From the NCBI RefSeq assembly GCF_031412435.1, contig NZ_JANODA010000083.1:17220-81219 (forward strand): a DNA stretch of 64,000 nucleotides. The letters are read 5' to 3'. The translations under genes were made by a program, and so were the position numbers. Position 1 is the first letter of the stretch. Each line of letters starts with the position of its first letter. The DNA comes from Brevundimonas sp. (lineage in GTDB: Bacteria; Pseudomonadota; Alphaproteobacteria; Caulobacterales; Caulobacteraceae). Below the pieces are notes generated by a model. The model worked only from the letters and a program-made list of their open reading frames with translations, was not told the origin of the DNA and did not search any database. Of this stretch, positions 1 through 64,000 are shown piece after piece.

Positions 1-1
1 G

Positions 2-610
2 GGCCTCTACTGGCGAGCACAGGGCCAGGCCTGGAGCACCTGGGCGCGCGCGGCGGGCGGCTACGCCAGCTTCGATTCGACGCGCCAGCTGGTCACCCAG
101 AACATCAACCTCATCAACACCTCCAGCTGGAACGGCTTCACGCTGTCGCTGGGCGGCGGCGCCTCTTACGAGCGCAATTTCGGCCGCCTGAGCATCCGGC
201 CCGAAGTCTTTGCCGAGTATTTCTCGCTGAGCGAGGACGCCCACGTCGAGGAAGGGCTGGAAGACGGCTTCAACCTCGAGATCGAGGACCGCGACGGCCA
301 TCTGTTCACCGGCGTCGCCGCCGTGAACATCGGCTACGGCTTCGGCGAGAACGGCTGGATCCGCCCCGAGGTTCGCCTCGGCTGGCGTCAGAACTTCTCG
401 GTCGATCCGGGCGAGACGATCGCCCGCTTCGCCTCGGGCGGCTCGGCGTTCACCCTGACGCCGGACTCGATCGAAGGCGGCGGCCCGATCGCGGGCTTCC
501 ACCTCAGCGTAGGCAACGACCTGGGCAAGATCTCGATCAGCGCCGATGCCGAAATGATCGAGGACTACGTCCGTTACACCCTGCTGCTTCGGGCCAGCTT
601 CCGGTTCTGA
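2..610 (+). CDS. Autotransporter outer-membrane beta-barrel domain, C-terminal part (5'-truncated by window edge)
   Basis: Frame 2 is open from the window start to TGA 608-610. Alternating beta-strand-like sequence ends in ...LLLRASFRF, the aromatic C-terminus typical of autotransporter or OMP barrels. Confidence 0.7.
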   Translation, partial: GLYWRAQGQAWSTWARAAGGYASFDSTRQLVTQNINLINTSSWNGFTLSLGGGASYERNFGRLSIRPEVFAEYFSLSEDAHVEEGLEDGFNLEIEDRDGHLFTGVAAVNIGYGFGENGWIRPEVRLGWRQNFSVDPGETIARFASGGSAFTLTPDSIEGGGPIAGFHLSVGNDLGKISISADAEMIEDYVRYTLLLRASFRF

Positions 611-684
611 TCAGGTTGACCAGGTTGGTCGTAAACCTTGGTCGACTTGGTCGTGAATCCTGGTCGGTTTGACGATGCAAAGAC

Positions 685-717
685 AAAGGCCGCCGGAGCG
701 ATCCGGCGGCCTTTTCT
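685..717 (+). terminator. Rho-independent terminator after the autotransporter gene
   Basis: ggccgccgg (688-696) / agcgat loop / ccggcggcc (703-711), followed by ttttct. An upstream aaa run can pair with the T-run. Confidence 0.7.
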
Positions 718-725
718 GTGACCGG

Positions 726-770
726 TGGTAGGCGGCGACGGGTTCGAACCGCCGACCCTCTCGGTGTAAA
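726..770 (-). other. 3' fragment of tRNA-Val(UAC), anticodon loop to CCA; putative att repeat of the adjacent integrative element
   Basis: Minus strand reads TTTACAC-CGAGA-GGGTC-GGCGG-TTCGAAC-CCGTC-GCCGCCT-A-CCA. That covers the anticodon loop with TAC, the 3' anticodon stem, variable loop, T-arm, 3' acceptor strand and CCA. No D-arm, 5' acceptor strand or matching 5' anticodon stem lies upstream. Confidence 0.7.
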
Positions 771-954
771 TGGCCCCAGATGCAGTTTTTCTGCTTTTCT
801 CTGCGTTTCAAAGTCGCAGTAAGTTGTTGTTTTTCATAGCATCGGCTGTTTCACCCCTTTGCACGGGTTTGCAGCGAATCTTGCACCAACTGCCCCCCTA
901 TTGCCCCCCTAAATGATAGGCTGGCGGCGTCTGATTTGCTCAGGACGTCGCCCG

Positions 955-2478
955 ATGCCCAGTCACGTCATCACCACGGATCGTCAGCTCGCGAGTCTCA
1001 AGCCGCTCGACCGCCGGTACGAGCGTCGCGTCTCCGGCGCGCGGGGGCTGAGTGTCAGGGTCTGGCCGTCGGGTCTGACCCAGTTCGAGGTCCGGTTCGC
1101 CGTGCGCGGCGGACCCCGGCGACGCACTGTCCTGGGCGACTATCCGGCGGTCTCTCTCGCCGATGCGCGGGAGATGGCGACGGCGCTCAGGCTGGACATC
1201 ATAAAGGGCATAGACCCCGTCGCCGAGCGCGCCGCCGCTCTCGTCCCGGCCCCGCCGCAGGAGACGCTGGACGAGGTCGCAGAGATGTACTGGGCGGCGG
1301 CGGACCTCGGCCTGCACGGCGGCCGGAGGCGGCCCAAACGTCCCAGGACGATCGCCAACGAACGACACCTCTGGAAGCGGCATATCTCGACCTCCCTCGG
1401 CGCGATGGCGCCGCGCGATCTGAAGCGGGCCGAGGTCAAGGCCTTCATGCGCTCGCTTGTGACCGAGCGGCGCCTCTCGGCCGCCAGCGCCGCCTCCATC
1501 GGCGGGCTCCTTCACAGCGTCATGGCCTATTGCGTCCAGGAAGAGATGCTCGACGCCAATCCCGTGGTCGGCCTGGCGCGCCCGCTGGCCCTGGTCTCGC
1601 GCGACCGCTTGCTCGACGAAGCTGGTCTCAAGCTCGTCTGGGAGATCGCGCTGGACGGGGCCCACCCCCGACCGCCGGGCTACCTCAACGTCGGCCTGGC
1701 GGCCCGGCCGGAGCCCGTGATGGCGCTCGCCATCCAGTTCCTCATGCTCACCCTGACCCGCCGCAATGAGGTGGCCGGCGCACGGAAGTCGGAGTTCGAC
1801 CTGGACGCCGGGCTCTGGGTCATTCCGGCCGAACGCGCCAAGGCGAACCACCAGCACGTCGTTCCGCTGAGCCCCCAGGCTCTGGCGGTGCTCGCCGAGG
1901 CTTTCGGGCTCGATCCCGCCAGTCCCTTTGTCTTCCCCTCCCCGCGCGTCGCGGATCAGTGCATCGACGAACAGGCGATCACGCGGACGTTTTCGCGCAT
2001 CTTCGAGCGCCGGAAACTGCCGCTTCGCTCCCCGCACGATGTGCGCCGGACCGGGGCGACGACCCTGACCGGGCGCTATGGCGTGACCCGCTTCATCGTC
2101 GGCCTGGTCCTGGGGCACACGCCCAGGGACGGCGCGGCGGTCACGGCCGTCTATGACCGCTACACCTATGTCGCGGAGAAGCGGGACGCCCTGGTGAAGT
2201 GGGCGGGGCATCTGACCGGCGTGCAGCTCGAAGCGCGCGCGCCCGAGCCCGAACCCACCACCCTGGCCGCCGAGGACCTGGAGAAGGCGAAGCGCCGGGC
2301 CCTCGGCCTCTGCGCCGAGGGGCGGACCCAGCAGGCGGTGATGACCATGTGCATGGCCGCCAGCCGGGTCGGCGCGGTCTCGCCGGCCCACATGGATCTG
2401 CTGGCCAATGTGGGTCTGGAGCTCGCGGGCAAGAACGACTGGTCGGACCTGGAGACGTGGATTCACGGGTTCGGCTGA
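955..2478 (+). CDS. int: Tyrosine-type site-specific integrase (P4-like, with an N-terminal arm-binding-like region and a long C-terminal extension)
   Basis: ORF 913-2478; the likely start is ATG 955 (MPSHVITTDRQLASLKP...). Catalytic-region motifs are HDVRRTGATTL, VLGH and a downstream Y (VYDRYTY). It sits next to the tRNA fragment. Confidence 0.9.
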   Translation: MPSHVITTDRQLASLKPLDRRYERRVSGARGLSVRVWPSGLTQFEVRFAVRGGPRRRTVLGDYPAVSLADAREMATALRLDIIKGIDPVAERAAALVPAPPQETLDEVAEMYWAAADLGLHGGRRRPKRPRTIANERHLWKRHISTSLGAMAPRDLKRAEVKAFMRSLVTERRLSAASAASIGGLLHSVMAYCVQEEMLDANPVVGLARPLALVSRDRLLDEAGLKLVWEIALDGAHPRPPGYLNVGLAARPEPVMALAIQFLMLTLTRRNEVAGARKSEFDLDAGLWVIPAERAKANHQHVVPLSPQALAVLAEAFGLDPASPFVFPSPRVADQCIDEQAITRTFSRIFERRKLPLRSPHDVRRTGATTLTGRYGVTRFIVGLVLGHTPRDGAAVTAVYDRYTYVAEKRDALVKWAGHLTGVQLEARAPEPEPTTLAAEDLEKAKRRALGLCAEGRTQQAVMTMCMAASRVGAVSPAHMDLLANVGLELAGKNDWSDLETWIHGFG

Positions 2479-2800
2479 CGGAGCGGTGAGGACCAGGGGA
2501 ATGGGGATGTCAGGCGCCGAGACGCTCCCGACCACTACGAGATGTCAGGCCTCACGCCGCCCCCCAAGCGTCACATGGGCCGCCATCTGCCGTCCCAACG
2601 CAGGGCAAAGCCCCTGCTTTGGCAAACGCCGGCCAGTTGCCCTGTTTTCCGCGCCTCGGATGCGAGACGGACAAGGGGGCGACGGGTCGGGGGGACAGGC
2701 GCCGTTCTTGGCAGCGACGGATCGGCTGGCCGAACATCGGACCGAGCATCTGCCGCGTGCGAGGGCGGGGACCAGTATGACGGACTTCTGTCCTGTTATA

Positions 2801-2841
2801 GCAGGAGGGGCCTATGTCCTTAGGACATAGGCCCCTCCTGC
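2801..2841. repeat. 41-bp perfect palindrome P1 (gcaggaggggcctatgtcct-t-aggacataggcccctcctgc)
   Basis: Read directly. The 20-nt arms are exact reverse complements around t2821. It shares the core TATGTCCT-N-AGGACATA with P2. Confidence 0.9.
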
Positions 2842-2888
2842 TTAGTCGTCAAATCCACCTTGAACGGATAGGGAACACACATTCGAGA

Positions 2889-2940
2889 TTGACCTACAGC
2901 TCGTATGGCCTTATGTCCTCAGGACATAAGGCCATACGAG
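2889..2940 (+). promoter_or_regulatory. Putative abiEi promoter (TTGACC-17-TATGTC) overlapped by 41-bp perfect palindrome P2 (2900-2940); candidate autorepressor operator
   Basis: P2 is ctcgtatggccttatgtcct-c-aggacataaggccatacgag and ends 1 nt before ATG 2942. TTGACC lies at 2889-2894 and TATGTC at 2912-2917. Assigning these hexamers as a promoter is an inference. Confidence 0.45.
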
Positions 2941-2941
2941 C

Positions 2942-3823
2942 ATGATGATATCTTTCACCGACGCTGTCGAAGCCGCCCTCTTGGCGGACGATCAACCGGC
3001 TGTCACCGACTATGATCTTTATGCGCGTGCGCGCGCAATCCGGGCGGCGGGCGAGTGGGATGGGCGAGCCATCAAACGGAACCCGACGGAGTGGGATGTC
3101 TCGCGGCTGCGCAGCTTGCTGCGCCGCCTCACCGACAAGAGCGCCATCGCGCAGGATATGGACTTCAACTCGGGCGTCTGGCGGATCGTTCAGTCGACGC
3201 GGGCGGGATCGGCCGAAGAGATCGCCTGCATCGCCGACCCGTTCTGCTACGTCTCCCATCTCTCAGCGATGCAGCGCTACGGACTGACCGACCGCAGCCC
3301 CGAAGCGCTCCACCTCACGCGTCCCGCCCGGGCGTTGTGGAATGCGATGCGGGACGAGAAAATGGGCCTGGAAGGCGCGGACGAGGAGGCGAAGGCCCTG
3401 TTCCTCCGGTTCGGCATCGGCGAGACCCTGAGACGGCGACCGGTCGTCACGCACGAGACGCGCCATCCCGCAACGCCGGTCGCGGTGCGTGGCGAGCGGA
3501 CGCGGATCAGCAGTATCGGGCGGACCTTTATCGATATGCTGACCCACCCGGACCTGTGCGGCGGCATGCGGCACGCGCTCGATGTCTGGGACCGATCGGC
3601 CGGCCAGTTCATCGACGAAATCATACCCGCCGTCGAGGCCACCTCGTCGAAGATCGACAAGGTCCGCGCCGGCTACATCCTGGAAGAACGACTGCAGATT
3701 GACGATCCGCGCATCCAGGCCTGGAGAGCTTTCGCCCAGCGCGGCGGATCGCGAAAGCTGGATCCCGAGGCCCCCTACGCTCCGACTTTCTCGGAAACCT
3801 GGATGATCTCCCTCAATGTCTGA
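2942..3823 (+). CDS. abiEi: AbiEi-family antitoxin / transcriptional regulator (type IV TA, abortive infection AbiE)
   Basis: 293 aa. Overlaps the downstream AbiEii-type gene by 8 nt. Contains ...FCYVSHLSAMQRYGLTDRSPE..., which resembles the AbiEi C-terminal domain signature. The family call rests mostly on the gene pairing. Confidence 0.7.
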   Translation: MMISFTDAVEAALLADDQPAVTDYDLYARARAIRAAGEWDGRAIKRNPTEWDVSRLRSLLRRLTDKSAIAQDMDFNSGVWRIVQSTRAGSAEEIACIADPFCYVSHLSAMQRYGLTDRSPEALHLTRPARALWNAMRDEKMGLEGADEEAKALFLRFGIGETLRRRPVVTHETRHPATPVAVRGERTRISSIGRTFIDMLTHPDLCGGMRHALDVWDRSAGQFIDEIIPAVEATSSKIDKVRAGYILEERLQIDDPRIQAWRAFAQRGGSRKLDPEAPYAPTFSETWMISLNV

Positions 3824-4739
3824 CGTTAAGCCGGTCGCCGGCTCGGCCGTCGATTTCGTCGATGTCGACATCCGCGCCTGGGTCGAGGAGGCCCGCGCCA
3901 ACCCGGCCGCCTATCGTGATCGGCAGGTCACAGAGATTGTCCTGACCGCGATCGGCATGGCCCCTCGTCTCAGTGACGCCCTGGTCCTGAAGGGCGGCAC
4001 CCTGATGGGACTTGCATTCGACAGTCTTCGCCTGACAGGGGATGTGGACTTTTCCGCCGACGCCGATCCGGAAGGGTTCGAGGATATCTTCTCGAATGAC
4101 CTGAACGCCCTGCTCTCCCCAACGGCGCTCAAGCTCGGGTATCTGGACCTTGTGTGCCGTGTGCAGTCGGTCCGAAAAATGCCGCGGCCAGAGAATTTTG
4201 CCGAGCACGACTTCCCCGCCCTCGGGATCAAGATCGCATCCGCGGTCCGCGGTACGGCAGAACAGGGGCGGCTTGACGCGGGGCTGGCGTCCCGCGTTCT
4301 GGACGTCGAGATCAGCTTCAAGGACAAGGTCTACGCCTCTCAGGATCTCAGGCTCACTGGCGCCGGGGTGGCGGTGCGAGCCTTCACCCTGCACGAGCTC
4401 GTCGCCGAAAAGCTTCGCGCGCTCCTGCAGCAGCCCATCCGCAAGCGATACCGTCGACAGGATGTGTTCGACATCGCCTTCCTGATCGAACACCACGACC
4501 TCCAGAGCGCGGACCTGGAGACGATCCATCGCACGCTCCTGGAAAAATGCGCGTCGCGCAGCATCTATCCCGACGCGACGTCCCTGGACGATCCTGAGGT
4601 TGTCCGGCGAGCAGAGGCGGACTGGGACACCCTGAAGCTCGAAATCTCCGACCTTCCCGCGTTTGAAAACCGGTTCACGCTGGTCCGCAGTCTCTATGCC
4701 GCACTGCCTTGGGCGGTGGCGAACGAAGCGGCCCCCTAG
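3816..4739 (+). CDS. abiEii: AbiEii/AbiGii-family nucleotidyltransferase toxin (DUF1814)
   Basis: 307 aa with the motif VLKGGTLMGLAFDSLRLTGDVDFSAD, typical of the AbiEii nucleotidyltransferase fold. Translationally coupled to the upstream gene. Confidence 0.85.
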   Translation: MSDVKPVAGSAVDFVDVDIRAWVEEARANPAAYRDRQVTEIVLTAIGMAPRLSDALVLKGGTLMGLAFDSLRLTGDVDFSADADPEGFEDIFSNDLNALLSPTALKLGYLDLVCRVQSVRKMPRPENFAEHDFPALGIKIASAVRGTAEQGRLDAGLASRVLDVEISFKDKVYASQDLRLTGAGVAVRAFTLHELVAEKLRALLQQPIRKRYRRQDVFDIAFLIEHHDLQSADLETIHRTLLEKCASRSIYPDATSLDDPEVVRRAEADWDTLKLEISDLPAFENRFTLVRSLYAALPWAVANEAAP

Positions 4740-4890
4740 ATCGACGCCCAATGCATCTCGACCGCCTACGACGCCTGAACGTTCGTAAGCCGTTCCAGCA
4801 CGGCGGAAGGCGGCGACTGAAATGCGGGCCGAACGCCCATGTGGTCCCGGGCCTGAATGCTCGCCCAAAGGCCGTTGCTCGCCCGTTCGC

Positions 4891-5331
4891 TCAAAAGCCG
4901 AAATCGATCTGATCGGGCGAGGCGGGAGACCTGCGCCGCCGTCCGGGTTTTTGGGGCGACGGCTCCGCCGTCGACAGATCGAGACAGGGCTGCGCCGGCC
5001 CGATGTCCGGGGGTTCGACCGACCGCTGCACAGGACGCACCGCAGGCCGGGACCGGTTAAAGCCAGGCAGCTTTGGCGCCCGTGCCGGGTTCAGCGCGCG
5101 CGCGGCCACGGACAACGGGGCCTCCCGCGTCCGCGCCGCCGCCCAGGCCATGAGCTCGCTTTCGCGCCACGCCACCCTGTTGACCGAGATTCGCACGGGC
5201 GCCGGAAAGCTGCCCGTGCGCTGCAGCCGCCAGGCGGTCGTCCGGCTGAGACCGGTGATGTCCTTCACCCGCCGCCAGCCCAGGAGCCGATCTTCCGTCC
5301 CGCCCGGCTCGATCGCGGCGCTGTCCGTCAT
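4891..5331 (-). CDS. alpA: AlpA-family phage/ICE regulatory protein (excisionase-like HTH) with a Pro/Arg-rich C-terminal tail
   Basis: N-terminus ...RLLGWRRVKDITGLSRTTAWRLQRTGSFPAPVRISVNRVAWRESEL matches the AlpA HTH pattern. The start overlaps the upstream stop (ATGA). Confidence 0.8.
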   Translation of the reverse strand: MTDSAAIEPGGTEDRLLGWRRVKDITGLSRTTAWRLQRTGSFPAPVRISVNRVAWRESELMAWAAARTREAPLSVAARALNPARAPKLPGFNRSRPAVRPVQRSVEPPDIGPAQPCLDLSTAEPSPQKPGRRRRSPASPDQIDFGF

Positions 5332-5522
5332 CGCGCAACGCCCAGGGCGGCCAGCACCGCGCCCTGACAGACCGCCTGCAGGACCGCAGCGTCATTGGCC
5401 GCATCGACGACATCGCGGGTCGCCCAGTCGCGCAACACGGCCTTGAGCGCGACGCTCGCGGCCGGATCGGCCAGGATCGCCTCGGCCGTCGGCCATGCGG
5501 ATCTGTCCAGAGCCTCAGACAC
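5328..5522 (-). CDS. Small hypothetical protein (64 aa, GTG start assumed)
   Basis: In-operon ORF between the HTH gene and alpA. The longer version in the track (to 5648) would overlap the HTH gene by >130 nt, so GTG 5520-5522 is preferred. Weak similarity to ORF 63658-63888. Confidence 0.35.
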   Translation of the reverse strand: MSEALDRSAWPTAEAILADPAASVALKAVLRDWATRDVVDAANDAAVLQAVCQGAVLAALGVAR

Positions 5523-5790
5523 GGCGCCGCGCCTGGGCCGCCGCCGGCGCCGCCGTCCGGACGTCCGAGATCTGGGACGCGGCCCAGGCTTCGAGCAGGT
5601 CGCGCGGATAGAAGGGCTTGGCGCGGATGTGCCGGCAGGGCGGCCCACCGCCCCCGGTCGACCAGAGCCGGGCCAGGGTCGCGGGCTTGAGCCGGATGCC
5701 GAACCGCTCCAGATGCGCCGCTGCCTCCGCGCGCGTCAGCAGGATCTCATTCGAAGACGGCGCAGCCGTTGTCTCGGACAACCCGGTCAT
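5515..5790 (-). CDS. Helix-turn-helix DNA-binding protein (excisionase/MerR-like HTH_17 type)
   Basis: MTGLSETT...ILLTRAEAAAHLERFGIRLKPATLARLWSTGGGPP...YPRDLLEAWA. The ATG overlaps the stop of the transglycosylase gene (ATGA at 5787-5790). Confidence 0.6.
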   Translation of the reverse strand: MTGLSETTAAPSSNEILLTRAEAAAHLERFGIRLKPATLARLWSTGGGGPPCRHIRAKPFYPRDLLEAWAASQISDVRTAAPAAAQARRRV

Positions 5791-6389
5791 GGCGCGTCTC
5801 CGGTCGGCCGGCACTGGCTTGAGCGCCGCACGCCCCGGCCGGCGCTCAGGGCGAGGTAGCAGTCCACCACGGTCGCGACGTAGGCCTCGGTTTCGGCAAT
5901 CCGGGGGATGCGGCCGAGCCTCGCTACGCGACCGGGGCCCGCGTTGTAGGCGGCGAGAGCCAACCGGACGTCCCCGAACCGGATCAGCTGCCGGGCCAGA
6001 TAGTCGGCGCCGCCCGAGAGGTTCTGGTCGACGTCGAACCGGTCGGTCACCCCGAGTTCGGCCGCCGTGCCCGGCATCAGCTGGGTCAGCCCGCCGGCCC
6101 CGACGGGGGAAACGGCGTGAACGTGATAAGCGGATTCCACAACCACGAGGGCGTGGAGCAGCTTTGGGTCCAGACCGTGCCTGCGGGCCGCGCGGTCTAT
6201 GGCCGCCATGAAGGGCTGGGACAGCGGCTCCAGTCTCGGCTCCGGGTCGCCCGCACCGGCGACCTCCACAGGCTCAAGACTCGCGGGCGGTCCGAACAGG
6301 TCGCCCCCAGCCTGACGCCAGTCGACCGACTGGGCCTGCACCGTCGTCGGCCAGAGCGACATCGCCGCGATCAAGGCCAGTCTCACCAT
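5787..6389 (-). CDS. Lytic transglycosylase (SLT domain, VirB1-like)
   Basis: Signal peptide MVRLALIAAMSLWPTTVQA. SLT motifs VVVESAY, GAGGLTQLMPGTA and AYNAGPGRV. Confidence 0.85.
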   Translation of the reverse strand: MVRLALIAAMSLWPTTVQAQSVDWRQAGGDLFGPPASLEPVEVAGAGDPEPRLEPLSQPFMAAIDRAARRHGLDPKLLHALVVVESAYHVHAVSPVGAGGLTQLMPGTAAELGVTDRFDVDQNLSGGADYLARQLIRFGDVRLALAAYNAGPGRVARLGRIPRIAETEAYVATVVDCYLALSAGRGVRRSSQCRPTGDAP

Positions 6390-6895
6390 GTCAGGATCTC
6401 CCGAAACACCCCGTCGAGATCCTCGACCTCAACGGGTCCGAAATACCGGCTGTCGAAACTGCCCGGCGTGTCTCCCAGGACGAACAGCTCGCCGCGACCC
6501 AACCGGCGGCACCCCCGCCATTGGGGCAGGGTCCCGCCCCGGCGATCCCGCTCGACCACGGGGGCGGTCCGGCCGGCGGCCGTGACCGCAGCCCGCTCGC
6601 GGCAGACGAGATCGCCTTCGATCGCGGCCACCCGTTTGATCAGCAGCACCTGCGGCGGCATGCCGAGCGCCCCGAGGTAGGCGCGGGCCGCCGGCGGTTG
6701 CGGCAGGGCGACGGTGGCGCCCCGCTCTGGCGCGGCGCCGATCTCACGCAGATAGAGGCCCCGGGGCAGGCTCGGGCTCTCATTGACGAGGGCCAGGGCC
6801 GGCGTCCTGTCGGCCACGGCGGCGGCGCAGCCGAGCACGAAGACCACGACCCCGAGCGCCGGCCAGCGGTTTCCATTGTCCAGGGGCGAGGTCAT
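6383..6895 (-). CDS. traF: Conjugative-transfer signal peptidase TraF (S26 family)
   Basis: N-terminal TM segment, SLPRGLY..., LIKRVAAIEGD, FVLGDTPGSFDSRYFGPV. These are S26/TraF signatures. Embedded in the T4SS operon. Confidence 0.8.
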   Translation of the reverse strand: MTSPLDNGNRWPALGVVVFVLGCAAAVADRTPALALVNESPSLPRGLYLREIGAAPERGATVALPQPPAARAYLGALGMPPQVLLIKRVAAIEGDLVCRERAAVTAAGRTAPVVERDRRGGTLPQWRGCRRLGRGELFVLGDTPGSFDSRYFGPVEVEDLDGVFREILTW

Positions 6896-8073
6896 GGCCG
6901 GTAGGGCTCCAGGATCAGGTCCCGGGTGATCATCACCCGCACCCGGGCGCCGGGCTGCAGGCGGATCGAGGGCCGGACCTGCAGCTCCCGGTCGATGAGC
7001 CGACCGCCGACCTGCGCGCCTTCGATGGCCGCCGCATCGCCGGCGTCGCCCAGCAGGCCGCCCGAACCCCGACCGTCGCCGTCCCGGGCGATCTGTCCCA
7101 GGGTCGTGACGGCGCCCGCGAACAGGGTCCCGACCAGGAGCGGCAGAAGCCGCCGGTCGACCGCTCCCAAGACGCCCACGGCGCCCTGGGCGTCGACGCC
7201 GGGCTCCCCGGTCAGGACCAGGCTCTTGCCGTTGGGCAGGATGAGCCGGTCCCAGGCGAGGAAGGCGCGACGATCGCCATAGGCGCTCTCGCCCTCATGG
7301 CGTCCGATCAGGCGCGTCCCCTGCGGCAGCACCAGGTGGCGACCGCTGACGGAATCGAAGACGTTCTGGGACACCGTCGCCACCACCGGCCCGGCCCGGG
7401 CGGTATCCACCCCGGTCAGCAGCACCGCCGGAATGATGGCCCCCGCCTTCAGTTCGTAGGGCGAGAGGGGCGCGGTCAGGACATGGCCATTGTAGGTGGC
7501 GCCGATGTCGGCGACGTCGGCGCCGGCGGCGCGGGCGGACCCGCCGGCCGGACCCCCGTCCCCGGTCGGCGCCGCGCCCTGGGCCGTCTCGAAGAACAGA
7601 CCCGAACGCGCCGCCAGTTCCAGCGGGCCCGGCCCACGCTCGCGCGGCTCGGATCGCGGCGCATAATCGCCGCCATAGGCGCGGACGGGCTCGGCCCGGT
7701 GAGGCGCCACCGCCTCCGTCTCCGGGTCCGGTTCGGCGGCATGGCGCGGCTCGGGCAGACGGTCATAGGTCGCCGGCTGATCGGTGACGGCCTCGGCGGG
7801 CCGCACCACGCCGCGCGCCTCGTCTTCCCGGCTCTCGGCCGCCCGCGCCCGGGCGTTGTCGCGCAGTTCCGGCTGGATCACGAAGGCCCAGGCCAGGGAG
7901 CCGGAGACCAGTACGGCCCCGCCGATGACGATCGCCTGGACGACGGACTTGCGCAGCCGGGTCGCGGGCGGCCGCGGCGCCCGCATCGACAGGCCGGGCG
8001 GCGGCGTCTTGGCGGCCGGCCGGGCGGTCACGGCGTCTTCGGTCTCAAGACCGGGGTCAGGAGGACGGGTCAT
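6892..8073 (-). CDS. trbI: TrbI / VirB10 T4SS protein
   Basis: Start ATG 8071-8073 overlaps the trbG stop. TM segment VVQAIVIGGAVLVSGSLAWAFV, a Pro-rich linker, and a C-terminal TrbI domain (GAIIPAVLLTGVDT...LPQGTRLIG...LPNGKSLVL). Confidence 0.9.
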   Translation of the reverse strand: MTRPPDPGLETEDAVTARPAAKTPPPGLSMRAPRPPATRLRKSVVQAIVIGGAVLVSGSLAWAFVIQPELRDNARARAAESREDEARGVVRPAEAVTDQPATYDRLPEPRHAAEPDPETEAVAPHRAEPVRAYGGDYAPRSEPRERGPGPLELAARSGLFFETAQGAAPTGDGGPAGGSARAAGADVADIGATYNGHVLTAPLSPYELKAGAIIPAVLLTGVDTARAGPVVATVSQNVFDSVSGRHLVLPQGTRLIGRHEGESAYGDRRAFLAWDRLILPNGKSLVLTGEPGVDAQGAVGVLGAVDRRLLPLLVGTLFAGAVTTLGQIARDGDGRGSGGLLGDAGDAAAIEGAQVGGRLIDRELQVRPSIRLQPGARVRVMITRDLILEPYRP

Positions 8074-9134
8074 CGCGCGGCTCCCTGAAGGCGGCGAATA
8101 CGCACGACCTGGGGCCGTCGGTCGCCCAGCCTCAGCTCGGCGCGGTCGAACACCCGGTCGACGATGAAGAGCCCCCCGGCCTGGCGGTAGTTGACCATCT
8201 GCGCCTCCCCGTCCGGGGCGATCACGAACAGGGCCGGCGCCTCGTCGATCTGCAGATCGGGGTCGAAGGCGATGAAGGTGCGCAGGCCGTCGTTGAAAAC
8301 GGAGACCGGAGTCCATCGCGCCCGCCGCCCCTGGGGCTCGATCCGGTAGCGGGCGTCGAGCGGGCCCTCCGGCGTGGCGACGGGATCGGGCACACGCAGG
8401 TCCGCCGGACCTTCGACCAGGGCCGGCGCCGGTTCATCCATCGCTCCCACGTCCCAGGCGATCGCCGCATTGAAGCCGTCGGCCGCACCGCTGCGCAGAT
8501 CCAGCAGGTAGACGCGCCGGTTGGTGGTGAGGACCAGGTTGGTCTCCAGGCCGCGTTGCAGCGGCTTGAGCAGGACATGGGCGCGCCGGCCGGCCCCCTC
8601 GCCCGAGGTGGTCTCGCCGATCTGCCAGCGCACGGTGTCCCCCGCCGCCTTGGAGACCAGGGTCTCGCCGACGCCGAGCGTGAGGGTGGTGACGCGCAGC
8701 GGTGCGGTCCAGACCTCGTAAACCCGGCCCGGCGACCAGCCGAAGACCTGGACCCCGCCGACAAAGGCGTCCGACCGCGAGGCCGCCCGGGCCTCCAGGT
8801 TGGCGGCCGCGATGGCCCGCCGGCCCGAGACGCCCGGCGTCGCGGTCTCCGCGCGCCTGGCCGGAACCGAGGCGGCGGCGACCGTCTCATAGGGGACGGG
8901 TCCGCCGTTGGCGGGCCCCGCTTCAGACCCCTCCCCGACCCGCGACGCTGCGACCGCGATCTCTGTCGCGGCGGCAGCCCCGGTCTGCGACGTCCCGGGC
9001 GTCTCCGCCGGGGCCAGGGGGGCCGCCGGGACGACGGATGCGGGACCGAGGGCCGGGGCCGGGTCGCGTAACAGGGCGCAGCCGCTCAGGCCGAGGCCGG
9101 CGACGGCGAGGATCAGGAGGCGTCGGGGGTCCAT
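8070..9134 (-). CDS. trbG: TrbG / VirB9 T4SS protein (lipoprotein signal)
   Basis: MDPRRLLILAVAGLGLSGC lipobox. Conserved VirB9/CagX-type core (RVYEVWTAPLRVTTLTL...NRRVYLLDL). Confidence 0.9.
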   Translation of the reverse strand: MDPRRLLILAVAGLGLSGCALLRDPAPALGPASVVPAAPLAPAETPGTSQTGAAAATEIAVAASRVGEGSEAGPANGGPVPYETVAAASVPARRAETATPGVSGRRAIAAANLEARAASRSDAFVGGVQVFGWSPGRVYEVWTAPLRVTTLTLGVGETLVSKAAGDTVRWQIGETTSGEGAGRRAHVLLKPLQRGLETNLVLTTNRRVYLLDLRSGAADGFNAAIAWDVGAMDEPAPALVEGPADLRVPDPVATPEGPLDARYRIEPQGRRARWTPVSVFNDGLRTFIAFDPDLQIDEAPALFVIAPDGEAQMVNYRQAGGLFIVDRVFDRAELRLGDRRPQVVRIRRLQGAAR

Positions 9135-9796
9135 GAGATGTCCTCGATTTTGATGCCAAGGGGATTCTTCATCAGTTCGGCCTCGGTCCGGGGCGCCTGA
9201 CGGCCGGTCGTGATCAGGGCGCGCCAGCGTTCGACCCCGGCCTGCTGGCCGTTGACGAACCGGGTCTCGCGCCATTGCAGGTCGTAGGTGCGCCCGGTGC
9301 GGGGCACGACGTTGAGGATCTCGACGTTGACGGCCTCGCGTCCGACGTCGGCGAAAGGGTCATGGGTCTGGGCCCAGGCGTTGAGGAAGCCGGCCGCCCG
9401 GGGCGTCATCAGGTCATAGGCCCGCAGCCAGTTCTGGCGGATCACGATCGGATCGATCGACTTGGACCGGACGTCGCGGATCCACCCCGACAGCGCATGG
9501 CCGATCTGGGCCTCGGTCGGTTCGTAGCGGCCGCCGATGGCCGTGATCCTCTGGGTCTCGCCCCGGTCGGAGACCTCCACCACGAAGGGCTTGACCACGG
9601 CCCGGTCGGCCTGGACCCACCAGCCCGCGCCGAGGAAGCCGGCGAGGACGAGGTTGGCCACCGCGATCCGGCGCCAGTTGCGGGCATGGGCGAGCGACAG
9701 GCCCATGCGGTCGTCCCAGACCTGGCCCGCGCGCTGGTAGGGGGTCGCATCCGGGGCGGACGGCTGGACGCGTCGAGGGCGGAAGAAGGGATGCAT
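9113..9796 (-). CDS. trbF: TrbF / VirB8-family T4SS protein
   Basis: MHPFFRP...WRRIAVANLVLAGFLGAGWW (TM segment), followed by a VirB8/TrbF-like periplasmic domain. The position between trbL and trbG fits. Confidence 0.9.
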   Translation of the reverse strand: MHPFFRPRRVQPSAPDATPYQRAGQVWDDRMGLSLAHARNWRRIAVANLVLAGFLGAGWWVQADRAVVKPFVVEVSDRGETQRITAIGGRYEPTEAQIGHALSGWIRDVRSKSIDPIVIRQNWLRAYDLMTPRAAGFLNAWAQTHDPFADVGREAVNVEILNVVPRTGRTYDLQWRETRFVNGQQAGVERWRALITTGRQAPRTEAELMKNPLGIKIEDISWTPDAS

Positions 9797-9798
9797 GG

Positions 9799-11223
9799 TC
9801 ACTGGTCCTCTGTCCGGAGGTTGGGAGACAGGACGCCGCTGGCCTCGCCGGCGGGGAGCAGACCGCGGCCGGCGTTGGCGACGAAGAAGGCCTGGAGGGC
9901 GGCCGCTCGCCCTGCCGGTCGCGGCGCCGTCGACGGCCCGCCGGCCGCGGCGCAATGGAAGGCGCGGCGCGCCGCCTCGGCCTCGCGTCCGATCGTCCCC
10001 GGGGACCGGCCGGCCGCGGCGTCGCCGGGACCCGCGGCCGGCGCGCCGTCGCCTCCGGTATGGCCCGAAGACGGACCGGCCTCGGCCGTCGCCGTCTCCG
10101 CCGTCCAGGCGGGCGCCGGCTCGGCGACCCCGGACCCCTGCCCCCCGGAACCCGACCGGCCCAAGGGCGCGGGATTGTCGTTCGACGGGCGCGGCGACGC
10201 GGACCCGGCCGGGCCGGAGCCGGAAGGGCCGGAACCCGGCGACCAGGGTCCCGAAGGCGACGTGGGCGGACGGCCGGATCCCGCCCCCGCCGCGGCCCTG
10301 GCCGGTCCCGCCAACCGGGCGGCCGCCCCGGACACGGCGGCGCCGGCGCCCGCGACCGCACCGGCCGCCAGGGCGCCCGCGCCTGTGACCGCCAGGGTCC
10401 CGGCCAGGGCCGCGCCCGCCCCGAGCGCCGGGCCTCCCGTCACCAGGGCCGAGGCCAGGTTGGGGATGAACAGGGCCAGCATGGCCAGGAGGATGGCGGC
10501 CACCAGGATGCTTAGCGCCTCATAGATGTCCGGGTTGGACGAGGGCTGGAGCTGGTCGAAGATCGTCCGCGCGCCCGAGACCACAATGGCCAGGGCCAGG
10601 ACCTTGAGGCCCGAGGAGACGACGTAGCCGAGGGGTCGTTCGGCCAGGAAGGCGGACTTGTTCCAGATGCCGAAGGGCAGGAGGACGAAGCCGCCCAGGG
10701 TGACGATCTTGAACTCCAGCAGGGTCACGACGATCTGAAGGGCGAGCACAGCGAACGCCAGCATGATGCCGATCATGGCCAGGCCCAGGATCAGGGCGTC
10801 GGTCATGTTGCCGACGACATCGAGCGGGTTGTTCACCGGCGCCGGCGTCTCGCCGAGAGCCTTCACGATCCGCCAGCCCTGGGCCAGGATGGCGCCGGGG
10901 TTGAGGAAGTCGGCCCGGCTCAGCGAGCCGCCGCCCGCCGTCAGTCCGAGTTCGATGAAGCCGGCGTAGATCGTCTCCGACAGGGACTGCCAGTCGTTGA
11001 TCAGCCAGGCGAAGGCGCCGATCAGCAACACCTTGCCGAACCCCGAGGCCAGAACCTCCCGGTTGGGCGACATCGCCCACTGGATGCCGGTCAGGGCGAC
11101 GACCAGGGCGATCAGCAGTCCGAAGACGCCGTTGACCGAGCCCTGCAGGGCGTCGAACCCGGCCGAGATGGTGTTGGAGAACACCACCATCAGCTCGTTG
11201 GGGGTTTCCACTCCGACGGTCAT
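9799..11223 (-). CDS. trbL: TrbL / VirB6 T4SS inner-membrane protein with a Gly/Ala/Pro-rich C-terminal tail
   Basis: Polytopic membrane N-terminal two-thirds, low-complexity tail (AGAGAAVSGAAARLAGPARAAAGAGSGRPP...). The position after trbJ fits. Confidence 0.9.
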   Translation of the reverse strand: MTVGVETPNELMVVFSNTISAGFDALQGSVNGVFGLLIALVVALTGIQWAMSPNREVLASGFGKVLLIGAFAWLINDWQSLSETIYAGFIELGLTAGGGSLSRADFLNPGAILAQGWRIVKALGETPAPVNNPLDVVGNMTDALILGLAMIGIMLAFAVLALQIVVTLLEFKIVTLGGFVLLPFGIWNKSAFLAERPLGYVVSSGLKVLALAIVVSGARTIFDQLQPSSNPDIYEALSILVAAILLAMLALFIPNLASALVTGGPALGAGAALAGTLAVTGAGALAAGAVAGAGAAVSGAAARLAGPARAAAGAGSGRPPTSPSGPWSPGSGPSGSGPAGSASPRPSNDNPAPLGRSGSGGQGSGVAEPAPAWTAETATAEAGPSSGHTGGDGAPAAGPGDAAAGRSPGTIGREAEAARRAFHCAAAGGPSTAPRPAGRAAALQAFFVANAGRGLLPAGEASGVLSPNLRTEDQ

Positions 11224-11234
11224 CGACCCCCTCC

Positions 11235-11981
11235 TCAGTCCCGGGCGTGCGACAGGGGGTCGAAGACGGGCGCGGCCGGCGTCGTCCCGGGCGCCGACCA
11301 GCGCCGGCGACGGGCCTCGTCGCCGGCGGCCCGGTCGGCCGCCTCCCGCGCCGTGGTCTCGGCCAGCAGCCGGGACTGGGCGAGCATGACGGTGCGGAGC
11401 GCGGCCAGGTCCTCGGCCAGGACGGCCAGCATCTGGTTCGACGACTGGATCGCCGCCGTCTGTCCCACGGCGGCCTCGCTCGCGGACAGGGCGCCCGTGA
11501 GCCGGCCGGGGCGTCCCTGACCGAGCCGTTCGAGTTCGGCGGCGGTGCGGGCCACATCCTCGGCCGTTCGCCGGGCGGCGGCGGTGCGCGCCTCGCCCTG
11601 TTCCACGAGCCGCGCCAGGTCCGCGCCGGACAGGTCGTCCGGATAGAGGTCGGCGAACTGCCGTTCCAGGCCTTCGATCGAGGTCGCGAGTCCCCGGGCG
11701 GTGCGGGCCAGCTCGACCATGTCGCGAAGGCTCTGGCTGTTCTGGGTCAGGTGGCTGTAGGGCGATGCGGCCAGGGTCCGGGCCTCGTTGGCCAGGCTCT
11801 CCAGCTGACGGGCCGCCTGCAGCGCGTTCTCGATGTGGTTGCGGGGATCGAACACCACATGCTGGGCCGGCGCCGGCGCGGCGCCGACGAGGCCGGCGGC
11901 GACAAGCCCGGCGGCGAGGACGCGGAACGGTCTATTCGGCCGCGCGCGGCGGGGCGAAGGCGTCGAGGACGGCGTCGACAT
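11235..11981 (-). CDS. trbJ: TrbJ (VirB5-like) T4SS protein
   Basis: Signal peptide, then HVVFDPRNHIENALQAARQLESLANEARTL, the typical TrbJ N-terminus, followed by a coiled-coil-rich region. Confidence 0.85.
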   Translation of the reverse strand: MSTPSSTPSPRRARPNRPFRVLAAGLVAAGLVGAAPAPAQHVVFDPRNHIENALQAARQLESLANEARTLAASPYSHLTQNSQSLRDMVELARTARGLATSIEGLERQFADLYPDDLSGADLARLVEQGEARTAAARRTAEDVARTAAELERLGQGRPGRLTGALSASEAAVGQTAAIQSSNQMLAVLAEDLAALRTVMLAQSRLLAETTAREAADRAAGDEARRRRWSAPGTTPAAPVFDPLSHARD

Positions 11982-14355
11982 GGCGGACTCCCTTGGCTGT
12001 GAGGAACTGGCGCGCGAACCCGGTCTCTCCCGAGCGCGCGAGGATGTCGTCGATGAGGGCCTGGTCCTCCGGCGCGCCGGAGCCGCACAGCGCCAGGGCG
12101 ACCCCGGTCAGCCGGAGGTCGAAGAGCCGGCGCCCCCGGGGCTGTCTCCAGTAGTAGGCGCGCTTCGGCGTGGCGAAGGCGATCAGTTCGAGCTGGCGGC
12201 GGTTCAGCCCGAACCCCTCGTAGAGCCGCGCCGAAGACGGCTCGAGCGCCCGCGGGTTCGGCAGGAAGACCTGGGTCGGACAGCTCTCGATCAGGGTGGA
12301 GGCGATCGGCGAGGCCGCGACGTCGTCCAGGCTCTGGGTGGCGAAGATCACCGCGACACGCTTCTTGCGCAGGGTCTTGAGCCATTCGCGGATCTTCGCG
12401 GCGAAGGCGGTCTCGCCGAGGAAGAGCCAGGCCTCGTCGAGGACCAGCAGGGTCGGCCGCCCGTCGAAGCTGCGCTCGAGGTGATGGAACAGGGCCGAGA
12501 GCACCGGCGCCACGGCGGAGGGCGTCGCCATCAGGCTCTCCAGTTCGAAGGTGTCGAACCGTCCGGGCTCGGGCGTCTCCCCCTCCCCGTCCAGCAGGGC
12601 GCCGTGCGGCCCCTTCAGGGTCAGGGGCTCAAGGGCCGCCGCCACGGCGCGATCCTGCACAAGGGCGCAGAAGACCGTGAGGGTGCGCTGGCTGACGGGC
12701 GCATCGGCGAGCGCGACCAGGGCCGCCCAGATCTCCTCCCGGATCCGAGGCACGGGCTCCAGGCCCGCCAGCCGGACGCTCTCGGCGATCCATTCCGCCG
12801 CCCAGGCCCGCTCGGCCTCCTCGTCGATCCGGGCCAGGGGCTGGAGCGAGACCTTCGCCCCCGGCTCCAGGGCGCGCCACCGTCCGCCCGCCGCCAGGGT
12901 GGCGGCGCGGGCTGAACGGCCCTTGTCGAAGAAGACGACGCGGGCGTCGGGATAGCGGAACCATTGCAGGGCCAGGAAGGACAGGAGGGCGCTCTTGCCC
13001 GAGCCCGTCGGTCCCACGACCATGGCGTGGCCGACGTCGCCGACGTGGAGCACCAGCCGGAACGGCGTCGAGCCCGTGGTCCGGGCCGTGGCCAGCGGCG
13101 GTCCGTCGAGGTTGAGATCCATCGCCGGACCGGCCCAGACCGCCGAGACCGGCAACAGATCGGCCAGGTTCAGGGTCGAGACGAGCGGGCGACGAACGTC
13201 GGCATAGGGCTCGCCCGGAAGGGACCCGAGCCAGGCCTCGACCGCATTGAGATCCTCGATCCGCGCGACGAGGCCCTGGGTGTTGAGCGCCGCCTCGATG
13301 GCGCGGGCCCTGGCCGCGGCCCCGGCCTCGGTGTCGTCCAGGACGCTCACCGTCAGGGTGAGATAGCCGAAGGCGCAGGTCTCGGCGCCGAGGGCCGCCA
13401 GGGCCCCGTCGCATTCCTCGGTCTTGGACGCGGCGTCGGTGTCGAGGAGCGGGACCTCCTCGCGGGTAATGGCTTCGCGCAGCAGGACGCCGACGCCCTT
13501 GCGCTTGGCGAACCAGCGCTTCCTCAGCTTGACGATCTCGCGCTCGGCCTCCGGCTTGTCGAGGCCGATCCAGCGCGCGGTCCAGCGATAGGGGAACGGC
13601 AGGGCGCCCAGGGCGTCGAGGAGCCCGGGCCGCGTCACCGACGGCAGGCCCCGCACGGAGACCACCTTGAGCCAGCGTCCCCCAAGGCGGGGGGCGATGC
13701 CGCCGGACAGGTCGGCGTCCGCCAGCCAGGCGTCCAGGAACATCGGCGGGTCCGGGACAGAGACCGCAAAGGCGCGCGGCGAGACGCAGTCGTGCAGCCA
13801 GGTCACCAGGTCCGCGTCGTCCAGCGCCGCGATCTCGGGCAGGGCGTCCGAGAGGAGATCGAGGGTGGTCGCGGCCTCGCGGACGAAGAGGGCCAGGGCC
13901 TGGCTCCAGTCGGCGCCGTTGCGGGCCAGGCCGTCGAACAGCCAGCGCTCGATCCGGCGGGTCTCGTCGGCCGGCGGCAGCCAGGTGAGGGCCAGGCGGA
14001 AGTTGGTTTCGAAGGCCGGGTCGCCCGCCTCGAAACGGCTGCGGCGCTCCTCGTCCAGAAGCCAGGCGACATCGAGGTCGAAGCCGCTCTCCGGATAGGG
14101 GGCGGCCCCGCGTCGGCGCGCCTCCATGTGCAGGCACCAGCCGGTGCCGAGCCGCTTCAGCGCATTGTTCAGCCGGGCCCGGACCGCCATCAGCTCGTCC
14201 TCGGTCGAGGACTCGAGGTCGGGGCCGCGGAAGCGGAAGCCGGTGGTGAAGGCGCCGTCCTTGTTCAGGATGACCCCCGGGGCGACCAGGGCCGCCCAGG
14301 GCAGGTGATCGGCGAGGGCGGCCGGTCGTCTGCGATGTTCGTCGAGGAAGCGCAT
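11932..14355 (-). CDS. trbE: TrbE / VirB4 T4SS ATPase
   Basis: 807 aa from ATG 14353-14355 (MRFLDEHRRRP...). Walker A VVGPTGSGKS, Walker B LLVLDEAW. Confidence 0.95.
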   Translation of the reverse strand: MRFLDEHRRRPAALADHLPWAALVAPGVILNKDGAFTTGFRFRGPDLESSTEDELMAVRARLNNALKRLGTGWCLHMEARRRGAAPYPESGFDLDVAWLLDEERRSRFEAGDPAFETNFRLALTWLPPADETRRIERWLFDGLARNGADWSQALALFVREAATTLDLLSDALPEIAALDDADLVTWLHDCVSPRAFAVSVPDPPMFLDAWLADADLSGGIAPRLGGRWLKVVSVRGLPSVTRPGLLDALGALPFPYRWTARWIGLDKPEAEREIVKLRKRWFAKRKGVGVLLREAITREEVPLLDTDAASKTEECDGALAALGAETCAFGYLTLTVSVLDDTEAGAAARARAIEAALNTQGLVARIEDLNAVEAWLGSLPGEPYADVRRPLVSTLNLADLLPVSAVWAGPAMDLNLDGPPLATARTTGSTPFRLVLHVGDVGHAMVVGPTGSGKSALLSFLALQWFRYPDARVVFFDKGRSARAATLAAGGRWRALEPGAKVSLQPLARIDEEAERAWAAEWIAESVRLAGLEPVPRIREEIWAALVALADAPVSQRTLTVFCALVQDRAVAAALEPLTLKGPHGALLDGEGETPEPGRFDTFELESLMATPSAVAPVLSALFHHLERSFDGRPTLLVLDEAWLFLGETAFAAKIREWLKTLRKKRVAVIFATQSLDDVAASPIASTLIESCPTQVFLPNPRALEPSSARLYEGFGLNRRQLELIAFATPKRAYYWRQPRGRRLFDLRLTGVALALCGSGAPEDQALIDDILARSGETGFARQFLTAKGVRHVDAVLDAFAPPRAAE

Positions 14356-14362
14356 CCCGGCC

Positions 14363-14644
14363 TCACGCGTCCAGGTGACCCGGCAGGGCGAGGTGGCGGC
14401 GCAGGACATCGAAGAACCGCCGATCGACTTGGGCGGCCCACAGGCCGATGGCGTGGGCCGCCGCCCACCACAGCAGGCCCAGCCACCAGATGCGCAACGC
14501 CAGACCCAGGACCATGGCGATCGTGCCCATGGCGATCGCGTAATCCCTCGGCATCCCGGCCATCAGCACGGGTTCGGCCAGGGCCTGGGCGACGGGAAGA
14601 TCCCAGCCGTCCGGCCGGCCGTCCTGCGTGGACCCGGCCATCAT
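14363..14644 (-). CDS. trbD: TrbD / VirB3 T4SS protein
   Basis: 93 aa from the MMAGST... start, with two hydrophobic segments. The start overlaps the trbC stop. Canonical position between trbC and trbE. Confidence 0.8.
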   Translation of the reverse strand: MMAGSTQDGRPDGWDLPVAQALAEPVLMAGMPRDYAIAMGTIAMVLGLALRIWWLGLLWWAAAHAIGLWAAQVDRRFFDVLRRHLALPGHLDA

Positions 14645-14961
14645 CCGATCTCCGCCCCGCCGGCGAAGCCGAAGAAGTCGAGGAAGAAGGTCGAGGCGGC
14701 GAAGGCGATCGAGAGGCCGAACATGATGCCGAGGCCCCGGCGCATGGACGAGCCGTTCTCGCTCATGGCGATGCCGGCGCCGAAGACGACCACGGCCACC
14801 ACGGCTGCGGCCTGGACCACCGGGCCCGTGATGGATTCGACCACCTGCTGCAGCGGCCCCTCCCACGGCATCCCCGATCCGCCGGCCAGGGCCGGCCCGG
14901 CCATCATCAGGCCGCACGTGGTCATCGCGCCGAAGAGCCGGCGCCCCAGTAACCGTCGCAT
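14641..14961 (-). CDS. trbC: TrbC / VirB2 pilin precursor
   Basis: 106 aa with a long signal sequence ending ...GPALAGG and two TM helices (VVQAAAVVAVVVFGAGIAM; GLGIMFGLSIAFAASTFF). Confidence 0.8.
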   Translation of the reverse strand: MRRLLGRRLFGAMTTCGLMMAGPALAGGSGMPWEGPLQQVVESITGPVVQAAAVVAVVVFGAGIAMSENGSSMRRGLGIMFGLSIAFAASTFFLDFFGFAGGAEIG

Positions 14962-15507
14962 GTCAGGCTTCCTTTGTTTCAGCGCATCTCACCGCGCCTC
15001 AACACATTGCAAGCAAATATATCCACATACTGTCAACACTGTGGATCAAATATTTCTCACAACTCAATAACAACTCAAACCTGAGCTCGTTCAACTCGAA
15101 TCTCGACCCGTGGAGACTTGCTCCGGGACTTGCGGCAACTCTCGGGGAGACTTGTGACGTTCCCGTCGGATTCGCCGATGGGCAGGGGTTTGCGCCCCGT
15201 GGGAAGCCCGCGGGGTTTGACGGGAGGGTGGCGCCTGACTTTCGGAGCGGGGCGACGGCCACATTTCTGGCTGTCGCGGCGACCTGGCGCACGCGAGCGG
15301 CGCGCCCCTCCGACGGCGCGGTCATGATGAGGAAGCCGGTTTGGCGCTCTCGTATCGGGGCCAACACCGGTCCCGAAAACGGGCCAACCCTATGACGCCG
15401 TCGTCAGGTCGACGGAAGGCGGGCCTGGTCCTCGAATCCCTTTCGCTGGCGTTGAGGCGCGCTTCAGGCCTGATGCGGCGTGTCGAAGCCGGGCTGTCCC
15501 GGGCGTA

Positions 15508-16731
15508 TCAGCGGCCGTGCGCCAAAGGCGTGAGCGCCAGCAAGCGCTCGACTTCGGCTTCCACCGCGTCCGAGACCGGCAGGTGCGCGCGCTCGCGTCC
15601 CCAGACCTCTCGAAACCGTTGCACCGCCTCCGTGGCGGCATCGCGCGCCAGGGAGTCCGGTATACCGGCGCGGGCGGCCATGTAGACGAGCTCATCCATC
15701 GTAAACTCGGCCATTCGTTTCGTGCGGGCGTACTTCAGCGCCATGCTGTCGTCGGGGATGTAGACCGTGGTCGACAGGAAGTCGTAGCCGGGCGACAGCT
15801 GAGGCGTTCGCCCGTCCGGATAGATGAGCGACCAGTTCTTCAGATGCATGTCGGCATTGCCGATCAGGGTGTTGAAGACCAGCCGCCGGATGAGTTCGCG
15901 CACGCCGGTTTCGCCGGTCTCCAGCCACAGCACCTTGGCGAGGTAGCGGTAAGACCCCTTGTCGTACTTCTCCCCGGGATAGACGCCGAAGACCTGGGCG
16001 AAATCCTCGACATGGATCAGGCCGCCGTCCTGCCGACGATCGAACCGCCGGATCGCGAAGGCCTCTTCCTCGATCTTCCCGATGCCGTCCGGCAGACCTT
16101 CGATCTGATCGAGAGGGACGAGCTCCACATCCGGGATGTCCATGCCCATCGCGCTTGCCAGCCTCATCATCGAGAATTCATTGGCGGCCACGCCGCGATA
16201 GAGGGCGGAAGGCAGTTTGATGATCCAGTCCCCGCCTCGTCCGCTGCCCGGGATGGTCAGGCCGCCGTGGGCCTTCTCCAGGGCTGAAAACTTGAGCTGG
16301 ACGCCCGCCAGTGAGAAGCGAAGGGGACCGTCGCGCGCCGCGCCGTCGCCGGCCGGTTCGGGATCTTCACCCTCATCCGCTCGCGCCTCGCCGAACGGCC
16401 GCACCGTGACGGCTCCAGGAAGGTCCGGCCCCAGCACTTCGAGCAGGGGATATTCGCGCATCGGTTTGATGCCGGCCCGCTTGGCCAGATAGTCGCGCAG
16501 CACGCCCTCGGGCAGCAGGTTGGAAAAGAAGGGGATCAATCGCGTCTGGGTCGGACGATGGTCGCGAAGAAGGCCGCCCTGTTCGCCCTTGAACGACAGG
16601 CTGAGGGTCGGACGATCTTGATCCTCCGCATAGTCGTCATCGAAAGAGAAGATCGACTGATCACCGCCCAGGGCGTTGATCACCCCGACCCTGCGGTCAT
16701 TGAGGAAGACTTCCAGCGCATCTGCGGTCAT
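15508..16731 (-). CDS. hipA: HipA-family Ser/Thr kinase toxin (type II TA)
   Basis: HipA N-terminal couple domain (EVFLNDRRVGVI...LPEG) and kinase core with LIGNADMHLKNWSL (catalytic loop) and PGYDFLST (Mg-binding DF). Confidence 0.85.
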   Translation of the reverse strand: MTADALEVFLNDRRVGVINALGGDQSIFSFDDDYAEDQDRPTLSLSFKGEQGGLLRDHRPTQTRLIPFFSNLLPEGVLRDYLAKRAGIKPMREYPLLEVLGPDLPGAVTVRPFGEARADEGEDPEPAGDGAARDGPLRFSLAGVQLKFSALEKAHGGLTIPGSGRGGDWIIKLPSALYRGVAANEFSMMRLASAMGMDIPDVELVPLDQIEGLPDGIGKIEEEAFAIRRFDRRQDGGLIHVEDFAQVFGVYPGEKYDKGSYRYLAKVLWLETGETGVRELIRRLVFNTLIGNADMHLKNWSLIYPDGRTPQLSPGYDFLSTTVYIPDDSMALKYARTKRMAEFTMDELVYMAARAGIPDSLARDAATEAVQRFREVWGRERAHLPVSDAVEAEVERLLALTPLAHGR

Positions 16732-16733
16732 CG

Positions 16734-17354
16734 CTAGTCCTCGTCATCCAGGCTGTAGGCGGGACGTTCCGCGTGCGGGCGATGCAGGAGGCTGTTGCGG
16801 AGGGCTTTCAGCCAGACGGCGGCGTCGCGATAGGCCTGGGCGTGGCGGGGTCGCTCGGCGAGCGGATAGGTCAGGATGCCCTGAAGGTTGACCCTGAGGC
16901 GTTCCAGGTCGGCGAGGAGGTTGGGTCCCCGCAAAGCGGTCGCCAGCGGCTCCAGATCCCGAAGGCTGGTTGCGATCGAGGCAAGGTCCTCTCGTTCCGG
17001 AAATATCGCCCGGGCCTCTTCCGCCAGGCGGCGGAGCGTCGTCAGAAGCGTCCTGAGCGTTCGTTCCTCCGAACGTTCCTCGGCGGAACGAACGGCGGCC
17101 TCGACCGCCACGAGCGCCGACCGGGGGACGAGTTGGAGATCGAGATCAAGCGAGCGCGCCAACTGGAGCATGGTCGAGAGTTGGGGATCCGCTTCACCGT
17201 TCTCGATGCGAGAAATCTGGGCCTGGGTCAGGTTGGCGCGCGCGCTGAGGTCCCGTTGGCTCCAGCCTTTGGCGACACGCGCTTGCCGGACGATGTCCGT
17301 AAGCGGTTCAAGTCCATACTTTTTCGATATCTTGTTCTGCATCATTTTCGCCAT
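16734..17354 (-). CDS. XRE-family HTH protein, HipB-like antitoxin candidate with a ~130-aa C-terminal extension
   Basis: ...ARVAKGWSQRDLSARANLTQAQISRIENGEADPQLSTMLQLARSL is a Cro/C1 HTH. The stop is 2 nt from the hipA start. Confidence 0.7.
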   Translation of the reverse strand: MAKMMQNKISKKYGLEPLTDIVRQARVAKGWSQRDLSARANLTQAQISRIENGEADPQLSTMLQLARSLDLDLQLVPRSALVAVEAAVRSAEERSEERTLRTLLTTLRRLAEEARAIFPEREDLASIATSLRDLEPLATALRGPNLLADLERLRVNLQGILTYPLAERPRHAQAYRDAAVWLKALRNSLLHRPHAERPAYSLDDED

Positions 17355-17586
17355 TCTGATGCAGAGTTATATATCAGCTCCTAACAGGCGTCGAGACGCT
17401 GACACATAGAAATATATCACGCCTGGATCTTGATGTTCCATAAAATATCGGGCGTCCGCACTCCTGTTAAGCAGTTCTCACTCCCGAGCCTCAACCCCGC
17501 TCACATTCGCAGCATCATAGGGAACCAGACGAGCGGTTTCGTTTGTCCATGATGCACCAGATTATTCCTGACGGGGGGTCCCAGGC

Positions 17587-18543
17587 CTACGCCAACGCGC
17601 TGATCGCATAGGCGTCGTCGCCAGATGGCTCGATGCCGAGCACGGCCTCCACGGCCCGCCCCGTCGCCGTCCGCCGGATGTGCACGATCCGGTCGACGGC
17701 CTGGGCGATGGCGCGGCGCGGCGTGCGCGTCGACACCTCGGCGATCAGGTCCTCGACGCGGCGCAGCACATCGTCCGCCGAGTTCGCATGGATCGTCGAA
17801 AGCCCGCCGGGATGGCCGGTGTTCCAGCTCTTCAGCGTCTCGAGCGCGGCGGCGCCGTCCCTCATCTCCCCGACCACGATCCGGTCCGGACGCATCCGGA
17901 GAGCGTCACGAACCAGGTCCACAACGCCGATCGCCACCGGCTGGCGCCGGGTCAGGACAGAGACGACATCCCAGGCCGAACATTGCAACTCGGGCGTATC
18001 CTCCACCAGGAAGACCCGGTCCCCGGCGAAGGCGGGCTCGGCCAGCACCGCATTGGCCAGGGTCGTCTTGCCCGAACCCGTCCCGCCCGAAATCAGGATG
18101 TTGAGCCGGTCCACGGCGGCGGTTCGAAGCGCATCGGCCTGGCCTTCGGTCATCATCGCGCCGAGCACATAATCGTCCAGGGTCCAGATCACGGCGGGTC
18201 GCTTTCGGATCGAGAAGGCGGGCGCGGAAGTCACCGGGGGCAACAGGCCCTGGAACCGTTCGCCCGTGCCTGGAAGAACGCCCGAGAGCCGCGGGTCGTC
18301 CCGGGTCACCGTCTCCCCGACATAGTCGGCGATCAGCCGGACCACCCGTTCCCGCGCCTCGGCAGAGAGGGTAACCCCCGTATCCCGACGCCCCTCGCCG
18401 CTCCGGTCCAGGACCAGACGGCCGTCGGGGTTGGCGAGGATCTCGACCACCTCCGGCTCGACCAGAGCGGCCAGCACCGTGTCGCCGAGCGCGTGGCGCA
18501 GGGCCTCCAGCTTGCGGCTGGCGATGATGGGATGGGCGGCCAT
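17587..18543 (-). CDS. trbB: TrbB / VirB11-type conjugative-transfer ATPase
   Basis: Walker A ISGGTGSGKTT and a VirB11/PulE-type core (VGEMRDGAALETLKSWNTGHPGGLSTIHAN). Confidence 0.9.
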   Translation of the reverse strand: MAAHPIIASRKLEALRHALGDTVLAALVEPEVVEILANPDGRLVLDRSGEGRRDTGVTLSAEARERVVRLIADYVGETVTRDDPRLSGVLPGTGERFQGLLPPVTSAPAFSIRKRPAVIWTLDDYVLGAMMTEGQADALRTAAVDRLNILISGGTGSGKTTLANAVLAEPAFAGDRVFLVEDTPELQCSAWDVVSVLTRRQPVAIGVVDLVRDALRMRPDRIVVGEMRDGAAALETLKSWNTGHPGGLSTIHANSADDVLRRVEDLIAEVSTRTPRRAIAQAVDRIVHIRRTATGRAVEAVLGIEPSGDDAYAISALA

Positions 18544-18986
18544 CAGCCGGCCGGGTCGAACGACCGGACTTCGGGTGCGACCTCTCCAGGCCGGTCCTTT
18601 CGGCCCGCCACGATCCGCGCCGCGGTGGCGTCGAGGAGATGCTCGATCCGCCGGTCGACCGCCGCCTGGACCGTGGGGTCCTGGTCGACCAGGGCGTCCG
18701 GAAGCCGGAGGAAGAAGGCGTGCGCCACCTCGATCAGCAGCTCCTGAACGATCTGCATGTCCCGGGCCGTAGACTTCATATGCCCGCGCAGCGCCTGTTC
18801 CAGGGTCAGCAGCCGATCGTCCGGATCAGCCTGCGGGCGCTTCTGCAGGCCCCGGGCGATCGCCCGGCCGGCCGCCTGGCTCAGCGGCATCCTGCCGCTC
18901 TTGGCCTCCCGGTTCAGGCCCGCCAGCACCTTGGGGTCGTTGAGATAGACCTGGACCCGGGAGGTCCCTGCGTCACGTCTGGCCAT
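18543..18986 (-). CDS. Ribbon-helix-helix (CopG-like) protein between traG and trbB
   Basis: N-terminus SRVQVYLNDPKVLAGLNREAKSGRMPLSQAAGRAIARGL resembles an RHH fold. Overlaps the traG stop and the trbB start. Confidence 0.6.
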   Translation of the reverse strand: MARRDAGTSRVQVYLNDPKVLAGLNREAKSGRMPLSQAAGRAIARGLQKRPQADPDDRLLTLEQALRGHMKSTARDMQIVQELLIEVAHAFFLRLPDALVDQDPTVQAAVDRRIEHLLDATAARIVAGRKDRPGEVAPEVRSFDPAG

Positions 18987-20853
18987 CGCCCAGTCCTTTC
19001 AGATGATCGAGCGCCGCGTCCTGTGCGGCCATTTCCTGCGCCACCCGCCCGTAGATGTCGGCCACCCGCGCCGCCATCTTCCGGTCGTCCATCGCCGCCG
19101 CCACCTCCTTGAACAGGGGCAGGCCGGCTTTCGGGTCCTCGCCGAGACCGCGGCGTCCGGTCCAGGGATGCTGTGACGACGGCGGCCCATCCAGCCTCGC
19201 GGCCTGGTCGGGCGCCCTGTCCCGCGCCCGGGTGCGAAAGGGCTCGCGCCGGTCGTAGAGAAGTTTCCGTGTCCTCAGGGGGCGGACGCCGGCGGCGAAG
19301 ATCAGCTGGTCGTCGTCGGGAAGCGCCCGCACCTCGCCCGGTTCCAGCAGGGGGCGCTCGATCTGGGAGCGGGAGACCGAACTGCGTCCGGCCGCCAGCC
19401 CGGCCGGGCTGCTGCGGCTCGTCCGCGTCTCCAGGATCGAGCCGGTCAGCTTTGACACCTTGTCTTGGGTCAGGGGATCGAGGGCCGAGAAGGCGGTGTA
19501 GACCGCGCAGTTGTCGAGGATGGTGTTGTTGGCCCCATAGGTCTCGACGATATCGTTCAGCGACTGGGCGACGAACATCACCTTGACCCCGTAGCCGCTC
19601 AGGAGCCGCAAGGACTTCTCGAAGAAGCTGACCCGCCCCAGCAGGGGAAACTCGTCCATCAGCATCAGCAGCTTGTGCCGTTTGGTCCGGCCGTCCGACG
19701 CCTCGGTCTCCCGCACGGTGAGCGACTGGGCGGCGGCGTAGAAGAACAACCGCACGAGCGGACGCAGGGCCGCCGCGTCCGCCGGCGCCACCTGGACATA
19801 GAGGGACAGGGGGACGGGCGCGCACATGAGGTCGCCCATGGAGAAGTCGGACCGCGACAGGCAGCGCTCGACGTCCTCGCCGGCCAGCCATTTGAGGTAG
19901 GACCGCGCCGTCCCCTGGACCGAGGTGCGGAAGCGGTCGTGCATCGCCGCATAGCCCTTGACCGCCGTGGCGATGAACGGGTGGGTCTCCGGCCGGCCCC
20001 CGGCGCCCGGGCGGTGCAGGGCCCGGGCCATGACGTCCGCTGCGTCGTCGAGGTCGGCCAGCAGGCCGCGCACGGTCAACAGGGTCTTGTCGGCGTCCTC
20101 GGCCGTGTACAGCACATGCAGGATCACGGCCTCCAGGATCTCGGTTGCCGCCTTGTCCCAGATCGCCTCGTCGTCCCGGGCGCCCCCGGGGTCCGACAGG
20201 ATGGCGACCAGGCGCTGGACGTGGGCCAGTTCACCCGGCCCGGGCAGGATCTCGGCCAGCGGATTCCAGCAGGCCGACGCCGGATCGCGCGGATCGAAAT
20301 AGAGGGCATGACTGAACCGGCATCGCCAGCCCGCGCTGAGACGCCAGAGCTCGCGTTTCGGATCGTGCACGAGGACGCTTGCGGGCCAGGACAGGAGCGT
20401 CGGCATGACGTGGCCGCGTCCCTTGCCGGACCGCGTTCCGCCGGTGACGAGCGACGGACGCAGGTCGGTCGTCGCCAGGATCCGCCGGCCCATGACACCC
20501 AGGATGCAACCCGCCCTCGCCGTCAGGCCGGCCTTGCGGGCCTCGTCCGGACCGCCCCAGCCCCTGACACGGCGGATCGTCGTCCCGCCTTCGGCCATCA
20601 CCCCCAGGCCGAGGCCGCCCGCCCCGCCCAGCAGAACCCACAGTCCGGACCGCGACAGCGCCTCGCCGGCCTCGTCCGCGAAAGCGGTCTTCCAATGCAG
20701 GATCGACCAGGGCCAGTAGACGACGAGATCGCCTCCCCAGGACGCGCCCGGCCCGAGCGCCGCGTCGAACGCATAGGTCCAGGCAAAGGCCTGGGTGGCC
20801 GCCTGAAGGCCGACGAGGAGACCGAAGGCCAGTCCGGTCAACCGCCCGATCAT
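18973..20853 (-). CDS. traG: TraG / VirD4 type IV coupling protein
   Basis: 626 aa. N-terminal TM helices, Walker A TGGTRSGKGRG, Walker B-like LLMLMDEFP. Confidence 0.9.
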   Translation of the reverse strand: MIGRLTGLAFGLLVGLQAATQAFAWTYAFDAALGPGASWGGDLVVYWPWSILHWKTAFADEAGEALSRSGLWVLLGGAGGLGLGVMAEGGTTIRRVRGWGGPDEARKAGLTARAGCILGVMGRRILATTDLRPSLVTGGTRSGKGRGHVMPTLLSWPASVLVHDPKRELWRLSAGWRCRFSHALYFDPRDPASACWNPLAEILPGPGELAHVQRLVAILSDPGGARDDEAIWDKAATEILEAVILHVLYTAEDADKTLLTVRGLLADLDDAADVMARALHRPGAGGRPETHPFIATAVKGYAAMHDRFRTSVQGTARSYLKWLAGEDVERCLSRSDFSMGDLMCAPVPLSLYVQVAPADAAALRPLVRLFFYAAAQSLTVRETEASDGRTKRHKLLMLMDEFPLLGRVSFFEKSLRLLSGYGVKVMFVAQSLNDIVETYGANNTILDNCAVYTAFSALDPLTQDKVSKLTGSILETRTSRSSPAGLAAGRSSVSRSQIERPLLEPGEVRALPDDDQLIFAAGVRPLRTRKLLYDRREPFRTRARDRAPDQAARLDGPPSSQHPWTGRRGLGEDPKAGLPLFKEVAAAMDDRKMAARVADIYGRVAQEMAAQDAALDHLKGLGDGQT

Positions 20854-20854
20854 C

Positions 20855-21478
20855 TCAGTCCACCCCAGGCATGGCGCCCCGCTCCGCCTCGGCTTCGAGG
20901 ATCAGCAGGGGTGCGGCTTCGATGCGGCGCTGGTGATAGGCGACGAGCGCCTCGACCAGATCCGAGGCCGGGTCCGCGAACAGGCTGACGAGGGCGTCCT
21001 CTTCGCGATCGAGATCGCGGAACAGTCGTCGCTCGGCCGACGACAGCTGCACCAGCTGCCGACAGACCCGCTGGTAGGCGTCGACCAGGGCGGCGCTGCC
21101 GGTGCTCTTGACCGCCCGGAGAAGGTTGGCCGCCAGGTCCCGGTCCGGGTGATCCGACCCGTTCAGCCCCTGCTCGCGCCCCTGCGTCCGGCCTGCGCCG
21201 CTCAGACTGTTCAGGACGCACTGCAGCCGGAACGCGAACCGGTCCTTCACCGTCGCTGTGTCCAGGCGCGGCGCGAGAAAGCCGCCGGTCGGCGCGCGTT
21301 CGATGAGCCCGTAGCCGCAGAGCCAGACCAGGGCTTCGCGCACCGGGGTCGTGGAAATGTTCAGCCGCCGCGCCTCATCGAGGATGACCACCGGACGGCC
21401 GGGCGTGTACAGGCCCTGCTCGGCGCGGGACCGAAGGCTCTCCAGGGCCGTGGCGAAGGGGTCGCGTCTGCGGGTCAC
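20855..21478 (-). CDS. GntR-like winged-HTH regulator, immediately upstream of traG
   Basis: GTG 21476-21478 preceded by GGGAGAG. ...ILDEARRLNISTTPVREALVWLCGYGLIER resembles a GntR wHTH, with a helical C-terminal domain. The stop is 2 nt from the traG ATG. Confidence 0.6.
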   Translation of the reverse strand: MTRRRDPFATALESLRSRAEQGLYTPGRPVVILDEARRLNISTTPVREALVWLCGYGLIERAPTGGFLAPRLDTATVKDRFAFRLQCVLNSLSGAGRTQGREQGLNGSDHPDRDLAANLLRAVKSTGSAALVDAYQRVCRQLVQLSSAERRLFRDLDREEDALVSLFADPASDLVEALVAYHQRRIEAAPLLILEAEAERGAMPGVD

Positions 21479-21708
21479 TCTACTCTCCCACCTGAAAACC
21501 ACCTTTTGGCGAAAGTGAGCCTCCGCGCCAAAGGCTGGAGCGGATTTTGGCCGCGCCGCGCCGGAAAATGTCGCCGGCGGCGACACGAACCGCGTCAAGA
21601 CGCACCAGATTCTGTCGCAAGTTCGAGTTTTCCACCTGCATCCGGGGGTTGAGATGTTGATCGCGCGACGCGGTCGCACCACAACCGGACTCGGAAAGGT
21701 CGCGGTGG

Positions 21709-22194
21709 ATGGCAGGCGTAGCGGCGGAGCAGATGCGTGACGGCGAGTTGCTCTCGGCGGCCTTGAAGTCAGTGCGGACGTCCCGCGGCCTGTCGACCCG
21801 CCAGGTCGCCGACGGGATGAACATGTCGGTGCGCACCTATCAACGGTTTGAGGCCGGGGCGACCCGGCTGAACCTGGATCACATCCACCGCTTCGCCCGG
21901 GCCACCTCCAGCGATCCCTATGGAATCCTCATGGCCGTGATGATCGGCTCGCCGGGGTTCGCACGGGCGGTCGCCGACAATATGCTGGCCACGGTCCTGA
22001 TCGTGGGGGTGCAGAATCTCGAGCAGTCGGTCGGCGACCGCATCGCCGACCTCGACACCCGCTCCCTCGTCGGCGCCGTGGCCGGGCTGTTCGACGATCT
22101 CGCTGAAAGGGTCCGCAGCGCTGATCCCGCCGAGGACTGGCTGGCCAGGGGCCGGGAGGCGCTGACGGCCAGGCGACCGAAGCCGGGCCGCTGA
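21709..22194 (+). CDS. XRE-family HTH transcriptional regulator
   Basis: ...SRGLSTRQVADGMNMSVRTYQRFEAGATRLNLDHIHRFARAT is a Cro/C1 HTH. Divergent from the GntR-traG operon and directly upstream of the lasso precursor. Confidence 0.75.
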   Translation: MAGVAAEQMRDGELLSAALKSVRTSRGLSTRQVADGMNMSVRTYQRFEAGATRLNLDHIHRFARATSSDPYGILMAVMIGSPGFARAVADNMLATVLIVGVQNLEQSVGDRIADLDTRSLVGAVAGLFDDLAERVRSADPAEDWLARGREALTARRPKPGR

Positions 22195-22290
22195 GGTGCG
22201 GAATATACTCCAGATATAGCTTTGATGCCGGCCGGTCCTGGCGCTCACTCCGGTCGCCACACCCCGTGGCGACCCACCAAGGAGAGAGTG

Positions 22291-22413
22291 ATGACTACGG
22301 CCAAACTCCGCCTCGTCCGTTTCGGCAGCGCCCGGGCGCTGACGCGCGACATGCTGACCGGCGCCTATATCGAGCGCGAGGTCAACGACAGCTTCCTGCC
22401 GCCCGTCGGCTGA
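22291..22413 (+). CDS. Lasso-peptide precursor candidate (A gene), 40 aa: MTTAKLRLVRFGSARALTRDMLTGAYIEREVNDSFLPPVG
   Basis: ATG preceded by AAGGAGAG (22279-22286). Small ORF immediately upstream of the B and C genes. Two Thr-x dipeptides are each followed 9 residues later by an acidic residue. Not resolved in the ORF track, which shows a longer 63-aa version. Confidence 0.65.
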   Translation: MTTAKLRLVRFGSARALTRDMLTGAYIEREVNDSFLPPVG

Positions 22414-22420
22414 AGGCTAG

Positions 22421-22448
22421 GCGGGCGACCGCCCAGGCGGTCGCCCGC
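22421..22448 (+). promoter_or_regulatory. Perfect 12-bp stem / 4-nt loop hairpin 8 nt after the precursor stop (possible attenuator between A and B)
   Basis: gcgggcgaccgc-ccag-gcggtcgcccgc, read directly. No T-run follows, so it is not a classic intrinsic terminator. Confidence 0.6.
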
Positions 22449-22608
22449 ACCCGCCTGCAGGATCGCAGGCCGTCCGACCGGAGCTCGCCATGCGCCGTCC
22501 CCTCCTTCTTCCCTCCCGATCGCGGTGCGGCCTGACGCACCGTCGCCGTGCGCCACGTGCGCACGCCTGGGGCATCCGGCCCTGCGACCGCCGGCCGTCG
22601 ACAGGCCG

Positions 22609-23283
22609 ATGACACCGGCCGCGCCCCTGACCCCCGCCCCGGCGGCCCCGCCTCTGTGGTGCGCGCCGGGCGTCCATCTGGCCGAAGTCGACGAGGACAT
22701 CATCGTCCTCGATCTCAAGGCGGACGCCTACGACTGCCTCATGGGCGGCGCGGGAAGCATCCGCCTGATCGAAGGCGGCGGCCTGGAGGTCTCCGATCCC
22801 GAGGTCCGCGAAGCCCTGGCCGCCGCCGGCATAGCGACGCCCACGCCTCACCGGACGCCCCGCCCGCGCCTCATGGCGCCCGCCCGGGAATTGCCGAGAA
22901 CCGGTTCCGTCTCAGGGCTCGGGACGCTTCAGGCCGTCACCGCCCTGGTCATCGCCACACTGGGCTTCCGCGGGCAGTCGCTCGAGGCCCTGATCGCCGT
23001 CGACGCCCCGGGCCCCGCCTCCACGCCCCTCGACGAGACGGAACTCGACCGCCTCGTCTGCGCGGTTCGCAGCGCCCGCCCCTTCGTCCCCTTCCAAGGG
23101 GAGTGTCTGCAGCGATCCTTCGAGCTCCGGCGGTTGCTCGCCGCCCGGGGGATCGCCTCCGACTGGATCTTCGGCGTCCGGACCTGGCCTTTCGCCGCCC
23201 ATTGCTGGATCCAGATCGGCGACCTCGTCATCGGCGACAGGCTGGAGCGGGTCCGGTTCTTCACCCCCATCCTGGCGGCCTGA
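22609..23283 (+). CDS. Lasso-peptide B protein: fused PqqD-like RRE and transglutaminase-like Cys protease
   Basis: N-terminus ...GVHLAEVDEDIIVLDLKADAYDCL is PqqD/RRE-like. C-terminus has FQGECLQRS (Cys), FAAHCWIQIGD (His) and ...D. The start is uncertain: ATG 22609 or GTG 22525. Confidence 0.85.
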   Translation: MTPAAPLTPAPAAPPLWCAPGVHLAEVDEDIIVLDLKADAYDCLMGGAGSIRLIEGGGLEVSDPEVREALAAAGIATPTPHRTPRPRLMAPARELPRTGSVSGLGTLQAVTALVIATLGFRGQSLEALIAVDAPGPASTPLDETELDRLVCAVRSARPFVPFQGECLQRSFELRRLLAARGIASDWIFGVRTWPFAAHCWIQIGDLVIGDRLERVRFFTPILAA

Positions 23284-23286
23284 CCC

Positions 23287-25074
23287 GTGGGCGACTTTCT
23301 CATCGTTCACCCTGCCCGCGGCGATGCGGCCGCAAGCCGACGCGCCGAAGACCTCGCGGACGAGGCGCGAACGCACGGCTGGCGGATCGAGCCGCTCAAG
23401 GCCCGGACCTGGCTCGGCGCCCGGGGCCCCACACCGCCGAGACCCCTGGTCGTGGGGCCCTGGACCCTGATCGGCGACGTCTTCGACCGCCGCTCGCCGG
23501 TTCTTCCCGTCACGGCGCCGGGCGATCCCTGGGCCTATGAGCGCAAGATGATGGCCCGCTTCTGGGGCCGCTACGTCGGCGTCACCTTTGCGTCGGACGG
23601 TCAGATCTCGGGCCTGTTGCGCGATCCGTCCGGGGCGCTGGAATGCGTCACCTGGGCGCAGGACGGTCTGACCCTGGTCGCGTCCGCCGCAGAGGACTGG
23701 CTCATCCGGCGCCTGCGCCCGCCCTGGCGCATCAATGTCGAGCGCCTGGCCTCGGCCCTGCGCGACCCGGTTCCGGCCACCGGCCCCCTGCTGCTGGACG
23801 GGCCGATCGCGCTCGAACCCGGGACGGTCCAGCCCTTGCTCCCGTCGCGGCCGGCGGACATCCTCTGGCGGCCGACGGCGTTCGCCCGACGCAGTCTCGA
23901 ACGACCGCCGACGATCGACCGGGCCGCGCGCAGTCTGCGTGACGCCATCGACGAGGCCGTGACCGGCCTGGCCTCCCTCCCCGGCCCTCTGGCCGCGGAG
24001 GTCTCGGGCGGGCTCGATTCCAGTCTCGTCGCCGCCAGTCTCGCGCGTGGCGGAGCCGGGAGCGTCCGCCTCTGGATCAATGCCCACGGCCCGACCCCCG
24101 AGGCCGACGAGAGAACCTATGTTCAGGCGCTCGCCGATGCGCTCGGGTTCGCACCCGACTTCATCCCGCATCCCACAGGGCCGCTCACCCCCGCAGGCTT
24201 GCAGGAGTCCTCACAGGGGTTCCGCCCGGGCCTGGCCGCGCTCGACCGCGCCCACGATCTCGCCTGGGCCGCAAGGATCGGCGCCGTCGGGGCGACCGCC
24301 GTCTTCACCGGCAAGGGCGGAGACTCGATCCTGCTTCAGCGGGCCACCCCGGACGTCTTCGCCGACCTGTGGAAGGCGCGGGGCTGGAGAGCGCTGCTGC
24401 ACACCGACGTGCTTGAACTGGCGGCGGCCAACGAGACCTCTGTCTGGTCCATGGTCGCCGCCGCCCGGCGTCACCTGCGCCGCGGGACCGTCTGGCCCGT
24501 CCGTGACCATCCCCTCCTGACCCCCATCGACAGCCCTTCGACGGTCCATCCCTGGCTGGAAGACTGCGAAGCCTTCGGTCCGGGCAAGGCGCTCCAGATC
24601 GCCGGGGTGGCCGACAGCGTGTCGCGTCACGGCCCGTCCATGCTCACAAAGACCATCGACATCCGCCATCCCCTCTGCGCCCAGCCGGTGATCGAGACCT
24701 GCCTCGCCCTCCCCACCTCCGTTTTGACAACAGGCGGGCGGGACCGGGGTCTGGCGCGGATCGCGTTCCGCGATCGGCTTCCCCGCCAGATCCTCGATCG
24801 CCGGTCGAAGGGCGACATGACGAGCATCTATGGCCGGATGATCCTCGACAATCTGCCGGTCCTCCGATCCTGGCTGCTCGACGGCCGGCTCGCCGCCCTG
24901 GGGGTGATCGACAGGACCGTGGCCGAGGAACACCTCACCCACGAGACCCTCCTGTGGCAGGGCCGGTATTCCACCCTCTTCGTGGCGGCGGCCTACGAAG
25001 GCTGGATCCGCGCCTGGGAGGACCGGCTCGGCCCGGCCGCCCGGCGCCTGCCGGCGGGTCGAACCCCGCCGTGA
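23287..25074 (+). CDS. Lasso-peptide cyclase (C protein, asparagine-synthetase B homologue)
   Basis: 595 aa. PP-loop EVSGGLDSSLVAAS (24004-24021). The size and its position 3 nt after the B stop are typical of McjC-type cyclases. Confidence 0.9.
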   Translation: MGDFLIVHPARGDAAASRRAEDLADEARTHGWRIEPLKARTWLGARGPTPPRPLVVGPWTLIGDVFDRRSPVLPVTAPGDPWAYERKMMARFWGRYVGVTFASDGQISGLLRDPSGALECVTWAQDGLTLVASAAEDWLIRRLRPPWRINVERLASALRDPVPATGPLLLDGPIALEPGTVQPLLPSRPADILWRPTAFARRSLERPPTIDRAARSLRDAIDEAVTGLASLPGPLAAEVSGGLDSSLVAASLARGGAGSVRLWINAHGPTPEADERTYVQALADALGFAPDFIPHPTGPLTPAGLQESSQGFRPGLAALDRAHDLAWAARIGAVGATAVFTGKGGDSILLQRATPDVFADLWKARGWRALLHTDVLELAAANETSVWSMVAAARRHLRRGTVWPVRDHPLLTPIDSPSTVHPWLEDCEAFGPGKALQIAGVADSVSRHGPSMLTKTIDIRHPLCAQPVIETCLALPTSVLTTGGRDRGLARIAFRDRLPRQILDRRSKGDMTSIYGRMILDNLPVLRSWLLDGRLAALGVIDRTVAEEHLTHETLLWQGRYSTLFVAAAYEGWIRAWEDRLGPAARRLPAGRTPP

Positions 25075-25460
25075 CCCGGACGAGGACGAACGCCCGGCCA
25101 AATCTCGTCACTATCGGTCTGATAGTCCTCAGAACCTGGTCCGCAGAGTGCGGACTTCGCGGTCATTCGCGGCGGTTCCGCTTCTGCGACTGGCCAAGCG
25201 CCTCCTGGGTCTGCATGGGCGCATCTGTCGGGCTGCGTTGCCGGAGGCCTAAGCTCGCGGAGAAGGCGGACCCGGGTTGGGCAGTCCGTCTTCCTGCTTC
25301 CAGGAATGGCGCTCAGGCGCACGGTGCGCAGAAAAACGGGTTCGCTGTCTTGTAAGACTGGCCTGAGTTCACCCGCGATGAAGGACCCGATCCTTCGTCC
25401 GGCCTGCTGATTGTCTTTGGCGGCGAGCCTTTGAGCGGGCTGGCAAGGTGCGGGGTCGCC

Positions 25461-25964
25461 TCACCGAAGCGGCGTGTAGCGGCAGGTGAAGGCCGGATCG
25501 CCGGTCACAGGACTGGGCGTCAGATGGATGTGCAGCCGCTGAGCCTGGGCTGCGTCGTCCAGGGCGAAGGCCTGCTCGGCCTCATACATTTCGTCCCGAT
25601 GGCCATCCTGCCAGTCCGCGGCCCGCTTGAGGGCGCGAGCCTTGGCGGCGGCGACACTGTCGGCGACGACAAAGACGTTCCGGTGTTGCTCAGCGAACGC
25701 TAGGCCGTCGTATCCGCCCAGGTTCACATAGTAGAGCTTCTCGCCTCCCTCGTAGGGTTCGGGACGGAGTGCGACCTCATAGCCATCCGCATGCGTGATC
25801 TCCGACCAGCAATCGACGTGGAGGCTCCCCGGACGGCCCCACCACTGCGCCAGAAGCACCGGATAGGTCGCTTCGATCGCAGGCGCCGCGACAAACCGCA
25901 TGTCGTGCACCTCGATGTTTGCGCCGGGATGCTCGCCGCCGATGTAGATCGCGAACAGTTTCAT
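25461..25964 (-). CDS. DUF1543-family protein
   Basis: MKLFAIYIGGEHPGANIEVHDMRFVAAP... matches my recollection of the DUF1543 N-terminal signature. Two repeats of the module appear to be present. Confidence 0.6.
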   Translation of the reverse strand: MKLFAIYIGGEHPGANIEVHDMRFVAAPAIEATYPVLLAQWWGRPGSLHVDCWSEITHADGYEVALRPEPYEGGEKLYYVNLGGYDGLAFAEQHRNVFVVADSVAAAKARALKRAADWQDGHRDEMYEAEQAFALDDAAQAQRLHIHLTPSPVTGDPAFTCRYTPLR

Positions 25965-25974
25965 CGTTTTCGCC

Positions 25975-27636
25975 TCAGGCCGCCACGTTCAGGGCCTTGG
26001 GTACAACAGTGCGGGTCCGCAGGACCAGCGCCAGTCGTCGGCCGACGATCTCGCCGATCTCGTGTGAGCTGGTTATCCCCTGCACGAAAGGATGCCGGCC
26101 CATGAGGAAGGGCAGGCTGAGGCAATAGAGCCTGTCTGCGGGGACGGCTTCGGCAACGGGCCGGAAGACGTCATCAACGGCGATCCCCCGGACGGCGTCT
26201 GGATCACTGGCCACCGCGTCCCGAACGATGCCCTGCTCCAGGAGCGACAGGAAAGGGAACTGGATGCCAGGCAGAGCGCGCTGACCCGTCGCCTCGATGA
26301 AGACGGGGTAGTGAGTTGATTGATCGCCGACCATCACACGCACCCCGCCCTCCGGGCAGCGGGTGTCGACGCTGTGTTCGTCGCCGAGCGCGATCACATC
26401 CAGCTTCCCAGCCTTGTGAAGCGCCAGGATCCGCTCAATGGATTCGTGAGGCACGCCGGCATAGACATCGACGAAGATGGGCTTGAACACGCGGTTGAAG
26501 CGTTCGAATTCCGATTGGTCGAGGTGTGGGACGATAACGGCCACCACCTCGTGCATGCGAAGGATCGCGTCGCGCCACGCCACCGTCACCCTGGCGGCGT
26601 GGTTCGCTCGCGCCTCTTGCAGATTGGCGGCGGCCCACGCGAACGGGTCGGTCGTCGCACGCGTCGCAAAATAGGCGTCCCCGAACTGTTCGAGCGTCGC
26701 CTCAGCCAGACCGGTTTCCCGCGCATAGTCCGGATCCAGGTTCGTCAGTTCGCACCTGAACAGATCGAACACCGCGTCCAGCAAACTGTCTCGCCTCTGA
26801 CCTAGCAGTTCTTCCACGGCCTCGGGCGTGCAGATCGCCAACGGTGCATGCGGCAGAGGGAAGTAGAAGTCGGCCTCCGGCAGGAGCCCCTTTCGCGACA
26901 TCATGGTCATGTGGAAACCCTCGGTGTCGGCGCCCGCCTGGTAGATCAGACCGTCCTCGCTTCGCATGAACTGGCCGTGGGTTGCGGCCAGGGCGACCGC
27001 CGTGTCGATCGCCGTCAATGAAGATCCCCGGATGCCGATCTCGGTAGCCGGAACGGTCGCGAGCGTCGCTGCCGGCCAAGGACTGAGGAAGTAGCCCGGG
27101 CGGACCTGCTGTTGCGACGGCCACTGATGCCCCGTGGCCAGAACCACGTGATCAAATGTCTGCGTACGCGTCCCGCCCTGCGGGGGCGAAACCCACGTCA
27201 GCTCCATCCCGAAGGACTTGTTCGCGGCATCGACGACGCGGCAGCCCAACCGAACGTCGAGGGTGTTCCCGGAGGCACGAACCCGCTGGGCCAAAGCGTC
27301 GAACTGACTTTCGAAATAGCGACCCAGCACGACGCGTGGGACAAAGGTCCGTTCGTCGACGTCCGCCGGGTTGACCCCCATGGCTTCAAGCTGGGAGTTC
27401 GTCTGCGACATGAGCCACTGGATCAGCGTCTCCGCCACGGGTGGGATCTCGATGCTGGCGATGTTTGACAGCATGGCGGGGTCATTCCAGCCGGGCGTGT
27501 AGGGGCTTCCTGAGCCGGCATGCGCCTTGGCCTCAAACACGGTGATTCTTGCGTTTTTCACGCCGCGCGTCAGCAGAGCGTTCAAGGCGTAAAGTGTTGT
27601 CGGTCCAGCTCCGACGAATGCGATCGATGGCGTCAT
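25975..27636 (-). CDS. FAD/NAD(P)-binding protein (PF13454-like)
   Basis: N-terminal Rossmann motif IAFVGAGPTTLYAL. 553 aa, directly upstream of the DUF1543 gene. Confidence 0.7.
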   Translation of the reverse strand: MTPSIAFVGAGPTTLYALNALLTRGVKNARITVFEAKAHAGSGSPYTPGWNDPAMLSNIASIEIPPVAETLIQWLMSQTNSQLEAMGVNPADVDERTFVPRVVLGRYFESQFDALAQRVRASGNTLDVRLGCRVVDAANKSFGMELTWVSPPQGGTRTQTFDHVVLATGHQWPSQQQVRPGYFLSPWPAATLATVPATEIGIRGSSLTAIDTAVALAATHGQFMRSEDGLIYQAGADTEGFHMTMMSRKGLLPEADFYFPLPHAPLAICTPEAVEELLGQRRDSLLDAVFDLFRCELTNLDPDYARETGLAEATLEQFGDAYFATRATTDPFAWAAANLQEARANHAARVTVAWRDAILRMHEVVAVIVPHLDQSEFERFNRVFKPIFVDVYAGVPHESIERILALHKAGKLDVIALGDEHSVDTRCPEGGVRVMVGDQSTHYPVFIEATGQRALPGIQFPFLSLLEQGIVRDAVASDPDAVRGIAVDDVFRPVAEAVPADRLYCLSLPFLMGRHPFVQGITSSHEIGEIVGRRLALVLRTRTVVPKALNVAA

Positions 27637-28393
27637 TTCCCCTGAATGCGCGACGCGCGCAAAGGCGCCGCAACCCGGTAATTTTCACGCAATGTCAGGG
27701 GCATCGGCGCCTGCAGAGTCCAACACCCGACTCCCGTGCTGTCCTGGCGAAACTGAAAAGGCGCCGGTGGACCCCTTCGCCCTGGGTAGAGCTTGAACAG
27801 GCCTCCCCTGGGCTCGGACTGTCCGCCAACCACCCGAAAGACCTTTAGCGGGTCCGCTTTCCGGCGGACCCGCCGCGGGCTGGAGAGAGATGACCGGGCG
27901 CACGCGTGTCTTGATAAAAGCGGTCGGCCTTCAAGGTACGCAACACGTCGAAGCCATCGCCGCTCCTGACACTTACGGGCCGTTGGCAACGTCCGCTGGC
28001 GGGACAGGCTCCGACGTTTGCACGAGGTTACACCGGAACTCTCAAGGTGTGCCCATCCATGCCGCAGATCGGCAGCTTCGACCACGGCCGCCGGGGGCCT
28101 GCGATGACGGATGCCGGAGCAGCGCAGTCTGGCTCCGTTTCCAAACCACCCGTGGGTTAGCCGCGGCTCAATGGCTGGCCTTCAGGCAGGCAAGACCAAG
28201 ACAGCCCCGCTGTTTCGGGTGGCGGATAGATAAATCACGCCGCTATATGGACACAGGCCGGTCAAAGTTTGCTAGTTTTGCATCCAAGAGCGAACGATAA
28301 TGCGCACTATACTTGTAGTGAAGCTTTATTTTGTCGGAACCAACGACGCAGGAGAGGGCTAACGACGCCTGTATCAGTGTTCGGAGTCGTTTT

Positions 28394-29566
28394 TTGCGTG
28401 TCTTGTCGGTGTTCGGAACTCGTCCTGAGTCCATAAAGATGGCTCCGGTCGTCAAGGCGCTCTCCCGGGAGCCGGGTATTGACAGCCAAGTCTGCATCAC
28501 CGGGCAGCACCGCGAGATGATCGCTCCGGTCCTCGAACTCTTCGACATCGTTCCTGATTACGACCTGGCGATCATGTCGGCCGACCAGTCGCTTAACGGT
28601 ATCGTCAGCCGCGTCATCGGCGAACTGGATGAGGTGCTCGAGCGCGCGAAACCGGATCGGATCCTGGTCCATGGCGACACCGCGACGGCGATGGCGGCCG
28701 CGCTCGCCGGCTTCCAGCGGAAAATACCGGTGGCCCACGTCGAGGCAGGTCTGCGCACCTACGACCTGACCAGCCCCTGGCCCGAGGAGATGAATCGCCG
28801 GGTCGTCGACCTGACGTCAGACCTGCTGTTCGCCCCTACACGGCTGTCGAGGGACAATCTGACCCGCGAACGTCTGTCCGGGCGGGTGGTCGTGACCGGC
28901 AACACGGTCATCGACGCCTTGCGGATGGTCACAGCCATGCTGGATCGTTCGCCGCAGCTGCGCGCTCGCCTGGACGGTCAGCACCCCGAGATCCGTGCAG
29001 GCCGACGGATGGTGCTGGTGACCGGCCATCGCCGCGAGAACTTCGGTGACGGAGTGCGCGGCATCTGTGCGGCCCTGATCGCCCTGTCGGAGCGTTCGGA
29101 TATCGACATCGTGTATCCGGTTCACCTGAATCCGAACGTGCGCGGACCGGTGACCGAGCTGCTGGCGGGTCGCCGCAACATCCACTTGATCCCGCCGCAG
29201 AGCTATCTCGGCTTTGTCCGGCTGATGCAGCGCGCCCACGTCATCCTGACCGACTCCGGCGGGGTTCAGGAGGAGGCTCCGTCCCTCGGCAAGCCCGTCC
29301 TGGTCATGCGCGATGTCACGGAGCGTCCCGAGGCCCTTCAGGCGGGCACCGCCCGGCTGGTCGGCACCGACGCGGCGCGGATCACCCAGGAGGTGGGTCA
29401 GTTGCTCGACGACGAGGGCGCTTATCGCGCCGTGTCCCGGCTCGCCAACCCCTATGGCGACGGCCACGCCGCCGACCGCATCGTCTCCGTCCTCATGGGG
29501 CGGACGATCCGCGAGTTCACGAGCGAGACGGCGTCCGAGCCCCTTCCGCTCGCCGCCAACGCCTGA
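28394..29566 (+). CDS. wecB: UDP-N-acetylglucosamine 2-epimerase (non-hydrolysing, WecB/MnaA type)
   Basis: (M)RVLSVFGTRPESIKMAPV..., HGDTATAMAAALAG, HVEAGLRT, TDSGGVQEEAP. TTG 28394 is preceded by GGAG. The track's ORF starts at TTG 28331. Confidence 0.9.
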   Translation: MRVLSVFGTRPESIKMAPVVKALSREPGIDSQVCITGQHREMIAPVLELFDIVPDYDLAIMSADQSLNGIVSRVIGELDEVLERAKPDRILVHGDTATAMAAALAGFQRKIPVAHVEAGLRTYDLTSPWPEEMNRRVVDLTSDLLFAPTRLSRDNLTRERLSGRVVVTGNTVIDALRMVTAMLDRSPQLRARLDGQHPEIRAGRRMVLVTGHRRENFGDGVRGICAALIALSERSDIDIVYPVHLNPNVRGPVTELLAGRRNIHLIPPQSYLGFVRLMQRAHVILTDSGGVQEEAPSLGKPVLVMRDVTERPEALQAGTARLVGTDAARITQEVGQLLDDEGAYRAVSRLANPYGDGHAADRIVSVLMGRTIREFTSETASEPLPLAANA

Positions 29567-29574
29567 TCGACATC

Positions 29575-31701
29575 ATGTTCACCACCCTTTCGGCCGAGTG
29601 GATCGGCTTCCTGCAGACCTATGCGACCACGCTTCAGATCATGGCGATCGTGACGGTCGTCCTGATCGCCGTCTCTTCGTTCGACGACCTTGTGGTTGAC
29701 GCCTGCTTCTGGACCCGGGCGCTCTATCGCAAGCTTTTCATCCGGCCTCGCCACGACCGGCTGACCCCGGCCGAACTGGGGGGCCGGCCAGAGCAGCGTC
29801 TGGCCATCATGGTGCCGGCCTGGCGGGAGTTCGACGTCATCGAGGTGATGGTCGAGAACGCCGTGCGGTCGTTCGACTACGATAACTACGTCATCTTCAT
29901 CGGCACCTATGCCAATGACCCCGAGACCCGGTCGCTGGTTCGCCGCCTGGCCAAGCGACACGGTCGTGTCGTCGGCGTCGACCTGGCCCAGAACGGGCCG
30001 ACCTCCAAGGCCGACTGCCTGAACGGCATCGTCCGGGCCATCTTCCAGATGGAAAAGACCACCGGCCAGACCTTCGCCGGCATGATCCTGCACGACTGCG
30101 AAGACGTGGTTCACCCGCTGGAGCTGAAGTTCTTCAACTATCTGCTGCCGCGCAAGGACCTGATCCAGATCCCGGTGGTCTCGCTGGAGCGCGGCTACGG
30201 CGAGTTTGTCGCCGGCACCTACATGGACGAGTTCGCCGAGTGGCACGGCAAGGATCTGGTGGTCCGCGAGGCGGTCGCTCGCGCCGTACCGTCGGCCGGG
30301 GTCGGCACCTGCCTGTCGCACGCGGCCATGGCCACACTGGCCGAGGACCATATGGAGCCGTTCAACATCTACAGCCTGACCGAGGATTACGACATCGCCG
30401 CCCGTCTGGCGAAGGCGGGCCTGTCGTCGATCATCGCCGTCTATCCGGTCAACTACCGCGTCAATCGTCGCTCCTGGCTGGGTCTGGGGCCATCGCGCAC
30501 TGTGTCCCTGCGCATGCCGTTGTGCGTGCGCGAATATTTCCCCAATACCTTCCGCTCGGCCTACCGCCAGAAGGCGCGCTGGACTCTCGGCATCTCGATC
30601 CAGGGCTGGGCCCAGCTGGGCTGGAGCAAGTCGCCCAAGGCCAACTACTTCCTGTTCCGCGACCGCAAGGCGCTGTTCACCCCCAGCCTCGCTTTGGCCG
30701 GCTATTTCATCGTCATCAACTACTTCCTGCTGGAGCTGTTGGGCCTGGTGGAGGCGGGCGAACTGGCGCCGATCTTCCCGGACTATCGCTGGATCACCGT
30801 CCTGCTGGCTTTCAATCTGCTGGCGCTGGTGCTGCGCGTCGTGCAGCGCGCCTGGTTCGTCGGCCGCATCTACGGCGGCGTACACGCCGTCCTGTCCTTC
30901 CCCCGTATGGTCGTCGGCAGCGTCATCAACTTCGCTGCCTCGATCCGCGCCATCCGACTGTATGTCTCGCATCTGGTATTCCGGACGCCAATCACCTGGG
31001 ACAAGACCGCCCACCAGTTCCCCACGGACGCGGCCCTGGCGCAGGACCGCCGGCAACTGGGCGCGATCCTGCTGAGCTGGCGTGCGGTGACCGAGGCCGA
31101 ACTTCAGGACGCCCTGGCCGAACAGGCGCTCAGGCCGCAGCGGCTGGGCCGCATCCTGCTCGCCAGGGGACTGCTGGATGACGAGACGCTTGCCGAAGCC
31201 ATGTCGGTCCAGACCGCCTTGCCGCGGGCCGAAATCACGGCGGCCGGGGTCGACGCTCACAGCGACGGCCTGTCGAAACGGCTCTGCATCGAGTTGCGAG
31301 CCATTCCGGTCGGGCAGCAACCCAACGGCGCGCCCGTGCTGGCTGTGTCGGGTCCGTTCAGCGCCGAGGAGGAGGCCAGGATCTCCGCCGCCTTTGACGC
31401 GCCCGTCACACTCGTCGTGGCCCGTGAGAGTGAAATCGTGGCCGGCCTGCGACGGCTTGGCGGCGACGCCGAAGCCTTCGATCAGACTGCGTCGGCGCCC
31501 CTGCTGGGCGACATGTTGATCGGCGACGGGCACATCGCTGCCGACGATCTGGAGCGCGTGCTTCAGGGATACCACCCCGATCGCGACGGAAGGCTTGGCG
31601 AATATCTCGTCCACACGCGTTCCATCTCCACCGAGGCCCTCGCCTCGACCCTCAGCGCGCAGCGCGCGGCTCTGGCCGCCGCCCGGATACAAGCCGCATG
31701 A
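29575..31701 (+). CDS. NfrB-like processive family-2 glycosyltransferase with C-terminal MshEN-type (c-di-GMP-binding) domains
   Basis: N-terminal TM segment, GT2 core (HDCEDVVHP, TEDYDIA, YRQKARW = QxxRW), further TM helices, then tandem RLGxxLLxxGxLxxxxLxxAxxxQ motifs. Confidence 0.8.
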   Translation: MFTTLSAEWIGFLQTYATTLQIMAIVTVVLIAVSSFDDLVVDACFWTRALYRKLFIRPRHDRLTPAELGGRPEQRLAIMVPAWREFDVIEVMVENAVRSFDYDNYVIFIGTYANDPETRSLVRRLAKRHGRVVGVDLAQNGPTSKADCLNGIVRAIFQMEKTTGQTFAGMILHDCEDVVHPLELKFFNYLLPRKDLIQIPVVSLERGYGEFVAGTYMDEFAEWHGKDLVVREAVARAVPSAGVGTCLSHAAMATLAEDHMEPFNIYSLTEDYDIAARLAKAGLSSIIAVYPVNYRVNRRSWLGLGPSRTVSLRMPLCVREYFPNTFRSAYRQKARWTLGISIQGWAQLGWSKSPKANYFLFRDRKALFTPSLALAGYFIVINYFLLELLGLVEAGELAPIFPDYRWITVLLAFNLLALVLRVVQRAWFVGRIYGGVHAVLSFPRMVVGSVINFAASIRAIRLYVSHLVFRTPITWDKTAHQFPTDAALAQDRRQLGAILLSWRAVTEAELQDALAEQALRPQRLGRILLARGLLDDETLAEAMSVQTALPRAEITAAGVDAHSDGLSKRLCIELRAIPVGQQPNGAPVLAVSGPFSAEEEARISAAFDAPVTLVVARESEIVAGLRRLGGDAEAFDQTASAPLLGDMLIGDGHIAADDLERVLQGYHPDRDGRLGEYLVHTRSISTEALASTLSAQRAALAAARIQAA
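31054..31212 (+). other. Tandem 24-residue MshEN motifs with a 5-residue spacer (inside the nfrB-like CDS); a second, looser pair lies at 31501-31662
   Basis: QLGAILLSWRAVTEAELQDALAEQ-ALRPQ-RLGRILLARGLLDDETLAEAMSVQ. Second pair: LLGDMLIGDGHIAADDLERVLQG / RLGEYLVHTRSISTEALASTLSAQ. Confidence 0.6.
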
Positions 31702-33236
31702 TCATCGCCCTCTTCGATCACCGCCAGAACGCGGTCGCCCGGCCCCTGATGTCGGCGGCCGTGGCCGCGACCTTGGCGCTGGCATCGCCCGCCCACGCGC
31801 AAACCGTGGTTGCTCCTTCGTCTGCACCTGTCCAGACGGCCGGGCCTGGCTATGCGTCCGCTACGATGGCCTTCGCAGCCCTGGAGCGGCGGGACTATGC
31901 CGCTGCCGCTGCTGCGGCGTCCGAGGCGGTCCGGCTTGAGCCCGGCAACCGGAGCTATCGCCTGGGTCTGACCGATGCCCTGATTGGAGCTGGTCAGGCG
32001 CAGGCCGCCCTGACCGCACTGGAGCCGATCCGGCAGGACCCGTCGTTCGAGGTCCAGTCCCGGCTGGGTTCGGCGCTGTCAGAGCTTGACCAGCACGCTG
32101 CCGCGGCCGCCGCGTTCGGCGCTGCCGGCGTGGCGGCTCCCTCCGCCGACACTCGCGCCTACGCCACCCGGGCGCGTGTGCTGGCCCTGATCGAGAGCGA
32201 GACTAGGGACCAGGCACGGTCCGAATACCTCGCCGCGCTTCAGGCCGGGACGCTGGAGGGCTCAAGCCCCATGGACATGGCTGTGCTTGCCGTCGCGGTC
32301 GGCGAGGACGGGGTGGCCCAGCCCTTCTATGTCGAGGCCGATACCGCGGGCCTGTTGTCCGGCAGCGCGGCCTTGGATGCCGGATACAGCGCGCGTCGCG
32401 CCCACGAAGACCAGGCCGCCATCGCCTATTTCTCGCGCGGGATCGACGATGCGGCGACCGGAACGCCGGAGCTGACGCCCCGGGCCCTGTTCGACGTCCG
32501 ACGCGACGTGGCCAATCTGGACCGAAGCTGGGGAGCTTCGGGATCGATCAGCTACGGCGCCTCAAGCGCGGCCAGCGGCATCCCTACCTCGCCCGGCACG
32601 AGCGACAGCCTTCAGGCCGGGGTCGACGTCTACCGACGTCTGGGCGGATACCGGGCCGGGGCTCCGATCGACGTCTTCGCGCGGGTGTTTGAGACGGTGG
32701 ACGCCGATATCGGCGCGACCGGCGCGGACTCGCGCCAAGGCTGGATCGGCGCCCGGTGGAAACCCCTTGCTGACACCAATCTGGTGCTTGAGGGCAGTCG
32801 GATGGTCAAGCTGGGCGACGCCGCCCGCAACGACTGGATGGTGCGCGCCCTCTACTCCCTCGAACAGGGCACGGACATGACGATCGACCAGCGCAACTGG
32901 CCGATGTGGCGTCTGTATGCGGACACGTCCTACGTCATCGATGACCAGCAGACGTTTGGCGTGATCGACGCCCGCGCCGGTCGCAGCTTCGCGCTGGGCG
33001 CCGACAATCGCACCATCGTGTCCGTGTTCGGCGGCATTGGCATGAATTACGACAGCGCCCTCGACAACGCGGAGGCCGTCGGCGCGGGACCGGGCGTGTC
33101 ACTGCGTCGCTGGTTCCGGGAGGCGAAATACGCCGCCCCGCGATCCTTCGTCGACCTGACCCTGGAGTACCGTTTCCGCCTCGCCGGCGATGAGCGCGCC
33201 GAAGGGCTCTTCGCAACCTTCAGCGTGAGTTATTGA
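31698..33236 (+). CDS. NfrA-like outer-membrane protein (TPR-like N-terminal region and C-terminal beta-barrel-like domain)
   Basis: ATGA overlap with the nfrB-like gene. Signal-like ...AATLALASPAHAQ, Ala-rich TPR-like repeats, and a C-terminus ...FATFSVSY (aromatic OMP terminus). Much shorter than E. coli NfrA. Confidence 0.55.
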   Translation: MIIALFDHRQNAVARPLMSAAVAATLALASPAHAQTVVAPSSAPVQTAGPGYASATMAFAALERRDYAAAAAAASEAVRLEPGNRSYRLGLTDALIGAGQAQAALTALEPIRQDPSFEVQSRLGSALSELDQHAAAAAAFGAAGVAAPSADTRAYATRARVLALIESETRDQARSEYLAALQAGTLEGSSPMDMAVLAVAVGEDGVAQPFYVEADTAGLLSGSAALDAGYSARRAHEDQAAIAYFSRGIDDAATGTPELTPRALFDVRRDVANLDRSWGASGSISYGASSAASGIPTSPGTSDSLQAGVDVYRRLGGYRAGAPIDVFARVFETVDADIGATGADSRQGWIGARWKPLADTNLVLEGSRMVKLGDAARNDWMVRALYSLEQGTDMTIDQRNWPMWRLYADTSYVIDDQQTFGVIDARAGRSFALGADNRTIVSVFGGIGMNYDSALDNAEAVGAGPGVSLRRWFREAKYAAPRSFVDLTLEYRFRLAGDERAEGLFATFSVSY

Positions 33237-33271
33237 CGCCCCGATGGGCCAGAGCCTGCTGGAATAGCGGC

Positions 33272-34096
33272 ATGCGCTCCGCCGTGCTCCTGATGGCGGC
33301 CGGTGGTCTGGTGGGCTGCGCCAGCCAGCGCCCTCTGCCGCCCGTCACCGGCATCGTCTGGCAGGTCGATCACGCCACCTCTGACCCCGTCGGTCAGTGG
33401 GATCGGTTGGGTGCGCGCGAGCTGCTGGTCCAGTGGATGGTGGTCGATGACGCCGTCTTCCTGCCCGGCGCGCCCGGGCACGCGGCGGGCCAGGGCCCTG
33501 ATTGGACCCGCATCGCCTCAGAGCCCTGGGCCACCCGGGTGATCGTCGGTCTGGTGGGGCGGTCCGGTGAGCGCGAGGCGCGTGCGGATGTCGCCGGGCT
33601 GGCTCTTCGATCCGCTGAACTGGCGCGCCGGCCGATGCCTGTGGCCGTCTCGGGCTGGTATTTTCCGGTCGAGGTTGATCCGTCCTGGCAAGGCGCCGCG
33701 ACGCTGGGCCCGCTGCTGGAGGACCTTCCAACACCATTGTGGCTCAGCGTCTACGACCGACAGAACATCGGGCCGGAAGCCTTCGCGGACTGGCTCGAGA
33801 CCTGGGTTCCGCGAAATGTCGGGATCCTGCTTCAGGATGGCGTCGGCGAGCATGTGAGAAGTCCTGCCGTCGCGCGTGCGTATTTCGACGCCATGGAGCA
33901 GCGACTTGGCCGGGAGCGGGTCGGACTGATCGCCGAGGCCTTCCGCCCTGACGGCAACGGGCGGTTCCGCAGCGCGACCGCCCACGAGCTGCGGGGGCAG
34001 CTTGGCCATTATCAGGACGTCCGGCTCTATCTGTTCGACGGGCCGCACTATCTGTCGGACGCGGTCGTGGAGCAGCTGGTCCAGCAGAGCGATTGA
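33272..34096 (+). CDS. Lipoprotein of unknown function (positional equivalent of ybcH in the nfr operon; homology not verified)
   Basis: MRSAVLLMAAGGLVGCAS lipobox. ~275 aa, last gene of the cluster. Confidence 0.5.
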   Translation: MRSAVLLMAAGGLVGCASQRPLPPVTGIVWQVDHATSDPVGQWDRLGARELLVQWMVVDDAVFLPGAPGHAAGQGPDWTRIASEPWATRVIVGLVGRSGEREARADVAGLALRSAELARRPMPVAVSGWYFPVEVDPSWQGAATLGPLLEDLPTPLWLSVYDRQNIGPEAFADWLETWVPRNVGILLQDGVGEHVRSPAVARAYFDAMEQRLGRERVGLIAEAFRPDGNGRFRSATAHELRGQLGHYQDVRLYLFDGPHYLSDAVVEQLVQQSD

Positions 34097-34167
34097 TAGC
34101 CTCTGGAGCGTAGTCGTCCAGTAAGAGACGCACGCTGCCCCCCAATCCGCAGCACCCGTTCGTCGCA

Positions 34168-34983
34168 GTGCTGTCAGGTTAACCGCGCCAGGTTGAGAAG
34201 CGCCCTCCCCTGCTTTCCGTCAGGTCGTCGCAGCCGCCCATGCGGCTGCCGCGCCGCTGCGGAAGCGACGAAGGGTTGGCCGGCTGATGAGATGTCTCTG
34301 GGTGTAGAACGTGTTGTAGATCGCCGCATGGGTGGTGAGGAAACGTTGGGCTGAGCCTTGGCTTTTGAAGAGCCGCTGCTGCCTCTCCCGTCTTCGGATC
34401 GGAAGATGAGAGTTCTCCGCCCGATTGTTCTCTCGGAGCCGGCCTGGTCGATGAAGATGGCGCAGCTCGAGCTGATCCAGGGCCGCGACGTAGGAGCCGA
34501 GCCCATCCGTCGTGATGAGTTGAGGCTCCACAGGCTGATTTCGGAGTAGGCGTCGAAGCAGCTTCAGGGCGGCTTCCGTGTCCCGCCGGTGCTGGACGAC
34601 GAGGTCCAGAACCTCGCCTTCGTCATCGACTGCTCGCCACAGATACATGCGCTTTCCGCCGATCCGGCAGCCCATCTCATCGAGATGCCATCGAGGCGAT
34701 GGGGCCGGCCGACGCCGCTTCAGCCGCCGTGCGATCTGGGGACCGAACTTGACCGTCCAGCACCGGATCGTCTCGTAGCTCACGTCGACACCGCGAGCCG
34801 CCAGGAGCTCCTCAACGTCGCGCAGGCTGAGACTGAAGCGGACGTAGAGCCACACGGCCTGGCGGATCGCCTCCGGCGGAAAGCGGTGGCGCTTGAACGA
34901 TAGCGGCGTCACGGAAACTCACGCACAATCAGCCGGTTACAACGGCCTTCAGTGGAGACAAGTTAGCGTTAGACTGACAGCAC
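34168..34983 (-). mobile_element. IS6-family insertion sequence, copy 1 (~816 bp)
   Basis: Terminal inverted repeats GTGCTGTCAGGTTAAC (34168-) and the complement of GTGCTGTCAGTCTAAC (-34983) flank a single intact transposase gene. Confidence 0.85.
34220..34912 (-). CDS. tnp: IS6-family (IS26-like) DDE transposase
   Basis: 230 aa, GTG start. ...VSYETIRCWTVKFGP...WHLDEM...GKRMYLWRAVDDEGEVLD...ITTDGLGSY...NNRAENSH... are typical IS6 signatures. Confidence 0.9.
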   Translation of the reverse strand: MTPLSFKRHRFPPEAIRQAVWLYVRFSLSLRDVEELLAARGVDVSYETIRCWTVKFGPQIARRLKRRRPAPSPRWHLDEMGCRIGGKRMYLWRAVDDEGEVLDLVVQHRRDTEAALKLLRRLLRNQPVEPQLITTDGLGSYVAALDQLELRHLHRPGRLRENNRAENSHLPIRRRERQQRLFKSQGSAQRFLTTHAAIYNTFYTQRHLISRPTLRRFRSGAAAAWAAATT

Positions 34984-35430
34984 CCCCCACGGTGGGAGGC
35001 GGCGGGTTTGTCAACGCGTGAGCAACTCCGCCACGCATTGCCGAAGCGACAAGCGGCGCCACCGCAATCCCGACCACCACCAGACCGGCGAACCACAAGC
35101 GGTTGAGCTCGGTCCATGGCGCACGGTCCATGGTGTTTATCCACGCCAGAAGATTCAGCGCCGCCCCAACGATGGTGATGGGCCAGGCCTGCATCAGGCC
35201 GTTCGCCACCGAACGGTAGGGATGCGTCCGCGAGAACAGGGCGGTCAGGAACAAGGGGACGGCTATGATCAGCTCCCCGACCTTGTGTTGACCGTCGCGT
35301 CGGAAATGATCGCGACCGGGCCGCCGGGTGCAGCCTCGAGGACCGCAAGGTAGAGCATCCACCCCAGCAAACCCCCCGCCACCACGCCGACCACGGCCAT
35401 GAACCCGAAGTTGATCTCTGTCTTGGTCAT
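34949..35430 (-). pseudogene. Possible disrupted membrane-protein gene (frameshift, with the 3' end running into the IS6 terminus)
   Basis: ATG 35428-35430 gives MTKTEINFGFMAVVGVVAGGLLGWMLYLAVL... (53 aa, then a stop). The hydrophobic continuation (VGELIIAVPLFLTALF...GLVVVGIAVAPLVA) is in another frame and reads into the IS6 inverted repeat. Confidence 0.3.
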
Positions 35431-35466
35431 TCATCCCCCGCGATACTTAGGGGAGCACACCGGAAA

Positions 35467-36096
35467 ATGTCGGGTCAACACTTGCGGAAGACGAAGGGAC
35501 CCGCGCAGGCTCCGGGGATGAACCTTCCGCAGCCCGAGCCGCTGGACGCAGAAGACCACTGGGCCGCCTGGTCCCGGTTGGTGCGTCTGTTTCCCACCTC
35601 AAGCCTGCCCTTCAGCGCCTACACGACACCCGGCGGTTCACGCTTTGCCGGCGTCGATCTACTGCGCGGAATCCGGGCGAACCAATCTTCCGCGCAGGCC
35701 GCTCAGTTGCTGGCCCCGCTCAGCCCGGAGGCGTTCGACCGTGTGGGGACCATGGCAGCGTTGAATGCGTCAAGGCAGGAGCAGGCTTTCAAGGGGCTGG
35801 CGCTGGCCTATCTGACCGTGCCTGTCACCCTCCTGGCCGCGTGGGCGCAAATCGTGCCCGGCTATGTCGATCGGTGGCTCGCGGCCAACGCGCTCGGAGC
35901 CTCTATTGTTGCTCTATCGCTCATTGGTGTCGGCGCGCTTCAGTTCTTAGGCTGGTGGCGCTCACGCCAGATCGTAGCAGTCGTGGCGCTTATCGGTCTC
36001 GATCGAGCGGCGGACGGACAGACGTCTTCCCCTCACGCCTCGGCGCCAGAATCTGGAGTCGCCCCCAAGCCTGGCCGGCGGCGACGGTCTCCGTAA
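35467..36096 (+). CDS. Hypothetical membrane protein
   Basis: 209-aa ORF with two C-terminal hydrophobic helices (LALAYLTVPVTLLAAWAQIV; ASIVALSLIGVGALQFLGWW). No recognisable family. Confidence 0.4.
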   Translation: MSGQHLRKTKGPAQAPGMNLPQPEPLDAEDHWAAWSRLVRLFPTSSLPFSAYTTPGGSRFAGVDLLRGIRANQSSAQAAQLLAPLSPEAFDRVGTMAALNASRQEQAFKGLALAYLTVPVTLLAAWAQIVPGYVDRWLAANALGASIVALSLIGVGALQFLGWWRSRQIVAVVALIGLDRAADGQTSSPHASAPESGVAPKPGRRRRSP

Positions 36097-36282
36097 TGTC
36101 GCGGAGGCGCCAGAACCGGACCGTCACCTGGCGCTCGAAACAAGACCCGGAGGCGCCCTTTATTGGCATATACCATGGCAGATTGCTGCCAAGGAGGGCC
36201 GGACGTCTGGTGGGTCATTGCGCCCCTCCTTGCGGCCGCGACCCACGATCCGCCGCGGAATGAATTCAGATGCGGCTCGGGT

Positions 36283-37668
36283 TCAGTTCGGCCTGACTTG
36301 AGACGCCGCCGTCATGGCGGGGCCTTGGGTAACCAAGGCTGCGCCCGTGTTTTCCAGACGCCTGCCGTGAGCGAAGTCACCGACGACGCTAAAGTAGCCC
36401 GCCGCGTAGCGCTTCCAGCGGCGTGAGCCGTCGGTTGCGGTGTCGACTAACCTCATACCATGATCAGCGCCGGCAAACTCAGCCAGGTGGATTTGGCGCC
36501 CCTCGGCGATCAGAGTGGCCAGTCTGCTTCGCGTATGCTGGGGCGGAGCCTCGCGATCCTCGCCGGCCAGGATCCAGAGAACGGGCATCTGTAGCTCGCG
36601 AAGGACGGGCTCACCCTGGTGGCGCCAACTCGTGCCCTGTGAGCGCAGAGGTCCAAAGACCCGCAGCAGTACCGGCGGATAACGCAAGACCTCTGCGGTG
36701 AATTCGCCCTTTACCGCTGTGAACCATGGCGCCTCACGGTGCTCGCGACGGAGTACCTCCAGTTCACCGAACCCATCGCGAAAACCCGAGGCCATCACGG
36801 CTCCGGCGGCGTCGGCCAGATCCCCGGCTGCCGCCTGTTCCTCAAGACCAAACCCGGCTTCCCTAACCCCCAGAATCGTTTGCGCCCGGTTCTCCTCCAA
36901 GGGGCTTTCCAGAAGGCCGTAGCTGACGATGAGGAAGTCTGCGGCAACGCCCGAGGCGGCCAGGGGCGCGACCCAGCCGCCCTGACTGGCGCCATGCAAG
37001 CCCAGGCGGGCCAGGCGTACTCCGGCCAACCGTCGCGCTTCGCGAGCCGCGGCGGCAGCGTCCTCGGCCAGTACGTCGAAATCCTGGGTGTAGCGCCCCT
37101 CCGACCCGCCCGTGCCGCGCTTGTCGTACACAAACACGCCGACCCCTTGAAGCGGCAGAAGCTGCTGGAAGGGGTCGAAGACGCGGGCAGATGTTTGCTC
37201 TGAGCCATGAACCTGAACCATGACGGGCACAGCGTCTGAGCCGGCCGGCAATATTAGCCGACCCGCGAGCCTGACCCCGCCGGATCCCGGGAACACCGTC
37301 TCAACGACGGCGGTCTGCACAGCGGTTGCCGCGAAACCGTCGAACGCGTTCATTCCACCCGGGCAGGAGAATGAGATACGAGCCTCGCCCTGGTCGATCG
37401 CGCCCCCCTGAGACGCATGCCATTGCCCGTCTGCGCCCAGGACGAGACGCCCGGTCTCGCCCTCCAGAGTGCGCCAGCGAAGCCCGCCTTCGATCGGTGT
37501 AGCTGTAACGCCGCGCCCATCACTTAAGCGCCACGCCCCGCTGCAGGCCTGAACCGAGGATGGGGGCGGTGACGGCTGCGGGCCGGTGGCGCAGGCGACG
37601 AGCGTGGCCAGCAGCAAAAGCGGAGCCAAGGCCGTCCTGACCGCCATCAGTTTTCTCCGCGCCTTCAA
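36283..37668 (-). CDS. Alpha/beta-hydrolase lipoprotein (dienelactone hydrolase / S9-like fold)
   Basis: Lipobox LLLLATLVAC. Nucleophile elbow GLHGASQGGW. ~460 aa. Confidence 0.7.
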   Translation of the reverse strand: MKARRKLMAVRTALAPLLLLATLVACATGPQPSPPPSSVQACSGAWRLSDGRGVTATPIEGGLRWRTLEGETGRLVLGADGQWHASQGGAIDQGEARISFSCPGGMNAFDGFAATAVQTAVVETVFPGSGGVRLAGRLILPAGSDAVPVMVQVHGSEQTSARVFDPFQQLLPLQGVGVFVYDKRGTGGSEGRYTQDFDVLAEDAAAAAREARRLAGVRLARLGLHGASQGGWVAPLAASGVAADFLIVSYGLLESPLEENRAQTILGVREAGFGLEEQAAAGDLADAAGAVMASGFRDGFGELEVLRREHREAPWFTAVKGEFTAEVLRYPPVLLRVFGPLRSQGTSWRHQGEPVLRELQMPVLWILAGEDREAPPQHTRSRLATLIAEGRQIHLAEFAGADHGMRLVDTATDGSRRWKRYAAGYFSVVGDFAHGRRLENTGAALVTQGPAMTAASQVRPN

Positions 37669-37842
37669 TCAATGATCTAGTCACACCGGAAGCAGAGAGC
37701 CCACGGCCTGCCCAGAGAATTAGCATCGGGACGACTGATGCGGCGGCGGCAGGCGTCAGGGAAGGACCAGCGCCTTGTCGATCAATCTTGAATGGCGGCC
37801 TGAACGCCGACGTAAGCTCGATCACGGTGACACCCAAACTCG

Positions 37843-39786
37843 TCACCTGGCCAAGAACTGGATCTCTACAGAGAATTCTTCGATCCCAGTACCGGACACA
37901 AGTTGAATAATCAAACTGTTGTTTTCTATCGACCATTCAGCATCAGTGCTTAAATTCACTCTCATCTGGCCTTCACGATATAGATGTCCGGGCAAGCATA
38001 TATCGATCGGTTCTGCGAGCTCGGCCTCTGTTATTATGGCGGCCTCAAATCTGCGTTCAGCGACATCGAACCGCTGGGAAATCAGACGACCCGGTGTTCG
38101 CCGGACATAGGGCCGGCTGAACCCCTCGACAGCTCGGCTGCCGTCATGTCCCTCCTGCATTTGATCGGCAGACCATATTGAGAGGTCCTCCTGGTTCCAG
38201 CCGTCGCCCACCGCCGGATCGTTGCGGTTCGATACAGTGTAGTTCCATTGGGTCGAGCTCAGTAACAGCCGGTCGAGAGCGTTGTACATCGTGGTCAGGG
38301 CCTGGACATGGTTCGCCCAGGGCTCGGGTCCACGATCACCCTGGGCCCAGCGGCGATAGGCGGTGGCCTCGTCGAGATCGAAGGGCAATCCGAACTCGCC
38401 GATCAGGGTCGGCGCTCCCCCGGGCAGGGCATCGCCGATCGCCCTGAGCGCCGAAAGGCGTTCGACGTAGTTGTCCTCGATGGCCTGCGCGCCCAACAGG
38501 GGACGTCCGCTGAGCAGGTCGACAGAGCGCTCAGGATCGTAGCTTTTGGTAACGAGCGCGGCGAGATCGTACCAGTGGCTGGCATTGACCACGCCCTCGG
38601 GCAGGCCCGGCGGAAACCCATGACCACCCGCGAGCGCGGCGAACGGGTCGACCTCGGCGAAAATCAGCCAGTCAGAGCGGATTGCGCGAACCGTCCCGGC
38701 CACCTCGCACATAAACTGGGCCATGAAAGGGTCTTCAGCAGTGACGTCTTTCCCATCAACGAGCCGGAAATAGTCCGGACGGAGCGCCACCGCCGCTCCC
38801 TCGAGGTCGATGTCCCAGACGCCGGCGACGCGGAAAGGGTCCTCGCGACCGGGCAGCCAGATCGACACGCCGTCGGCGTTGACCGGGGTCCGGGAAACCA
38901 CGCCTCGGCCGAAGGCGTGGACCGGAAGGACCCGGGTTACGCCTGACGCGACCGCGAGGCCATCGAGGGGGGTCCAGGCGGCACCGGACAGGGTTCGGCC
39001 CGGGTCATCGAGCGCACGCCCTATCCAGCCCGAACCGGGCTCATTCAGGCTGTCGAATCCGACAACATGGTCCAGATGGGCGATCCGCTCCGCCACCTGG
39101 CGTACCGCCCCCAGGTATCGGTCGCGCAGCCAGCGCCCGGCGTTGATCCCGTCGATCCGGAAGTCGGGCGCGAAGGCCTCGCCCCCGAAGAACAGCGTCC
39201 ACATGAAGCCATTGGGCGGCATGCGGTAGTTGGTCGCCCAGCTCATCTGGGGATAGGCGTCCTGCCGACCCCCGATCGAGGGGTCGTAGCGGTACTGCAT
39301 GACGTGGGCTGCGCCGGCGGCGTGGAAGCGGGTGAAGTCGAGGCCGACGGCCTCGAACGTCCAGCCGGGCGCACCGTCGCCGCCGCTCATCCGGCTCCAG
39401 ACATCCTGGTGAAAATCGATGAATACATGCAGGCCGTGCGCCCCGGCCCTGTCGCAAACCGCCGCGAAGTAATCCAGATATTCCTCGTCGTACTCGCCCG
39501 GCCCCGCATGCTCGACGGCCTCCCAGGTCGTCAAAAGCCTCAGGCAGTTGAAGCCCCAGCCGGCGATCCGCGCCAGATGCGCGTCGGCCTCCTCCAATGG
39601 GAACGGTCGGCCGACGAAGCTGACCGTGCGGTGGTCCGAAAAGTCCGTTGGGTGCCGGGTGTGGCCGTCCGGCGCGGTCGGAACCTTGCAGTCCCCCCCC
39701 AGATTGACGCCCCTCAGCAGGACCTGCCGCCCGGTGCTGTCAACGAAGCAGGACCCGCGCGTCGAAAGTCGATCGACCATCCGCAT
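37843..39786 (-). CDS. Glycoside hydrolase family 5 protein (endoglycoceramidase/cellulase-like) with a C-terminal beta-rich domain
   Basis: From ATG 39784-39786: ...LRGVNLGG...GFNCLRLLTTWEAVEH...VFIDFHQDVWS...FDSLNEP. These are GH5 signatures, including the NEP acid/base motif. Confidence 0.75.
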   Translation of the reverse strand: MRMVDRLSTRGSCFVDSTGRQVLLRGVNLGGDCKVPTAPDGHTRHPTDFSDHRTVSFVGRPFPLEEADAHLARIAGWGFNCLRLLTTWEAVEHAGPGEYDEEYLDYFAAVCDRAGAHGLHVFIDFHQDVWSRMSGGDGAPGWTFEAVGLDFTRFHAAGAAHVMQYRYDPSIGGRQDAYPQMSWATNYRMPPNGFMWTLFFGGEAFAPDFRIDGINAGRWLRDRYLGAVRQVAERIAHLDHVVGFDSLNEPGSGWIGRALDDPGRTLSGAAWTPLDGLAVASGVTRVLPVHAFGRGVVSRTPVNADGVSIWLPGREDPFRVAGVWDIDLEGAAVALRPDYFRLVDGKDVTAEDPFMAQFMCEVAGTVRAIRSDWLIFAEVDPFAALAGGHGFPPGLPEGVVNASHWYDLAALVTKSYDPERSVDLLSGRPLLGAQAIEDNYVERLSALRAIGDALPGGAPTLIGEFGLPFDLDEATAYRRWAQGDRGPEPWANHVQALTTMYNALDRLLLSSTQWNYTVSNRNDPAVGDGWNQEDLSIWSADQMQEGHDGSRAVEGFSRPYVRRTPGRLISQRFDVAERRFEAAIITEAELAEPIDICLPGHLYREGQMRVNLSTDAEWSIENNSLIIQLVSGTGIEEFSVEIQFLAR

Positions 39787-39795
39787 GCTCTCCAG

Positions 39796-39828
39796 AAAAA
39801 ACGGCCGCGGAGCAGGGCTCCGCGGCCG
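39796..39828 (-). terminator. Rho-independent terminator after the TonB-dependent receptor gene
   Basis: Minus strand: cggccgcggagc-cctg-ctccgcggccg, followed by tttttt. Confidence 0.65.
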
Positions 39829-39848
39829 CAGTCGTCGGCTCCCAGGAA

Positions 39849-42167
39849 TCAGAACCGGTAGGTCAGGGTCGCGCCGTAGGTCCGCGGCTCGCCGGTGTAT
39901 TTGATGTAGGTGTTTCCGACCGGGAAGCTTGGCGCTCCGCCTGCCGGCAGAACCGCCGTCACGGCGCCGAAAACCGGACGGCCGCCCCGACCGAAGGTGA
40001 TCTCGTCCGTCAGGTTGCGGCCCCACAGCTCCAGCGTCCACCGATCTGCCTGGTCACCCAGACCGATGCGCGCGTTTATCTTGGTGTGCGGTTCCTGACG
40101 CAGGACCGGATCATAGGTCAGCTCGGTGAAGACCGAAGTTCGGTAGAAGACGTCCGCCTGGGCGAACACCCTGAGGCCCGCCCCGATCGGTCGTTCGTAG
40201 CGGATCACGGCGCTGGCCGACCACTCGGGCGCGTCCGTCAACGGCCGACCGCTGAGATCGACGACGCCGGACGGACCCTGGGCGTTAGGGAAACTGTCGA
40301 AGGCCGCATCCAGATAGGTTGCCGCCAGTGTAAACGTCAGCCCATCGATGGGCCGGGCGGTGGCGTCCACTTCCAACCCCTGCGAGATCAGCGAGGCCGC
40401 GTTCTGGAGGTAGAATCGCAAGGTATTGGTCGAGTCGATGAACGACGACAGCGCCTGGAAGTCGTCGTACTCGGAGCGGAAGGCGACCACCGAGAAATCG
40501 GTATCCCAGAACGCCAGCTGGCCCTTCAACCCGATCTCGTAGTTGTCCACGATCTCGGAGTCGAAGAAGAAGTCGGCGCCGGGGATGTTGCGGATCAGGT
40601 TGGCGTCGTCGTTGATGCCGAATGCCTTGTAGCCCCGGGTGTATGACCCGAAGGTCCTGAGGTCGTCGTTGAAGGCGTATTCGACGACCACCCGGCCCGT
40701 CAGTTCGCCGCCGTCACGCTGCTGCTTGTCCGCAGGGATGAACTGCGTCGGCGACAGCTGGGCGCCGTTGGCTCTCAGCCGAGCCGCGAACGCGTTGATC
40801 TGCTTGTCGTCGAAGTTCCAGCGCAGGCCTCCGGTCACGCTCAGCCGATCGCTCAGCCCCCAGGTGGCCTCGCCGAACAGGGCAAAGTTGCGGTTTGTGA
40901 TGGAGTTGAAGCTCGGCGAGTTCTGCGCCAGCACATTGCCGCCCAGCAGCGCCGCGGTCTGGGGGCTGATGACCAGGGCGCTGTCTTCGGTCACCTCCTT
41001 CTGGAAGGCGTAGGCGCCGATCAGCCAGGTGACGGGCCGATCCTCGGGTGAGGCCAGCCGGATCTCCTGCGAGAAATGCTGATTGTCGCGCTGCACGCCC
41101 GGGAAGTTCAGCAGATTCAGGCCGGTGAAATCGATGTCTGCGGAGCTGAACTGATCGACGGAGCGATAGGCGCCGATCGACGTCAGACGGTGCCCGCTCT
41201 CGAAGGCGTAGTCGACGCGCAGGGTCAGGGCGAGCAACGACTGCTCGTACGTGTTCAGCCCGTCAACCGCGACGGTCTGGCTGTCCAGTTGATTTCGCGG
41301 AAAAGGCACGCCCGACCCGACGAACGGGAAGTTGGTCGAGGCCGTGGCGAAGCGATTCAGCAGGGCGTCGGGGACGTTGACATGGACCGGGACGCAGCAG
41401 TTCTGGTCGATCTCGGAGTACTCGACCGTCCCCAGAACGCGAAGCGGGCCGGTGGGCGCATAGAGCAGCTTGGCGCGCAGGCCATAGGCGTTCTGGTCGT
41501 TGCTGTCGGGCCCGATCAGATTGTCCAGATAACCATCGCGCTGATGGCTGAAGACGCTGACCCGCCCGAACAGAGTGTCGGCGACCAGTGGGCCCGTCAC
41601 CGTGGCGGCGAACTGTCGGCGGTTGAAGTTGCCGACGGTTCCGCGGAGCTCGCCCGAGAACTCGCGGCCCGGATCCTGGGTCACGAAATTGATGATGCCG
41701 GCCGGTGAGGCGTTGCCGAAAAGAGTCGATTGCGGCCCGCGCAGCACCTCGACCGCTGCGAGGTCGTTGAAGTCGCCGATGCCGATTGACGTGCGGTCGG
41801 TGAAGACGCCGTCAACATAAATGCCCACGCTTGGCTCCAGCGCCGCACTGCCGCCCGCCGTCGTGACGCCGCGCATACCGACGTTGGCCTGAACCGGCGA
41901 CTGCTGGGTCGAGAAGACGACGCTGGGGATCAGGGTCGCCAGCTCCGAGAAGTTGGTTGCGCCGGTGTTCTTGATCGTCTCCGACGTCACGACCGAGACC
42001 GATACTGGCGCTTCCAGCACCGTCTGACCGCGCTTGGTCGCGGTGACGACGACCTCATCGAGCGTGGTCGCGTCCTGGCTTAGCTGATCCTGGGCGATGG
42101 CCCCCCCGCCTGCGGCCCAGGCCGCACCCGCGAGCAACAAGGCCCGCCCCCGAACACCTTTCAACAT
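39849..42167 (-). CDS. TonB-dependent outer-membrane receptor
   Basis: Signal peptide, plug domain (LDEVVVTATKR...APVSVSVV), long barrel, and a C-terminus ...ATLTYRF. Confidence 0.9.
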   Translation of the reverse strand: MLKGVRGRALLLAGAAWAAGGGAIAQDQLSQDATTLDEVVVTATKRGQTVLEAPVSVSVVTSETIKNTGATNFSELATLIPSVVFSTQQSPVQANVGMRGVTTAGGSAALEPSVGIYVDGVFTDRTSIGIGDFNDLAAVEVLRGPQSTLFGNASPAGIINFVTQDPGREFSGELRGTVGNFNRRQFAATVTGPLVADTLFGRVSVFSHQRDGYLDNLIGPDSNDQNAYGLRAKLLYAPTGPLRVLGTVEYSEIDQNCCVPVHVNVPDALLNRFATASTNFPFVGSGVPFPRNQLDSQTVAVDGLNTYEQSLLALTLRVDYAFESGHRLTSIGAYRSVDQFSSADIDFTGLNLLNFPGVQRDNQHFSQEIRLASPEDRPVTWLIGAYAFQKEVTEDSALVISPQTAALLGGNVLAQNSPSFNSITNRNFALFGEATWGLSDRLSVTGGLRWNFDDKQINAFAARLRANGAQLSPTQFIPADKQQRDGGELTGRVVVEYAFNDDLRTFGSYTRGYKAFGINDDANLIRNIPGADFFFDSEIVDNYEIGLKGQLAFWDTDFSVVAFRSEYDDFQALSSFIDSTNTLRFYLQNAASLISQGLEVDATARPIDGLTFTLAATYLDAAFDSFPNAQGPSGVVDLSGRPLTDAPEWSASAVIRYERPIGAGLRVFAQADVFYRTSVFTELTYDPVLRQEPHTKINARIGLGDQADRWTLELWGRNLTDEITFGRGGRPVFGAVTAVLPAGGAPSFPVGNTYIKYTGEPRTYGATLTYRF

Positions 42168-42259
42168 CCGATATTCTCCCCTTCTGATCGGTTCTCTAGC
42201 GACCGAGCTTGACAGTCACTCTTGGTCCTCCGAATAAACATGTCAATATGTATGTATAA

Positions 42260-44104
42260 ATGCGAGGAAGCGTGGCTCACGTCGTCAAGGAAAACCGGAC
42301 CTATCTCGTCGCTGATACCGAAGGGGCAATCGGCGCGGGCCTGCACGGCGTGTTTCGCGACGACACCCGCATGCTGTCGACGTGGCGATGGACAATCGAC
42401 CAGGCCCAGACCCTGTCGGTCCAGACTCACGAGGACGCCCTCCTCGCCTACCACGCGATCATCAATACTCGACGCGTGCAGGTGGTCGGTCTGACACGAC
42501 GCATGACCTTGCGTGACGACGGGCTGGACGACGCCTGGGTCATTGTCAACACCGGCGACAGCCCCCAACTGGTCACGCTGACGCTCGATGTGGTCGGTGA
42601 GTTTCGAGACCTGTTCACCATTTTCCGCCCGGTCGACAGCGACGGGGACCGGACCGTGTCCACGCTGGAGGAGAAGGGCCGGCTGCGTCTCGCGCGCGTC
42701 ACCTCCGATGGTTTGACACTGGGCGCCGACATCACCTTCACGTGCCAGGGCGGTACGCGGCTTTGTCAGGAGCCACGCTGGAGCTTCGAGCTTCAGCCTG
42801 GCTCGACGGCCACCCTCACAGCGACGGTCCGTTTCACGGACGGCGGCAACGGGCAGAGCCACGCTTTGCCCAGCTACCAAGACTGGCGAAGCTCCTTCCG
42901 CCTGACCCCGCCAGACAAGGACAAGGCGCGGTCCGTCGCGCGGGCGATCGACGACCTGAGGGCCCTTCTTCTGGGGACCGCTAACGGCCCCTACCCCGCA
43001 GCTGGTCTGCCCTGGTTTTCGTGCATCTTCGGGCGCGATGCCCTGATCACCGCCTCGATGATCCTGCCCTGGCGGCCGGACCTAGCACGATCCGTGCTCC
43101 GCCTCCTGGCGTCGGAACAGGGCAGGACCGATGACCCCTTCCGCGAGGAGGAGCCCGGCAAGATTCTGCACGAGATCCGGCTGGGTGAAATCTCTCGCAG
43201 GGGCATCATCCCGTTCGGGCGCTACTATGGGTCCGTGGATTCGACCGCCCTGTTCGTCACCACGCTTGACGCCCATGCGGCGGCGACGGGAGACGAGAGC
43301 CTGATCGTCGAGCTCCGGCCCAACTGGGAGGCCGCTCTGGATTGGCTGGGCCGACAGAGGGCGGAGGGCGGTCAACTGATTACCTTCGCCCCGTCGGGAT
43401 CCGGGCTGGCGGTCCAGTCCTGGAAGGACTCGCCCGACTCGATGAATCACGCCGACGGGACCCCGGCCGAGGCGCCGCTGGCCGTAGCGGAGGTCCAAGG
43501 ATACGCTATTGCCGCCTTCCGCGCCGCCGCGGGCTTCTATGCCCGCTTGGGGGAACCCGAGCTGGCGGAGACGTGGGCCGTGCGCGCCCAAGGGCTTGCT
43601 GAGGAATTTCATGAGCGGTTCTGGCTGGAACCGATGGGAACCTACGCCATGGCGCTCGATCGGCACGGCCGGCCCCTGGAGGTCCTCTCCTCCGACCCCG
43701 GGCACCTGCTGTGGTCGGGTGCGGTCCCGGCAGAGTCGGCCCCCCGGCTGGTGCAAACCCTGATGGGCGACGCACTCTGGAACGGCTGGGGTCTGCGAAC
43801 GCTGGGCGCGGGCGAGGCGACCTACAATCCGGTCAGCTATCACAACGGCAGCGTCTGGCCCCACGACACTGCGATCCTGGCCGGCGGCCTCGCCCGCTAC
43901 GGCTTTGATCAGGAGGCACGGCGCGTCGCCGAGGCCCTGTTCGATCTGGCGGCCAGCCAGCCGATGAACCGCCTGCCCGAACTGATATCAGGCTTTGCCC
44001 GCACGCCCGGCCTCGACCCCATCCCCTACACCCACGCCTGCCGACCTCAGGCCTGGGCCGCAGCCGGCCTGCTGTACGCCGCACGGACCTCGGGCCTGGC
44101 ATGA
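42260..44104 (+). CDS. Amylo-alpha-1,6-glucosidase / glycogen-debranching-type (GDE_C, (alpha/alpha)6) glycosidase
   Basis: ...GLPWFSCIFGRDALI..., GKILHEIR, YYGSVDSTALF, SWKDS, YHNGSVWPHDT are typical GDE_C motifs. Confidence 0.8.
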   Translation: MRGSVAHVVKENRTYLVADTEGAIGAGLHGVFRDDTRMLSTWRWTIDQAQTLSVQTHEDALLAYHAIINTRRVQVVGLTRRMTLRDDGLDDAWVIVNTGDSPQLVTLTLDVVGEFRDLFTIFRPVDSDGDRTVSTLEEKGRLRLARVTSDGLTLGADITFTCQGGTRLCQEPRWSFELQPGSTATLTATVRFTDGGNGQSHALPSYQDWRSSFRLTPPDKDKARSVARAIDDLRALLLGTANGPYPAAGLPWFSCIFGRDALITASMILPWRPDLARSVLRLLASEQGRTDDPFREEEPGKILHEIRLGEISRRGIIPFGRYYGSVDSTALFVTTLDAHAAATGDESLIVELRPNWEAALDWLGRQRAEGGQLITFAPSGSGLAVQSWKDSPDSMNHADGTPAEAPLAVAEVQGYAIAAFRAAAGFYARLGEPELAETWAVRAQGLAEEFHERFWLEPMGTYAMALDRHGRPLEVLSSDPGHLLWSGAVPAESAPRLVQTLMGDALWNGWGLRTLGAGEATYNPVSYHNGSVWPHDTAILAGGLARYGFDQEARRVAEALFDLAASQPMNRLPELISGFARTPGLDPIPYTHACRPQAWAAAGLLYAARTSGLA

Positions 44105-45375
44105 TGGACCGGCGACGCCTGATCGGAACGGGCGCATCGGCATACGGACTGGCGCTGACGGCCATGTTCGGCTCGCCCGCTCAAGGGCGACAGGGCGAGC
44201 AGGGCTTCATCCCGGAGGGTCTGGCCCGGCTCGACGCCCATTTCGCCGGCGAGGTCTCGGCAGGTCGCCGGGCGGGCTATGTCATCTGCCTCGGGCGACA
44301 CGGCCGCGAGGCGCACCGGTCCGCGATCGGCCTCGCCGACGTGGCCTCCAGCAGGCCGATGACACCGACGACCCTGTTCCGTATCGCCAGCCTGACCAAG
44401 CTGGTCACCAGCGTGGCGGTCATGCAGCTGGTCGAGGAGGGGCGGCTTCTGATCGACGATCCGGTCGGACGCTACCTGCCCGCAGTCGGGGCAATGCAGG
44501 TCGCCGTCTCGCCCGAGGCCCCGGACGACCGTCGTCATCCGGCGCGGCCCATGACGGTCCGGCATCTGATGCTGCACATGTCGGGGCTGGGCTATCGCTC
44601 CGATGGCGCGACCGCGCTCGGCCGCCGCTATCAGGGACTGGACCTGTTCCACGGTAACGGCACTTTGGCGGAGACGATCGACCGGCTTGCCGAACAGCCG
44701 CTCTACGCCGATCCAGGCGAGCGGGTCATCTACAGCTTCTCCACCGACGTCCTGGGTCGGCTGGTCGAGGTGGCGTCGCAGGAACCCCTCGCCGCGCGTC
44801 TGAAACGGACGATCTTCGACCCCTTGGGCATGTCCGACACAGGCTTCCACCTGAAGGCCTCGCGACGACAAGATCTAGCAACCGTCTATGAGCCCGGCCC
44901 CGGAGACAGCCTTGTCTCCTCCGGCGTGGAGGTTTTCGGCGATCCGTTCAATCCCGACCGATGGCCGTCCGGCGGGGCCGGGCTGATCTCGACCGGCCCG
45001 GACTATCTTCGCTTCCTCATGGCCATGGAGCGCCGCGGCACACTGGACGGAGCGCGCATCCTGTCGACCGGTAGCGTAGACCTGATGCTGCGCAATCATC
45101 TGCCCGCAGCGGTCATGGCGCGGTTGGGCGGCACCCCGCTGGCGGGTCTCGGGTTCGGCCTGGGATCGGCAGTGGTGGTCGACGCCGCCCAGGCGGCGGC
45201 TCATTATCGCGACGGCGATGCCTTCTGGAGCGGCCACTTCGATACGCAGTATTTCATCAGCCCTTCGACGGGTGTCGCGTCCATGATCATGACCCAGCTG
45301 CGCGAGACGCCGGGTGCGACGCCTGGTCGGACGGCGGCGGACCTGCGCGCCCTGACCTATGGAGCCCTGGCTTGA
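44101..45375 (+). CDS. Serine hydrolase, beta-lactamase/esterase (class C-like) family
   Basis: Tat/Sec-like N-terminus MMDRRRLIGTGASAYGLAL. SxxK motif FRIASLTKLVT. Confidence 0.8.
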   Translation: MMDRRRLIGTGASAYGLALTAMFGSPAQGRQGEQGFIPEGLARLDAHFAGEVSAGRRAGYVICLGRHGREAHRSAIGLADVASSRPMTPTTLFRIASLTKLVTSVAVMQLVEEGRLLIDDPVGRYLPAVGAMQVAVSPEAPDDRRHPARPMTVRHLMLHMSGLGYRSDGATALGRRYQGLDLFHGNGTLAETIDRLAEQPLYADPGERVIYSFSTDVLGRLVEVASQEPLAARLKRTIFDPLGMSDTGFHLKASRRQDLATVYEPGPGDSLVSSGVEVFGDPFNPDRWPSGGAGLISTGPDYLRFLMAMERRGTLDGARILSTGSVDLMLRNHLPAAVMARLGGTPLAGLGFGLGSAVVVDAAQAAAHYRDGDAFWSGHFDTQYFISPSTGVASMIMTQLRETPGATPGRTAADLRALTYGALA

Positions 45376-46493
45376 CCCCCACTCCTGTCGGGATCGGACT
45401 GATAGGGCTCGGCGACATCGCCGGCCGCTATGCCGACTCACTACGCGACGCCCCCGGCGTCCGATTGGTCGCCTGCGCATCTTCATCGCCGGAACAGGCC
45501 CTGAGACGGCGTGCCTTCGACACGCCGGTCATGAGCCTGGAAGATCTTCTATCTGGGGACGAGGTCGAACTGGTTGTGAACCTTACCCCGCCCTCGGTCC
45601 ATGCCGAGGTCAGCCGGCGATCCCTGCGGTCCGGCAAATCGGTCTATTCGGAAAAGCCCATCGCCACGACGCTTGAGGACGCCCGCGACCTCGCTAGTCT
45701 GGCCGAGACGTCCGGCCTGCTCATGGCCTGCGCGCCTGCGACCGCTTTCGGTCCTGCGCAGCAGACCGCGCGGAGCTTGATCGACGCAGGCGAGCTGGGG
45801 GTCTTATGGGGAGCGGCGACGACCCTGGTCTATCCCGGCCCGGATCTGTGGCATCACGACGCCGACCGTCTGTTCGCGACCGGGGCGGGCGTCGTCATGG
45901 ACATGGGCGTCTATGACGTTGCGGCTCTCGTCCACCTCCTGGGTCCGGTCGCGCGGGTGAGCGCCGGCGGGGGGCGGGTTCGTTCCGAGCGGACGATCCA
46001 GGCCGGCCCGCGAACCGGCGAGCGGTTCCCGGTGCAGGCGATCACCCATGCCGTCGCCCTGCTCGGCTTCGTCAGCGGCGCGACCGCGACGGTGACGGTC
46101 AGCTTCGACGGCCTGGGCGCGCGCCGATCGGAGTTGGAGCTCTATGGCTCCACCGCGACCCTCGCACTGCCCCGGTCGGGCGAGTTTTCCGGCGACGTTC
46201 GGATCACCCGCACCCTCGGCCGCTGGGACGCGGTAGAGCCGGTCCTCGGATGGAGCGATGCGGCATGGTCCATCGGCGTGCTCGACGCGGCCGACGCGAT
46301 CCGCGGACAACGCCCGCCCCGCGCCTCGGCCGCCATGGCCATCCACGTTCTGGAGACCCTGATGGCTATTGAGCGATCGATCCGCGACGGCGTCAGCGTC
46401 GACGTCGCTTCCCGAACCGAGCGGCCCGAGCCGTTGTCCGCCAAAGAGTTCGCTCGCCTGGTTCCAGCCGTCACCCCGGAGTTCACGCCATGA
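45372..46493 (+). CDS. Gfo/Idh/MocA-family oxidoreductase
   Basis: N-terminal Rossmann IGLIGLGDIAGRY... and ...GKSVYSEKP. The TTG start overlaps the upstream stop. Confidence 0.85.
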   Translation: MTPTPVGIGLIGLGDIAGRYADSLRDAPGVRLVACASSSPEQALRRRAFDTPVMSLEDLLSGDEVELVVNLTPPSVHAEVSRRSLRSGKSVYSEKPIATTLEDARDLASLAETSGLLMACAPATAFGPAQQTARSLIDAGELGVLWGAATTLVYPGPDLWHHDADRLFATGAGVVMDMGVYDVAALVHLLGPVARVSAGGGRVRSERTIQAGPRTGERFPVQAITHAVALLGFVSGATATVTVSFDGLGARRSELELYGSTATLALPRSGEFSGDVRITRTLGRWDAVEPVLGWSDAAWSIGVLDAADAIRGQRPPRASAAMAIHVLETLMAIERSIRDGVSVDVASRTERPEPLSAKEFARLVPAVTPEFTP

Positions 46494-47848
46494 CGTCCAC
46501 GTCCGCGGGCTCGCCCGCCCAGACCGCCTTCTTCTATGGCCTTCCGAACCTGACGACGGCGCTGGCGATGACACCGTTGCTGACCTTCATCCCGTCCTTC
46601 TATGCGGCCGATTTCGGCATGCCCCTGGCGCTGGTCGGGACAATATTATTCGCCGCGCGACTGATGGACGTCGTCAGCGAGCCGTTGACCGGCGCCCTGT
46701 CCGACGCGACCCGGTCGCGCTTCGGGCGCAGGAAGCTGTGGATCGCCATAGGCGTGCCGCTGCTGATGCTGGGCATCTGGATGGTTTTTGCCCCGCCGGT
46801 GGAGGTCACGCCGGCCTACGCCATCATCTGGATCGCGGTCACCTTCACCGCCTTCAACATCGTCGACAATCCCTACCGCGCATGGGGCGCCGAGCTGTCG
46901 CGGACCTATTCGGGCCGCACCCGGATCGCCGGGTCTCGCGAGGCCTTCGGAATCGTTTCCAGTATGATGGCCCTGGCCCTGATCTTTGTCCTCCAGCGCA
47001 CGGGGTTTGGCGAAACGCGACAAATGCTGCTCGTGCTGGCGATCGGCTTCGTCGCGGCGATGCCGGTGCTGTACGGCATCGCCTTCTGGCGTGTGCCCGA
47101 GCCGACGCCCGAGACCCTGCGGCGAGAGCCCGTTCGCTTCCTGGAGGGCACACGAGCGCTGTTCGGCAACCGAGCCTTTCTGACCCTGTCGCTCGGCTTG
47201 GCCGTCCTCCTGGGTGGAGCGACCATCGGCGCGTCGCTGCATCTGATCGTGATGGAATCGGTCTTCGACGCGCGTGACATGTTCTCGGTCATCCTGGTCG
47301 GAGAGAATATCGCCGGGCTGTCAGCCATTCCTTTCTGGATGTGGCTGGCCAAGCGCTGGGGCAAGCACCGTGCCCTGGCTCTCGGGGCCGCCGGCATGGC
47401 CCTGCTCAGCGCGCCCATTCCCCTGATCCCCCACGACCAGCCCTGGATCTATGCAGCCTGCATTATCGTGCGGGGCGCGGCTGGCGGTGCGCTGGGCCTG
47501 CTGGTCGGGTCGATGCTGGCCGACGTCGTCGACCTGGACAAGGTCACGACAGGGCGCGAGCGAACGGCGCTTTTTTACGGAATGTCCGGCACGATCGCCA
47601 AGCTGGGCGTCGCTGTGGGCATTCTGATCGGCACCGTACTGCCGTCGGTCTTCGGCTTCGAGCCTTCCGCCACGGAGAATGGCCCGCGCGAGCTGTTCAT
47701 CTTGCTGGTGACCTATGCCTGGGCGCCCATGATCATCATGGGATGCGCGGCGCCCTTCTTCTGGTTCTACCCGCTCACGGAAGCCCGCCAGATCGCGCTA
47801 AGGTCCGAGATCGAGGCCCGCCTTTCCCAGACCCCGGTTGCACCATGA
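46490..47848 (+). CDS. MFS/GPH-family glycoside:cation symporter
   Basis: 12-TM-type sequence with the GPH signature ...RLMDVVSEPLTGALSDATRSRFGRRK.... Confidence 0.85.
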   Translation: MTSTSAGSPAQTAFFYGLPNLTTALAMTPLLTFIPSFYAADFGMPLALVGTILFAARLMDVVSEPLTGALSDATRSRFGRRKLWIAIGVPLLMLGIWMVFAPPVEVTPAYAIIWIAVTFTAFNIVDNPYRAWGAELSRTYSGRTRIAGSREAFGIVSSMMALALIFVLQRTGFGETRQMLLVLAIGFVAAMPVLYGIAFWRVPEPTPETLRREPVRFLEGTRALFGNRAFLTLSLGLAVLLGGATIGASLHLIVMESVFDARDMFSVILVGENIAGLSAIPFWMWLAKRWGKHRALALGAAGMALLSAPIPLIPHDQPWIYAACIIVRGAAGGALGLLVGSMLADVVDLDKVTTGRERTALFYGMSGTIAKLGVAVGILIGTVLPSVFGFEPSATENGPRELFILLVTYAWAPMIIMGCAAPFFWFYPLTEARQIALRSEIEARLSQTPVAP

Positions 47849-48486
47849 CCACCGTTGCCCCCACCGTCCGTCCGCCCCGCATTCCCAAGGCCGAGCAGAG
47901 CCGGCGCACGCGCGAGCTGCTGGTCCAGACCGGCATCCGCTGCCTGGCCGAGCACGGCTATTCCCAGACCACCCTGCTGCTGATCGCCAACGAAGCAGGC
48001 GTGTCGAGGGGGCCGCTGCACTATCACTTCCGCGACAAGAACGATCTTATGGCCGACATCGCAGCCGCGCTGCCGCGTCGGGTGACGCCGGAGATCCGCG
48101 CCCGGCTGGAGCGGCTGACCGATCCGCACGAGCGATTCGCGGCCGTTATCGACGTCGCCCTGGAGGGTCATACAGGCCACCACCATTTCGCGGCGATGGA
48201 GCTGCTGATGGCCGCACGCAACGACCCCGAGCTGGCCGCCGCAATCGGTCCTCATCTGGATGAGGCGGAGGCTGCGACCGACAGCTGGTGGATGGAATAC
48301 ATGGCAGGTCTGGACCTGCCCGCCGACGAACTTCTGGCCCTGCGCCACGTGGCCGTGGCATGCCTCAGAGGCTTGGCGCTCGACCACATCCTGCATCAAG
48401 ACCGGGCGGCCCACGCCCGCGCGGGCGAGATGTTTCGCGCCATCTTCATCGCCACCACCAACCGCGCTCGAACGGGGCCTCCATGA
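47845..48486 (+). CDS. TetR/AcrR-family transcriptional regulator
   Basis: ...RRTRELLVQTGIRCLAEHGYSQTTLLLIANEAGVSRGPLHYHFRDK... ATG 47845 overlaps the MFS gene stop. Confidence 0.85.
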   Translation: MTTVAPTVRPPRIPKAEQSRRTRELLVQTGIRCLAEHGYSQTTLLLIANEAGVSRGPLHYHFRDKNDLMADIAAALPRRVTPEIRARLERLTDPHERFAAVIDVALEGHTGHHHFAAMELLMAARNDPELAAAIGPHLDEAEAATDSWWMEYMAGLDLPADELLALRHVAVACLRGLALDHILHQDRAAHARAGEMFRAIFIATTNRARTGPP

Positions 48487-49142
48487 CTGAGCGCCGCGCC
48501 TTCGCGATCGGGGCCCATCCCGACGATGTCGAGATCTACTGCCTCGGCCTGCTGCTGAAACTGCAGGACCTGGGCTGGGCGGTTGGCTGGGCGGTAGCGA
48601 CGGACGGTCAAGCCGGCCTTCCTCCCGGAGCCCCTGCCGGCCTTCGCAGGACCGAGGCGGCGGTGGCGGGCGCGACCGTTGGCGTCGAACCCGTGCTTCT
48701 TGGGCTGATGGATGGTCAGCTGGTCGGCACACCCGAAGAGGCTCGCGCCGTTCGGGCGGCCATCGCAGACTTTCGGCCGACCGTCCTGATCACCCATTCA
48801 ACAGACGACTATCACCCCGACCACCGCACATTATCGCGCCTGGTGGCGGAAGCCTGCCCGCCGGAAACCGCTCTCCTCTATGCGGAGCCGATGCTCGGAA
48901 GCGGGCCGACTCCGGAGCGTCTCGTCGACATCACGGCGCAATACGACCGTAAACGCGCAGCCCTTTCGGCCCACGCCTCCCAGAGTGCGCCGGCTTTTGT
49001 TCCCGCATTCGAAACCTGGAGCGGCTTCAGAGCGCTGCATTGCGGGGTGCGCGGGGCGCGCCACGCCGAGGGTTTCTTTTATCGTTCATCCGTCGCGAGC
49101 AGGCCCGCTTTGGCCTTGCTGGAGCGCGCCTTAAGTATTTGA
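48483..49142 (+). CDS. PIG-L/LmbE-family deacetylase
   Basis: MTERRAFAIGAHPDDVEI... and ...THSTDDYHPDHR... are Zn-binding signature motifs of the family. Confidence 0.8.
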   Translation: MTERRAFAIGAHPDDVEIYCLGLLLKLQDLGWAVGWAVATDGQAGLPPGAPAGLRRTEAAVAGATVGVEPVLLGLMDGQLVGTPEEARAVRAAIADFRPTVLITHSTDDYHPDHRTLSRLVAEACPPETALLYAEPMLGSGPTPERLVDITAQYDRKRAALSAHASQSAPAFVPAFETWSGFRALHCGVRGARHAEGFFYRSSVASRPALALLERALSI

Positions 49143-49416
49143 GTTTATTTAGTTCATCTCAGGTCCTTACCTACGACAGCATCTGCAACTTTCCGACGTG
49201 ACTCTCTCCACATCCGACTAGCGCCATGAACGATCCGTCCAGCCACAAAGCGGACCTTGCCAAGGACCTTTATGAGTCATAACCGGTCATTCACTGATCG
49301 CCGGAACCACGACATTCAGACAAGACATAAGGGTCGGCTTTTCGACCTTACGCCCAGGCTGGTCCCAACCCTTATCGGACTCTCTGTCCCCGCTCGCAAG
49401 CAACAAGCCGTGTCTG

Positions 49417-49441
49417 GGAACACGGTAAAGCGTCGGCAGTT
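49417..49441 (+). promoter_or_regulatory. Candidate EcfG/SigT-type general-stress-response promoter (GGAAC-N16-AGTT)
   Basis: GGAAC at 49417-49421 and AGTT at 49438-49441, ~30 nt upstream of ATG 49471. One mismatch to the GGAAC-N16/17-CGTT consensus. Confidence 0.3.
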
Positions 49442-49470
49442 CTATGTGTCCCTCAAACAAGGACGCCTCA

Positions 49471-49923
49471 ATGCCCACCGACAATCATCGCGCCATCAAG
49501 ACCCTGAACGATCTGATCGAGACGACGCTGGATAGCGTGAATGGCTATCGCCATGCCGCCGACGGCGTCAGCAGTTCGGAACTCAAAGCCCTGTTCACAG
49601 AGCGCGCCGGCCAGCGTGAAGAACTCAGCCGTCGGCTCCAGGCCGAAGTTCGCACGTTTGGTGGTGAACCTGAGGATGACCAGTCTCTGCTGGGCCGCAT
49701 CCACAACAAGTTCGCCGAGATCAGAGGCGAACTCATGGGCCGCGACGACAGCGGCGTGATCGACGAGGTCGAGCGTGGCGAGGACGTGATCAAGGCGCGG
49801 TTTGAAGACGCCACCAAGGACACCGATCTTCCCGACACACTCCGCCAGCGCGTGGCTGAAGAGTATGCGTCGATCAAGGCTGACCACGATACGATCAGCG
49901 GTCTGAAGCATCGCCTCAACTAA
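49471..49923 (+). CDS. PA2169/DUF2383-family four-helix-bundle (ferritin-like) protein
   Basis: MPTDNHRAIKTLNDLIETTLDSVNGYRHAAD...RAGQREELSRRL...ERGEDVIKARFEDA is the family-typical pattern. An SD-like AAGGAC lies upstream. Confidence 0.6.
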   Translation: MPTDNHRAIKTLNDLIETTLDSVNGYRHAADGVSSSELKALFTERAGQREELSRRLQAEVRTFGGEPEDDQSLLGRIHNKFAEIRGELMGRDDSGVIDEVERGEDVIKARFEDATKDTDLPDTLRQRVAEEYASIKADHDTISGLKHRLN

Positions 49924-49949
49924 ACCGCAACGTCCGCAGCTGCACGATT

Positions 49950-49986
49950 GAACGACGCGCCCGAGTTGATCTCCGGCGCGTCGTTC
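49950..49986. terminator. Hairpin between convergent genes (possible bidirectional terminator)
   Basis: gaacgacgcgcc (49950-49961) pairs with ggcgcgtcgttc (49975-49986) across a 13-nt loop. No clear T-run. Confidence 0.4.
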
Positions 49987-49995
49987 TGCGACGAC

Positions 49996-50262
49996 CTACT
50001 CTGTTCGGGCCGCGGCATCGGCAGCCGCCTCGGTTTTCCGAGCGGCCGTGTCGGCGGCTGCATCGACGTTGGCTGCCGCCTCGCTGGTTGCGGCAGAGGC
50101 GCTGTCGGCAGCGGCGTCTGCGTTTGCGGCGGTGTCGCTCGCAGCAGAAGCAACCGTCGCTCCGGCGTTATCTGCAGTGGCGGCTGCCTTGTCTTCCGTA
50201 TTCTCGGAGCAGGCGGCCAGTGACAGGGCGGCCGCGACGACGGCGAAATGGAGAGTGCGCAT
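49996..50262 (-). CDS. Small Ala/Asp-rich lipoprotein
   Basis: MRTLHFAVVAAALSLAAC lipobox with GAGGAAACGAA upstream. The rest is low-complexity A/D/T/E repeats. Confidence 0.5.
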   Translation of the reverse strand: MRTLHFAVVAAALSLAACSENTEDKAAATADNAGATVASAASDTAANADAAADSASAATSEAAANVDAAADTAARKTEAAADAAARTE

Positions 50263-50321
50263 TTCGTTTCCTCTGGACTGACATGGCGGCTGATCCGCCT
50301 TCAAAGGTCAGCTCGTGAAGC

Positions 50322-51178
50322 CTAGTGGCTCGCCAGGCTGATGGCGACAAACATGATGCGCCAGTGGCGAGTTTGCGTTGGCCAGCGGCGATGGAATCCC
50401 GGTCGCGCGGTCTTCGGCGCGAGGTTCAGCAGGGCCCGGATCGCTCCGGAGGTCCGTTCACGCGCCCGCAGCTCCAGCACCTGTCCGAGCAGAACCAGGA
50501 CGGTGATCACTGCGGCGGCCTCGAAATAGACGGCGACCGAGCCGTCGGCAGCGCGGAAGGCGGCCGGATAGACGTCCGGGGCCAGGGCCGCGACCAGGCT
50601 GCAGATCCAGGCGACGCCGGTTCCCATGGCGATCAGGGTGAACATGTTCAGATGGCGCGTCTTCAGCGACGTCCAGCCGCGCTGAAAGAAGGGGCAGCCC
50701 GCCCAGAGGACGACCGGGGTCGCCAGAACCAGCTGAGTCCAGATCGAGATGGCGGCGGAACGAGGTGATGCAGGGCCGGGACCAGATGCCCGCCCATCTC
50801 GAGGACGAACACGGGCGCGGTCAGGACCAGGGCGATCCAGAAGCGCCGCGTCATGTCCGTCAGTTCGGCGTTGGGGCCAGCGGCCGCGCTGACCGTTTCA
50901 GGCTCCAGCGCCATGCCGCAGATGGGGCAGGGGCCCGGGCGGTCCCGACGGACCTGCGGATGCATGGGGCAGGTCCAGACGGCGCCGATGGGCGCCGTGT
51001 CCGAGGCGCGGCCTGGAGGGTCGGGCGCCTCCGCCAGATACCGCTCCGGGTCGGCGATGAAGCTCGACCGGCAGCGCGCGCTGCAGAAGTGGAAATCCCG
51101 ATCGCCGTGGGTCGCCGTTCGAGCCGGATCGACGTCCATTCCGCACACCGGATCCCGGGCGGGTGTGGTTTCGGCCAT
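50322..51178 (-). pseudogene. Remnant of a heavy-metal (Cu/Ag-type) P1B-ATPase gene: frameshifted and 3'-truncated
   Basis: N-terminal TRASH/YHS-like region (PVCGMDVD...HFCSARC), a CPMHPQV...CPICGM metal-binding domain and the first TM helices. A frameshift lies near 50760 (the [18 protein letters not shown]... continuation is in another frame). Homology stops after ...LNLAPKTAR; the actuator, P and N domains are absent. Confidence 0.8.
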
Positions 51179-51210
51179 CGGCGTCTCCTGTCGACTCCGG
51201 CAGCGTGCCG

Positions 51211-51375
51211 CTAGGCGAGCATTTTCCAGAGCACAAAGAAGGCCGTCACGCAGACGCCGGAAAAGAGGCACATGTTGACGAACATCCGCATCATGCCGCG
51301 CTCGTGCTGATCCTTGATCCCGAGATGGTCGCAGACCAGATTGGATGGACGCAGCAAAAGCGCAAGCAGGGTCAT
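51211..51375 (-). CDS. Small hydrophobic protein (54 aa), upstream of the ATPase remnant
   Basis: ATG preceded by GAGGAACGAGA. Sequence MTLLALLLRPSNLVCDHLGIKDQHERGMMRMFVNMCLFSGVCVTAFFVLWKMLA. Below the ORF-track length cutoff. Confidence 0.3.
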   Translation of the reverse strand: MTLLALLLRPSNLVCDHLGIKDQHERGMMRMFVNMCLFSGVCVTAFFVLWKMLA

Positions 51376-51684
51376 TCTCGTTCCTCAACGACCGACAGGT
51401 CGGACCGGGCGCCAGCGAATGGGATACTCAGTTTAGGCGGACCGAAGCCGCAGGGTCGGCCCCCATCCGTCTGAAAGCACCCTAGGGAATCCCCTCGATC
51501 CTGGGTAACGATGGACGTCCTGCGAGCTTGTTCGGCGAATGTGGCCAGCGGGACCACCCAGTCTTGCACCGTCAGGTCGGCTCCGTCGCCTCTGGAGCGA
51601 TGACCACTTTCGACCCAAAGCGGACCTTGCGCCGCGCTCGCCAGACTGACTTTGCCGATCGCTGATCGGACCAGTTTTCTAGCG

Positions 51685-52290
51685 TTACGATGAGGCAGTT
51701 CCACCTTGACGGGCGCCATGACCCGCGCGGGCCGCGCGGCGGAACAGGGCCGCCGAAGCCAGCCAGATCATACAGAAAATGATGCTGAGCACGATCACCG
51801 GCCGAGGCCAGTTCTCAGACCCGGCACCCCAGTTCCGCAAGACAGCAAGGATTCCGATCAAGGCTTGGAGCCCGGCAGCCGATGCCATGGACAACGACAG
51901 GCCCCTCGCGCGGAAACGACTGGCGACCGCTCCGACAAACGCAGCGAGAATCACGCCCAGATAAAGCAGGTTCGCCGGATGATCTTCAGATCCGATGATT
52001 CCCACGGCGCCGTTGATCCAGATCAACAGAACCGAAGCGAGCACGGCGAGGCCGACGCCGATCCGATACGACCAGTCGCCCGAGGCGCGCACCGCCAGCT
52101 CTGTGATCGCGCCAGCCCCAATCAGGACGACGCCTGCGAAGATGAAGTCTGAGGTCGTCCACAGGACCTCGTCTGTGAACCGCATCGCGACGGCGGGCGT
52201 GAGCAGAAGGCCCGCGACGAGTGTCCAGCCGATCAGGCGTAGGGTCGAGGTCAGTCGGTCGTTCGGGTTGGCAGAGATGTCGTTCGTCAT
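51685..52290 (-). CDS. Polytopic membrane protein, unknown function
   Basis: From ATG 52288-52290 (MTNDISANPN...), 5-6 hydrophobic helices. Divergent from the CadC-like regulator. Confidence 0.5.
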   Translation of the reverse strand: MTNDISANPNDRLTSTLRLIGWTLVAGLLLTPAVAMRFTDEVLWTTSDFIFAGVVLIGAGAITELAVRASGDWSYRIGVGLAVLASVLLIWINGAVGIIGSEDHPANLLYLGVILAAFVGAVASRFRARGLSLSMASAAGLQALIGILAVLRNWGAGSENWPRPVIVLSIIFCMIWLASAALFRRAARAGHGARQGGTASS

Positions 52291-52379
52291 TGCCTTCGTT
52301 TCCAGCTTGGGTGAGGCTTGAGCTGTGAGGGCGCGGGCGATGAAAGTCCTGAGCGCCGCGTGAGGAAACCCTGAAAACC

Positions 52380-53453
52380 GTGGCTGGCGTCTATCGTTTC
52401 GACCGCTTCGTGCTGGACGCAGCGGATCGCCGCCTCTCTGATCCTGGGGGGACCGTGGAGGTGTCTGGACGCTATCTGGACGCACTGGTTCTGCTAATCA
52501 CCGAGGAGGGCAGACTGGTGACCAAGGCGCGGCTTCTGGATGAGGTCTGGAAAGGCGTTCCGGTCACCGACGAGGCGTTGACCCAATGCGTGCGGTCCTT
52601 GCGTAAGGCCCTTGGGGACGAGGCGGGCAGGCCTCGGTTCATCGAGACGGTGCCCCGCCATGGTTACCGCTTCATCGCCTCTGTGACGCCTCCTCATGCT
52701 GAGCGCACAGACAGCGATGCGGCATCGGCCGAGGTCCGCGCTCAAACCGGTCGAAGCGAGGCGTTGGCGCGGTTTGTCGGCATGGGTCGAGCCGGGCTCA
52801 TCGGCGGCGGCATGGCGGGATTGATCGGCGGCCTGGCCTACGGCTTCGCGGGGGTGGCGGACGCCGGGGCGGGCGGCTCACTGTCCGGACTGCTGGTGCT
52901 CGCCGCTCTGACAGCCGCGATCGGAATGATCGGGGGCTCAAGTGTCGGGTTCGGGGTCGGAATGGCGAGCTTCGTCTCCCGGCGCCGGGAACCATGGTTC
53001 CTACTTGGCGGCGCCTGCGGCGGACTGGTCGTGGGCGCCGTGGTGCGGCTTGCCGGGCTGGACGCCTTCACCCTGCTGTTCGGATCGGCGCCGAGGGCGA
53101 TGACGGGCGCCGGCGAAGGCGTACTGCTGGGCGCTGCGATCGGCGCGGGCGTGTGGATCACGCGGGGACGAAAACGGCGGATCGCTGTGCTGGCCGGAAC
53201 GCTCCTGACTGGCTTTGCAGGGGCGAGCGCCGCCTTGCTGGGCGGGCGGCTGATGGGCGGCAGCCTGGCTGCGCTGGCGGCGCAGTTCCCCGAGGCGCGG
53301 CTGAGGTTCGACCATTTGGGCGTCTTGTTTGGCGAAGCGACGTTTGGCTTGGTCAGTCAGATCGCCACCGCCAGCCTGGAAGGCGCGCTGTTCGGGGCGG
53401 CAATGGTGTTGGCGCTTACCTTTGAGCAGCGGCGAGCCGGTCTGCGGGATTGA
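52380..53453 (+). CDS. CadC/ToxR-like membrane-anchored regulator (OmpR/PhoB-type winged-helix N-terminus, Gly-rich TM C-terminus)
   Basis: YRFDRFVLDAADRRL...LDALVLLITEEGRLVTKARLLDEVWKGVPVTDEALTQCVRSLRKAL...IETVPRHGYRF, followed by several glycine-rich hydrophobic segments. Confidence 0.7.
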   Translation: MAGVYRFDRFVLDAADRRLSDPGGTVEVSGRYLDALVLLITEEGRLVTKARLLDEVWKGVPVTDEALTQCVRSLRKALGDEAGRPRFIETVPRHGYRFIASVTPPHAERTDSDAASAEVRAQTGRSEALARFVGMGRAGLIGGGMAGLIGGLAYGFAGVADAGAGGSLSGLLVLAALTAAIGMIGGSSVGFGVGMASFVSRRREPWFLLGGACGGLVVGAVVRLAGLDAFTLLFGSAPRAMTGAGEGVLLGAAIGAGVWITRGRKRRIAVLAGTLLTGFAGASAALLGGRLMGGSLAALAAQFPEARLRFDHLGVLFGEATFGLVSQIATASLEGALFGAAMVLALTFEQRRAGLRD

Positions 53454-53472
53454 CGCTGACGCCGCGCAAAGA

Positions 53473-54755
53473 GGCAGCCATTTTGAACGTCCGCTCCGCA
53501 CGGCGGGCTCAACTGATCGCCGCAACACACGCGGCGAAAGGTCTCTGCTGGCGTCCGATAGAGCAAGGGCTTTCTGGGACGCTCATTGAGTTGCCGGGCG
53601 ATGGCGCTGAGCTGAGCCTGGCGGTGCAGGGACAGGTCGGTCCCGTGGGGCGGATACTGGCGCAGCAGCCGGTTGGTGTTTTCGTTCGAGCCTCGCTGCC
53701 AGGGTGACCGGGATCACAGAACCAGACCTCGCCGTCGGCGGCCAGAGCCAGCCGCTTGTGGACGGCGAGCGCCTTACCGCGGTCCCAGGTGAGGGATCGG
53801 TAGTTCGCCGGGGAGTTTCTTCGACTGTTTGATCAGGGCGGTGACGACGCTCTCGGTGTCCTTGTTGGCGACCTTGACCAGCATGACGTAGCGCGAATGC
53901 CCCTCGACCAGGGTGGCGACGTAGCTGTTGCGGGAGCCGCCGATCAGGTCGCCTTCCCAGTGACCGGGGACGGCGCGATCCTCGACGGATGCGGGCCGCT
54001 CGCTGGTGGAGACGGCGTCCTTGATCTGGCCGAGGCCTTGACGCTTCAGGCTCGCATGCCGGGAACGCCGGACGGTCCGCCGCGCCCTGAGGTGGTCCAG
54101 AAGTTCCTTCTTCAGCACCCCTCGGGTCTGGATGAACAGGCTTCGACAATGGTTTCGTGCGACCCCTGATTGTGCGGCACCCAGGGCCAGGTGCGCTTGA
54201 GCCAGCCGGCGATCTGCTCGGGCGACCAGTTCCGCCGCAGCTTGCCGGATACTGTCCGGGCCAGATCGGGTCGGCAAGCCAGCTTGCACGGCTTCGGACG
54301 CAAGGCCCGGTCCCAAGCCGCCTGATCAGAACGCGTCGCCCCATAGCGTTCGCCCCCGCCATTGCGTCGGACCTCGCGACTGATCGTCGATGCCGATCGA
54401 CACAACGACCGGGCGATCCCACGCAGCGCGCAGCCGGTGCTGAGCCCCCGGGAGATTTCCTCCCGTTCGCCCAGACTGAGGGCCCCAGCCGCCCGCTTCC
54501 GGTCTGGAGGCCGGATTCCACCGGTCGGCGACAGCGCTAAAAACACCGACGACGACTCGCGGTCGAACCGCCGTCCGATCGAACGCATCGACTCGCCGGC
54601 CCTCCAGCGATCCCAGATTTCGGCGCGCTGGGCCGCCGAATATTAGATGCGACGCCGCTGTTTCATGATCCACGCTCCATCTCCGAAGAAAAGCGAGCGT
54701 GTTGCGTTCACCGGTTGAGTCCACCATCCATAGCGGACTTTAAACCGTTGTAGCC
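53473..54755 (-). mobile_element. IS30-family insertion sequence, inactivated (~1.28 kb)
   Basis: Imperfect terminal repeats GGCAGCCATTTTGAACGTCCGCT (53473-53495) and the complement of GGCTACAACGGTTTAAAGTCCGCT (54732-54755) flank a broken IS30 transposase reading frame. Confidence 0.7.
53509..54666 (-). pseudogene. IS30-family transposase pseudogene (in-frame TAA at codon 8 plus at least 3 frameshifts)
   Basis: MKQRRRI*YSAAQRAEIWDRWRAGESMRSIGRRF...STISREVRRN... The catalytic part (HWEGDLIGG...ATLVE) and the C-terminus (NERPRK...TPAETF / AACVAAIS*) lie in different frames. Confidence 0.8.
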
Positions 54756-55084
54756 ACCATCCAGTCTTCCAGAGGCAAGGCCGGGCGCACCGATGTACTA
54801 CCTGATGTCCACGGCGGCTGGGCCGCGGCGCTGGTCGCGGGCGGCCTGACCTGGGTGGCCGCGACCTATCTGATCGCCATCAGCGGGGCCAGCCGGGAAC
54901 TGACCGTGCGGACAACCGCCAGGCCCGGTTCCCGGATGGGGTTTAGACGACACAGTGCGCTGCGCTTATCCACGCGTCCGGGCAGTGCGCTCGGGATCCC
55001 ACGTTAATTGTGCGCCGCACGATGTAATGCTGCATTGCAGCACCATATTGTCTCTAGGCCGGCCTGGTCGGTGAGAGTTCCCGT

Positions 55085-56185
55085 ATGACCAGCCTCGGCC
55101 AAACCGTCGCCGCGATCAAAGCACGACGACCGAAACAAGCCAGCAGAACTAGGGCCGCTGGACTGGCGGTCGTTGGAGGGTTCGGGACTAACCCGGGAAA
55201 CCTCACGATGAAGATCCACGTGCCCGCGAAGTTGACGCCTGAAGCTGGCCTGGTCGTTGTGATGCACGGATGCACTCAGACGTCGGAGGATTTCGCCGGC
55301 CCCGTCGGCTGGATCGAGTTGGCCGACCGGTTCGGCTTCGTCGTCGTGGCTCCCGAGCAGAGCCGGGCAAACAACTCGAACCTCTGCTTCAACTGGTATG
55401 GGCCCGGCGACATCAGGCGGGGGGCAGGGGAGGCGGAATCAATCGCCCAGATGGTGCGGTGCGCGCTCGACCTCCACGACCTGGACCCAAGCCGTGTATT
55501 TGTGACGGGTCTTTCAGCCGGCGGGGCGATGACGTCGGTCATGTTGGCGACTTATCCCGAGATGTTCGCGGGGGGCGCGATCGTTGCAGGGCTTCCTTAC
55601 GGCGTCGCCAACAATCTCGGCGAGGCCCTCGCTGCGATGGCGATGACCGCCCCGCCAACCTCGGCGGTTCTGGCGGATCACGTCCTGTCCAACACCAACC
55701 ACCGCGGACCATGGCCCAAGGTTTCGGTCTGGCATGGCCAGTCCGACAGCCTGGTGCGGCCGGCGGCGGGCGAAGCGGTGGCTGACCAATGGCGGCAACT
55801 TCATGGTGCTCAAAGCCCGCCACGAAAGGCGCGAACGCCCGGCGGGAGAGATTTTGCGGTATGGATGTCCGCTGATGGCGACCCGGTAGTGGAGCTCCAT
55901 CGCATTCACGGGCTCGGCCACGGCGCCGCGGTCAAGGCGAAGGGGAGCGATGGGTGCGGAGCCGCTTCGTCCTACACCCCTGAGGTAGGGGTCTCATCCA
56001 GCTTCGAGATCGCCCTGGGGTGGGGCCTGGCCGATGCCTTGGCTACGACATCCGATCCTGCGTCGCGTGATGGTGCTGGCGGCCGCGGGCCTGGCCACAT
56101 CGTACCGCCCACGCCGGCGGTGAGCGCCAACGGTATTGAGGATGTGATCAATCGCGCCTTGAGGTCGGCCGGACTGTTGAAGTGA
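55085..56185 (+). CDS. PHB-depolymerase-family esterase (LpqC-like)
   Basis: ...GTNPGNLTMKIHVP...VVVMHGCTQT...CFNWY...VTGLSAGGAM (GxSxG)... is typical of the esterase_phb family. Confidence 0.8.
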   Translation: MTSLGQTVAAIKARRPKQASRTRAAGLAVVGGFGTNPGNLTMKIHVPAKLTPEAGLVVVMHGCTQTSEDFAGPVGWIELADRFGFVVVAPEQSRANNSNLCFNWYGPGDIRRGAGEAESIAQMVRCALDLHDLDPSRVFVTGLSAGGAMTSVMLATYPEMFAGGAIVAGLPYGVANNLGEALAAMAMTAPPTSAVLADHVLSNTNHRGPWPKVSVWHGQSDSLVRPAAGEAVADQWRQLHGAQSPPRKARTPGGRDFAVWMSADGDPVVELHRIHGLGHGAAVKAKGSDGCGAASSYTPEVGVSSSFEIALGWGLADALATTSDPASRDGAGGRGPGHIVPPTPAVSANGIEDVINRALRSAGLLK

Positions 56186-56206
56186 GCGCATCTGTCCGGC
56201 TGCGTG

Positions 56207-57017
56207 GTGCTGTCAGGCGAACGATAAAGGGTCTCCGGTATTTGTGGCGTCAGCCACTGACGGGGATCAAATTTCGGGCAGTCGATTTCGTTCAAGCGCC
56301 ACCGGTTTCCGGCGGATGTCATCCTCCAGGCCGTCTGGCTCTACTTTCGCTTCAGCGTCAGTTTTCGTGACCTCGAGGAGTTGAGGGCGCAACGCGGGGT
56401 CGACGTCAGCTATGAGACGATCCGGTGCTGGACGATCAAATTCGGACCGCTGATCGCGCGGCGGCTGAAGCGCGTCGGCCAGTTCCATCGCCTCGTTGGC
56501 ATCCGGATGAAATGGTTTGCTGGATCGGCGGCAAGCGGATGTATCTGTGGCGGGCTGTCGATGACGAAGGCGAGGTCCTAGACCTGGTCGTCCAGCGCCG
56601 GCGGGGCACGAACGCTGCGTTGAAGCTGCTCAGGCGGCTCCTTAATAACCCGCCGGTCGAGCCCCAGACGATCACGACCGACGGCCTGGGCTCCTACGGC
56701 GCGGCTCTGGATCAACTGGGTCTGAGGCATCTGCATCGACCGGGCCGGCTTCGCGAGAACAACCGGGTTGAGAACTTCCATTTCCCGATCCGGCTACGAG
56801 AGCGGCAGCAGCGGTTCAAATCCCAGGCTTCAGCTCAGAGATTCCTCACCACCCATGCAGCGATCTACAACACCTTCAACATCCGGCGCCATCTGATCAG
56901 CAGACCCACCCTTCGCCGCTTCCGCGCCCACGCGGACGGCGCCTGGGCGGCTGCTGTTGCCTGATCGGGCCGGCGATTGGGGGCCTCTCAAGCGGGAAGA
57001 GTTATCCTGACAACGCC
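56207..57017 (+). mobile_element. IS6-family insertion sequence, copy 2 (diverged, defective), inverted relative to copy 1
   Basis: Left IR GTGCTGTCAGGCGAAC (56207-). Right end ...GTTATCCTGACAACGCC (to ~57017) is the complement of GGCGTTGTCAGGATAAC. The internal transposase is broken. Confidence 0.75.
56291..56964 (+). pseudogene. IS6-family transposase pseudogene (start codon lost, frameshift after ...ARRLKR)
   Basis: FKRHRFPADVILQAVWLYFRFSVSFRDLEEL...VSYETIRCWTIKFGPLIARRLKR in one frame, RRPVPSPRWHPDEMVCWIGGKRMYLWRAVDDEGEVLD... in the next. No ATG or GTG at the position of the copy-1 start. Confidence 0.8.
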
Positions 57018-57071
57018 CTCTGCTTAACTCTGCTGGCCTGACAGATGCAATGAAGCTATACTGTATCTGAA

Positions 57072-57833
57072 ATGACCACATCAACAGCGGACACTCGAAA
57101 ACTCTACCAGCAGGTCGCCGCCACGATCGCGAACAACATCGCTACCGGCCGGCACACCGTGGGAGACAGGCTGCCGTCCGAACGCGACTTGGCCGAGGAC
57201 CTCGGCGTCAGCCGACCGACGGTCCGAGAGGCGATGATCGCTCTTGAAATCCGCGGATTGGTCGAGGTGCGCCATGGATCGGGGGTCTATGTGACGCAAG
57301 CGACCACGACCGGCCCGGCGCCCGAACTGGACATCGGGGCCTTCGAACTCACAGAGGCGCGCCGCCTGTTTGAAGGCGAGGCCTGCGCGCTGGCAGCCAG
57401 CGCAATCACTGACGCCGAACTGGCCGAACTGGAAGTGATCCTGGGCGAGATGGAGGGCGAGAACACGCTGGCCTCTCCGATCGGCGAACACGCCGATCGG
57501 CGGTTTCACATGCTGATCGCCGCCGCGACGCGCAATGCAGCGATCCAGATGACAGTCGAGACACTGTGGGATCTGCGCTACCGATCGCCGTTGTGCGCGG
57601 CCATGCTGGAGCGGGCGCGACAGGTCGGCGTCCGCCCCCTGATCGAAGACCACCGCGTGATCGTCGACGCCCTGATCAAGCGCTCGCCGCGCGAGGCCCG
57701 CGAGGCGATGCGGGCCCATCTCAGCAGCGTCATCGACGGCCTTCTGACCGCCACTGAGATGGACGCCCTGGAGGTCACCCGATCCCATGGCGAAGCGCGC
57801 CGTCTGGACGTTGCGCGTCGCTCAACGCTCTGA
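57072..57833 (+). CDS. GntR-family (FadR subfamily, FCD domain) transcriptional regulator
   Basis: ...GDRLPSERDLAEDLGVSRPTVREAMIALEIRGLVEVRHGSGVYV..., followed by a helical FCD-like domain. Confidence 0.85.
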   Translation: MTTSTADTRKLYQQVAATIANNIATGRHTVGDRLPSERDLAEDLGVSRPTVREAMIALEIRGLVEVRHGSGVYVTQATTTGPAPELDIGAFELTEARRLFEGEACALAASAITDAELAELEVILGEMEGENTLASPIGEHADRRFHMLIAAATRNAAIQMTVETLWDLRYRSPLCAAMLERARQVGVRPLIEDHRVIVDALIKRSPREAREAMRAHLSSVIDGLLTATEMDALEVTRSHGEARRLDVARRSTL

Positions 57834-58199
57834 GCGTTCTCTCCAGAGGGTAGACAACCGCCGGGGTCCGCCAAGCCCATGGCTTGGGCCCGGGCGCCGG
57901 CCGTCTCCCTGCCGAAGGTCGCGGCGCAAAAGCGACCGTTGGCCAAAAGACGGATTCAGCGGTTCAGCGGCCCGGAGGACTGAGCGGGATGACCCGATTG
58001 TCTGAGGACTGGATCGTACACGCCGCCAGCAGAGAGCGGCGTCGTGACCGCCTTAGCCACAGCGACCCATAAACTGGTAAGGCCGATTGACGCGTTGGTC
58101 ATGCCAGACTACAGGTGCCGTCTGCTCTTCCCAAGGGTGGCGACTTCCTCGGGGGGCGGCTGAAAGGTCGCCTCCATTTTCCCCGTCCGCCGTGATTCG

Positions 58200-60101
58200 T
58201 TGGGGGACTATTTGCGCACATTTTCATTGTCGGCCGTCATCATCCTCGCCCTGGGCGCCGTCGCCGCGACATCCGCGGCGGCCCAGGAACGGGGGCGTTC
58301 CTACGTTCAGGCGCCGCCCATGAACACCACGGTCGAGACGGTGTTGAGGCCCCAGGTCGAGGCCCTGCTCGACGATCTGGTCGCCAACGGGCGGAGTTAC
58401 CGGCTGGACGGCATCCCGGTTTTCGAAGCCTCGGACAAGTTTTTGCCGGGCAAGATCGCCATCGGCATGGCGCATCTGATCACGTCTTCGGCCCCCTCGG
58501 ACCCGGCGCTGGCAGAGCGGCTGACCGCCTTTCGACGTCTCGCTGACCTGACGCTGGAGGACGCCAACGAAACCTGGGGCATCTACTATTATCTGTCGGC
58601 CCTGCATTCGCTGGAAGTCGCGGGCCTTCTGGATCAGGCCGTAGACCCGGCGACCCTGGCGCGTCTGCGCGAACGCCTGGACTGGCGCAGCTTCGTGCGT
58701 CAGCCGGACCTGACCTTGGTCGACCTGCCCAACAACTACTACGGCGTGGCCTTTAGTGTGGCGCGTCTGCGGTTCCTCCTCGGGTGGGAGGATGAGTCGG
58801 CGAGCGAAGCGTTGCTGGACAAGACCCTCCGGCATTTCCGCGACTATTCCGGCGAGTACGGCTTCGCCGACGAGACCGATGGGGAGGGGCGTTTTGACCG
58901 CTACAGCGTGCTGCTGATCGGCGAGATCGCCCAGAAATTCATCGAGACCGGCCTGACGCCTCCTCCAGACGTCCTGGTCTGGCTGCGCGCCTCGGTGGAT
59001 GTGATACTGCCGCGCCTGAACCTGCGCGGCGAAGGTTTTGAGTACGGCCGCAGCATCGGGGCTTATGGCGAAACCGCCTTCGTCGAGGTGCTGAGTGCTG
59101 CCGCAGCCGTCGGCATTCTCTCCGACGACGAAACGGCGATGGCCTACGCCTTCTCCTCGCGGGTTGCTGCGCGCTACGTCGATTTCTGGCTGGATAGCGG
59201 GACGGGTTCGGTCAACCTTTGGGACCACGGCCGAAAGACCGACGCCTATCGCGGCAAGCACAGAATCCTGGGTGAGAACCTCAGCCTGTCTCACCAGCTG
59301 ATCTACACCAATGCGATCTGGAACCGGCTCGGACTGCAGGATTCCGCGCCCGATGTCGCCTTCTCGACCTGGCTGGATCTCAGGCCCAGATCGACGACGA
59401 CGTGGTTCTCTCGCAGAGACCATGACCGGCTTCTGGTCACCTATCGCGACGGCGATCGATTGATCGGTTTGCCGCTGATCAACGGCGGACCTGCGCAGCA
59501 TATGAATACGCCGTATTTCCCGATCCCGTTCTCGCCGGGCGTTCTGTCCGGCGCCGCGGACGAGACGTTTCCGCAGTTGATCCCCCGCCTGACGATGCGG
59601 GACGGCGCGCAGCTGTCACCTCTGGCCTGGTTCACCGATGTCGAGGTCGACGAAACGGACTCCCGCGCCACGGTCACCTATCGGCAGCAGGCTTGGGATC
59701 GGATGGGCGATGTCGCGCCGGTTTCCGATACCCGGGCTCGCAGTCGCACGACCTACGTCCTCGAGCCCGGCGCCATTCGTCGGACCGACACCCTCGTTCT
59801 CGCGCCGGCTGACGCCGGGGCCGGAATCGATCTGGAGTTTGCAACCTACTCCGGCGCGCCGCGTCGGGACGGCGACCGGGTGGTCTTCGAGGTAGGCGAG
59901 GTCGCTTCGTTCGAAGCGACGGGACTGGACTGCATGGTTTCGCCCGAGGCTCCGGACCCCGAGATCTACGCCACGCCGGTGGGGCCCTTCCGAAGCCTTG
60001 TGAAGTGTCGGGGCATTGCAGGTGAGACGACTGAAGTTTCGTGGGAAATCCGCTTTCGGGTGACCCTCCCGCCATCGATCGTGTCGGTCACCCCTCCATA
60101 G
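58200..60101 (+). CDS. Secreted protein of unknown function (helical N-terminal region and beta-rich C-terminal region; possibly glycan-active)
   Basis: Signal peptide ...LSAVIILALGAVAATSAAAQE. 633-aa ORF between a GntR regulator and a TonB-dependent receptor. The start (TTG 58200) is uncertain. Confidence 0.55.
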   Translation: MGDYLRTFSLSAVIILALGAVAATSAAAQERGRSYVQAPPMNTTVETVLRPQVEALLDDLVANGRSYRLDGIPVFEASDKFLPGKIAIGMAHLITSSAPSDPALAERLTAFRRLADLTLEDANETWGIYYYLSALHSLEVAGLLDQAVDPATLARLRERLDWRSFVRQPDLTLVDLPNNYYGVAFSVARLRFLLGWEDESASEALLDKTLRHFRDYSGEYGFADETDGEGRFDRYSVLLIGEIAQKFIETGLTPPPDVLVWLRASVDVILPRLNLRGEGFEYGRSIGAYGETAFVEVLSAAAAVGILSDDETAMAYAFSSRVAARYVDFWLDSGTGSVNLWDHGRKTDAYRGKHRILGENLSLSHQLIYTNAIWNRLGLQDSAPDVAFSTWLDLRPRSTTTWFSRRDHDRLLVTYRDGDRLIGLPLINGGPAQHMNTPYFPIPFSPGVLSGAADETFPQLIPRLTMRDGAQLSPLAWFTDVEVDETDSRATVTYRQQAWDRMGDVAPVSDTRARSRTTYVLEPGAIRRTDTLVLAPADAGAGIDLEFATYSGAPRRDGDRVVFEVGEVASFEATGLDCMVSPEAPDPEIYATPVGPFRSLVKCRGIAGETTEVSWEIRFRVTLPPSIVSVTPP

Positions 60102-60286
60102 CATGCCCCTTATCGCACCCTCGGTCCTGTCCGCATGACCCGCGGCTGGGAATTTTCGGTCATGACAATTCTCACACCGGCCTGACCAGTTTTGACAAGC
60201 GCCGATTGGCGGTGGTAGCGTTTCCAGAGAGCCAGAAATGACACCGGTATCATGCTGGTGCGAGGCCAGTCGTTGAGGGGCGGAAC

Positions 60287-62950
60287 ATGTTTACGGAATC
60301 GGTTCGTGGTCATTGCAAGATCGTGTTGAAAGCCGTGCTTCTCGGCTCAGTCGCTTGTCTGACCGTGTCGCCCGCGTTCGCGCAGGACGCGGCATCGCCG
60401 TCTGCGCTCGAACCCGCACCCCAGCAGCAGTCCGACCAGGTGGACGAGATCATCGTCACCGGCATCCGCGCCTCCCTGGCTCAAGCCGCCGACATCAAGC
60501 GGGAGTCGTCGCAGATCCTCGACGTCATCACCGCCGACGATGTCGGCAAGCTTCCAGACGCCAACGTCGCCGAAGCGCTTCAGCGTGTGACCGGCGTCCA
60601 GATCACGCGGGTCTTCGGCGAGGGCCAGGCCGTCAATATCCGTGGCCTGCAACAGGTCCGCGTCGAGGTCGATGAGCGCACCCTGCTGGGCTTCTCCGCC
60701 CGTGTTTCACCACCCGAGAACGACAATCTCGGTCGATCTTCTGGCCTGGATTCGGTGCCCTCATCCCTGTTCGGCAGGCTGGAAGTGCGCAAGTCGCCCC
60801 TCGCCAGCCAGGCTGAAGGCGGCCTGGGCGGAACGGTCAATCTGGTGACGCCCAAACCCTTCGATTTCAATTCGCCCAGGCTCTCGCTTCGCGCCCAGGG
60901 CACCTACTCCGATGGATCAGAGGAGTTCGAACCCAGCCTGACCGGCCTGTACACGAGGACCTTCGCCGACGGGATGTTCGGCGTGCTGATCTCCGCCGAG
61001 TACCAGAAGCGAACGTCCAGCGTCCAACTGCTGGAGCGGAACAATTGGCTGACCCGGCGAAACGGCGGCACGACCGACGTTCTGGCTCCGCTGCTTCTTC
61101 AATACGAGAACGTCGATATCGACCGGTCACGTTTCGGGATAAATGGAGCCTTCCAGGGCAGGCTTGGCGCCGACTTCGTTTTCACCGCAGATGCGCTTTA
61201 CTCACGCGTGGACGCCGACCGAACCAACCAGGCCCTGACCTTCAACTTCCCGACCAGCGCGACCGCGACCATCATCACCAACGCTGTCAACGAAGGGGGC
61301 TATCTGGTCGCAGGCACGTCGGTCGGCCGGGTCCGGGTCCAGAATCAACGACGGAAGGATCCGACGGCCAATGCGCTGATCGGTTTGAACGGCCGTTATG
61401 ACGATGGCCGGCTGACGGTCGAAGGCGACGCCTACTACAGCCGTGGGACACTTCGTCAGGAGATCGAAGTGGTCGTGCTGGATTCGGTGACGAACGTCGT
61501 CGGGACCTATGATTTCCGCAACGGCGTAGTGCCCAGCTTGACGCTGGAACGCCCGGCAGGCACGGCCTTCGACCCCAACCTGACCTCCAACTATGTCTTT
61601 CCCACTGCGGGGACCCTGACGCTGCGGGCCGGCTACGTGCCAGCCAACCTTGAGGAATACACAGGCAAGTTCGACGTGGGGTACGAACTCAGGGAGGGCC
61701 TGCGGGTCAGCGGCGGCGTGCGCTACGTCGCTCTGACCTCGGACTTCACCTCCCTGCGTAGTCGCGGCCTGGCGACTGCGGCCGAGCTGGCCCCGTTCGC
61801 CGTAACGGGCAGCCCCTCCTTCCTCGACCGGGTTTCCGGCAACTTCCCACGCAGCTTCCTGTCCTATTATCCGGACCCCGGGTTCCTCTACCCTCGGGTC
61901 CTGGCCACCGAGCCCAGTCTGGATCCGACCCTGCCTCCCGGCACGCTTCGCGCCAATGACGTCCGCGACTTCGATCTCGAGGAAAACACCCTCAGCGGCT
62001 ATGTCATGGTCGACTACGAGACCGAGCTCCTCGGCCGGCCCGCGCGCCTGAACGCCGGCGTCCGGGTGACCGACACCGACTTCTCGGTGGACACCAATGC
62101 GCTGATCAACAACGTTTCAGTGCCCACCACCGACACCAACAGCTACACCAACGTACTGCCCAGCGTGAATTTCACACTGAACCTGACCGACGATTTCCTG
62201 ATGCGGCTGTCCGCGTCGAGAACCCTGCAAAGGGCGGGACTCGCCGATCTGGCCCCCAGCACCTTCATCAACCAGACCAATCTGACGTCTGGAGGCGGCA
62301 ACGCCCAGCTGACTCCGCCGATTTCAGACAATTACGATGTGTCGTTTGAATATTACACGGGCGGCAGCTCAATGCTCGCGGGGGCGATCTTCTACAAGGA
62401 TGTCAGTGACTTCATTTCGACTGGAACGATCGAGGAGACGATCACGATCGGCGGCATCACCGACACGTATCGCACCTCCCGGCCGTTCAACATTGCTTCG
62501 GCTAGGGTGCGAGGCTTCGAGATCGGGGTCACCCAATTCCTGGACTTTCTTCCGGCACCTTTCGACGGCTTTGGCATAATCGCCAACTACACGTTTGCCG
62601 ACAGCGAGGACAGCAATGGCTTCCCGCTCGTCGCGACCTCCAAGCACAGCTACAATCTGGTCGCTCTCTATGAAAAAGGACCTCTGTCGGCCCGCGTCGC
62701 CTACAACTGGCGCGATGATGCGGTGTTCGAGTTCACCCAAGGCCGCCCGGATGTGATCGCGGCGCGGTCACAACTGGACGCGCAACTAGGTTACGATATC
62801 ACGGACACGATCGCCGTTTCGTTTCAGGCCCAGAATCTGATCCCAGAGGATTCCGCAACTGTCGAGATCGCCAACTTCAATCCTACGGCGATAAACAGCT
62901 ACGCCCTGTCAGAGCGCCGTCTCTCCATCGGCATACGCGCCAAGTTCTGA
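60287..62950 (+). CDS. TonB-dependent outer-membrane receptor
   Basis: Signal peptide ...VSPAFAQD, TonB box/plug (DEIIVTGIRASL...ADDVGKLPDANVAEALQRVTGVQI), 887 aa, C-terminus ...SIGIRAKF. Confidence 0.9.
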   Translation: MFTESVRGHCKIVLKAVLLGSVACLTVSPAFAQDAASPSALEPAPQQQSDQVDEIIVTGIRASLAQAADIKRESSQILDVITADDVGKLPDANVAEALQRVTGVQITRVFGEGQAVNIRGLQQVRVEVDERTLLGFSARVSPPENDNLGRSSGLDSVPSSLFGRLEVRKSPLASQAEGGLGGTVNLVTPKPFDFNSPRLSLRAQGTYSDGSEEFEPSLTGLYTRTFADGMFGVLISAEYQKRTSSVQLLERNNWLTRRNGGTTDVLAPLLLQYENVDIDRSRFGINGAFQGRLGADFVFTADALYSRVDADRTNQALTFNFPTSATATIITNAVNEGGYLVAGTSVGRVRVQNQRRKDPTANALIGLNGRYDDGRLTVEGDAYYSRGTLRQEIEVVVLDSVTNVVGTYDFRNGVVPSLTLERPAGTAFDPNLTSNYVFPTAGTLTLRAGYVPANLEEYTGKFDVGYELREGLRVSGGVRYVALTSDFTSLRSRGLATAAELAPFAVTGSPSFLDRVSGNFPRSFLSYYPDPGFLYPRVLATEPSLDPTLPPGTLRANDVRDFDLEENTLSGYVMVDYETELLGRPARLNAGVRVTDTDFSVDTNALINNVSVPTTDTNSYTNVLPSVNFTLNLTDDFLMRLSASRTLQRAGLADLAPSTFINQTNLTSGGGNAQLTPPISDNYDVSFEYYTGGSSMLAGAIFYKDVSDFISTGTIEETITIGGITDTYRTSRPFNIASARVRGFEIGVTQFLDFLPAPFDGFGIIANYTFADSEDSNGFPLVATSKHSYNLVALYEKGPLSARVAYNWRDDAVFEFTQGRPDVIAARSQLDAQLGYDITDTIAVSFQAQNLIPEDSATVEIANFNPTAINSYALSERRLSIGIRAKF

Positions 62951-63267
62951 CGCCGGAGGCGTGAACCGCACTCAGTGACCGCTTACCCCGCGATGCGATG
63001 GACGCTTCGTATCGCGGGATCGGCCTGTCTGGTCAGCGACGCCACGGGCGTCTGCAAGGGTGTTTGTCGTCTATGGATGGCCCCTGCGCTGCAAGAGTGA
63101 ATCTGGTTTGATGTCGGGATATGTCGGGGTGCGGTCATTCTGTCCGGCCTGTTGGCCCGGCGCTGATGTCCGCTGGCCCTGATGGAGTCCGCTAGTCAGG
63201 TCCATGGGCTCAGGACGCCTTGATGTGATGCGCTCGATCTGATTGAGGCTCTGCAAGGAGACTGGAT

Positions 63268-63606
63268 ATGAGCGACCTTCATTGGCTGACGGACGAGCAG
63301 ATGGAGCGGCTCAGGCCGCACTTTCCCAAGAGCCACGGCAGGCCCAGGGTGGACGATCGCCGAGTGCTGAGAGGGACCATCTTCGTCAATCGCAACGGGC
63401 TTCGATGGCGTGACGCGCCGGCGACCTATGGTCCACACAAGACGCTGTACAATCGCTGGAAGCGGTGGATTGAGGCGGGCGTCTTCATCCGGATGATGCA
63501 GGGCCTGTCTCGTCCACGGGTATCGCGACCCCCAGCCTCGAGGCCCGTGCGATGGCGCATCTGGGGTTCCGTCCGGACCGCTCCCGACCCCAACCTGACA
63601 TGCTGA
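63268..63606 (+). pseudogene. IS5-family (DUF4096-type) transposase N-terminal fragment
   Basis: MSDLHWLTDEQMERLRPHFPKSHGRPRVDDRRVLRGTIFVNRNGLRWRDAPATYGPHKTLYNRWKRWIEAGVFIRMMQGL, then non-homologous sequence. No DDE part follows. Confidence 0.6.
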
Positions 63607-63657
63607 GCGCTCCAACAGATTAGGAACAGCCAAGCCAAGTCGCAGCGGATCATCGCA

Positions 63658-63888
63658 TCATGATCGGCCATCATCGCAGGGAGATTGGCGCATCAGGAGG
63701 CTACTCCGCGACGCGATCAGACTGGAAAGGATCTGGAGGTCATTGGTCAGATCGATCGGATCCTCGACCAGTGCGGACCTCAAGGCCGACTTGAGCCAGG
63801 GGCTCATGTCAGGGTGTTCCAGAACCCAACGGATGCGCGCGTCGATCACCTCCAGATCTGCGCAAGGCGTCACGACTTTCTGGCCCAT
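63658..63888 (-). CDS. Small hypothetical protein (76 aa)
   Basis: ATG preceded by GGGGAGG. Weak similarity to the ICE small ORF 5328-5522 (HPDMSPWLKSALRSALVEDPIDLTNDLQIL versus DPAASVALKAVLRDWATRDVVDAANDAAVL). Confidence 0.4.
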   Translation of the reverse strand: MGQKVVTPCADLEVIDARIRWVLEHPDMSPWLKSALRSALVEDPIDLTNDLQILSSLIASRSSLLMRQSPCDDGRS

Positions 63889-64000
63889 TGAAGCCTCCCC
63901 TCTGTTTTGATCCTAACGATTGCAATCGCCGCACGAGCCGGGATCGGCAGTGGACGCGAGAACCGGGCGCGCCGGTCTATGTCTGCAGCCGACACAGGCG

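Follow-up and report, generated by a model that had tools for sequence, protein, structure and literature searches.

The 64-kb window, meaning the whole stretch of Brevundimonas sp. DNA that was analysed, carries the precursor (A), protease (B) and cyclase (C) genes of a brevunsin-family lasso peptide next to the transfer genes of an integrated conjugative element (ICE). We consider it likely that these genes form a working class II operon on the element, that a module of partner genes was lost from behind C, and that the peptide is probably still made. The features of the locus are listed in Table 1.

Table 1. Features of the window, with positions counted from its first nucleotide
Feature	Position	Strand	Basis
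tRNA terminator hairpin, left end of element	~690-715		sequence reading
tRNA 3' fragment with CCA, left end of element	~724-770	-	sequence reading
Tyrosine integrase	913-2478	+	PF13356, PF00589
Trb-type T4SS operon (SLT, TraF-like S26 peptidase, TrbI, TrbG, TrbL, TrbJ, TrbE, TrbC, TrbB)	5787-18543	-	Pfam, NCBIfam
TrbC, 106 aa	14641-14961		position; PF04956 annotation of matching 106-aa gene in relatives
HipA/HTH insertion within Trb operon	15508-17354
TraG/VirD4 type IV coupling protein	18973-20853	-	PF02534 2.5e-78; NF010450 1.3e-114
GntR-like regulator, first gene of leftward GntR-traG-trbB operon	20855-21682	-	weak PF00392, 7.8e-05
XRE-family regulator heading rightward XRE-A-B-C row	21709-22194	+	PF13560, PF01381
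Shine-Dalgarno AAGGAG of precursor gene	22279-22284	+	sequence reading; ATG 6 nt downstream
Precursor gene A, 40 aa (MTTAKLRLVRFGSARALTRDMLTGAYIEREVNDSFLPPVG)	22291-22413	+	ORF; sequence family
Precursor leader, codons 1-19 (MTTAKLRLVRFGSARALTR)	22291-22347	+	family leader motif
Predicted core, codons 20-40 (DMLTGAYIEREVNDSFLPPVG)	22348-22410	+	family conservation
Perfect 12-bp GC-rich hairpin just 3' of precursor stop codon	22421-22448	+	folding
Second hairpin 3' of precursor gene	22453-22470	+	folding
B protein, 224 aa, N-terminal beta-rich domain and B2 transglutaminase-like cysteine protease	22609-23283	+	PF13471, NF033537
C protein, 595 aa, Asn-synthetase-like ATP-dependent macrolactam synthetase, SGGLDS PP-loop	23287-25074	+	PF00733
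3' flank common to only the two other A-B-C-only relatives	25075-25180	+	blastn
Small hairpin in 3' flank	25140-25154	+
DUF1543 protein	25461-25964
FAD protein	25975-27636

Identity of the A, B and C genes

All three parts of the lasso trio proposed in the original prediction were identified: a family precursor, a B2 protease and a protein with an Asn-synthase domain. The 40-aa open reading frame with its strong Shine-Dalgarno sequence was found as had been claimed, and a profile search with position statistics placed it in a family of 56 precursors, in all of which the leader motif KLRLV.FGSA..LTR is invariant. The window precursor fits the pattern of the brevunsin family, a leader M.T.KLRLV.FGSA..LTR followed by a core of about 21 aa with Asp1 and Glu9.

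The start of B is most likely the ATG at 22609 rather than the GTG at 22525, and the same ATG is called for B on an identical public contig. The protein matched Transglut_core3 (PF13471) at 9.6e-24 and 84 bits (cut-off 26) and the lasso peptide biosynthesis B2 protein model NF033537 at 1e-20 and 74 bits (cut-off 33). None of Cys166, His198 and Asp210 varies in the 48 homologues aligned; they are separated by 32 (Cys to His) and 12 (His to Asp) residues, a spacing like that of McjB. The AF2 model of B has a pLDDT of 93, and a model of its conserved, beta-rich N-terminal domain (approximately residues 15-75) has one of 89.6. B had been described as a PqqD-like domain fused to a transglutaminase-like protease; the protease half of that description stood, with its PF13471 match and invariant triad, but the PqqD half was not confirmed. 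PF05402 (PqqD) matched none of the 48 members of the B family at E<=1, and a PDB sequence search with B gave no match. In a fold search with the N-terminal domain the top three PDB matches were all to TbiB1 and were weak (E 0.08-0.24, probability 0.90-0.99, TM 0.30-0.34), with nothing at E<=0.001. This domain is possibly an RRE.

The C protein, as claimed, is Asn-synthetase-like and carries the SGGLDS motif; it matched PF00733 (Asn_synthase) at 1.3e-22 and 81 bits (cut-off 21). Its best NCBIfam models were macrolactam and lasso cyclases, all scoring far below their curated cut-offs (84 bits versus 300; 50 versus 525), and a PDB sequence search with C returned no match. Among the models named in the original prediction, PF13471 (B) and PF00733 (C) matched, whereas PF05402 did not.

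The region just 3' of A folds unusually well: the fold of 22405-22470 has a free energy of -42.6 kcal/mol (z = -4.2), a value matched by 0 of 200 shuffled sequences. The hairpin after A was not called by a terminator scan because no T-run follows it. It is a probable attenuator setting the ratio of A to BC, and as such would probably make the mRNA of the precursor more abundant than that of B and C. For astexin-1, PMC7549694 mentions a similar hairpin.

The conjugative element and the probable loss of the convergent module

As had been predicted, the lasso genes are neighbours of the transfer genes of an integrated element. Integrase, mating-pair-formation T4SS and coupling protein, by which a Trb/TraG-type ICE is recognised, are all present. 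TraG scored 384 bits against the IncP-type TraG model NF010450, below its cut-off of 674 bits. When the large ORFs of the 64-kb window were searched with Pfam and NCBIfam, none showed a relaxase domain, and neither a second att copy (27-nt core, <=3 mismatches) nor a complete tRNA was found there. With no relaxase and a single att copy, the element may be truncated or may continue past the window. Downstream there are also two genes for IS6-family transposases.

The nearest neighbours of the operon (XRE, GntR-like, TraG, DUF1543 and FAD proteins) were also found as described. The stop codon of the GntR-like gene is 1 nt from the traG start, and the true start of this gene is probably near 21478, giving a protein of ~207 aa as in relatives. 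Its orthologues occupy the same position in all brevunsin-type loci and score better with PF00392 than the window copy; XRE is likewise kept upstream of A in all relatives. The assignment of GntR to the ICE holds in that the gene is operonic with traG, but such a regulator ahead of the precursor gene is also described as a constant, hallmark feature of isopeptidase-type lasso clusters (PMC9266682).

We compared the locus with its relatives in a survey of 80 loci, with the S9 peptidase as the marker of the module. All of the sister loci read showed the same order: TrbB, a 147-aa gene, TraG, GntR-like, XRE, A, B and C, and then S9 peptidase, STN-domain TonB-dependent receptor, FecR and sigma factor. 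The convergent module follows C in 37 of 38 brevunsin-type loci, and TrbB/TraG stand beside the cluster in the same order in 29 of 31 brevunsin-type metagenomic loci. More generally, the lasso module is directly beside a coupling-protein or T4SS operon in ~85% of 41 informative loci. The location of the cluster on an ICE had been called unusual; with 29/31 loci and the Brevundimonas diminuta locus alike, the TraG-adjacent position is in fact the rule. The S9 proteins of the relatives (~820 aa) matched the AtxE2 model weakly (29-91 bits, cut-off 400), and from this match and their position they are presumed to be lasso isopeptidases.

The module is absent from the window and from two metagenomic relatives, L015 and L030, and the three have different downstream neighbourhoods. 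C of the window is 93% identical to that of L015 and 55-69% identical to C of module-bearing relatives. In a neighbour-joining tree of C proteins, the window and L015 are nested in module-bearing clades, and the outgroup L004, a distant type with C 32-40% identical, has its own full module and lies beside VirB-type T4SS genes. Because the A-B-C-only clade is nested among module-bearing ones, its state looks like a secondary loss of a ~7.7-kb module, and the 'minimal' cluster of the original prediction is better read as a derived condition than as a primary design. Blastn homology of the 3' flank ends at 25179 with L015 and at 25168 with L030, which puts the breakpoint at ~25168-25180; the DNA beyond resembles that of no relative. 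With module-bearing relatives the homology stops earlier, at 25021-25037, and the similarity of the downstream DNA to their isopeptidase-to-sigma regions was not above that of shuffled controls. An ancestral cluster with convergent S9 peptidase, STN-domain TonB-dependent receptor, FecR and ECF sigma would thus have lost this module in the common ancestor of the three, leaving variable DNA abutting the 3' end of C. Two other, independent A-B-C-only loci, L083 and L102, abut ordinary chromosomal-looking genes.

The predicted absence of an ABC exporter, or of an isopeptidase with its TonB receptor, from the neighbourhood extends to the whole window. In the 64 kb, none of the large ORFs matched an ABC transporter, STN-domain TonB receptor, FecR or ECF sigma in Pfam and NCBIfam searches, and a relative's isopeptidase, receptor and FecR, used as tblastn queries, gave no match there. 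The window does encode two TonB receptors (39849-42167 and 60287-62950), which lack STN and stand in sugar-utilisation contexts, and two alpha/beta hydrolases, one a PHB depolymerase and the other an unrelated hydrolase; none of these was accepted as a lasso receptor or isopeptidase.

The three members of the clade differ by ~8-10% of nucleotides (dS ~0.2), and the lengths of A, B and C are equal among them. Relative to L015, dN/dS was 0.20 for A, 0.32 for B, 0.19 for C and 0.14 for XRE, with all ORFs intact. A, B and C are under purifying selection, so the cell probably still produces the peptide and releases it. The peptide would leave the cell without a dedicated exporter, and the producer would lack the half of the system that serves uptake, sensing and recycling. 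Such release is plausible: according to a table in PMC7549694, brevunsin made in a heterologous host was recovered from the medium.

The loss of partner genes could also be the sign of an operon on its way out. Values of dN/dS of 0.19-0.32, intact A, B and C in three diverged members of the clade, and the retention of the catalytic residues and of core Asp1 and Glu9 nevertheless argue against a decaying remnant, in which a deletion took the partner genes and perhaps the rest of the conjugative element and the genes left behind, no longer expressed or useful, have so far merely escaped disabling mutations. We regard such decay as unlikely, although it would fit the disappearance of the module without a scar, a possibly truncated element lacking relaxase, second att and complete tRNA in the window, the IS6-family transposase genes downstream, the A-B-C-only state of L083 and L102 next to ordinary chromosomal-looking genes, and the weakest constraint of the three genes, in B. 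Still less probable, in our view, is a functionally complete cluster for which another lasso cluster, or another conjugative element of the same genome, provides the isopeptidase, the TonB receptor and the FecR-sigma pair in trans. Brevundimonas genomes can carry more than one cluster type, including the L004 type with a full module, and the visible part of this genome is 64 kb; however, the window holds no module genes, and lasso isopeptidases are reported to be specific to the peptide of their own cluster (PMC9266682). With a functional operon as the preferred reading, a cluster of the isopeptidase clade that survives, under purifying selection, without the module is a natural experiment on the use of the module genes to the producer.

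The predicted peptide and its relation to brevunsin

Asp20 and Glu28 of the precursor, which would be Asp1 and Glu9 of the core, are invariant in 56/56 family precursors, whereas core position 2 varies (G, M, L, T, N or Q). Among ring positions 7-9 of the window core, Glu9 is the sole acidic residue. A core starting at Asp20 places Thr18 at -2 and Glu at core position 9, the class II arrangement. This start is drawn from the family conservation and from the length given for brevunsin in a review table, where it is listed with 21 residues ending in ...GLVRDSLYPPAG (PMC12427821); with a length of 21, cleavage would fall just before Asp20. For the predicted product, DMLTGAYIEREVNDSFLPPVG less one H2O, this gives an Asp1-Glu9 ring and a mass of 2304.11 Da. 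In its synthesis, the leader (KLRLVrFGSArALTR, Thr at -2) would be bound and the Cys-His-Asp protease of B would cut between Arg19 and Asp20. The PP-loop enzyme C would then adenylate the side chain of Glu9 and join it to the alpha-amine of Asp1, and the 9-residue ring would be threaded by the 12-residue tail REVNDSFLPPVG.

Ala1 and 7-membered rings occur in other proteobacterial lasso peptides, as in the xanthomonins, and the subfamily of the window has a second 'LT' before Gly24 (DMLTG). A core starting after Asp20, either AYIEREVNDSFLPPVG with an Ala1-Asp9 ring and Thr23 at -2 or GAYIERE... with a 7-membered Gly1-Glu7 ring, would have such precedents, which include caulonodin VI (listed in a table of PMC12427821). 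We think it very improbable: the invariance of Asp20 and Glu28 and the 21 residues of brevunsin fit the Asp20 start, Asp33 is Asn in many family members, and a Gly24-Glu30 ring is excluded because E30 is replaced by Lys in the 85%-identical precursor P0002.

The profile search grouped the window precursor with P0014 of B. diminuta, whose C-terminal end is DGMGEEFIEGLVRDSLYPPAG and which is taken to be the brevunsin precursor. The brevunsin cluster (Kodani et al. 2018, J Ind Microbiol Biotechnol 45:983, as cited in PMC7549694 and PMC12427821) would thus encode a member of the same 40-aa family. The window and P0014 share 15/19 leader and 9/21 core residues, and both cores have Asp1 and Glu9 and carry ...DS..PP.G at the C terminus; inside the ring they differ at 6 of 7 internal positions. 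The C proteins of the two loci are 58% identical, and B of the window is 47-49% identical to B-type proteins of B. diminuta (alignment, homologue search). The B. diminuta locus likewise adjoins TrbB, TraG, GntR-like and XRE genes on an integrated conjugative element, but has the convergent S9 peptidase, STN-TonB receptor, FecR and ECF sigma, all of which the window lacks. The product had been called undescribed, which is true of the exact peptide but not of its kind: what is new here is one more predicted brevunsin-like lasso peptide. The brevunsin sequence in the review table reads GDMGEEV..., whereas the genomic sequence of B. diminuta reads DGMGEEF... at this place.

Conjugation genes and other lasso clusters

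More interesting than the single locus is the family-wide link between lasso and conjugation genes, of which no discussion was found in the searchable open literature. The lasso and transfer operons diverge from one short control region both in the brevunsin type, with its Trb/TraG genes, and in the distant L004 type, with VirB genes, although these two T4SS lineages are unrelated. This region is flanked by GntR-like and XRE genes, each heading one operon, with their roles swapped between the two types. In the window, the lasso operon would occupy a fixed site of the ICE, divergent from the GntR-like-traG-trbB operon and headed by XRE. This link explains how these clusters spread, and suggests conjugation as a way to study what isopeptidase-type lasso peptides do. 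A bolder reading, to which we give little weight at present, is that the lasso module, instead of being passive cargo, belongs to the control circuit of the element itself, the peptide being a secreted signal of donor or recipient density that gates transfer. The STN-TonB receptor, FecR and ECF sigma would then act as a chain that carries the signal in from the cell surface, with turnover of the signal a possible task of the isopeptidase; the window lineage would be 'signal-only', emitting a peptide that it could neither sense nor degrade. If true, this would give isopeptidase-type lasso peptides a testable function.

The operon of the window shares its biosynthetic logic with the A-B-C-D clusters of microcin J25 and capistruin, but belongs to a different clade and has no counterpart of their McjD-like ABC exporter, nor an immunity gene. 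Clusters of A, B and C only are an already recognised category (PMC9266682), and the window resembles them in lacking exporter, isopeptidase and tailoring enzyme. Unlike in that category, its state appears derived by a loss traceable on the tree, and its enzymes and GntR are those of the isopeptidase clade. In the astexin type, as summarised in PMC9266682 after Maksimov and Link (2013), AtxA-B-C-E are accompanied by a TonB-dependent transporter, a FecR/FecI-like pair and GntR. The window differs from this type in having no isopeptidase next to C, no receptor and no sigma/anti-sigma pair, and the ~820-aa S9 proteins of its relatives match the AtxE2 model weakly. Like the astexin type, it has a C cyclase, a B protein of the fused form and a GntR-like gene ahead of the precursor, it lacks an ABC exporter, and its C is nested phylogenetically among clusters with S9 peptidase, receptor, FecR and sigma.

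Lasso biosynthetic genes and the predicted peptide

The locus is a real lasso cluster: as originally predicted, a precursor ORF with a Shine-Dalgarno sequence (A) is accompanied by a protease gene whose product matches B2-protease models over their cut-offs (B), and by a gene with an Asn_synthase domain and an SGGLDS motif (C). The B protein matched Pfam Transglut_core3 (9.6e-24) and the NCBIfam model 'lasso peptide biosynthesis B2 protein' (1e-20), both over the curated cut-offs, and its Cys166, His198 and Asp210 residues were the same in all 48 aligned homologues. Among the domains that had been expected, PF13471 in B and Asn_synthase in C were recovered, but PF05402 (PqqD) did not match any of the 48 B-family members, even at E ≤ 1. 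PDB searches with the B sequence and with a profile of its N-terminal part gave no meaningful match. When a model of B residues 1–92 (pLDDT 89.6) was compared with PDB folds, the top three matches were to TbiB1, a lasso leader-binding protein (E 0.08–0.24, TM ~0.3), and a fold search with the whole B had the putative cysteine protease 3isr (0.099) as its best match, along with TbiB1; neither search had a match at E ≤ 0.001. The top NCBIfam models for C were those of macrolactam and lasso cyclases, but as the scores (84 and 50 bits) were below the cut-offs (300 and 525), the assignment of C as a putative cyclase leans on its domain, context and homologues, and not on any curated model. A PDB sequence search with C gave no meaningful match.

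Features of the window discussed in the text
Feature	Coordinates	Strand	Remarks
tRNA 3' fragment with CCA	about 724-770	minus	adjoins the tRNA's own terminator hairpin (region 690-770)
Tyrosine integrase	913-2478		directly right of the tRNA fragment
293-aa ORF	2942-3823		unannotated
AbiEii nucleotidyltransferase toxin	3816-4739
HipA kinase toxin	15508-16731
HTH partner of HipA	16734-17354
Precursor ORF A, 40 codons	22291-22413		SD AAGGAG at 22279-22284
12-bp hairpin	22421-22448		fold -42.6 kcal/mol, z = -4.2
B gene, 224 aa	from 22609		ATG 22609 most likely start; same gene call in an identical public contig
C gene, 595 aa	23287-25074		Asn_synthase 1.3e-22; SGGLDS
DUF1543 protein and PRK09897-like FAD-NAD(P)-binding protein	25461-27636
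Exopolysaccharide-type genes	28331-34096
IS6/IS240-family transposase	34220-34912	minus
Alpha/beta hydrolase	36283-37668
Alpha/beta hydrolase	55085-56185
IS6/IS240-family transposase	56425-56964	plus

As a lone query, the window precursor retrieved near-identical sequences only. Combined into a profile with the precursors of three related genome loci and with the brevunsin sequence from the literature, it retrieved 49 protein clusters. LTRD was present in 56/56 pooled precursors, which comprised all retrieved sequences; the residue following LTR was Asp and the residue eight positions on was Glu in all of them, and the position directly after Asp was variable (G, M, L, T, N, Q). A core starting at this Asp therefore places Thr at -2, its usual position in lasso leaders.

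One family precursor, P0014, is a Brevundimonas diminuta protein annotated as hypothetical only, with the C-terminal end DGMGEEFIEGLVRDSLYPPAG, which follows TR in the genomes. We took it to be the precursor of brevunsin, which was made from a B. diminuta cluster (PMC7549694) and is given as the 21-mer GDMGEEVIEGLVRDSLYPPAG (PMC12427821). In that 21-mer, as compared with P0014, the first two letters are swapped and there is V for F, which reflects either a strain difference together with a transposed letter pair, or a table error in PMC12427821. As brevunsin has 21 residues, cleavage is placed before Asp20. The window core is then DMLTGAYIEREVNDSFLPPVG, with Glu9 as the sole acidic residue at ring positions 7–9 and a predicted lasso mass of 2304.11 Da. 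In a direct comparison with B. diminuta, the leader was identical at 15/19 positions and the core at 9/21. The window cluster belongs to the brevunsin family as a new member.

Two other ring closures were rejected. A 9-membered ring between Ala25 and Asp33 is unlikely, as position 33 is Asn in much of the precursor family, and a 7-membered ring between Gly24 and Glu30 was excluded, as its acceptor is Lys in P0002, a family precursor with 85% identity.

The leader motif, the protease triad, the PP-loop and the Asp1/Glu9 pair are backed by sequence evidence. In the proposed pathway, the leader would be bound by the N-terminal domain of B, B would cut between Arg19 and Asp20, and C would adenylate Glu9 and close the 9-membered ring around the tail, with Phe16/Leu17 as putative plugs on the model of Leu16/Tyr17 in the B. 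diminuta core. The 12-bp hairpin would damp read-through into B and C. Finally, the peptide would leave the cell without the help of a dedicated pump, in the way that brevunsin was released by a heterologous host (PMC7549694); the host for brevunsin was Sphingomonas subterranea. A promoter and terminator consensus scan of 21.6–25.5 kb found nothing, the consensus being unsuited to a high-G+C organism.

In the related loci L002 (8733–9227), L025 (10001–10341) and L027 (10001–10348), a single B–C pair is preceded by two precursor genes in tandem, whose cores differ. The window has one precursor, and the place of the second gene is occupied by a 195-bp A–B spacer with hairpins, in which three-frame translation revealed no second, degenerate precursor.

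Gene order in relatives and linkage to conjugation genes

Loci found by exact-protein look-ups of the family precursors repeated one gene order: TrbB, a 147-aa gene, TraG and a GntR-like regulator on one strand, and XRE, one or two precursor genes, B and C on the opposite strand. Convergent with C is a set of genes, referred to below as the module, that encodes an S9 peptidase (~820 aa), a TonB-dependent receptor with an STN domain (~980 aa), FecR and an ECF sigma factor. The B. diminuta chromosome CP035093.1 (L020), which encodes P0014, has exactly this layout, and two Brevundimonas MAG loci fit it, as judged by ORF sizes. Isopeptidase-containing lasso clusters have a near-constant architecture, in which a GntR regulator precedes the precursor, and a TonB-dependent transporter and a sigma/anti-sigma pair follow the isopeptidase (PMC9266682). 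Since the order in the relatives matches this architecture, their layout is the canonical astexin type.

The best or second-best NCBIfam model for the S9 proteins of the relatives was NF033523, 'Atxe2 family lasso peptide isopeptidase', but they scored 29–91 bits vs. a cut-off of 400, over the C-terminal hydrolase domain only, and are ~820 aa long vs. the 638 positions of the AtxE2 model (L005, 12678–15146; L020, 12650–15115; outgroup locus L004, 11336–13816). We infer that they are isopeptidases, and those of the brevunsin-type and L004-type loci may form a distinct isopeptidase subfamily.

An alignment of nine C proteins served as the query for metagenome contigs, and we scored each of the 80 loci obtained by tblastn, counting S9 peptidase genes in loci with at least 3 kb downstream and T4SS genes in those with at least 7.5 kb upstream. 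An S9 peptidase gene followed C in 37/38 loci of the brevunsin type (C at least 47% identical) and 14/16 of the distant type (C 32–40% identical), and T4SS genes lay upstream in 29/31 and 6/10, respectively. Thus, a position beside conjugation genes is the norm for these lasso clusters, and not the unusual ICE cargo that it had been thought to be. The searchable literature contained no mention of this link, and the family-wide coupling to T4SS operons via a shared GntR/XRE control region is a lead worth following.

The distant type has a VirB-like system as its neighbour, with VirB3, VirB4, VirB6, VirB8 and an SLT gene in L004 (B. sanguinis NCCP 15609 chromosome, 1–18000). This type comes with an S9 peptidase, an STN-TonB receptor and a FecR of its own (L004; metagenome loci L090, L097, L102, L105, L107 and L110). 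In contrast to the window, its regulators are swapped, so that the T4SS side begins with XRE and the lasso side with GntR.

In the window, the tRNA fragment is one att junction and the left boundary of the element; the integrase is followed by the Trb operon and then TraG. No relaxase, second att copy or complete tRNA was found in the window, so that the element either reaches past the window or is truncated; an exact-protein look-up for the rightward continuation of the contig yielded just a 4.5-kb contig. No Rfam family reached its gathering threshold in the window. The AbiEii toxin gene and the 293-aa ORF preceding it, which could encode its AbiEi partner, lie between the integrase and the T4SS genes. 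The HipA/HTH pair is inserted between trbC/D and trbB, where relatives carry other small cargo genes (e.g., Ros/MucR and HTH in L015), and this spot looks like a second variable-cargo hot spot of the element.

Loss of the putative isopeptidase–receptor module

No lasso exporter, isopeptidase or receptor was found when essentially all ORFs >150 aa with coding-like composition were compared with Pfam and NCBIfam, and tblastn with the proteins of the relatives revealed no trace of the module. Thus, their absence, originally noted near the cluster, extends to the whole 64 kb. Two alpha/beta hydrolases with weak Peptidase_S9 matches were rejected as isopeptidases, one being an unrelated hydrolase and the other a PHB depolymerase.

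The window and the module-bearing relatives, the nearest of which are of the L005/L023 type, cease to be homologous at 25021–25037, within the last codons of C. The closest relatives of the window, L015 (92% nucleotide identity, precursor 98% identical) and L030 (91%), are both without the module. Beyond the C stop codon they have only ~95–105 bp in common with the window (to 25179 and 25168, respectively), past which each of the three has a gene set unrelated to those of the other two. In a neighbour-joining tree of C proteins, the window and L015 were placed within module-bearing lineages, and the outgroup has the module too. A single module loss in the common ancestor of the window, L015 and L030 is the parsimonious reading of these sequences; the minimal cluster is thus a product of secondary loss and not an original design. 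A deletion scar was not detected, as local alignments of 25075–25500 with the isopeptidase-to-sigma regions of three relatives were no better than those of shuffled sequence.

Since the survey contained two or three further unrelated A-B-C-only loci (L083, L102, perhaps L086), such losses recur. L083 (JAESFP010000026.1) and L102 (RCUH01000158.1) are independent A-B-C-only loci that represent one cluster type each; directly after C, ordinary-looking chromosomal genes begin, with an MTAP-like gene in L083 and, in L102, genes for MFS, glycoside hydrolase and TonB receptor proteins.

The dN/dS values vs. L015 were 0.14 for XRE, 0.20 for A, 0.32 for B and 0.19 for C (dS ~0.2), with all reading frames intact, and the remaining genes are not decaying. 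The producer half has been able to persist in this lineage without the module, for which a siderophore-like or concentration-control function was proposed (PMC9266682).

The genes for the DUF1543 and FAD-NAD(P)-binding proteins now adjoin the lasso operon; the pair lies beside no related lasso locus, and it is only in this genome that it has replaced the lost module. To the right of 25.2 kb, the DNA contains sugar-utilisation genes, exopolysaccharide genes and insertion-sequence transposases, and its sole match to any fetched locus was an IS6-family transposase gene. The exopolysaccharide-type genes encode a UDP-GlcNAc 2-epimerase, a family-2 glycosyltransferase with a C-terminal MshEN domain (NfrB-like), an NfrA-like TPR outer-membrane protein and a DUF4434-like protein; they look like an Nfr-type exopolysaccharide secretion set, perhaps controlled by c-di-GMP. 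The two IS6/IS240-family transposase genes, in opposite orientation, flank ~21 kb with genes for glycoside hydrolases, a TonB receptor, a beta-lactamase-fold protein, an MFS sugar transporter and the PHB depolymerase, and this stretch may represent a composite transposon or mark the boundary of a rearrangement.

Follow-up and report, generated by a model that had tools for sequence, protein, structure and literature searches.

Gene content of the lasso peptide locus

The DNA analysed here, a 64-kb stretch from Brevundimonas sp. (hereafter the window), carries a lasso peptide cluster in which a short precursor gene (A) is followed on the same strand by genes for a fused B protease and a C cyclase. 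An Xre-family regulator lies directly upstream and a GntR-like gene is divergently transcribed from the operon. Related loci are identified below by L numbers and related precursor proteins by P numbers, and a slash within a peptide marks the leader/core junction. The features of the cluster are as follows:

20855 to 21478, minus strand: GntR-like regulator, divergent from the lasso operon, with a weak Pfam GntR match
21709 to 22194, plus strand: Xre-family helix-turn-helix regulator (Pfam HTH_31 and HTH_3), directly upstream of the precursor
22279 to 22284, plus strand: Shine-Dalgarno sequence AAGGAG, 6 nt ahead of the ATG, read directly from the sequence
22291 to 22413, plus strand: precursor gene (A), 40 codons, translated as MTTAKLRLVRFGSARALTRDMLTGAYIEREVNDSFLPPVG followed by a stop
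22291 to 22347, plus strand: predicted leader peptide, 19 aa, MTTAKLRLVRFGSARALTR, with Thr(-2)-Arg(-1) at its C-terminal end
22348 to 22410, plus strand: predicted core peptide, 21 aa, DMLTGAYIEREVNDSFLPPVG, in the register of brevunsin (PDB 5ZCN)
22348 to 22350, plus strand: codon of Asp1, the predicted donor of the ring amine
22372 to 22374, plus strand: codon of Glu9, the predicted donor of the ring carboxylate
22421 to 22448, plus strand: G+C-rich hairpin with a 12-bp stem and no T-run, just 3' of the precursor stop
22609 to 23283, plus strand: lasso B, 224 aa, an N-terminal domain fused to a transglutaminase-like cysteine protease
23287 to 25074, plus strand: lasso C cyclase, 595 aa, asparagine-synthetase-like (Pfam Asn_synthase PF00733, 1.3e-22)

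The start coordinate of the GntR-like gene follows the gene call in L014, a contig that matches the window at 100% identity there, and the start codon of B follows the genes called in L014 (100% identical) and L011 (92%).

The translation at 22291-22413 was exactly as given in the original prediction, which had picked out this small open reading frame as a lasso precursor. It is a genuine precursor gene and not a chance ORF, because it has a Shine-Dalgarno sequence, a hairpin after its stop codon, B and C genes directly downstream and a family of related small proteins. Its position 195 nt upstream of B follows the class II arrangement of a short precursor gene ahead of the maturation genes. 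No second precursor copy was found within the 64-kb window, and neither Pfam nor NCBIfam assigned the 40-aa product to a family.

The 66-nt segment containing the hairpin has a folding energy of -42.6 kcal/mol (z = -4.2), which was not equalled by any of 200 shuffled versions. It was not called as an intrinsic or canonical terminator. Hairpins with other stem sequences occupy the same position after six other precursor genes (two in L001 and one each in L002, L006, L007 and L011), and this recurrence with different stems argues for a conserved role at the RNA level. The element is probably an attenuator or a transcript-stabilising structure. Judging from other lasso operons, it may control how much precursor transcript is made relative to enzyme transcript.

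Both maturation enzymes carry the residues expected of their activities. B matched Pfam Transglut_core3 (PF13471, 9.6e-24) and NCBIfam lasso_biosyn_B2 (NF033537, 1e-20), both above the cut-offs, and across 60 homologues its catalytic residues C166, H198 and D210 were invariant and D205 nearly so, as expected of a cysteine protease. An AlphaFold model of B reached a pLDDT of 93. Its N-terminal ~90 residues are conserved and confidently modelled, and are presumed to bind the leader, though no PqqD domain was detected there by Pfam. When the model was compared with the PDB using Foldseek, the top match was 3ISR, a putative cysteine protease (E = 0.16), followed by the lasso RRE TbiB1 (5V1V, E = 0.38); both proteins are of the kind expected, but neither match is significant. 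Matches of C to the NCBIfam macrolactam and lasso cyclase models all fell short of the curated cut-offs; its PP-loop SGGLDS (residues 240-245), the signature of an ATP-dependent cyclase, was invariant in the alignment. A search for solved structures related by sequence to B or C found none.

Homologous precursors and the cleavage register

The original prediction had held that no reading of this precursor gives a canonical lasso cleavage site and had offered three ways to process it: a cut after Thr18-Arg19, with a nine-residue ring from Asp20 to Glu28 in a 21-aa core; a cut after Thr23-Gly24, with a nine-residue ring from Ala25 to Asp33 in a 16-aa core; or a core beginning at Gly24, with a seven-residue ring closed on Glu30. 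The residue counts behind all three were correct. It was also right that no Thr-x-Gly in the peptide is followed by an Asp or Glu at core position 7-9; the rule on Thr at position -2 is nevertheless obeyed, and it is only Gly1 that is missing.

A first homologue search with the window peptide returned two near-identical 40-mers; in P0002, 85% identical to the window precursor, Lys replaces Glu30. Loci with related cyclases in Brevundimonas genomes have 40-aa ORFs at the same place, for example MTTTKLRLVSFGSAKVLTRDGAGVEYLEMNIRNSKFPTLG, a second copy adjoining it, and MNTLKLRLVTLGAAHALTRDGAGFQHLEANIRNGKYPVEG. A word-index profile search built from such precursors gathered 45 related small proteins, each a cluster representative. 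Since an index of five-residue words could favour sequences containing ...LTRD, the search was repeated exhaustively with HMMER, without a word index, over 1.84 billion representatives, which yielded 37 related small proteins. Pooling both searches with the window precursor and the two L001 precursors gave 70 distinct cores.

All 70 had Thr at position -2, the place that Thr18 holds relative to Asp20. Core position 1 was Asp in 65, Ala in two, and Gln, His and Ser in one each, and the ring acceptor was Glu9 in 67 and Glu8, with a ring one residue shorter, in the other three. Among the close relatives the pattern was tighter still: Asp1 and Glu9 were each present in 42 of 42 cores, placing an acidic residue within positions 7-9, and Leu(-12), Gly(-8), Ala(-6), Leu(-3), Thr(-2) and Arg(-1) were invariant in the 40 distinct close leaders. 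This conservation identifies the column after Thr-x as core position 1 and Glu9 as the fixed acceptor. A Gly or other small residue at position 1, where the window has Asp, is a rule of frequency and does not define the class. We therefore read the window peptide as a brevunsin-family class II precursor that is cleaved after Thr18-Arg19 to release the core DMLTGAYIEREVNDSFLPPVG, with a nine-residue Asp1-Glu9 ring, and put the probability of this reading at roughly 0.88. The alignment of homologous precursors that the original prediction had proposed as a check thus settled on the first of its three options, with Thr18 and Glu28 conserved and the other two cuts rejected.

The HMMER profile also reached P0070, a near-copy of caulonodin VII (...HLTR/SGIGVLFPEPNMVRRWN compared with SGIGDVFPEPNMVRRWD), in which the Thr(-2)-x/X1...Glu9 register is kept and the first residue is different. 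Some ORFs of the family are overlong: 2817-3053 in L003 (Brevundimonas sanguinis) encodes 78 aa (...SVHTR/AEVGIQKAELTPIYRYDD...), P0040 has 68 aa and P0049 has 104 aa. These could be read-through products, frameshifts or unusually long cores.

Comparison with brevunsin

An experimentally solved member of the family has the same junction. P0015 (MNTFKLRLVSFGSAKALTRDGMGEEFIEGLVRDSLYPPAG) is an NCBI-annotated Brevundimonas diminuta protein found on 59 contigs, and its last 21 residues are identical to chain A of PDB 5ZCN, 'brevunsin' (DGMGEEFIEGLVRDSLYPPAG). Its leader/core junction reads MNTFKLRLVSFGSAKALTR/DGMGEEF..., so that the leader ends in ...ALTR as it does in the window. Brevunsin, a lasso peptide of B. 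diminuta, was expressed in the heterologous host Sphingomonas subterranea, and its structure was determined by NMR (Kodani et al. 2018, J Ind Microbiol Biotechnol 45:983, cited in PMC7549694). As the solved chain is the C terminus of P0015, a homologous enzyme pair cuts after ...LTR and releases a product that begins with Asp, and the original prediction was wrong to regard an N-terminal Asp as without precedent. Lasso rings typically close on an acidic side chain (Asp or Glu) at position 7, 8 or 9. Brevunsin has no acidic residue in that range apart from Glu9, and the known ring sizes therefore point to an Asp1-Glu9 linkage. One table in a review (PMC12427821) prints brevunsin as GDMGEEVIEGLVRDSLYPPAG, which hides the Asp1 start; we take this to be a misprint, as neither PDB 5ZCN nor the B. 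diminuta gene agrees with it. Neither the brevunsin core nor '5ZCN' was matched in full-text searches of the searchable literature, and the window core was likewise not found there.

The window and brevunsin precursors align over all 40 residues without gaps at 60% identity, in the same cleavage register and within one HMMER family. Identity is concentrated in the leader (15 of 19 residues), whereas nine of the 21 core residues are shared (D1, I8, E9, V12, D14, S15, P18, P19 and G21). The two peptides thus have in common the ...ALTR/D junction, Asp1, Glu9, a 21-residue core and the motif D14-S15-x-x-P18-P19-x-G21; they differ within the ring, where the window has DMLTGAYIE and brevunsin DGMGEEFIE, so that Gly2 and Gly4 of brevunsin are absent from the window. 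Compared with the brevunsin locus (L006), the window proteins are 49% identical for B, 59% for C, 68% for Xre and 66% (by tblastn) for the GntR-like protein, for which the gene calls in L014 and L011 give a length of 207 aa; C is closer to that of L007, at 67%. Gene order is also shared with the brevunsin locus, running VirB4, VirB3, TrbC, VirB11, VirD4, GntR-like, Xre, A, B, C. With a homologous precursor in the same register, and homologous B and C genes in the same order and context, the window peptide is an uncharacterised member of the known brevunsin family and not a rule-breaking oddity.

A likely route to the mature peptide can be drawn by combining this precedent with the window genes. 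Recognition of the 19-residue leader would presumably fall to the conserved N-terminal part of the fused B protein, whose cysteine protease would cut after Thr18-Arg19, making Asp20 the first residue of the core. Using ATP, the C enzyme would then adenylate the side chain of Glu28 (core Glu9) and couple it to the alpha-amine of Asp1, closing a nine-residue macrolactam around the C-terminal tail. The expected product would be DMLTGAYIEREVNDSFLPPVG minus one water, with a monoisotopic mass of 2304.110 Da and [M+2H]2+ at m/z 1153.062. Several elements of this route have direct support, namely the gene content, the homology and catalytic motifs of the enzymes, the conserved register and a cleavage site identical to that of a solved family member; that the window peptide is made and threaded in lasso form is what we infer. 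In the alignment, Phe16 and Leu17 of the window core fall opposite Leu16 and Tyr17 of brevunsin, and the plug residues are probably located around them.

No new enzymology is needed to account for this precursor, since it keeps Thr(-2) and brevunsin provides a solved example of an Asp start. What looked like a breach of the lasso cleavage rule is thereby resolved, and the remaining value of the observation is modest: Asp1 was already known from brevunsin, and what is new here is an uncharacterised core of a known family.

A minimal cluster without isopeptidase and receptor

The window differs from most related loci in what follows the C gene. In L001-L010, which include the brevunsin locus, the cluster is followed by convergent genes for a Peptidase_S9 protein (a lasso isopeptidase homologue) and a TonB-dependent receptor; the S9 gene is also present in L017 and L019-L021, with a TonB receptor called in L019 and L020. 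Neither gene was detected in the 64-kb window by tblastn at E <= 1e-3, with the isopeptidases of L006 and L007 and the receptor of L007 as queries. L011 also has neither, and its homology to the window stops at about 25179. In the window, two other genes stand in place of the pair after C:

25461 to 25964, minus strand: DUF1543 gene
25975 to 27636, minus strand: FAD/NAD(P)-binding gene

The clade of the window, L011 and L014 thus carries a minimal Xre-A-B-C version of the cluster. The leader of astexin-1 from Asticcacaulis excentricus ends in ...LGKASAETR/G, which resembles ...FGSARALTR/D of the window, and the convergent S9 isopeptidase and TonB-dependent receptor pair of astexin-type clusters is the same as that of the usual brevunsin-family locus. 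The window, in contrast, has Asp1 where the astexins have Gly1, and without an adjacent S9 and receptor pair it does not belong with the isopeptidase-associated, astexin-type clusters of proteobacteria (Maksimov & Link 2013).

With the isopeptidase and receptor absent, the biology of this clade may differ from that of its relatives, and their loss could mark a shift in how the peptide is used. Alternatively, the cluster may be a remnant, silent or in decay, in which the cleavage site is read correctly and no mature peptide is made in the organism. Consistent with decay, the window clade lost, or never had, the two genes; the cluster has no exporter gene beside it; and a scan of 21600-22700 gave no sigma-70 promoter match. 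However, A, B and C are all intact and full-length, with no frameshifts and with conserved catalytic motifs, and the precursor has a single substitution in 40 residues relative to L011, where identity of the cluster DNA is 92%. The missing isopeptidase is also dispensable for biosynthesis, as in astexin-type clusters, where it is not needed to make the peptide. Taken together, we regard a remnant as improbable.

Alternative cleavage sites

Cleavage after Thr23-Gly24 would give a 16-aa core, AYIEREVNDSFLPPVG, with an Ala1-Asp9 ring. On the window sequence this is the most canonical of the three options, as it combines Thr at -2 with Ala1 and an Asp at core position 9, and an Ala start has a precedent in caulonodin VI. 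Its residues are poorly conserved, however: among the 42 close cores Thr23 occurs in five, Gly24 in 18 and Asp33 in 13, and most relatives (for example DGAGVEYLEMNIRNSKFPTLG) have no Thr-x site or acidic residue at the place needed. In brevunsin, whose processing enzymes are homologous, the first residue is the Asp aligned with Asp20. This cut was rejected on conservation and we consider it very improbable; the shortness of the resulting tail, raised against it in the original prediction, was not what decided the matter. A core starting at Gly24 can be dismissed with near certainty, for although Gly is the commonest first residue of lasso peptides and a seven-membered Gly1-Glu7 ring is inside the known range of 7-9, Thr would fall at -1, Gly24 is not conserved, and Glu30, the ring acceptor, is Lys in P0002 and Glu in just one of the 42 close cores.

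The first core residue in related lasso systems

Cleavage after Thr18-Arg19 places the window peptide among several lasso systems that do not start with Gly. Caulonodins IV-VII of Caulobacter sp. K31 have Ser or Ala as their first residue (Zimmermann et al. 2014, Chem Sci 5:4032). Like the window peptide, they come from the Caulobacterales, have a first residue other than Gly and follow the ...LTR/X1...E9 register, but position 1 is Ser or Ala and not Asp, and the core sequences are otherwise unrelated. The palassoptides begin with Phe1 and Glu1, starts for which a JACS paper of 2026 saw no precedent in characterised lasso peptides (PMC13632552). Palassoptide A2 (Glu1) resembles the window peptide in that a lasso cyclase accepts an acidic residue at core position 1; it differs in coming from Actinomyces, with split B1 and B2 proteins and an eight-residue ring, and no sequence relationship to the window was found. 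[quoted passage not shown]

Closer to the window, sister clusters with the same synteny have other predicted first residues: Leu1 and His1 together in L017, Gln1 in L019 and Ala1 in L021. Their precursors are located as follows:

L017, 4803 to 5117: precursors with predicted Leu1 and His1
L019, 5001 to 5120: precursor with predicted Gln1
L021, 2152 to 2468: two precursor copies with predicted Ala1, one of them with Lys at -1

This range of starts suggests that position-1 specificity is relaxed or shifted in the related B and C enzymes. When seven Asp1-associated cyclases were compared with four from the non-Asp1 sister clusters, 21 alignment columns discriminated between them, and among these were R28, R142 and R460, invariant in the seven and non-basic in the four. 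As the Asp1 and non-Asp1 enzymes are also two phylogenetic groups, the comparison provides a lead and no more. The pattern of the three arginines would fit the published charge-complementary recognition of position 1 (PMC13632552), and a dedicated charge-complementary pocket in the B or C protein of this clade might enforce Asp1, with R28, R142 and R460 as candidate residues; we put this forward as a speculative idea that is rather unlikely to be correct. If it were true, the Asp1 and sister clusters would together amount to a natural series of specificities at lasso position 1. How the first core residue is selected is an active engineering question, and the ~70 natural cores, in which Asp is nearly constant at position 1 and the other ring positions vary freely, could together with the Ala, Ser, Gln, His and Leu starts of the sister group guide the study of its selection by proteases and cyclases.

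Genomic context

The lasso cluster is situated at the right edge of an island carrying an integrase and type IV secretion/conjugation genes (913-20853), which comprises:

913 to 2478: tyrosine integrase
6892 to 11223: VirB10, VirB9, VirB8 and VirB6
11932 to 14409: VirB4, with VirB3 also in the set
17587 to 18543: VirB11
18973 to 20853: VirD4

The arrangement VirB11-VirD4-GntR-Xre-A-B-C was found in every related locus with enough flanking sequence. The GntR-like gene is kept beside the lasso operon in all related loci, and the Xre gene lies upstream of the precursor in L001, L004-L011, L014 and L017-L021. Given this recurring arrangement, the brevunsin-family cluster looks like cargo of a conjugative element.

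A fragment resembling the 3' half of a tRNA (about 724-770, minus-strand sense ...GGGTCGGCGGTTCGAACCCGTCGCCGCCTACCA) adjoins a hairpin just upstream of the integrase and looks like the remnant of an att site. A search for the island boundaries found no intact tRNA, Rfam match or second copy of the fragment in the window, and the other end was not located. Between VirB3/VirB2 and VirB11 lies a minus-strand pair (15508-17354) encoding a HipA-like kinase (HipA_C and Couple_hipA, 407 aa) and a helix-turn-helix partner (206 aa); the pair is absent from this place in L004-L011, which have other small genes instead. Beyond the lasso cluster, a plus-strand operon (28331-34096) encodes a UDP-GlcNAc 2-epimerase (411 aa), a family-2 glycosyltransferase with a C-terminal MshEN domain (708 aa), an outer-membrane protein with TPR and NfrA_C domains (512 aa) and a 287-aa protein without a Pfam match, a set that we take to resemble the wecB/nfrB/nfrA exopolysaccharide (phage N4 receptor) system of E. 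coli.
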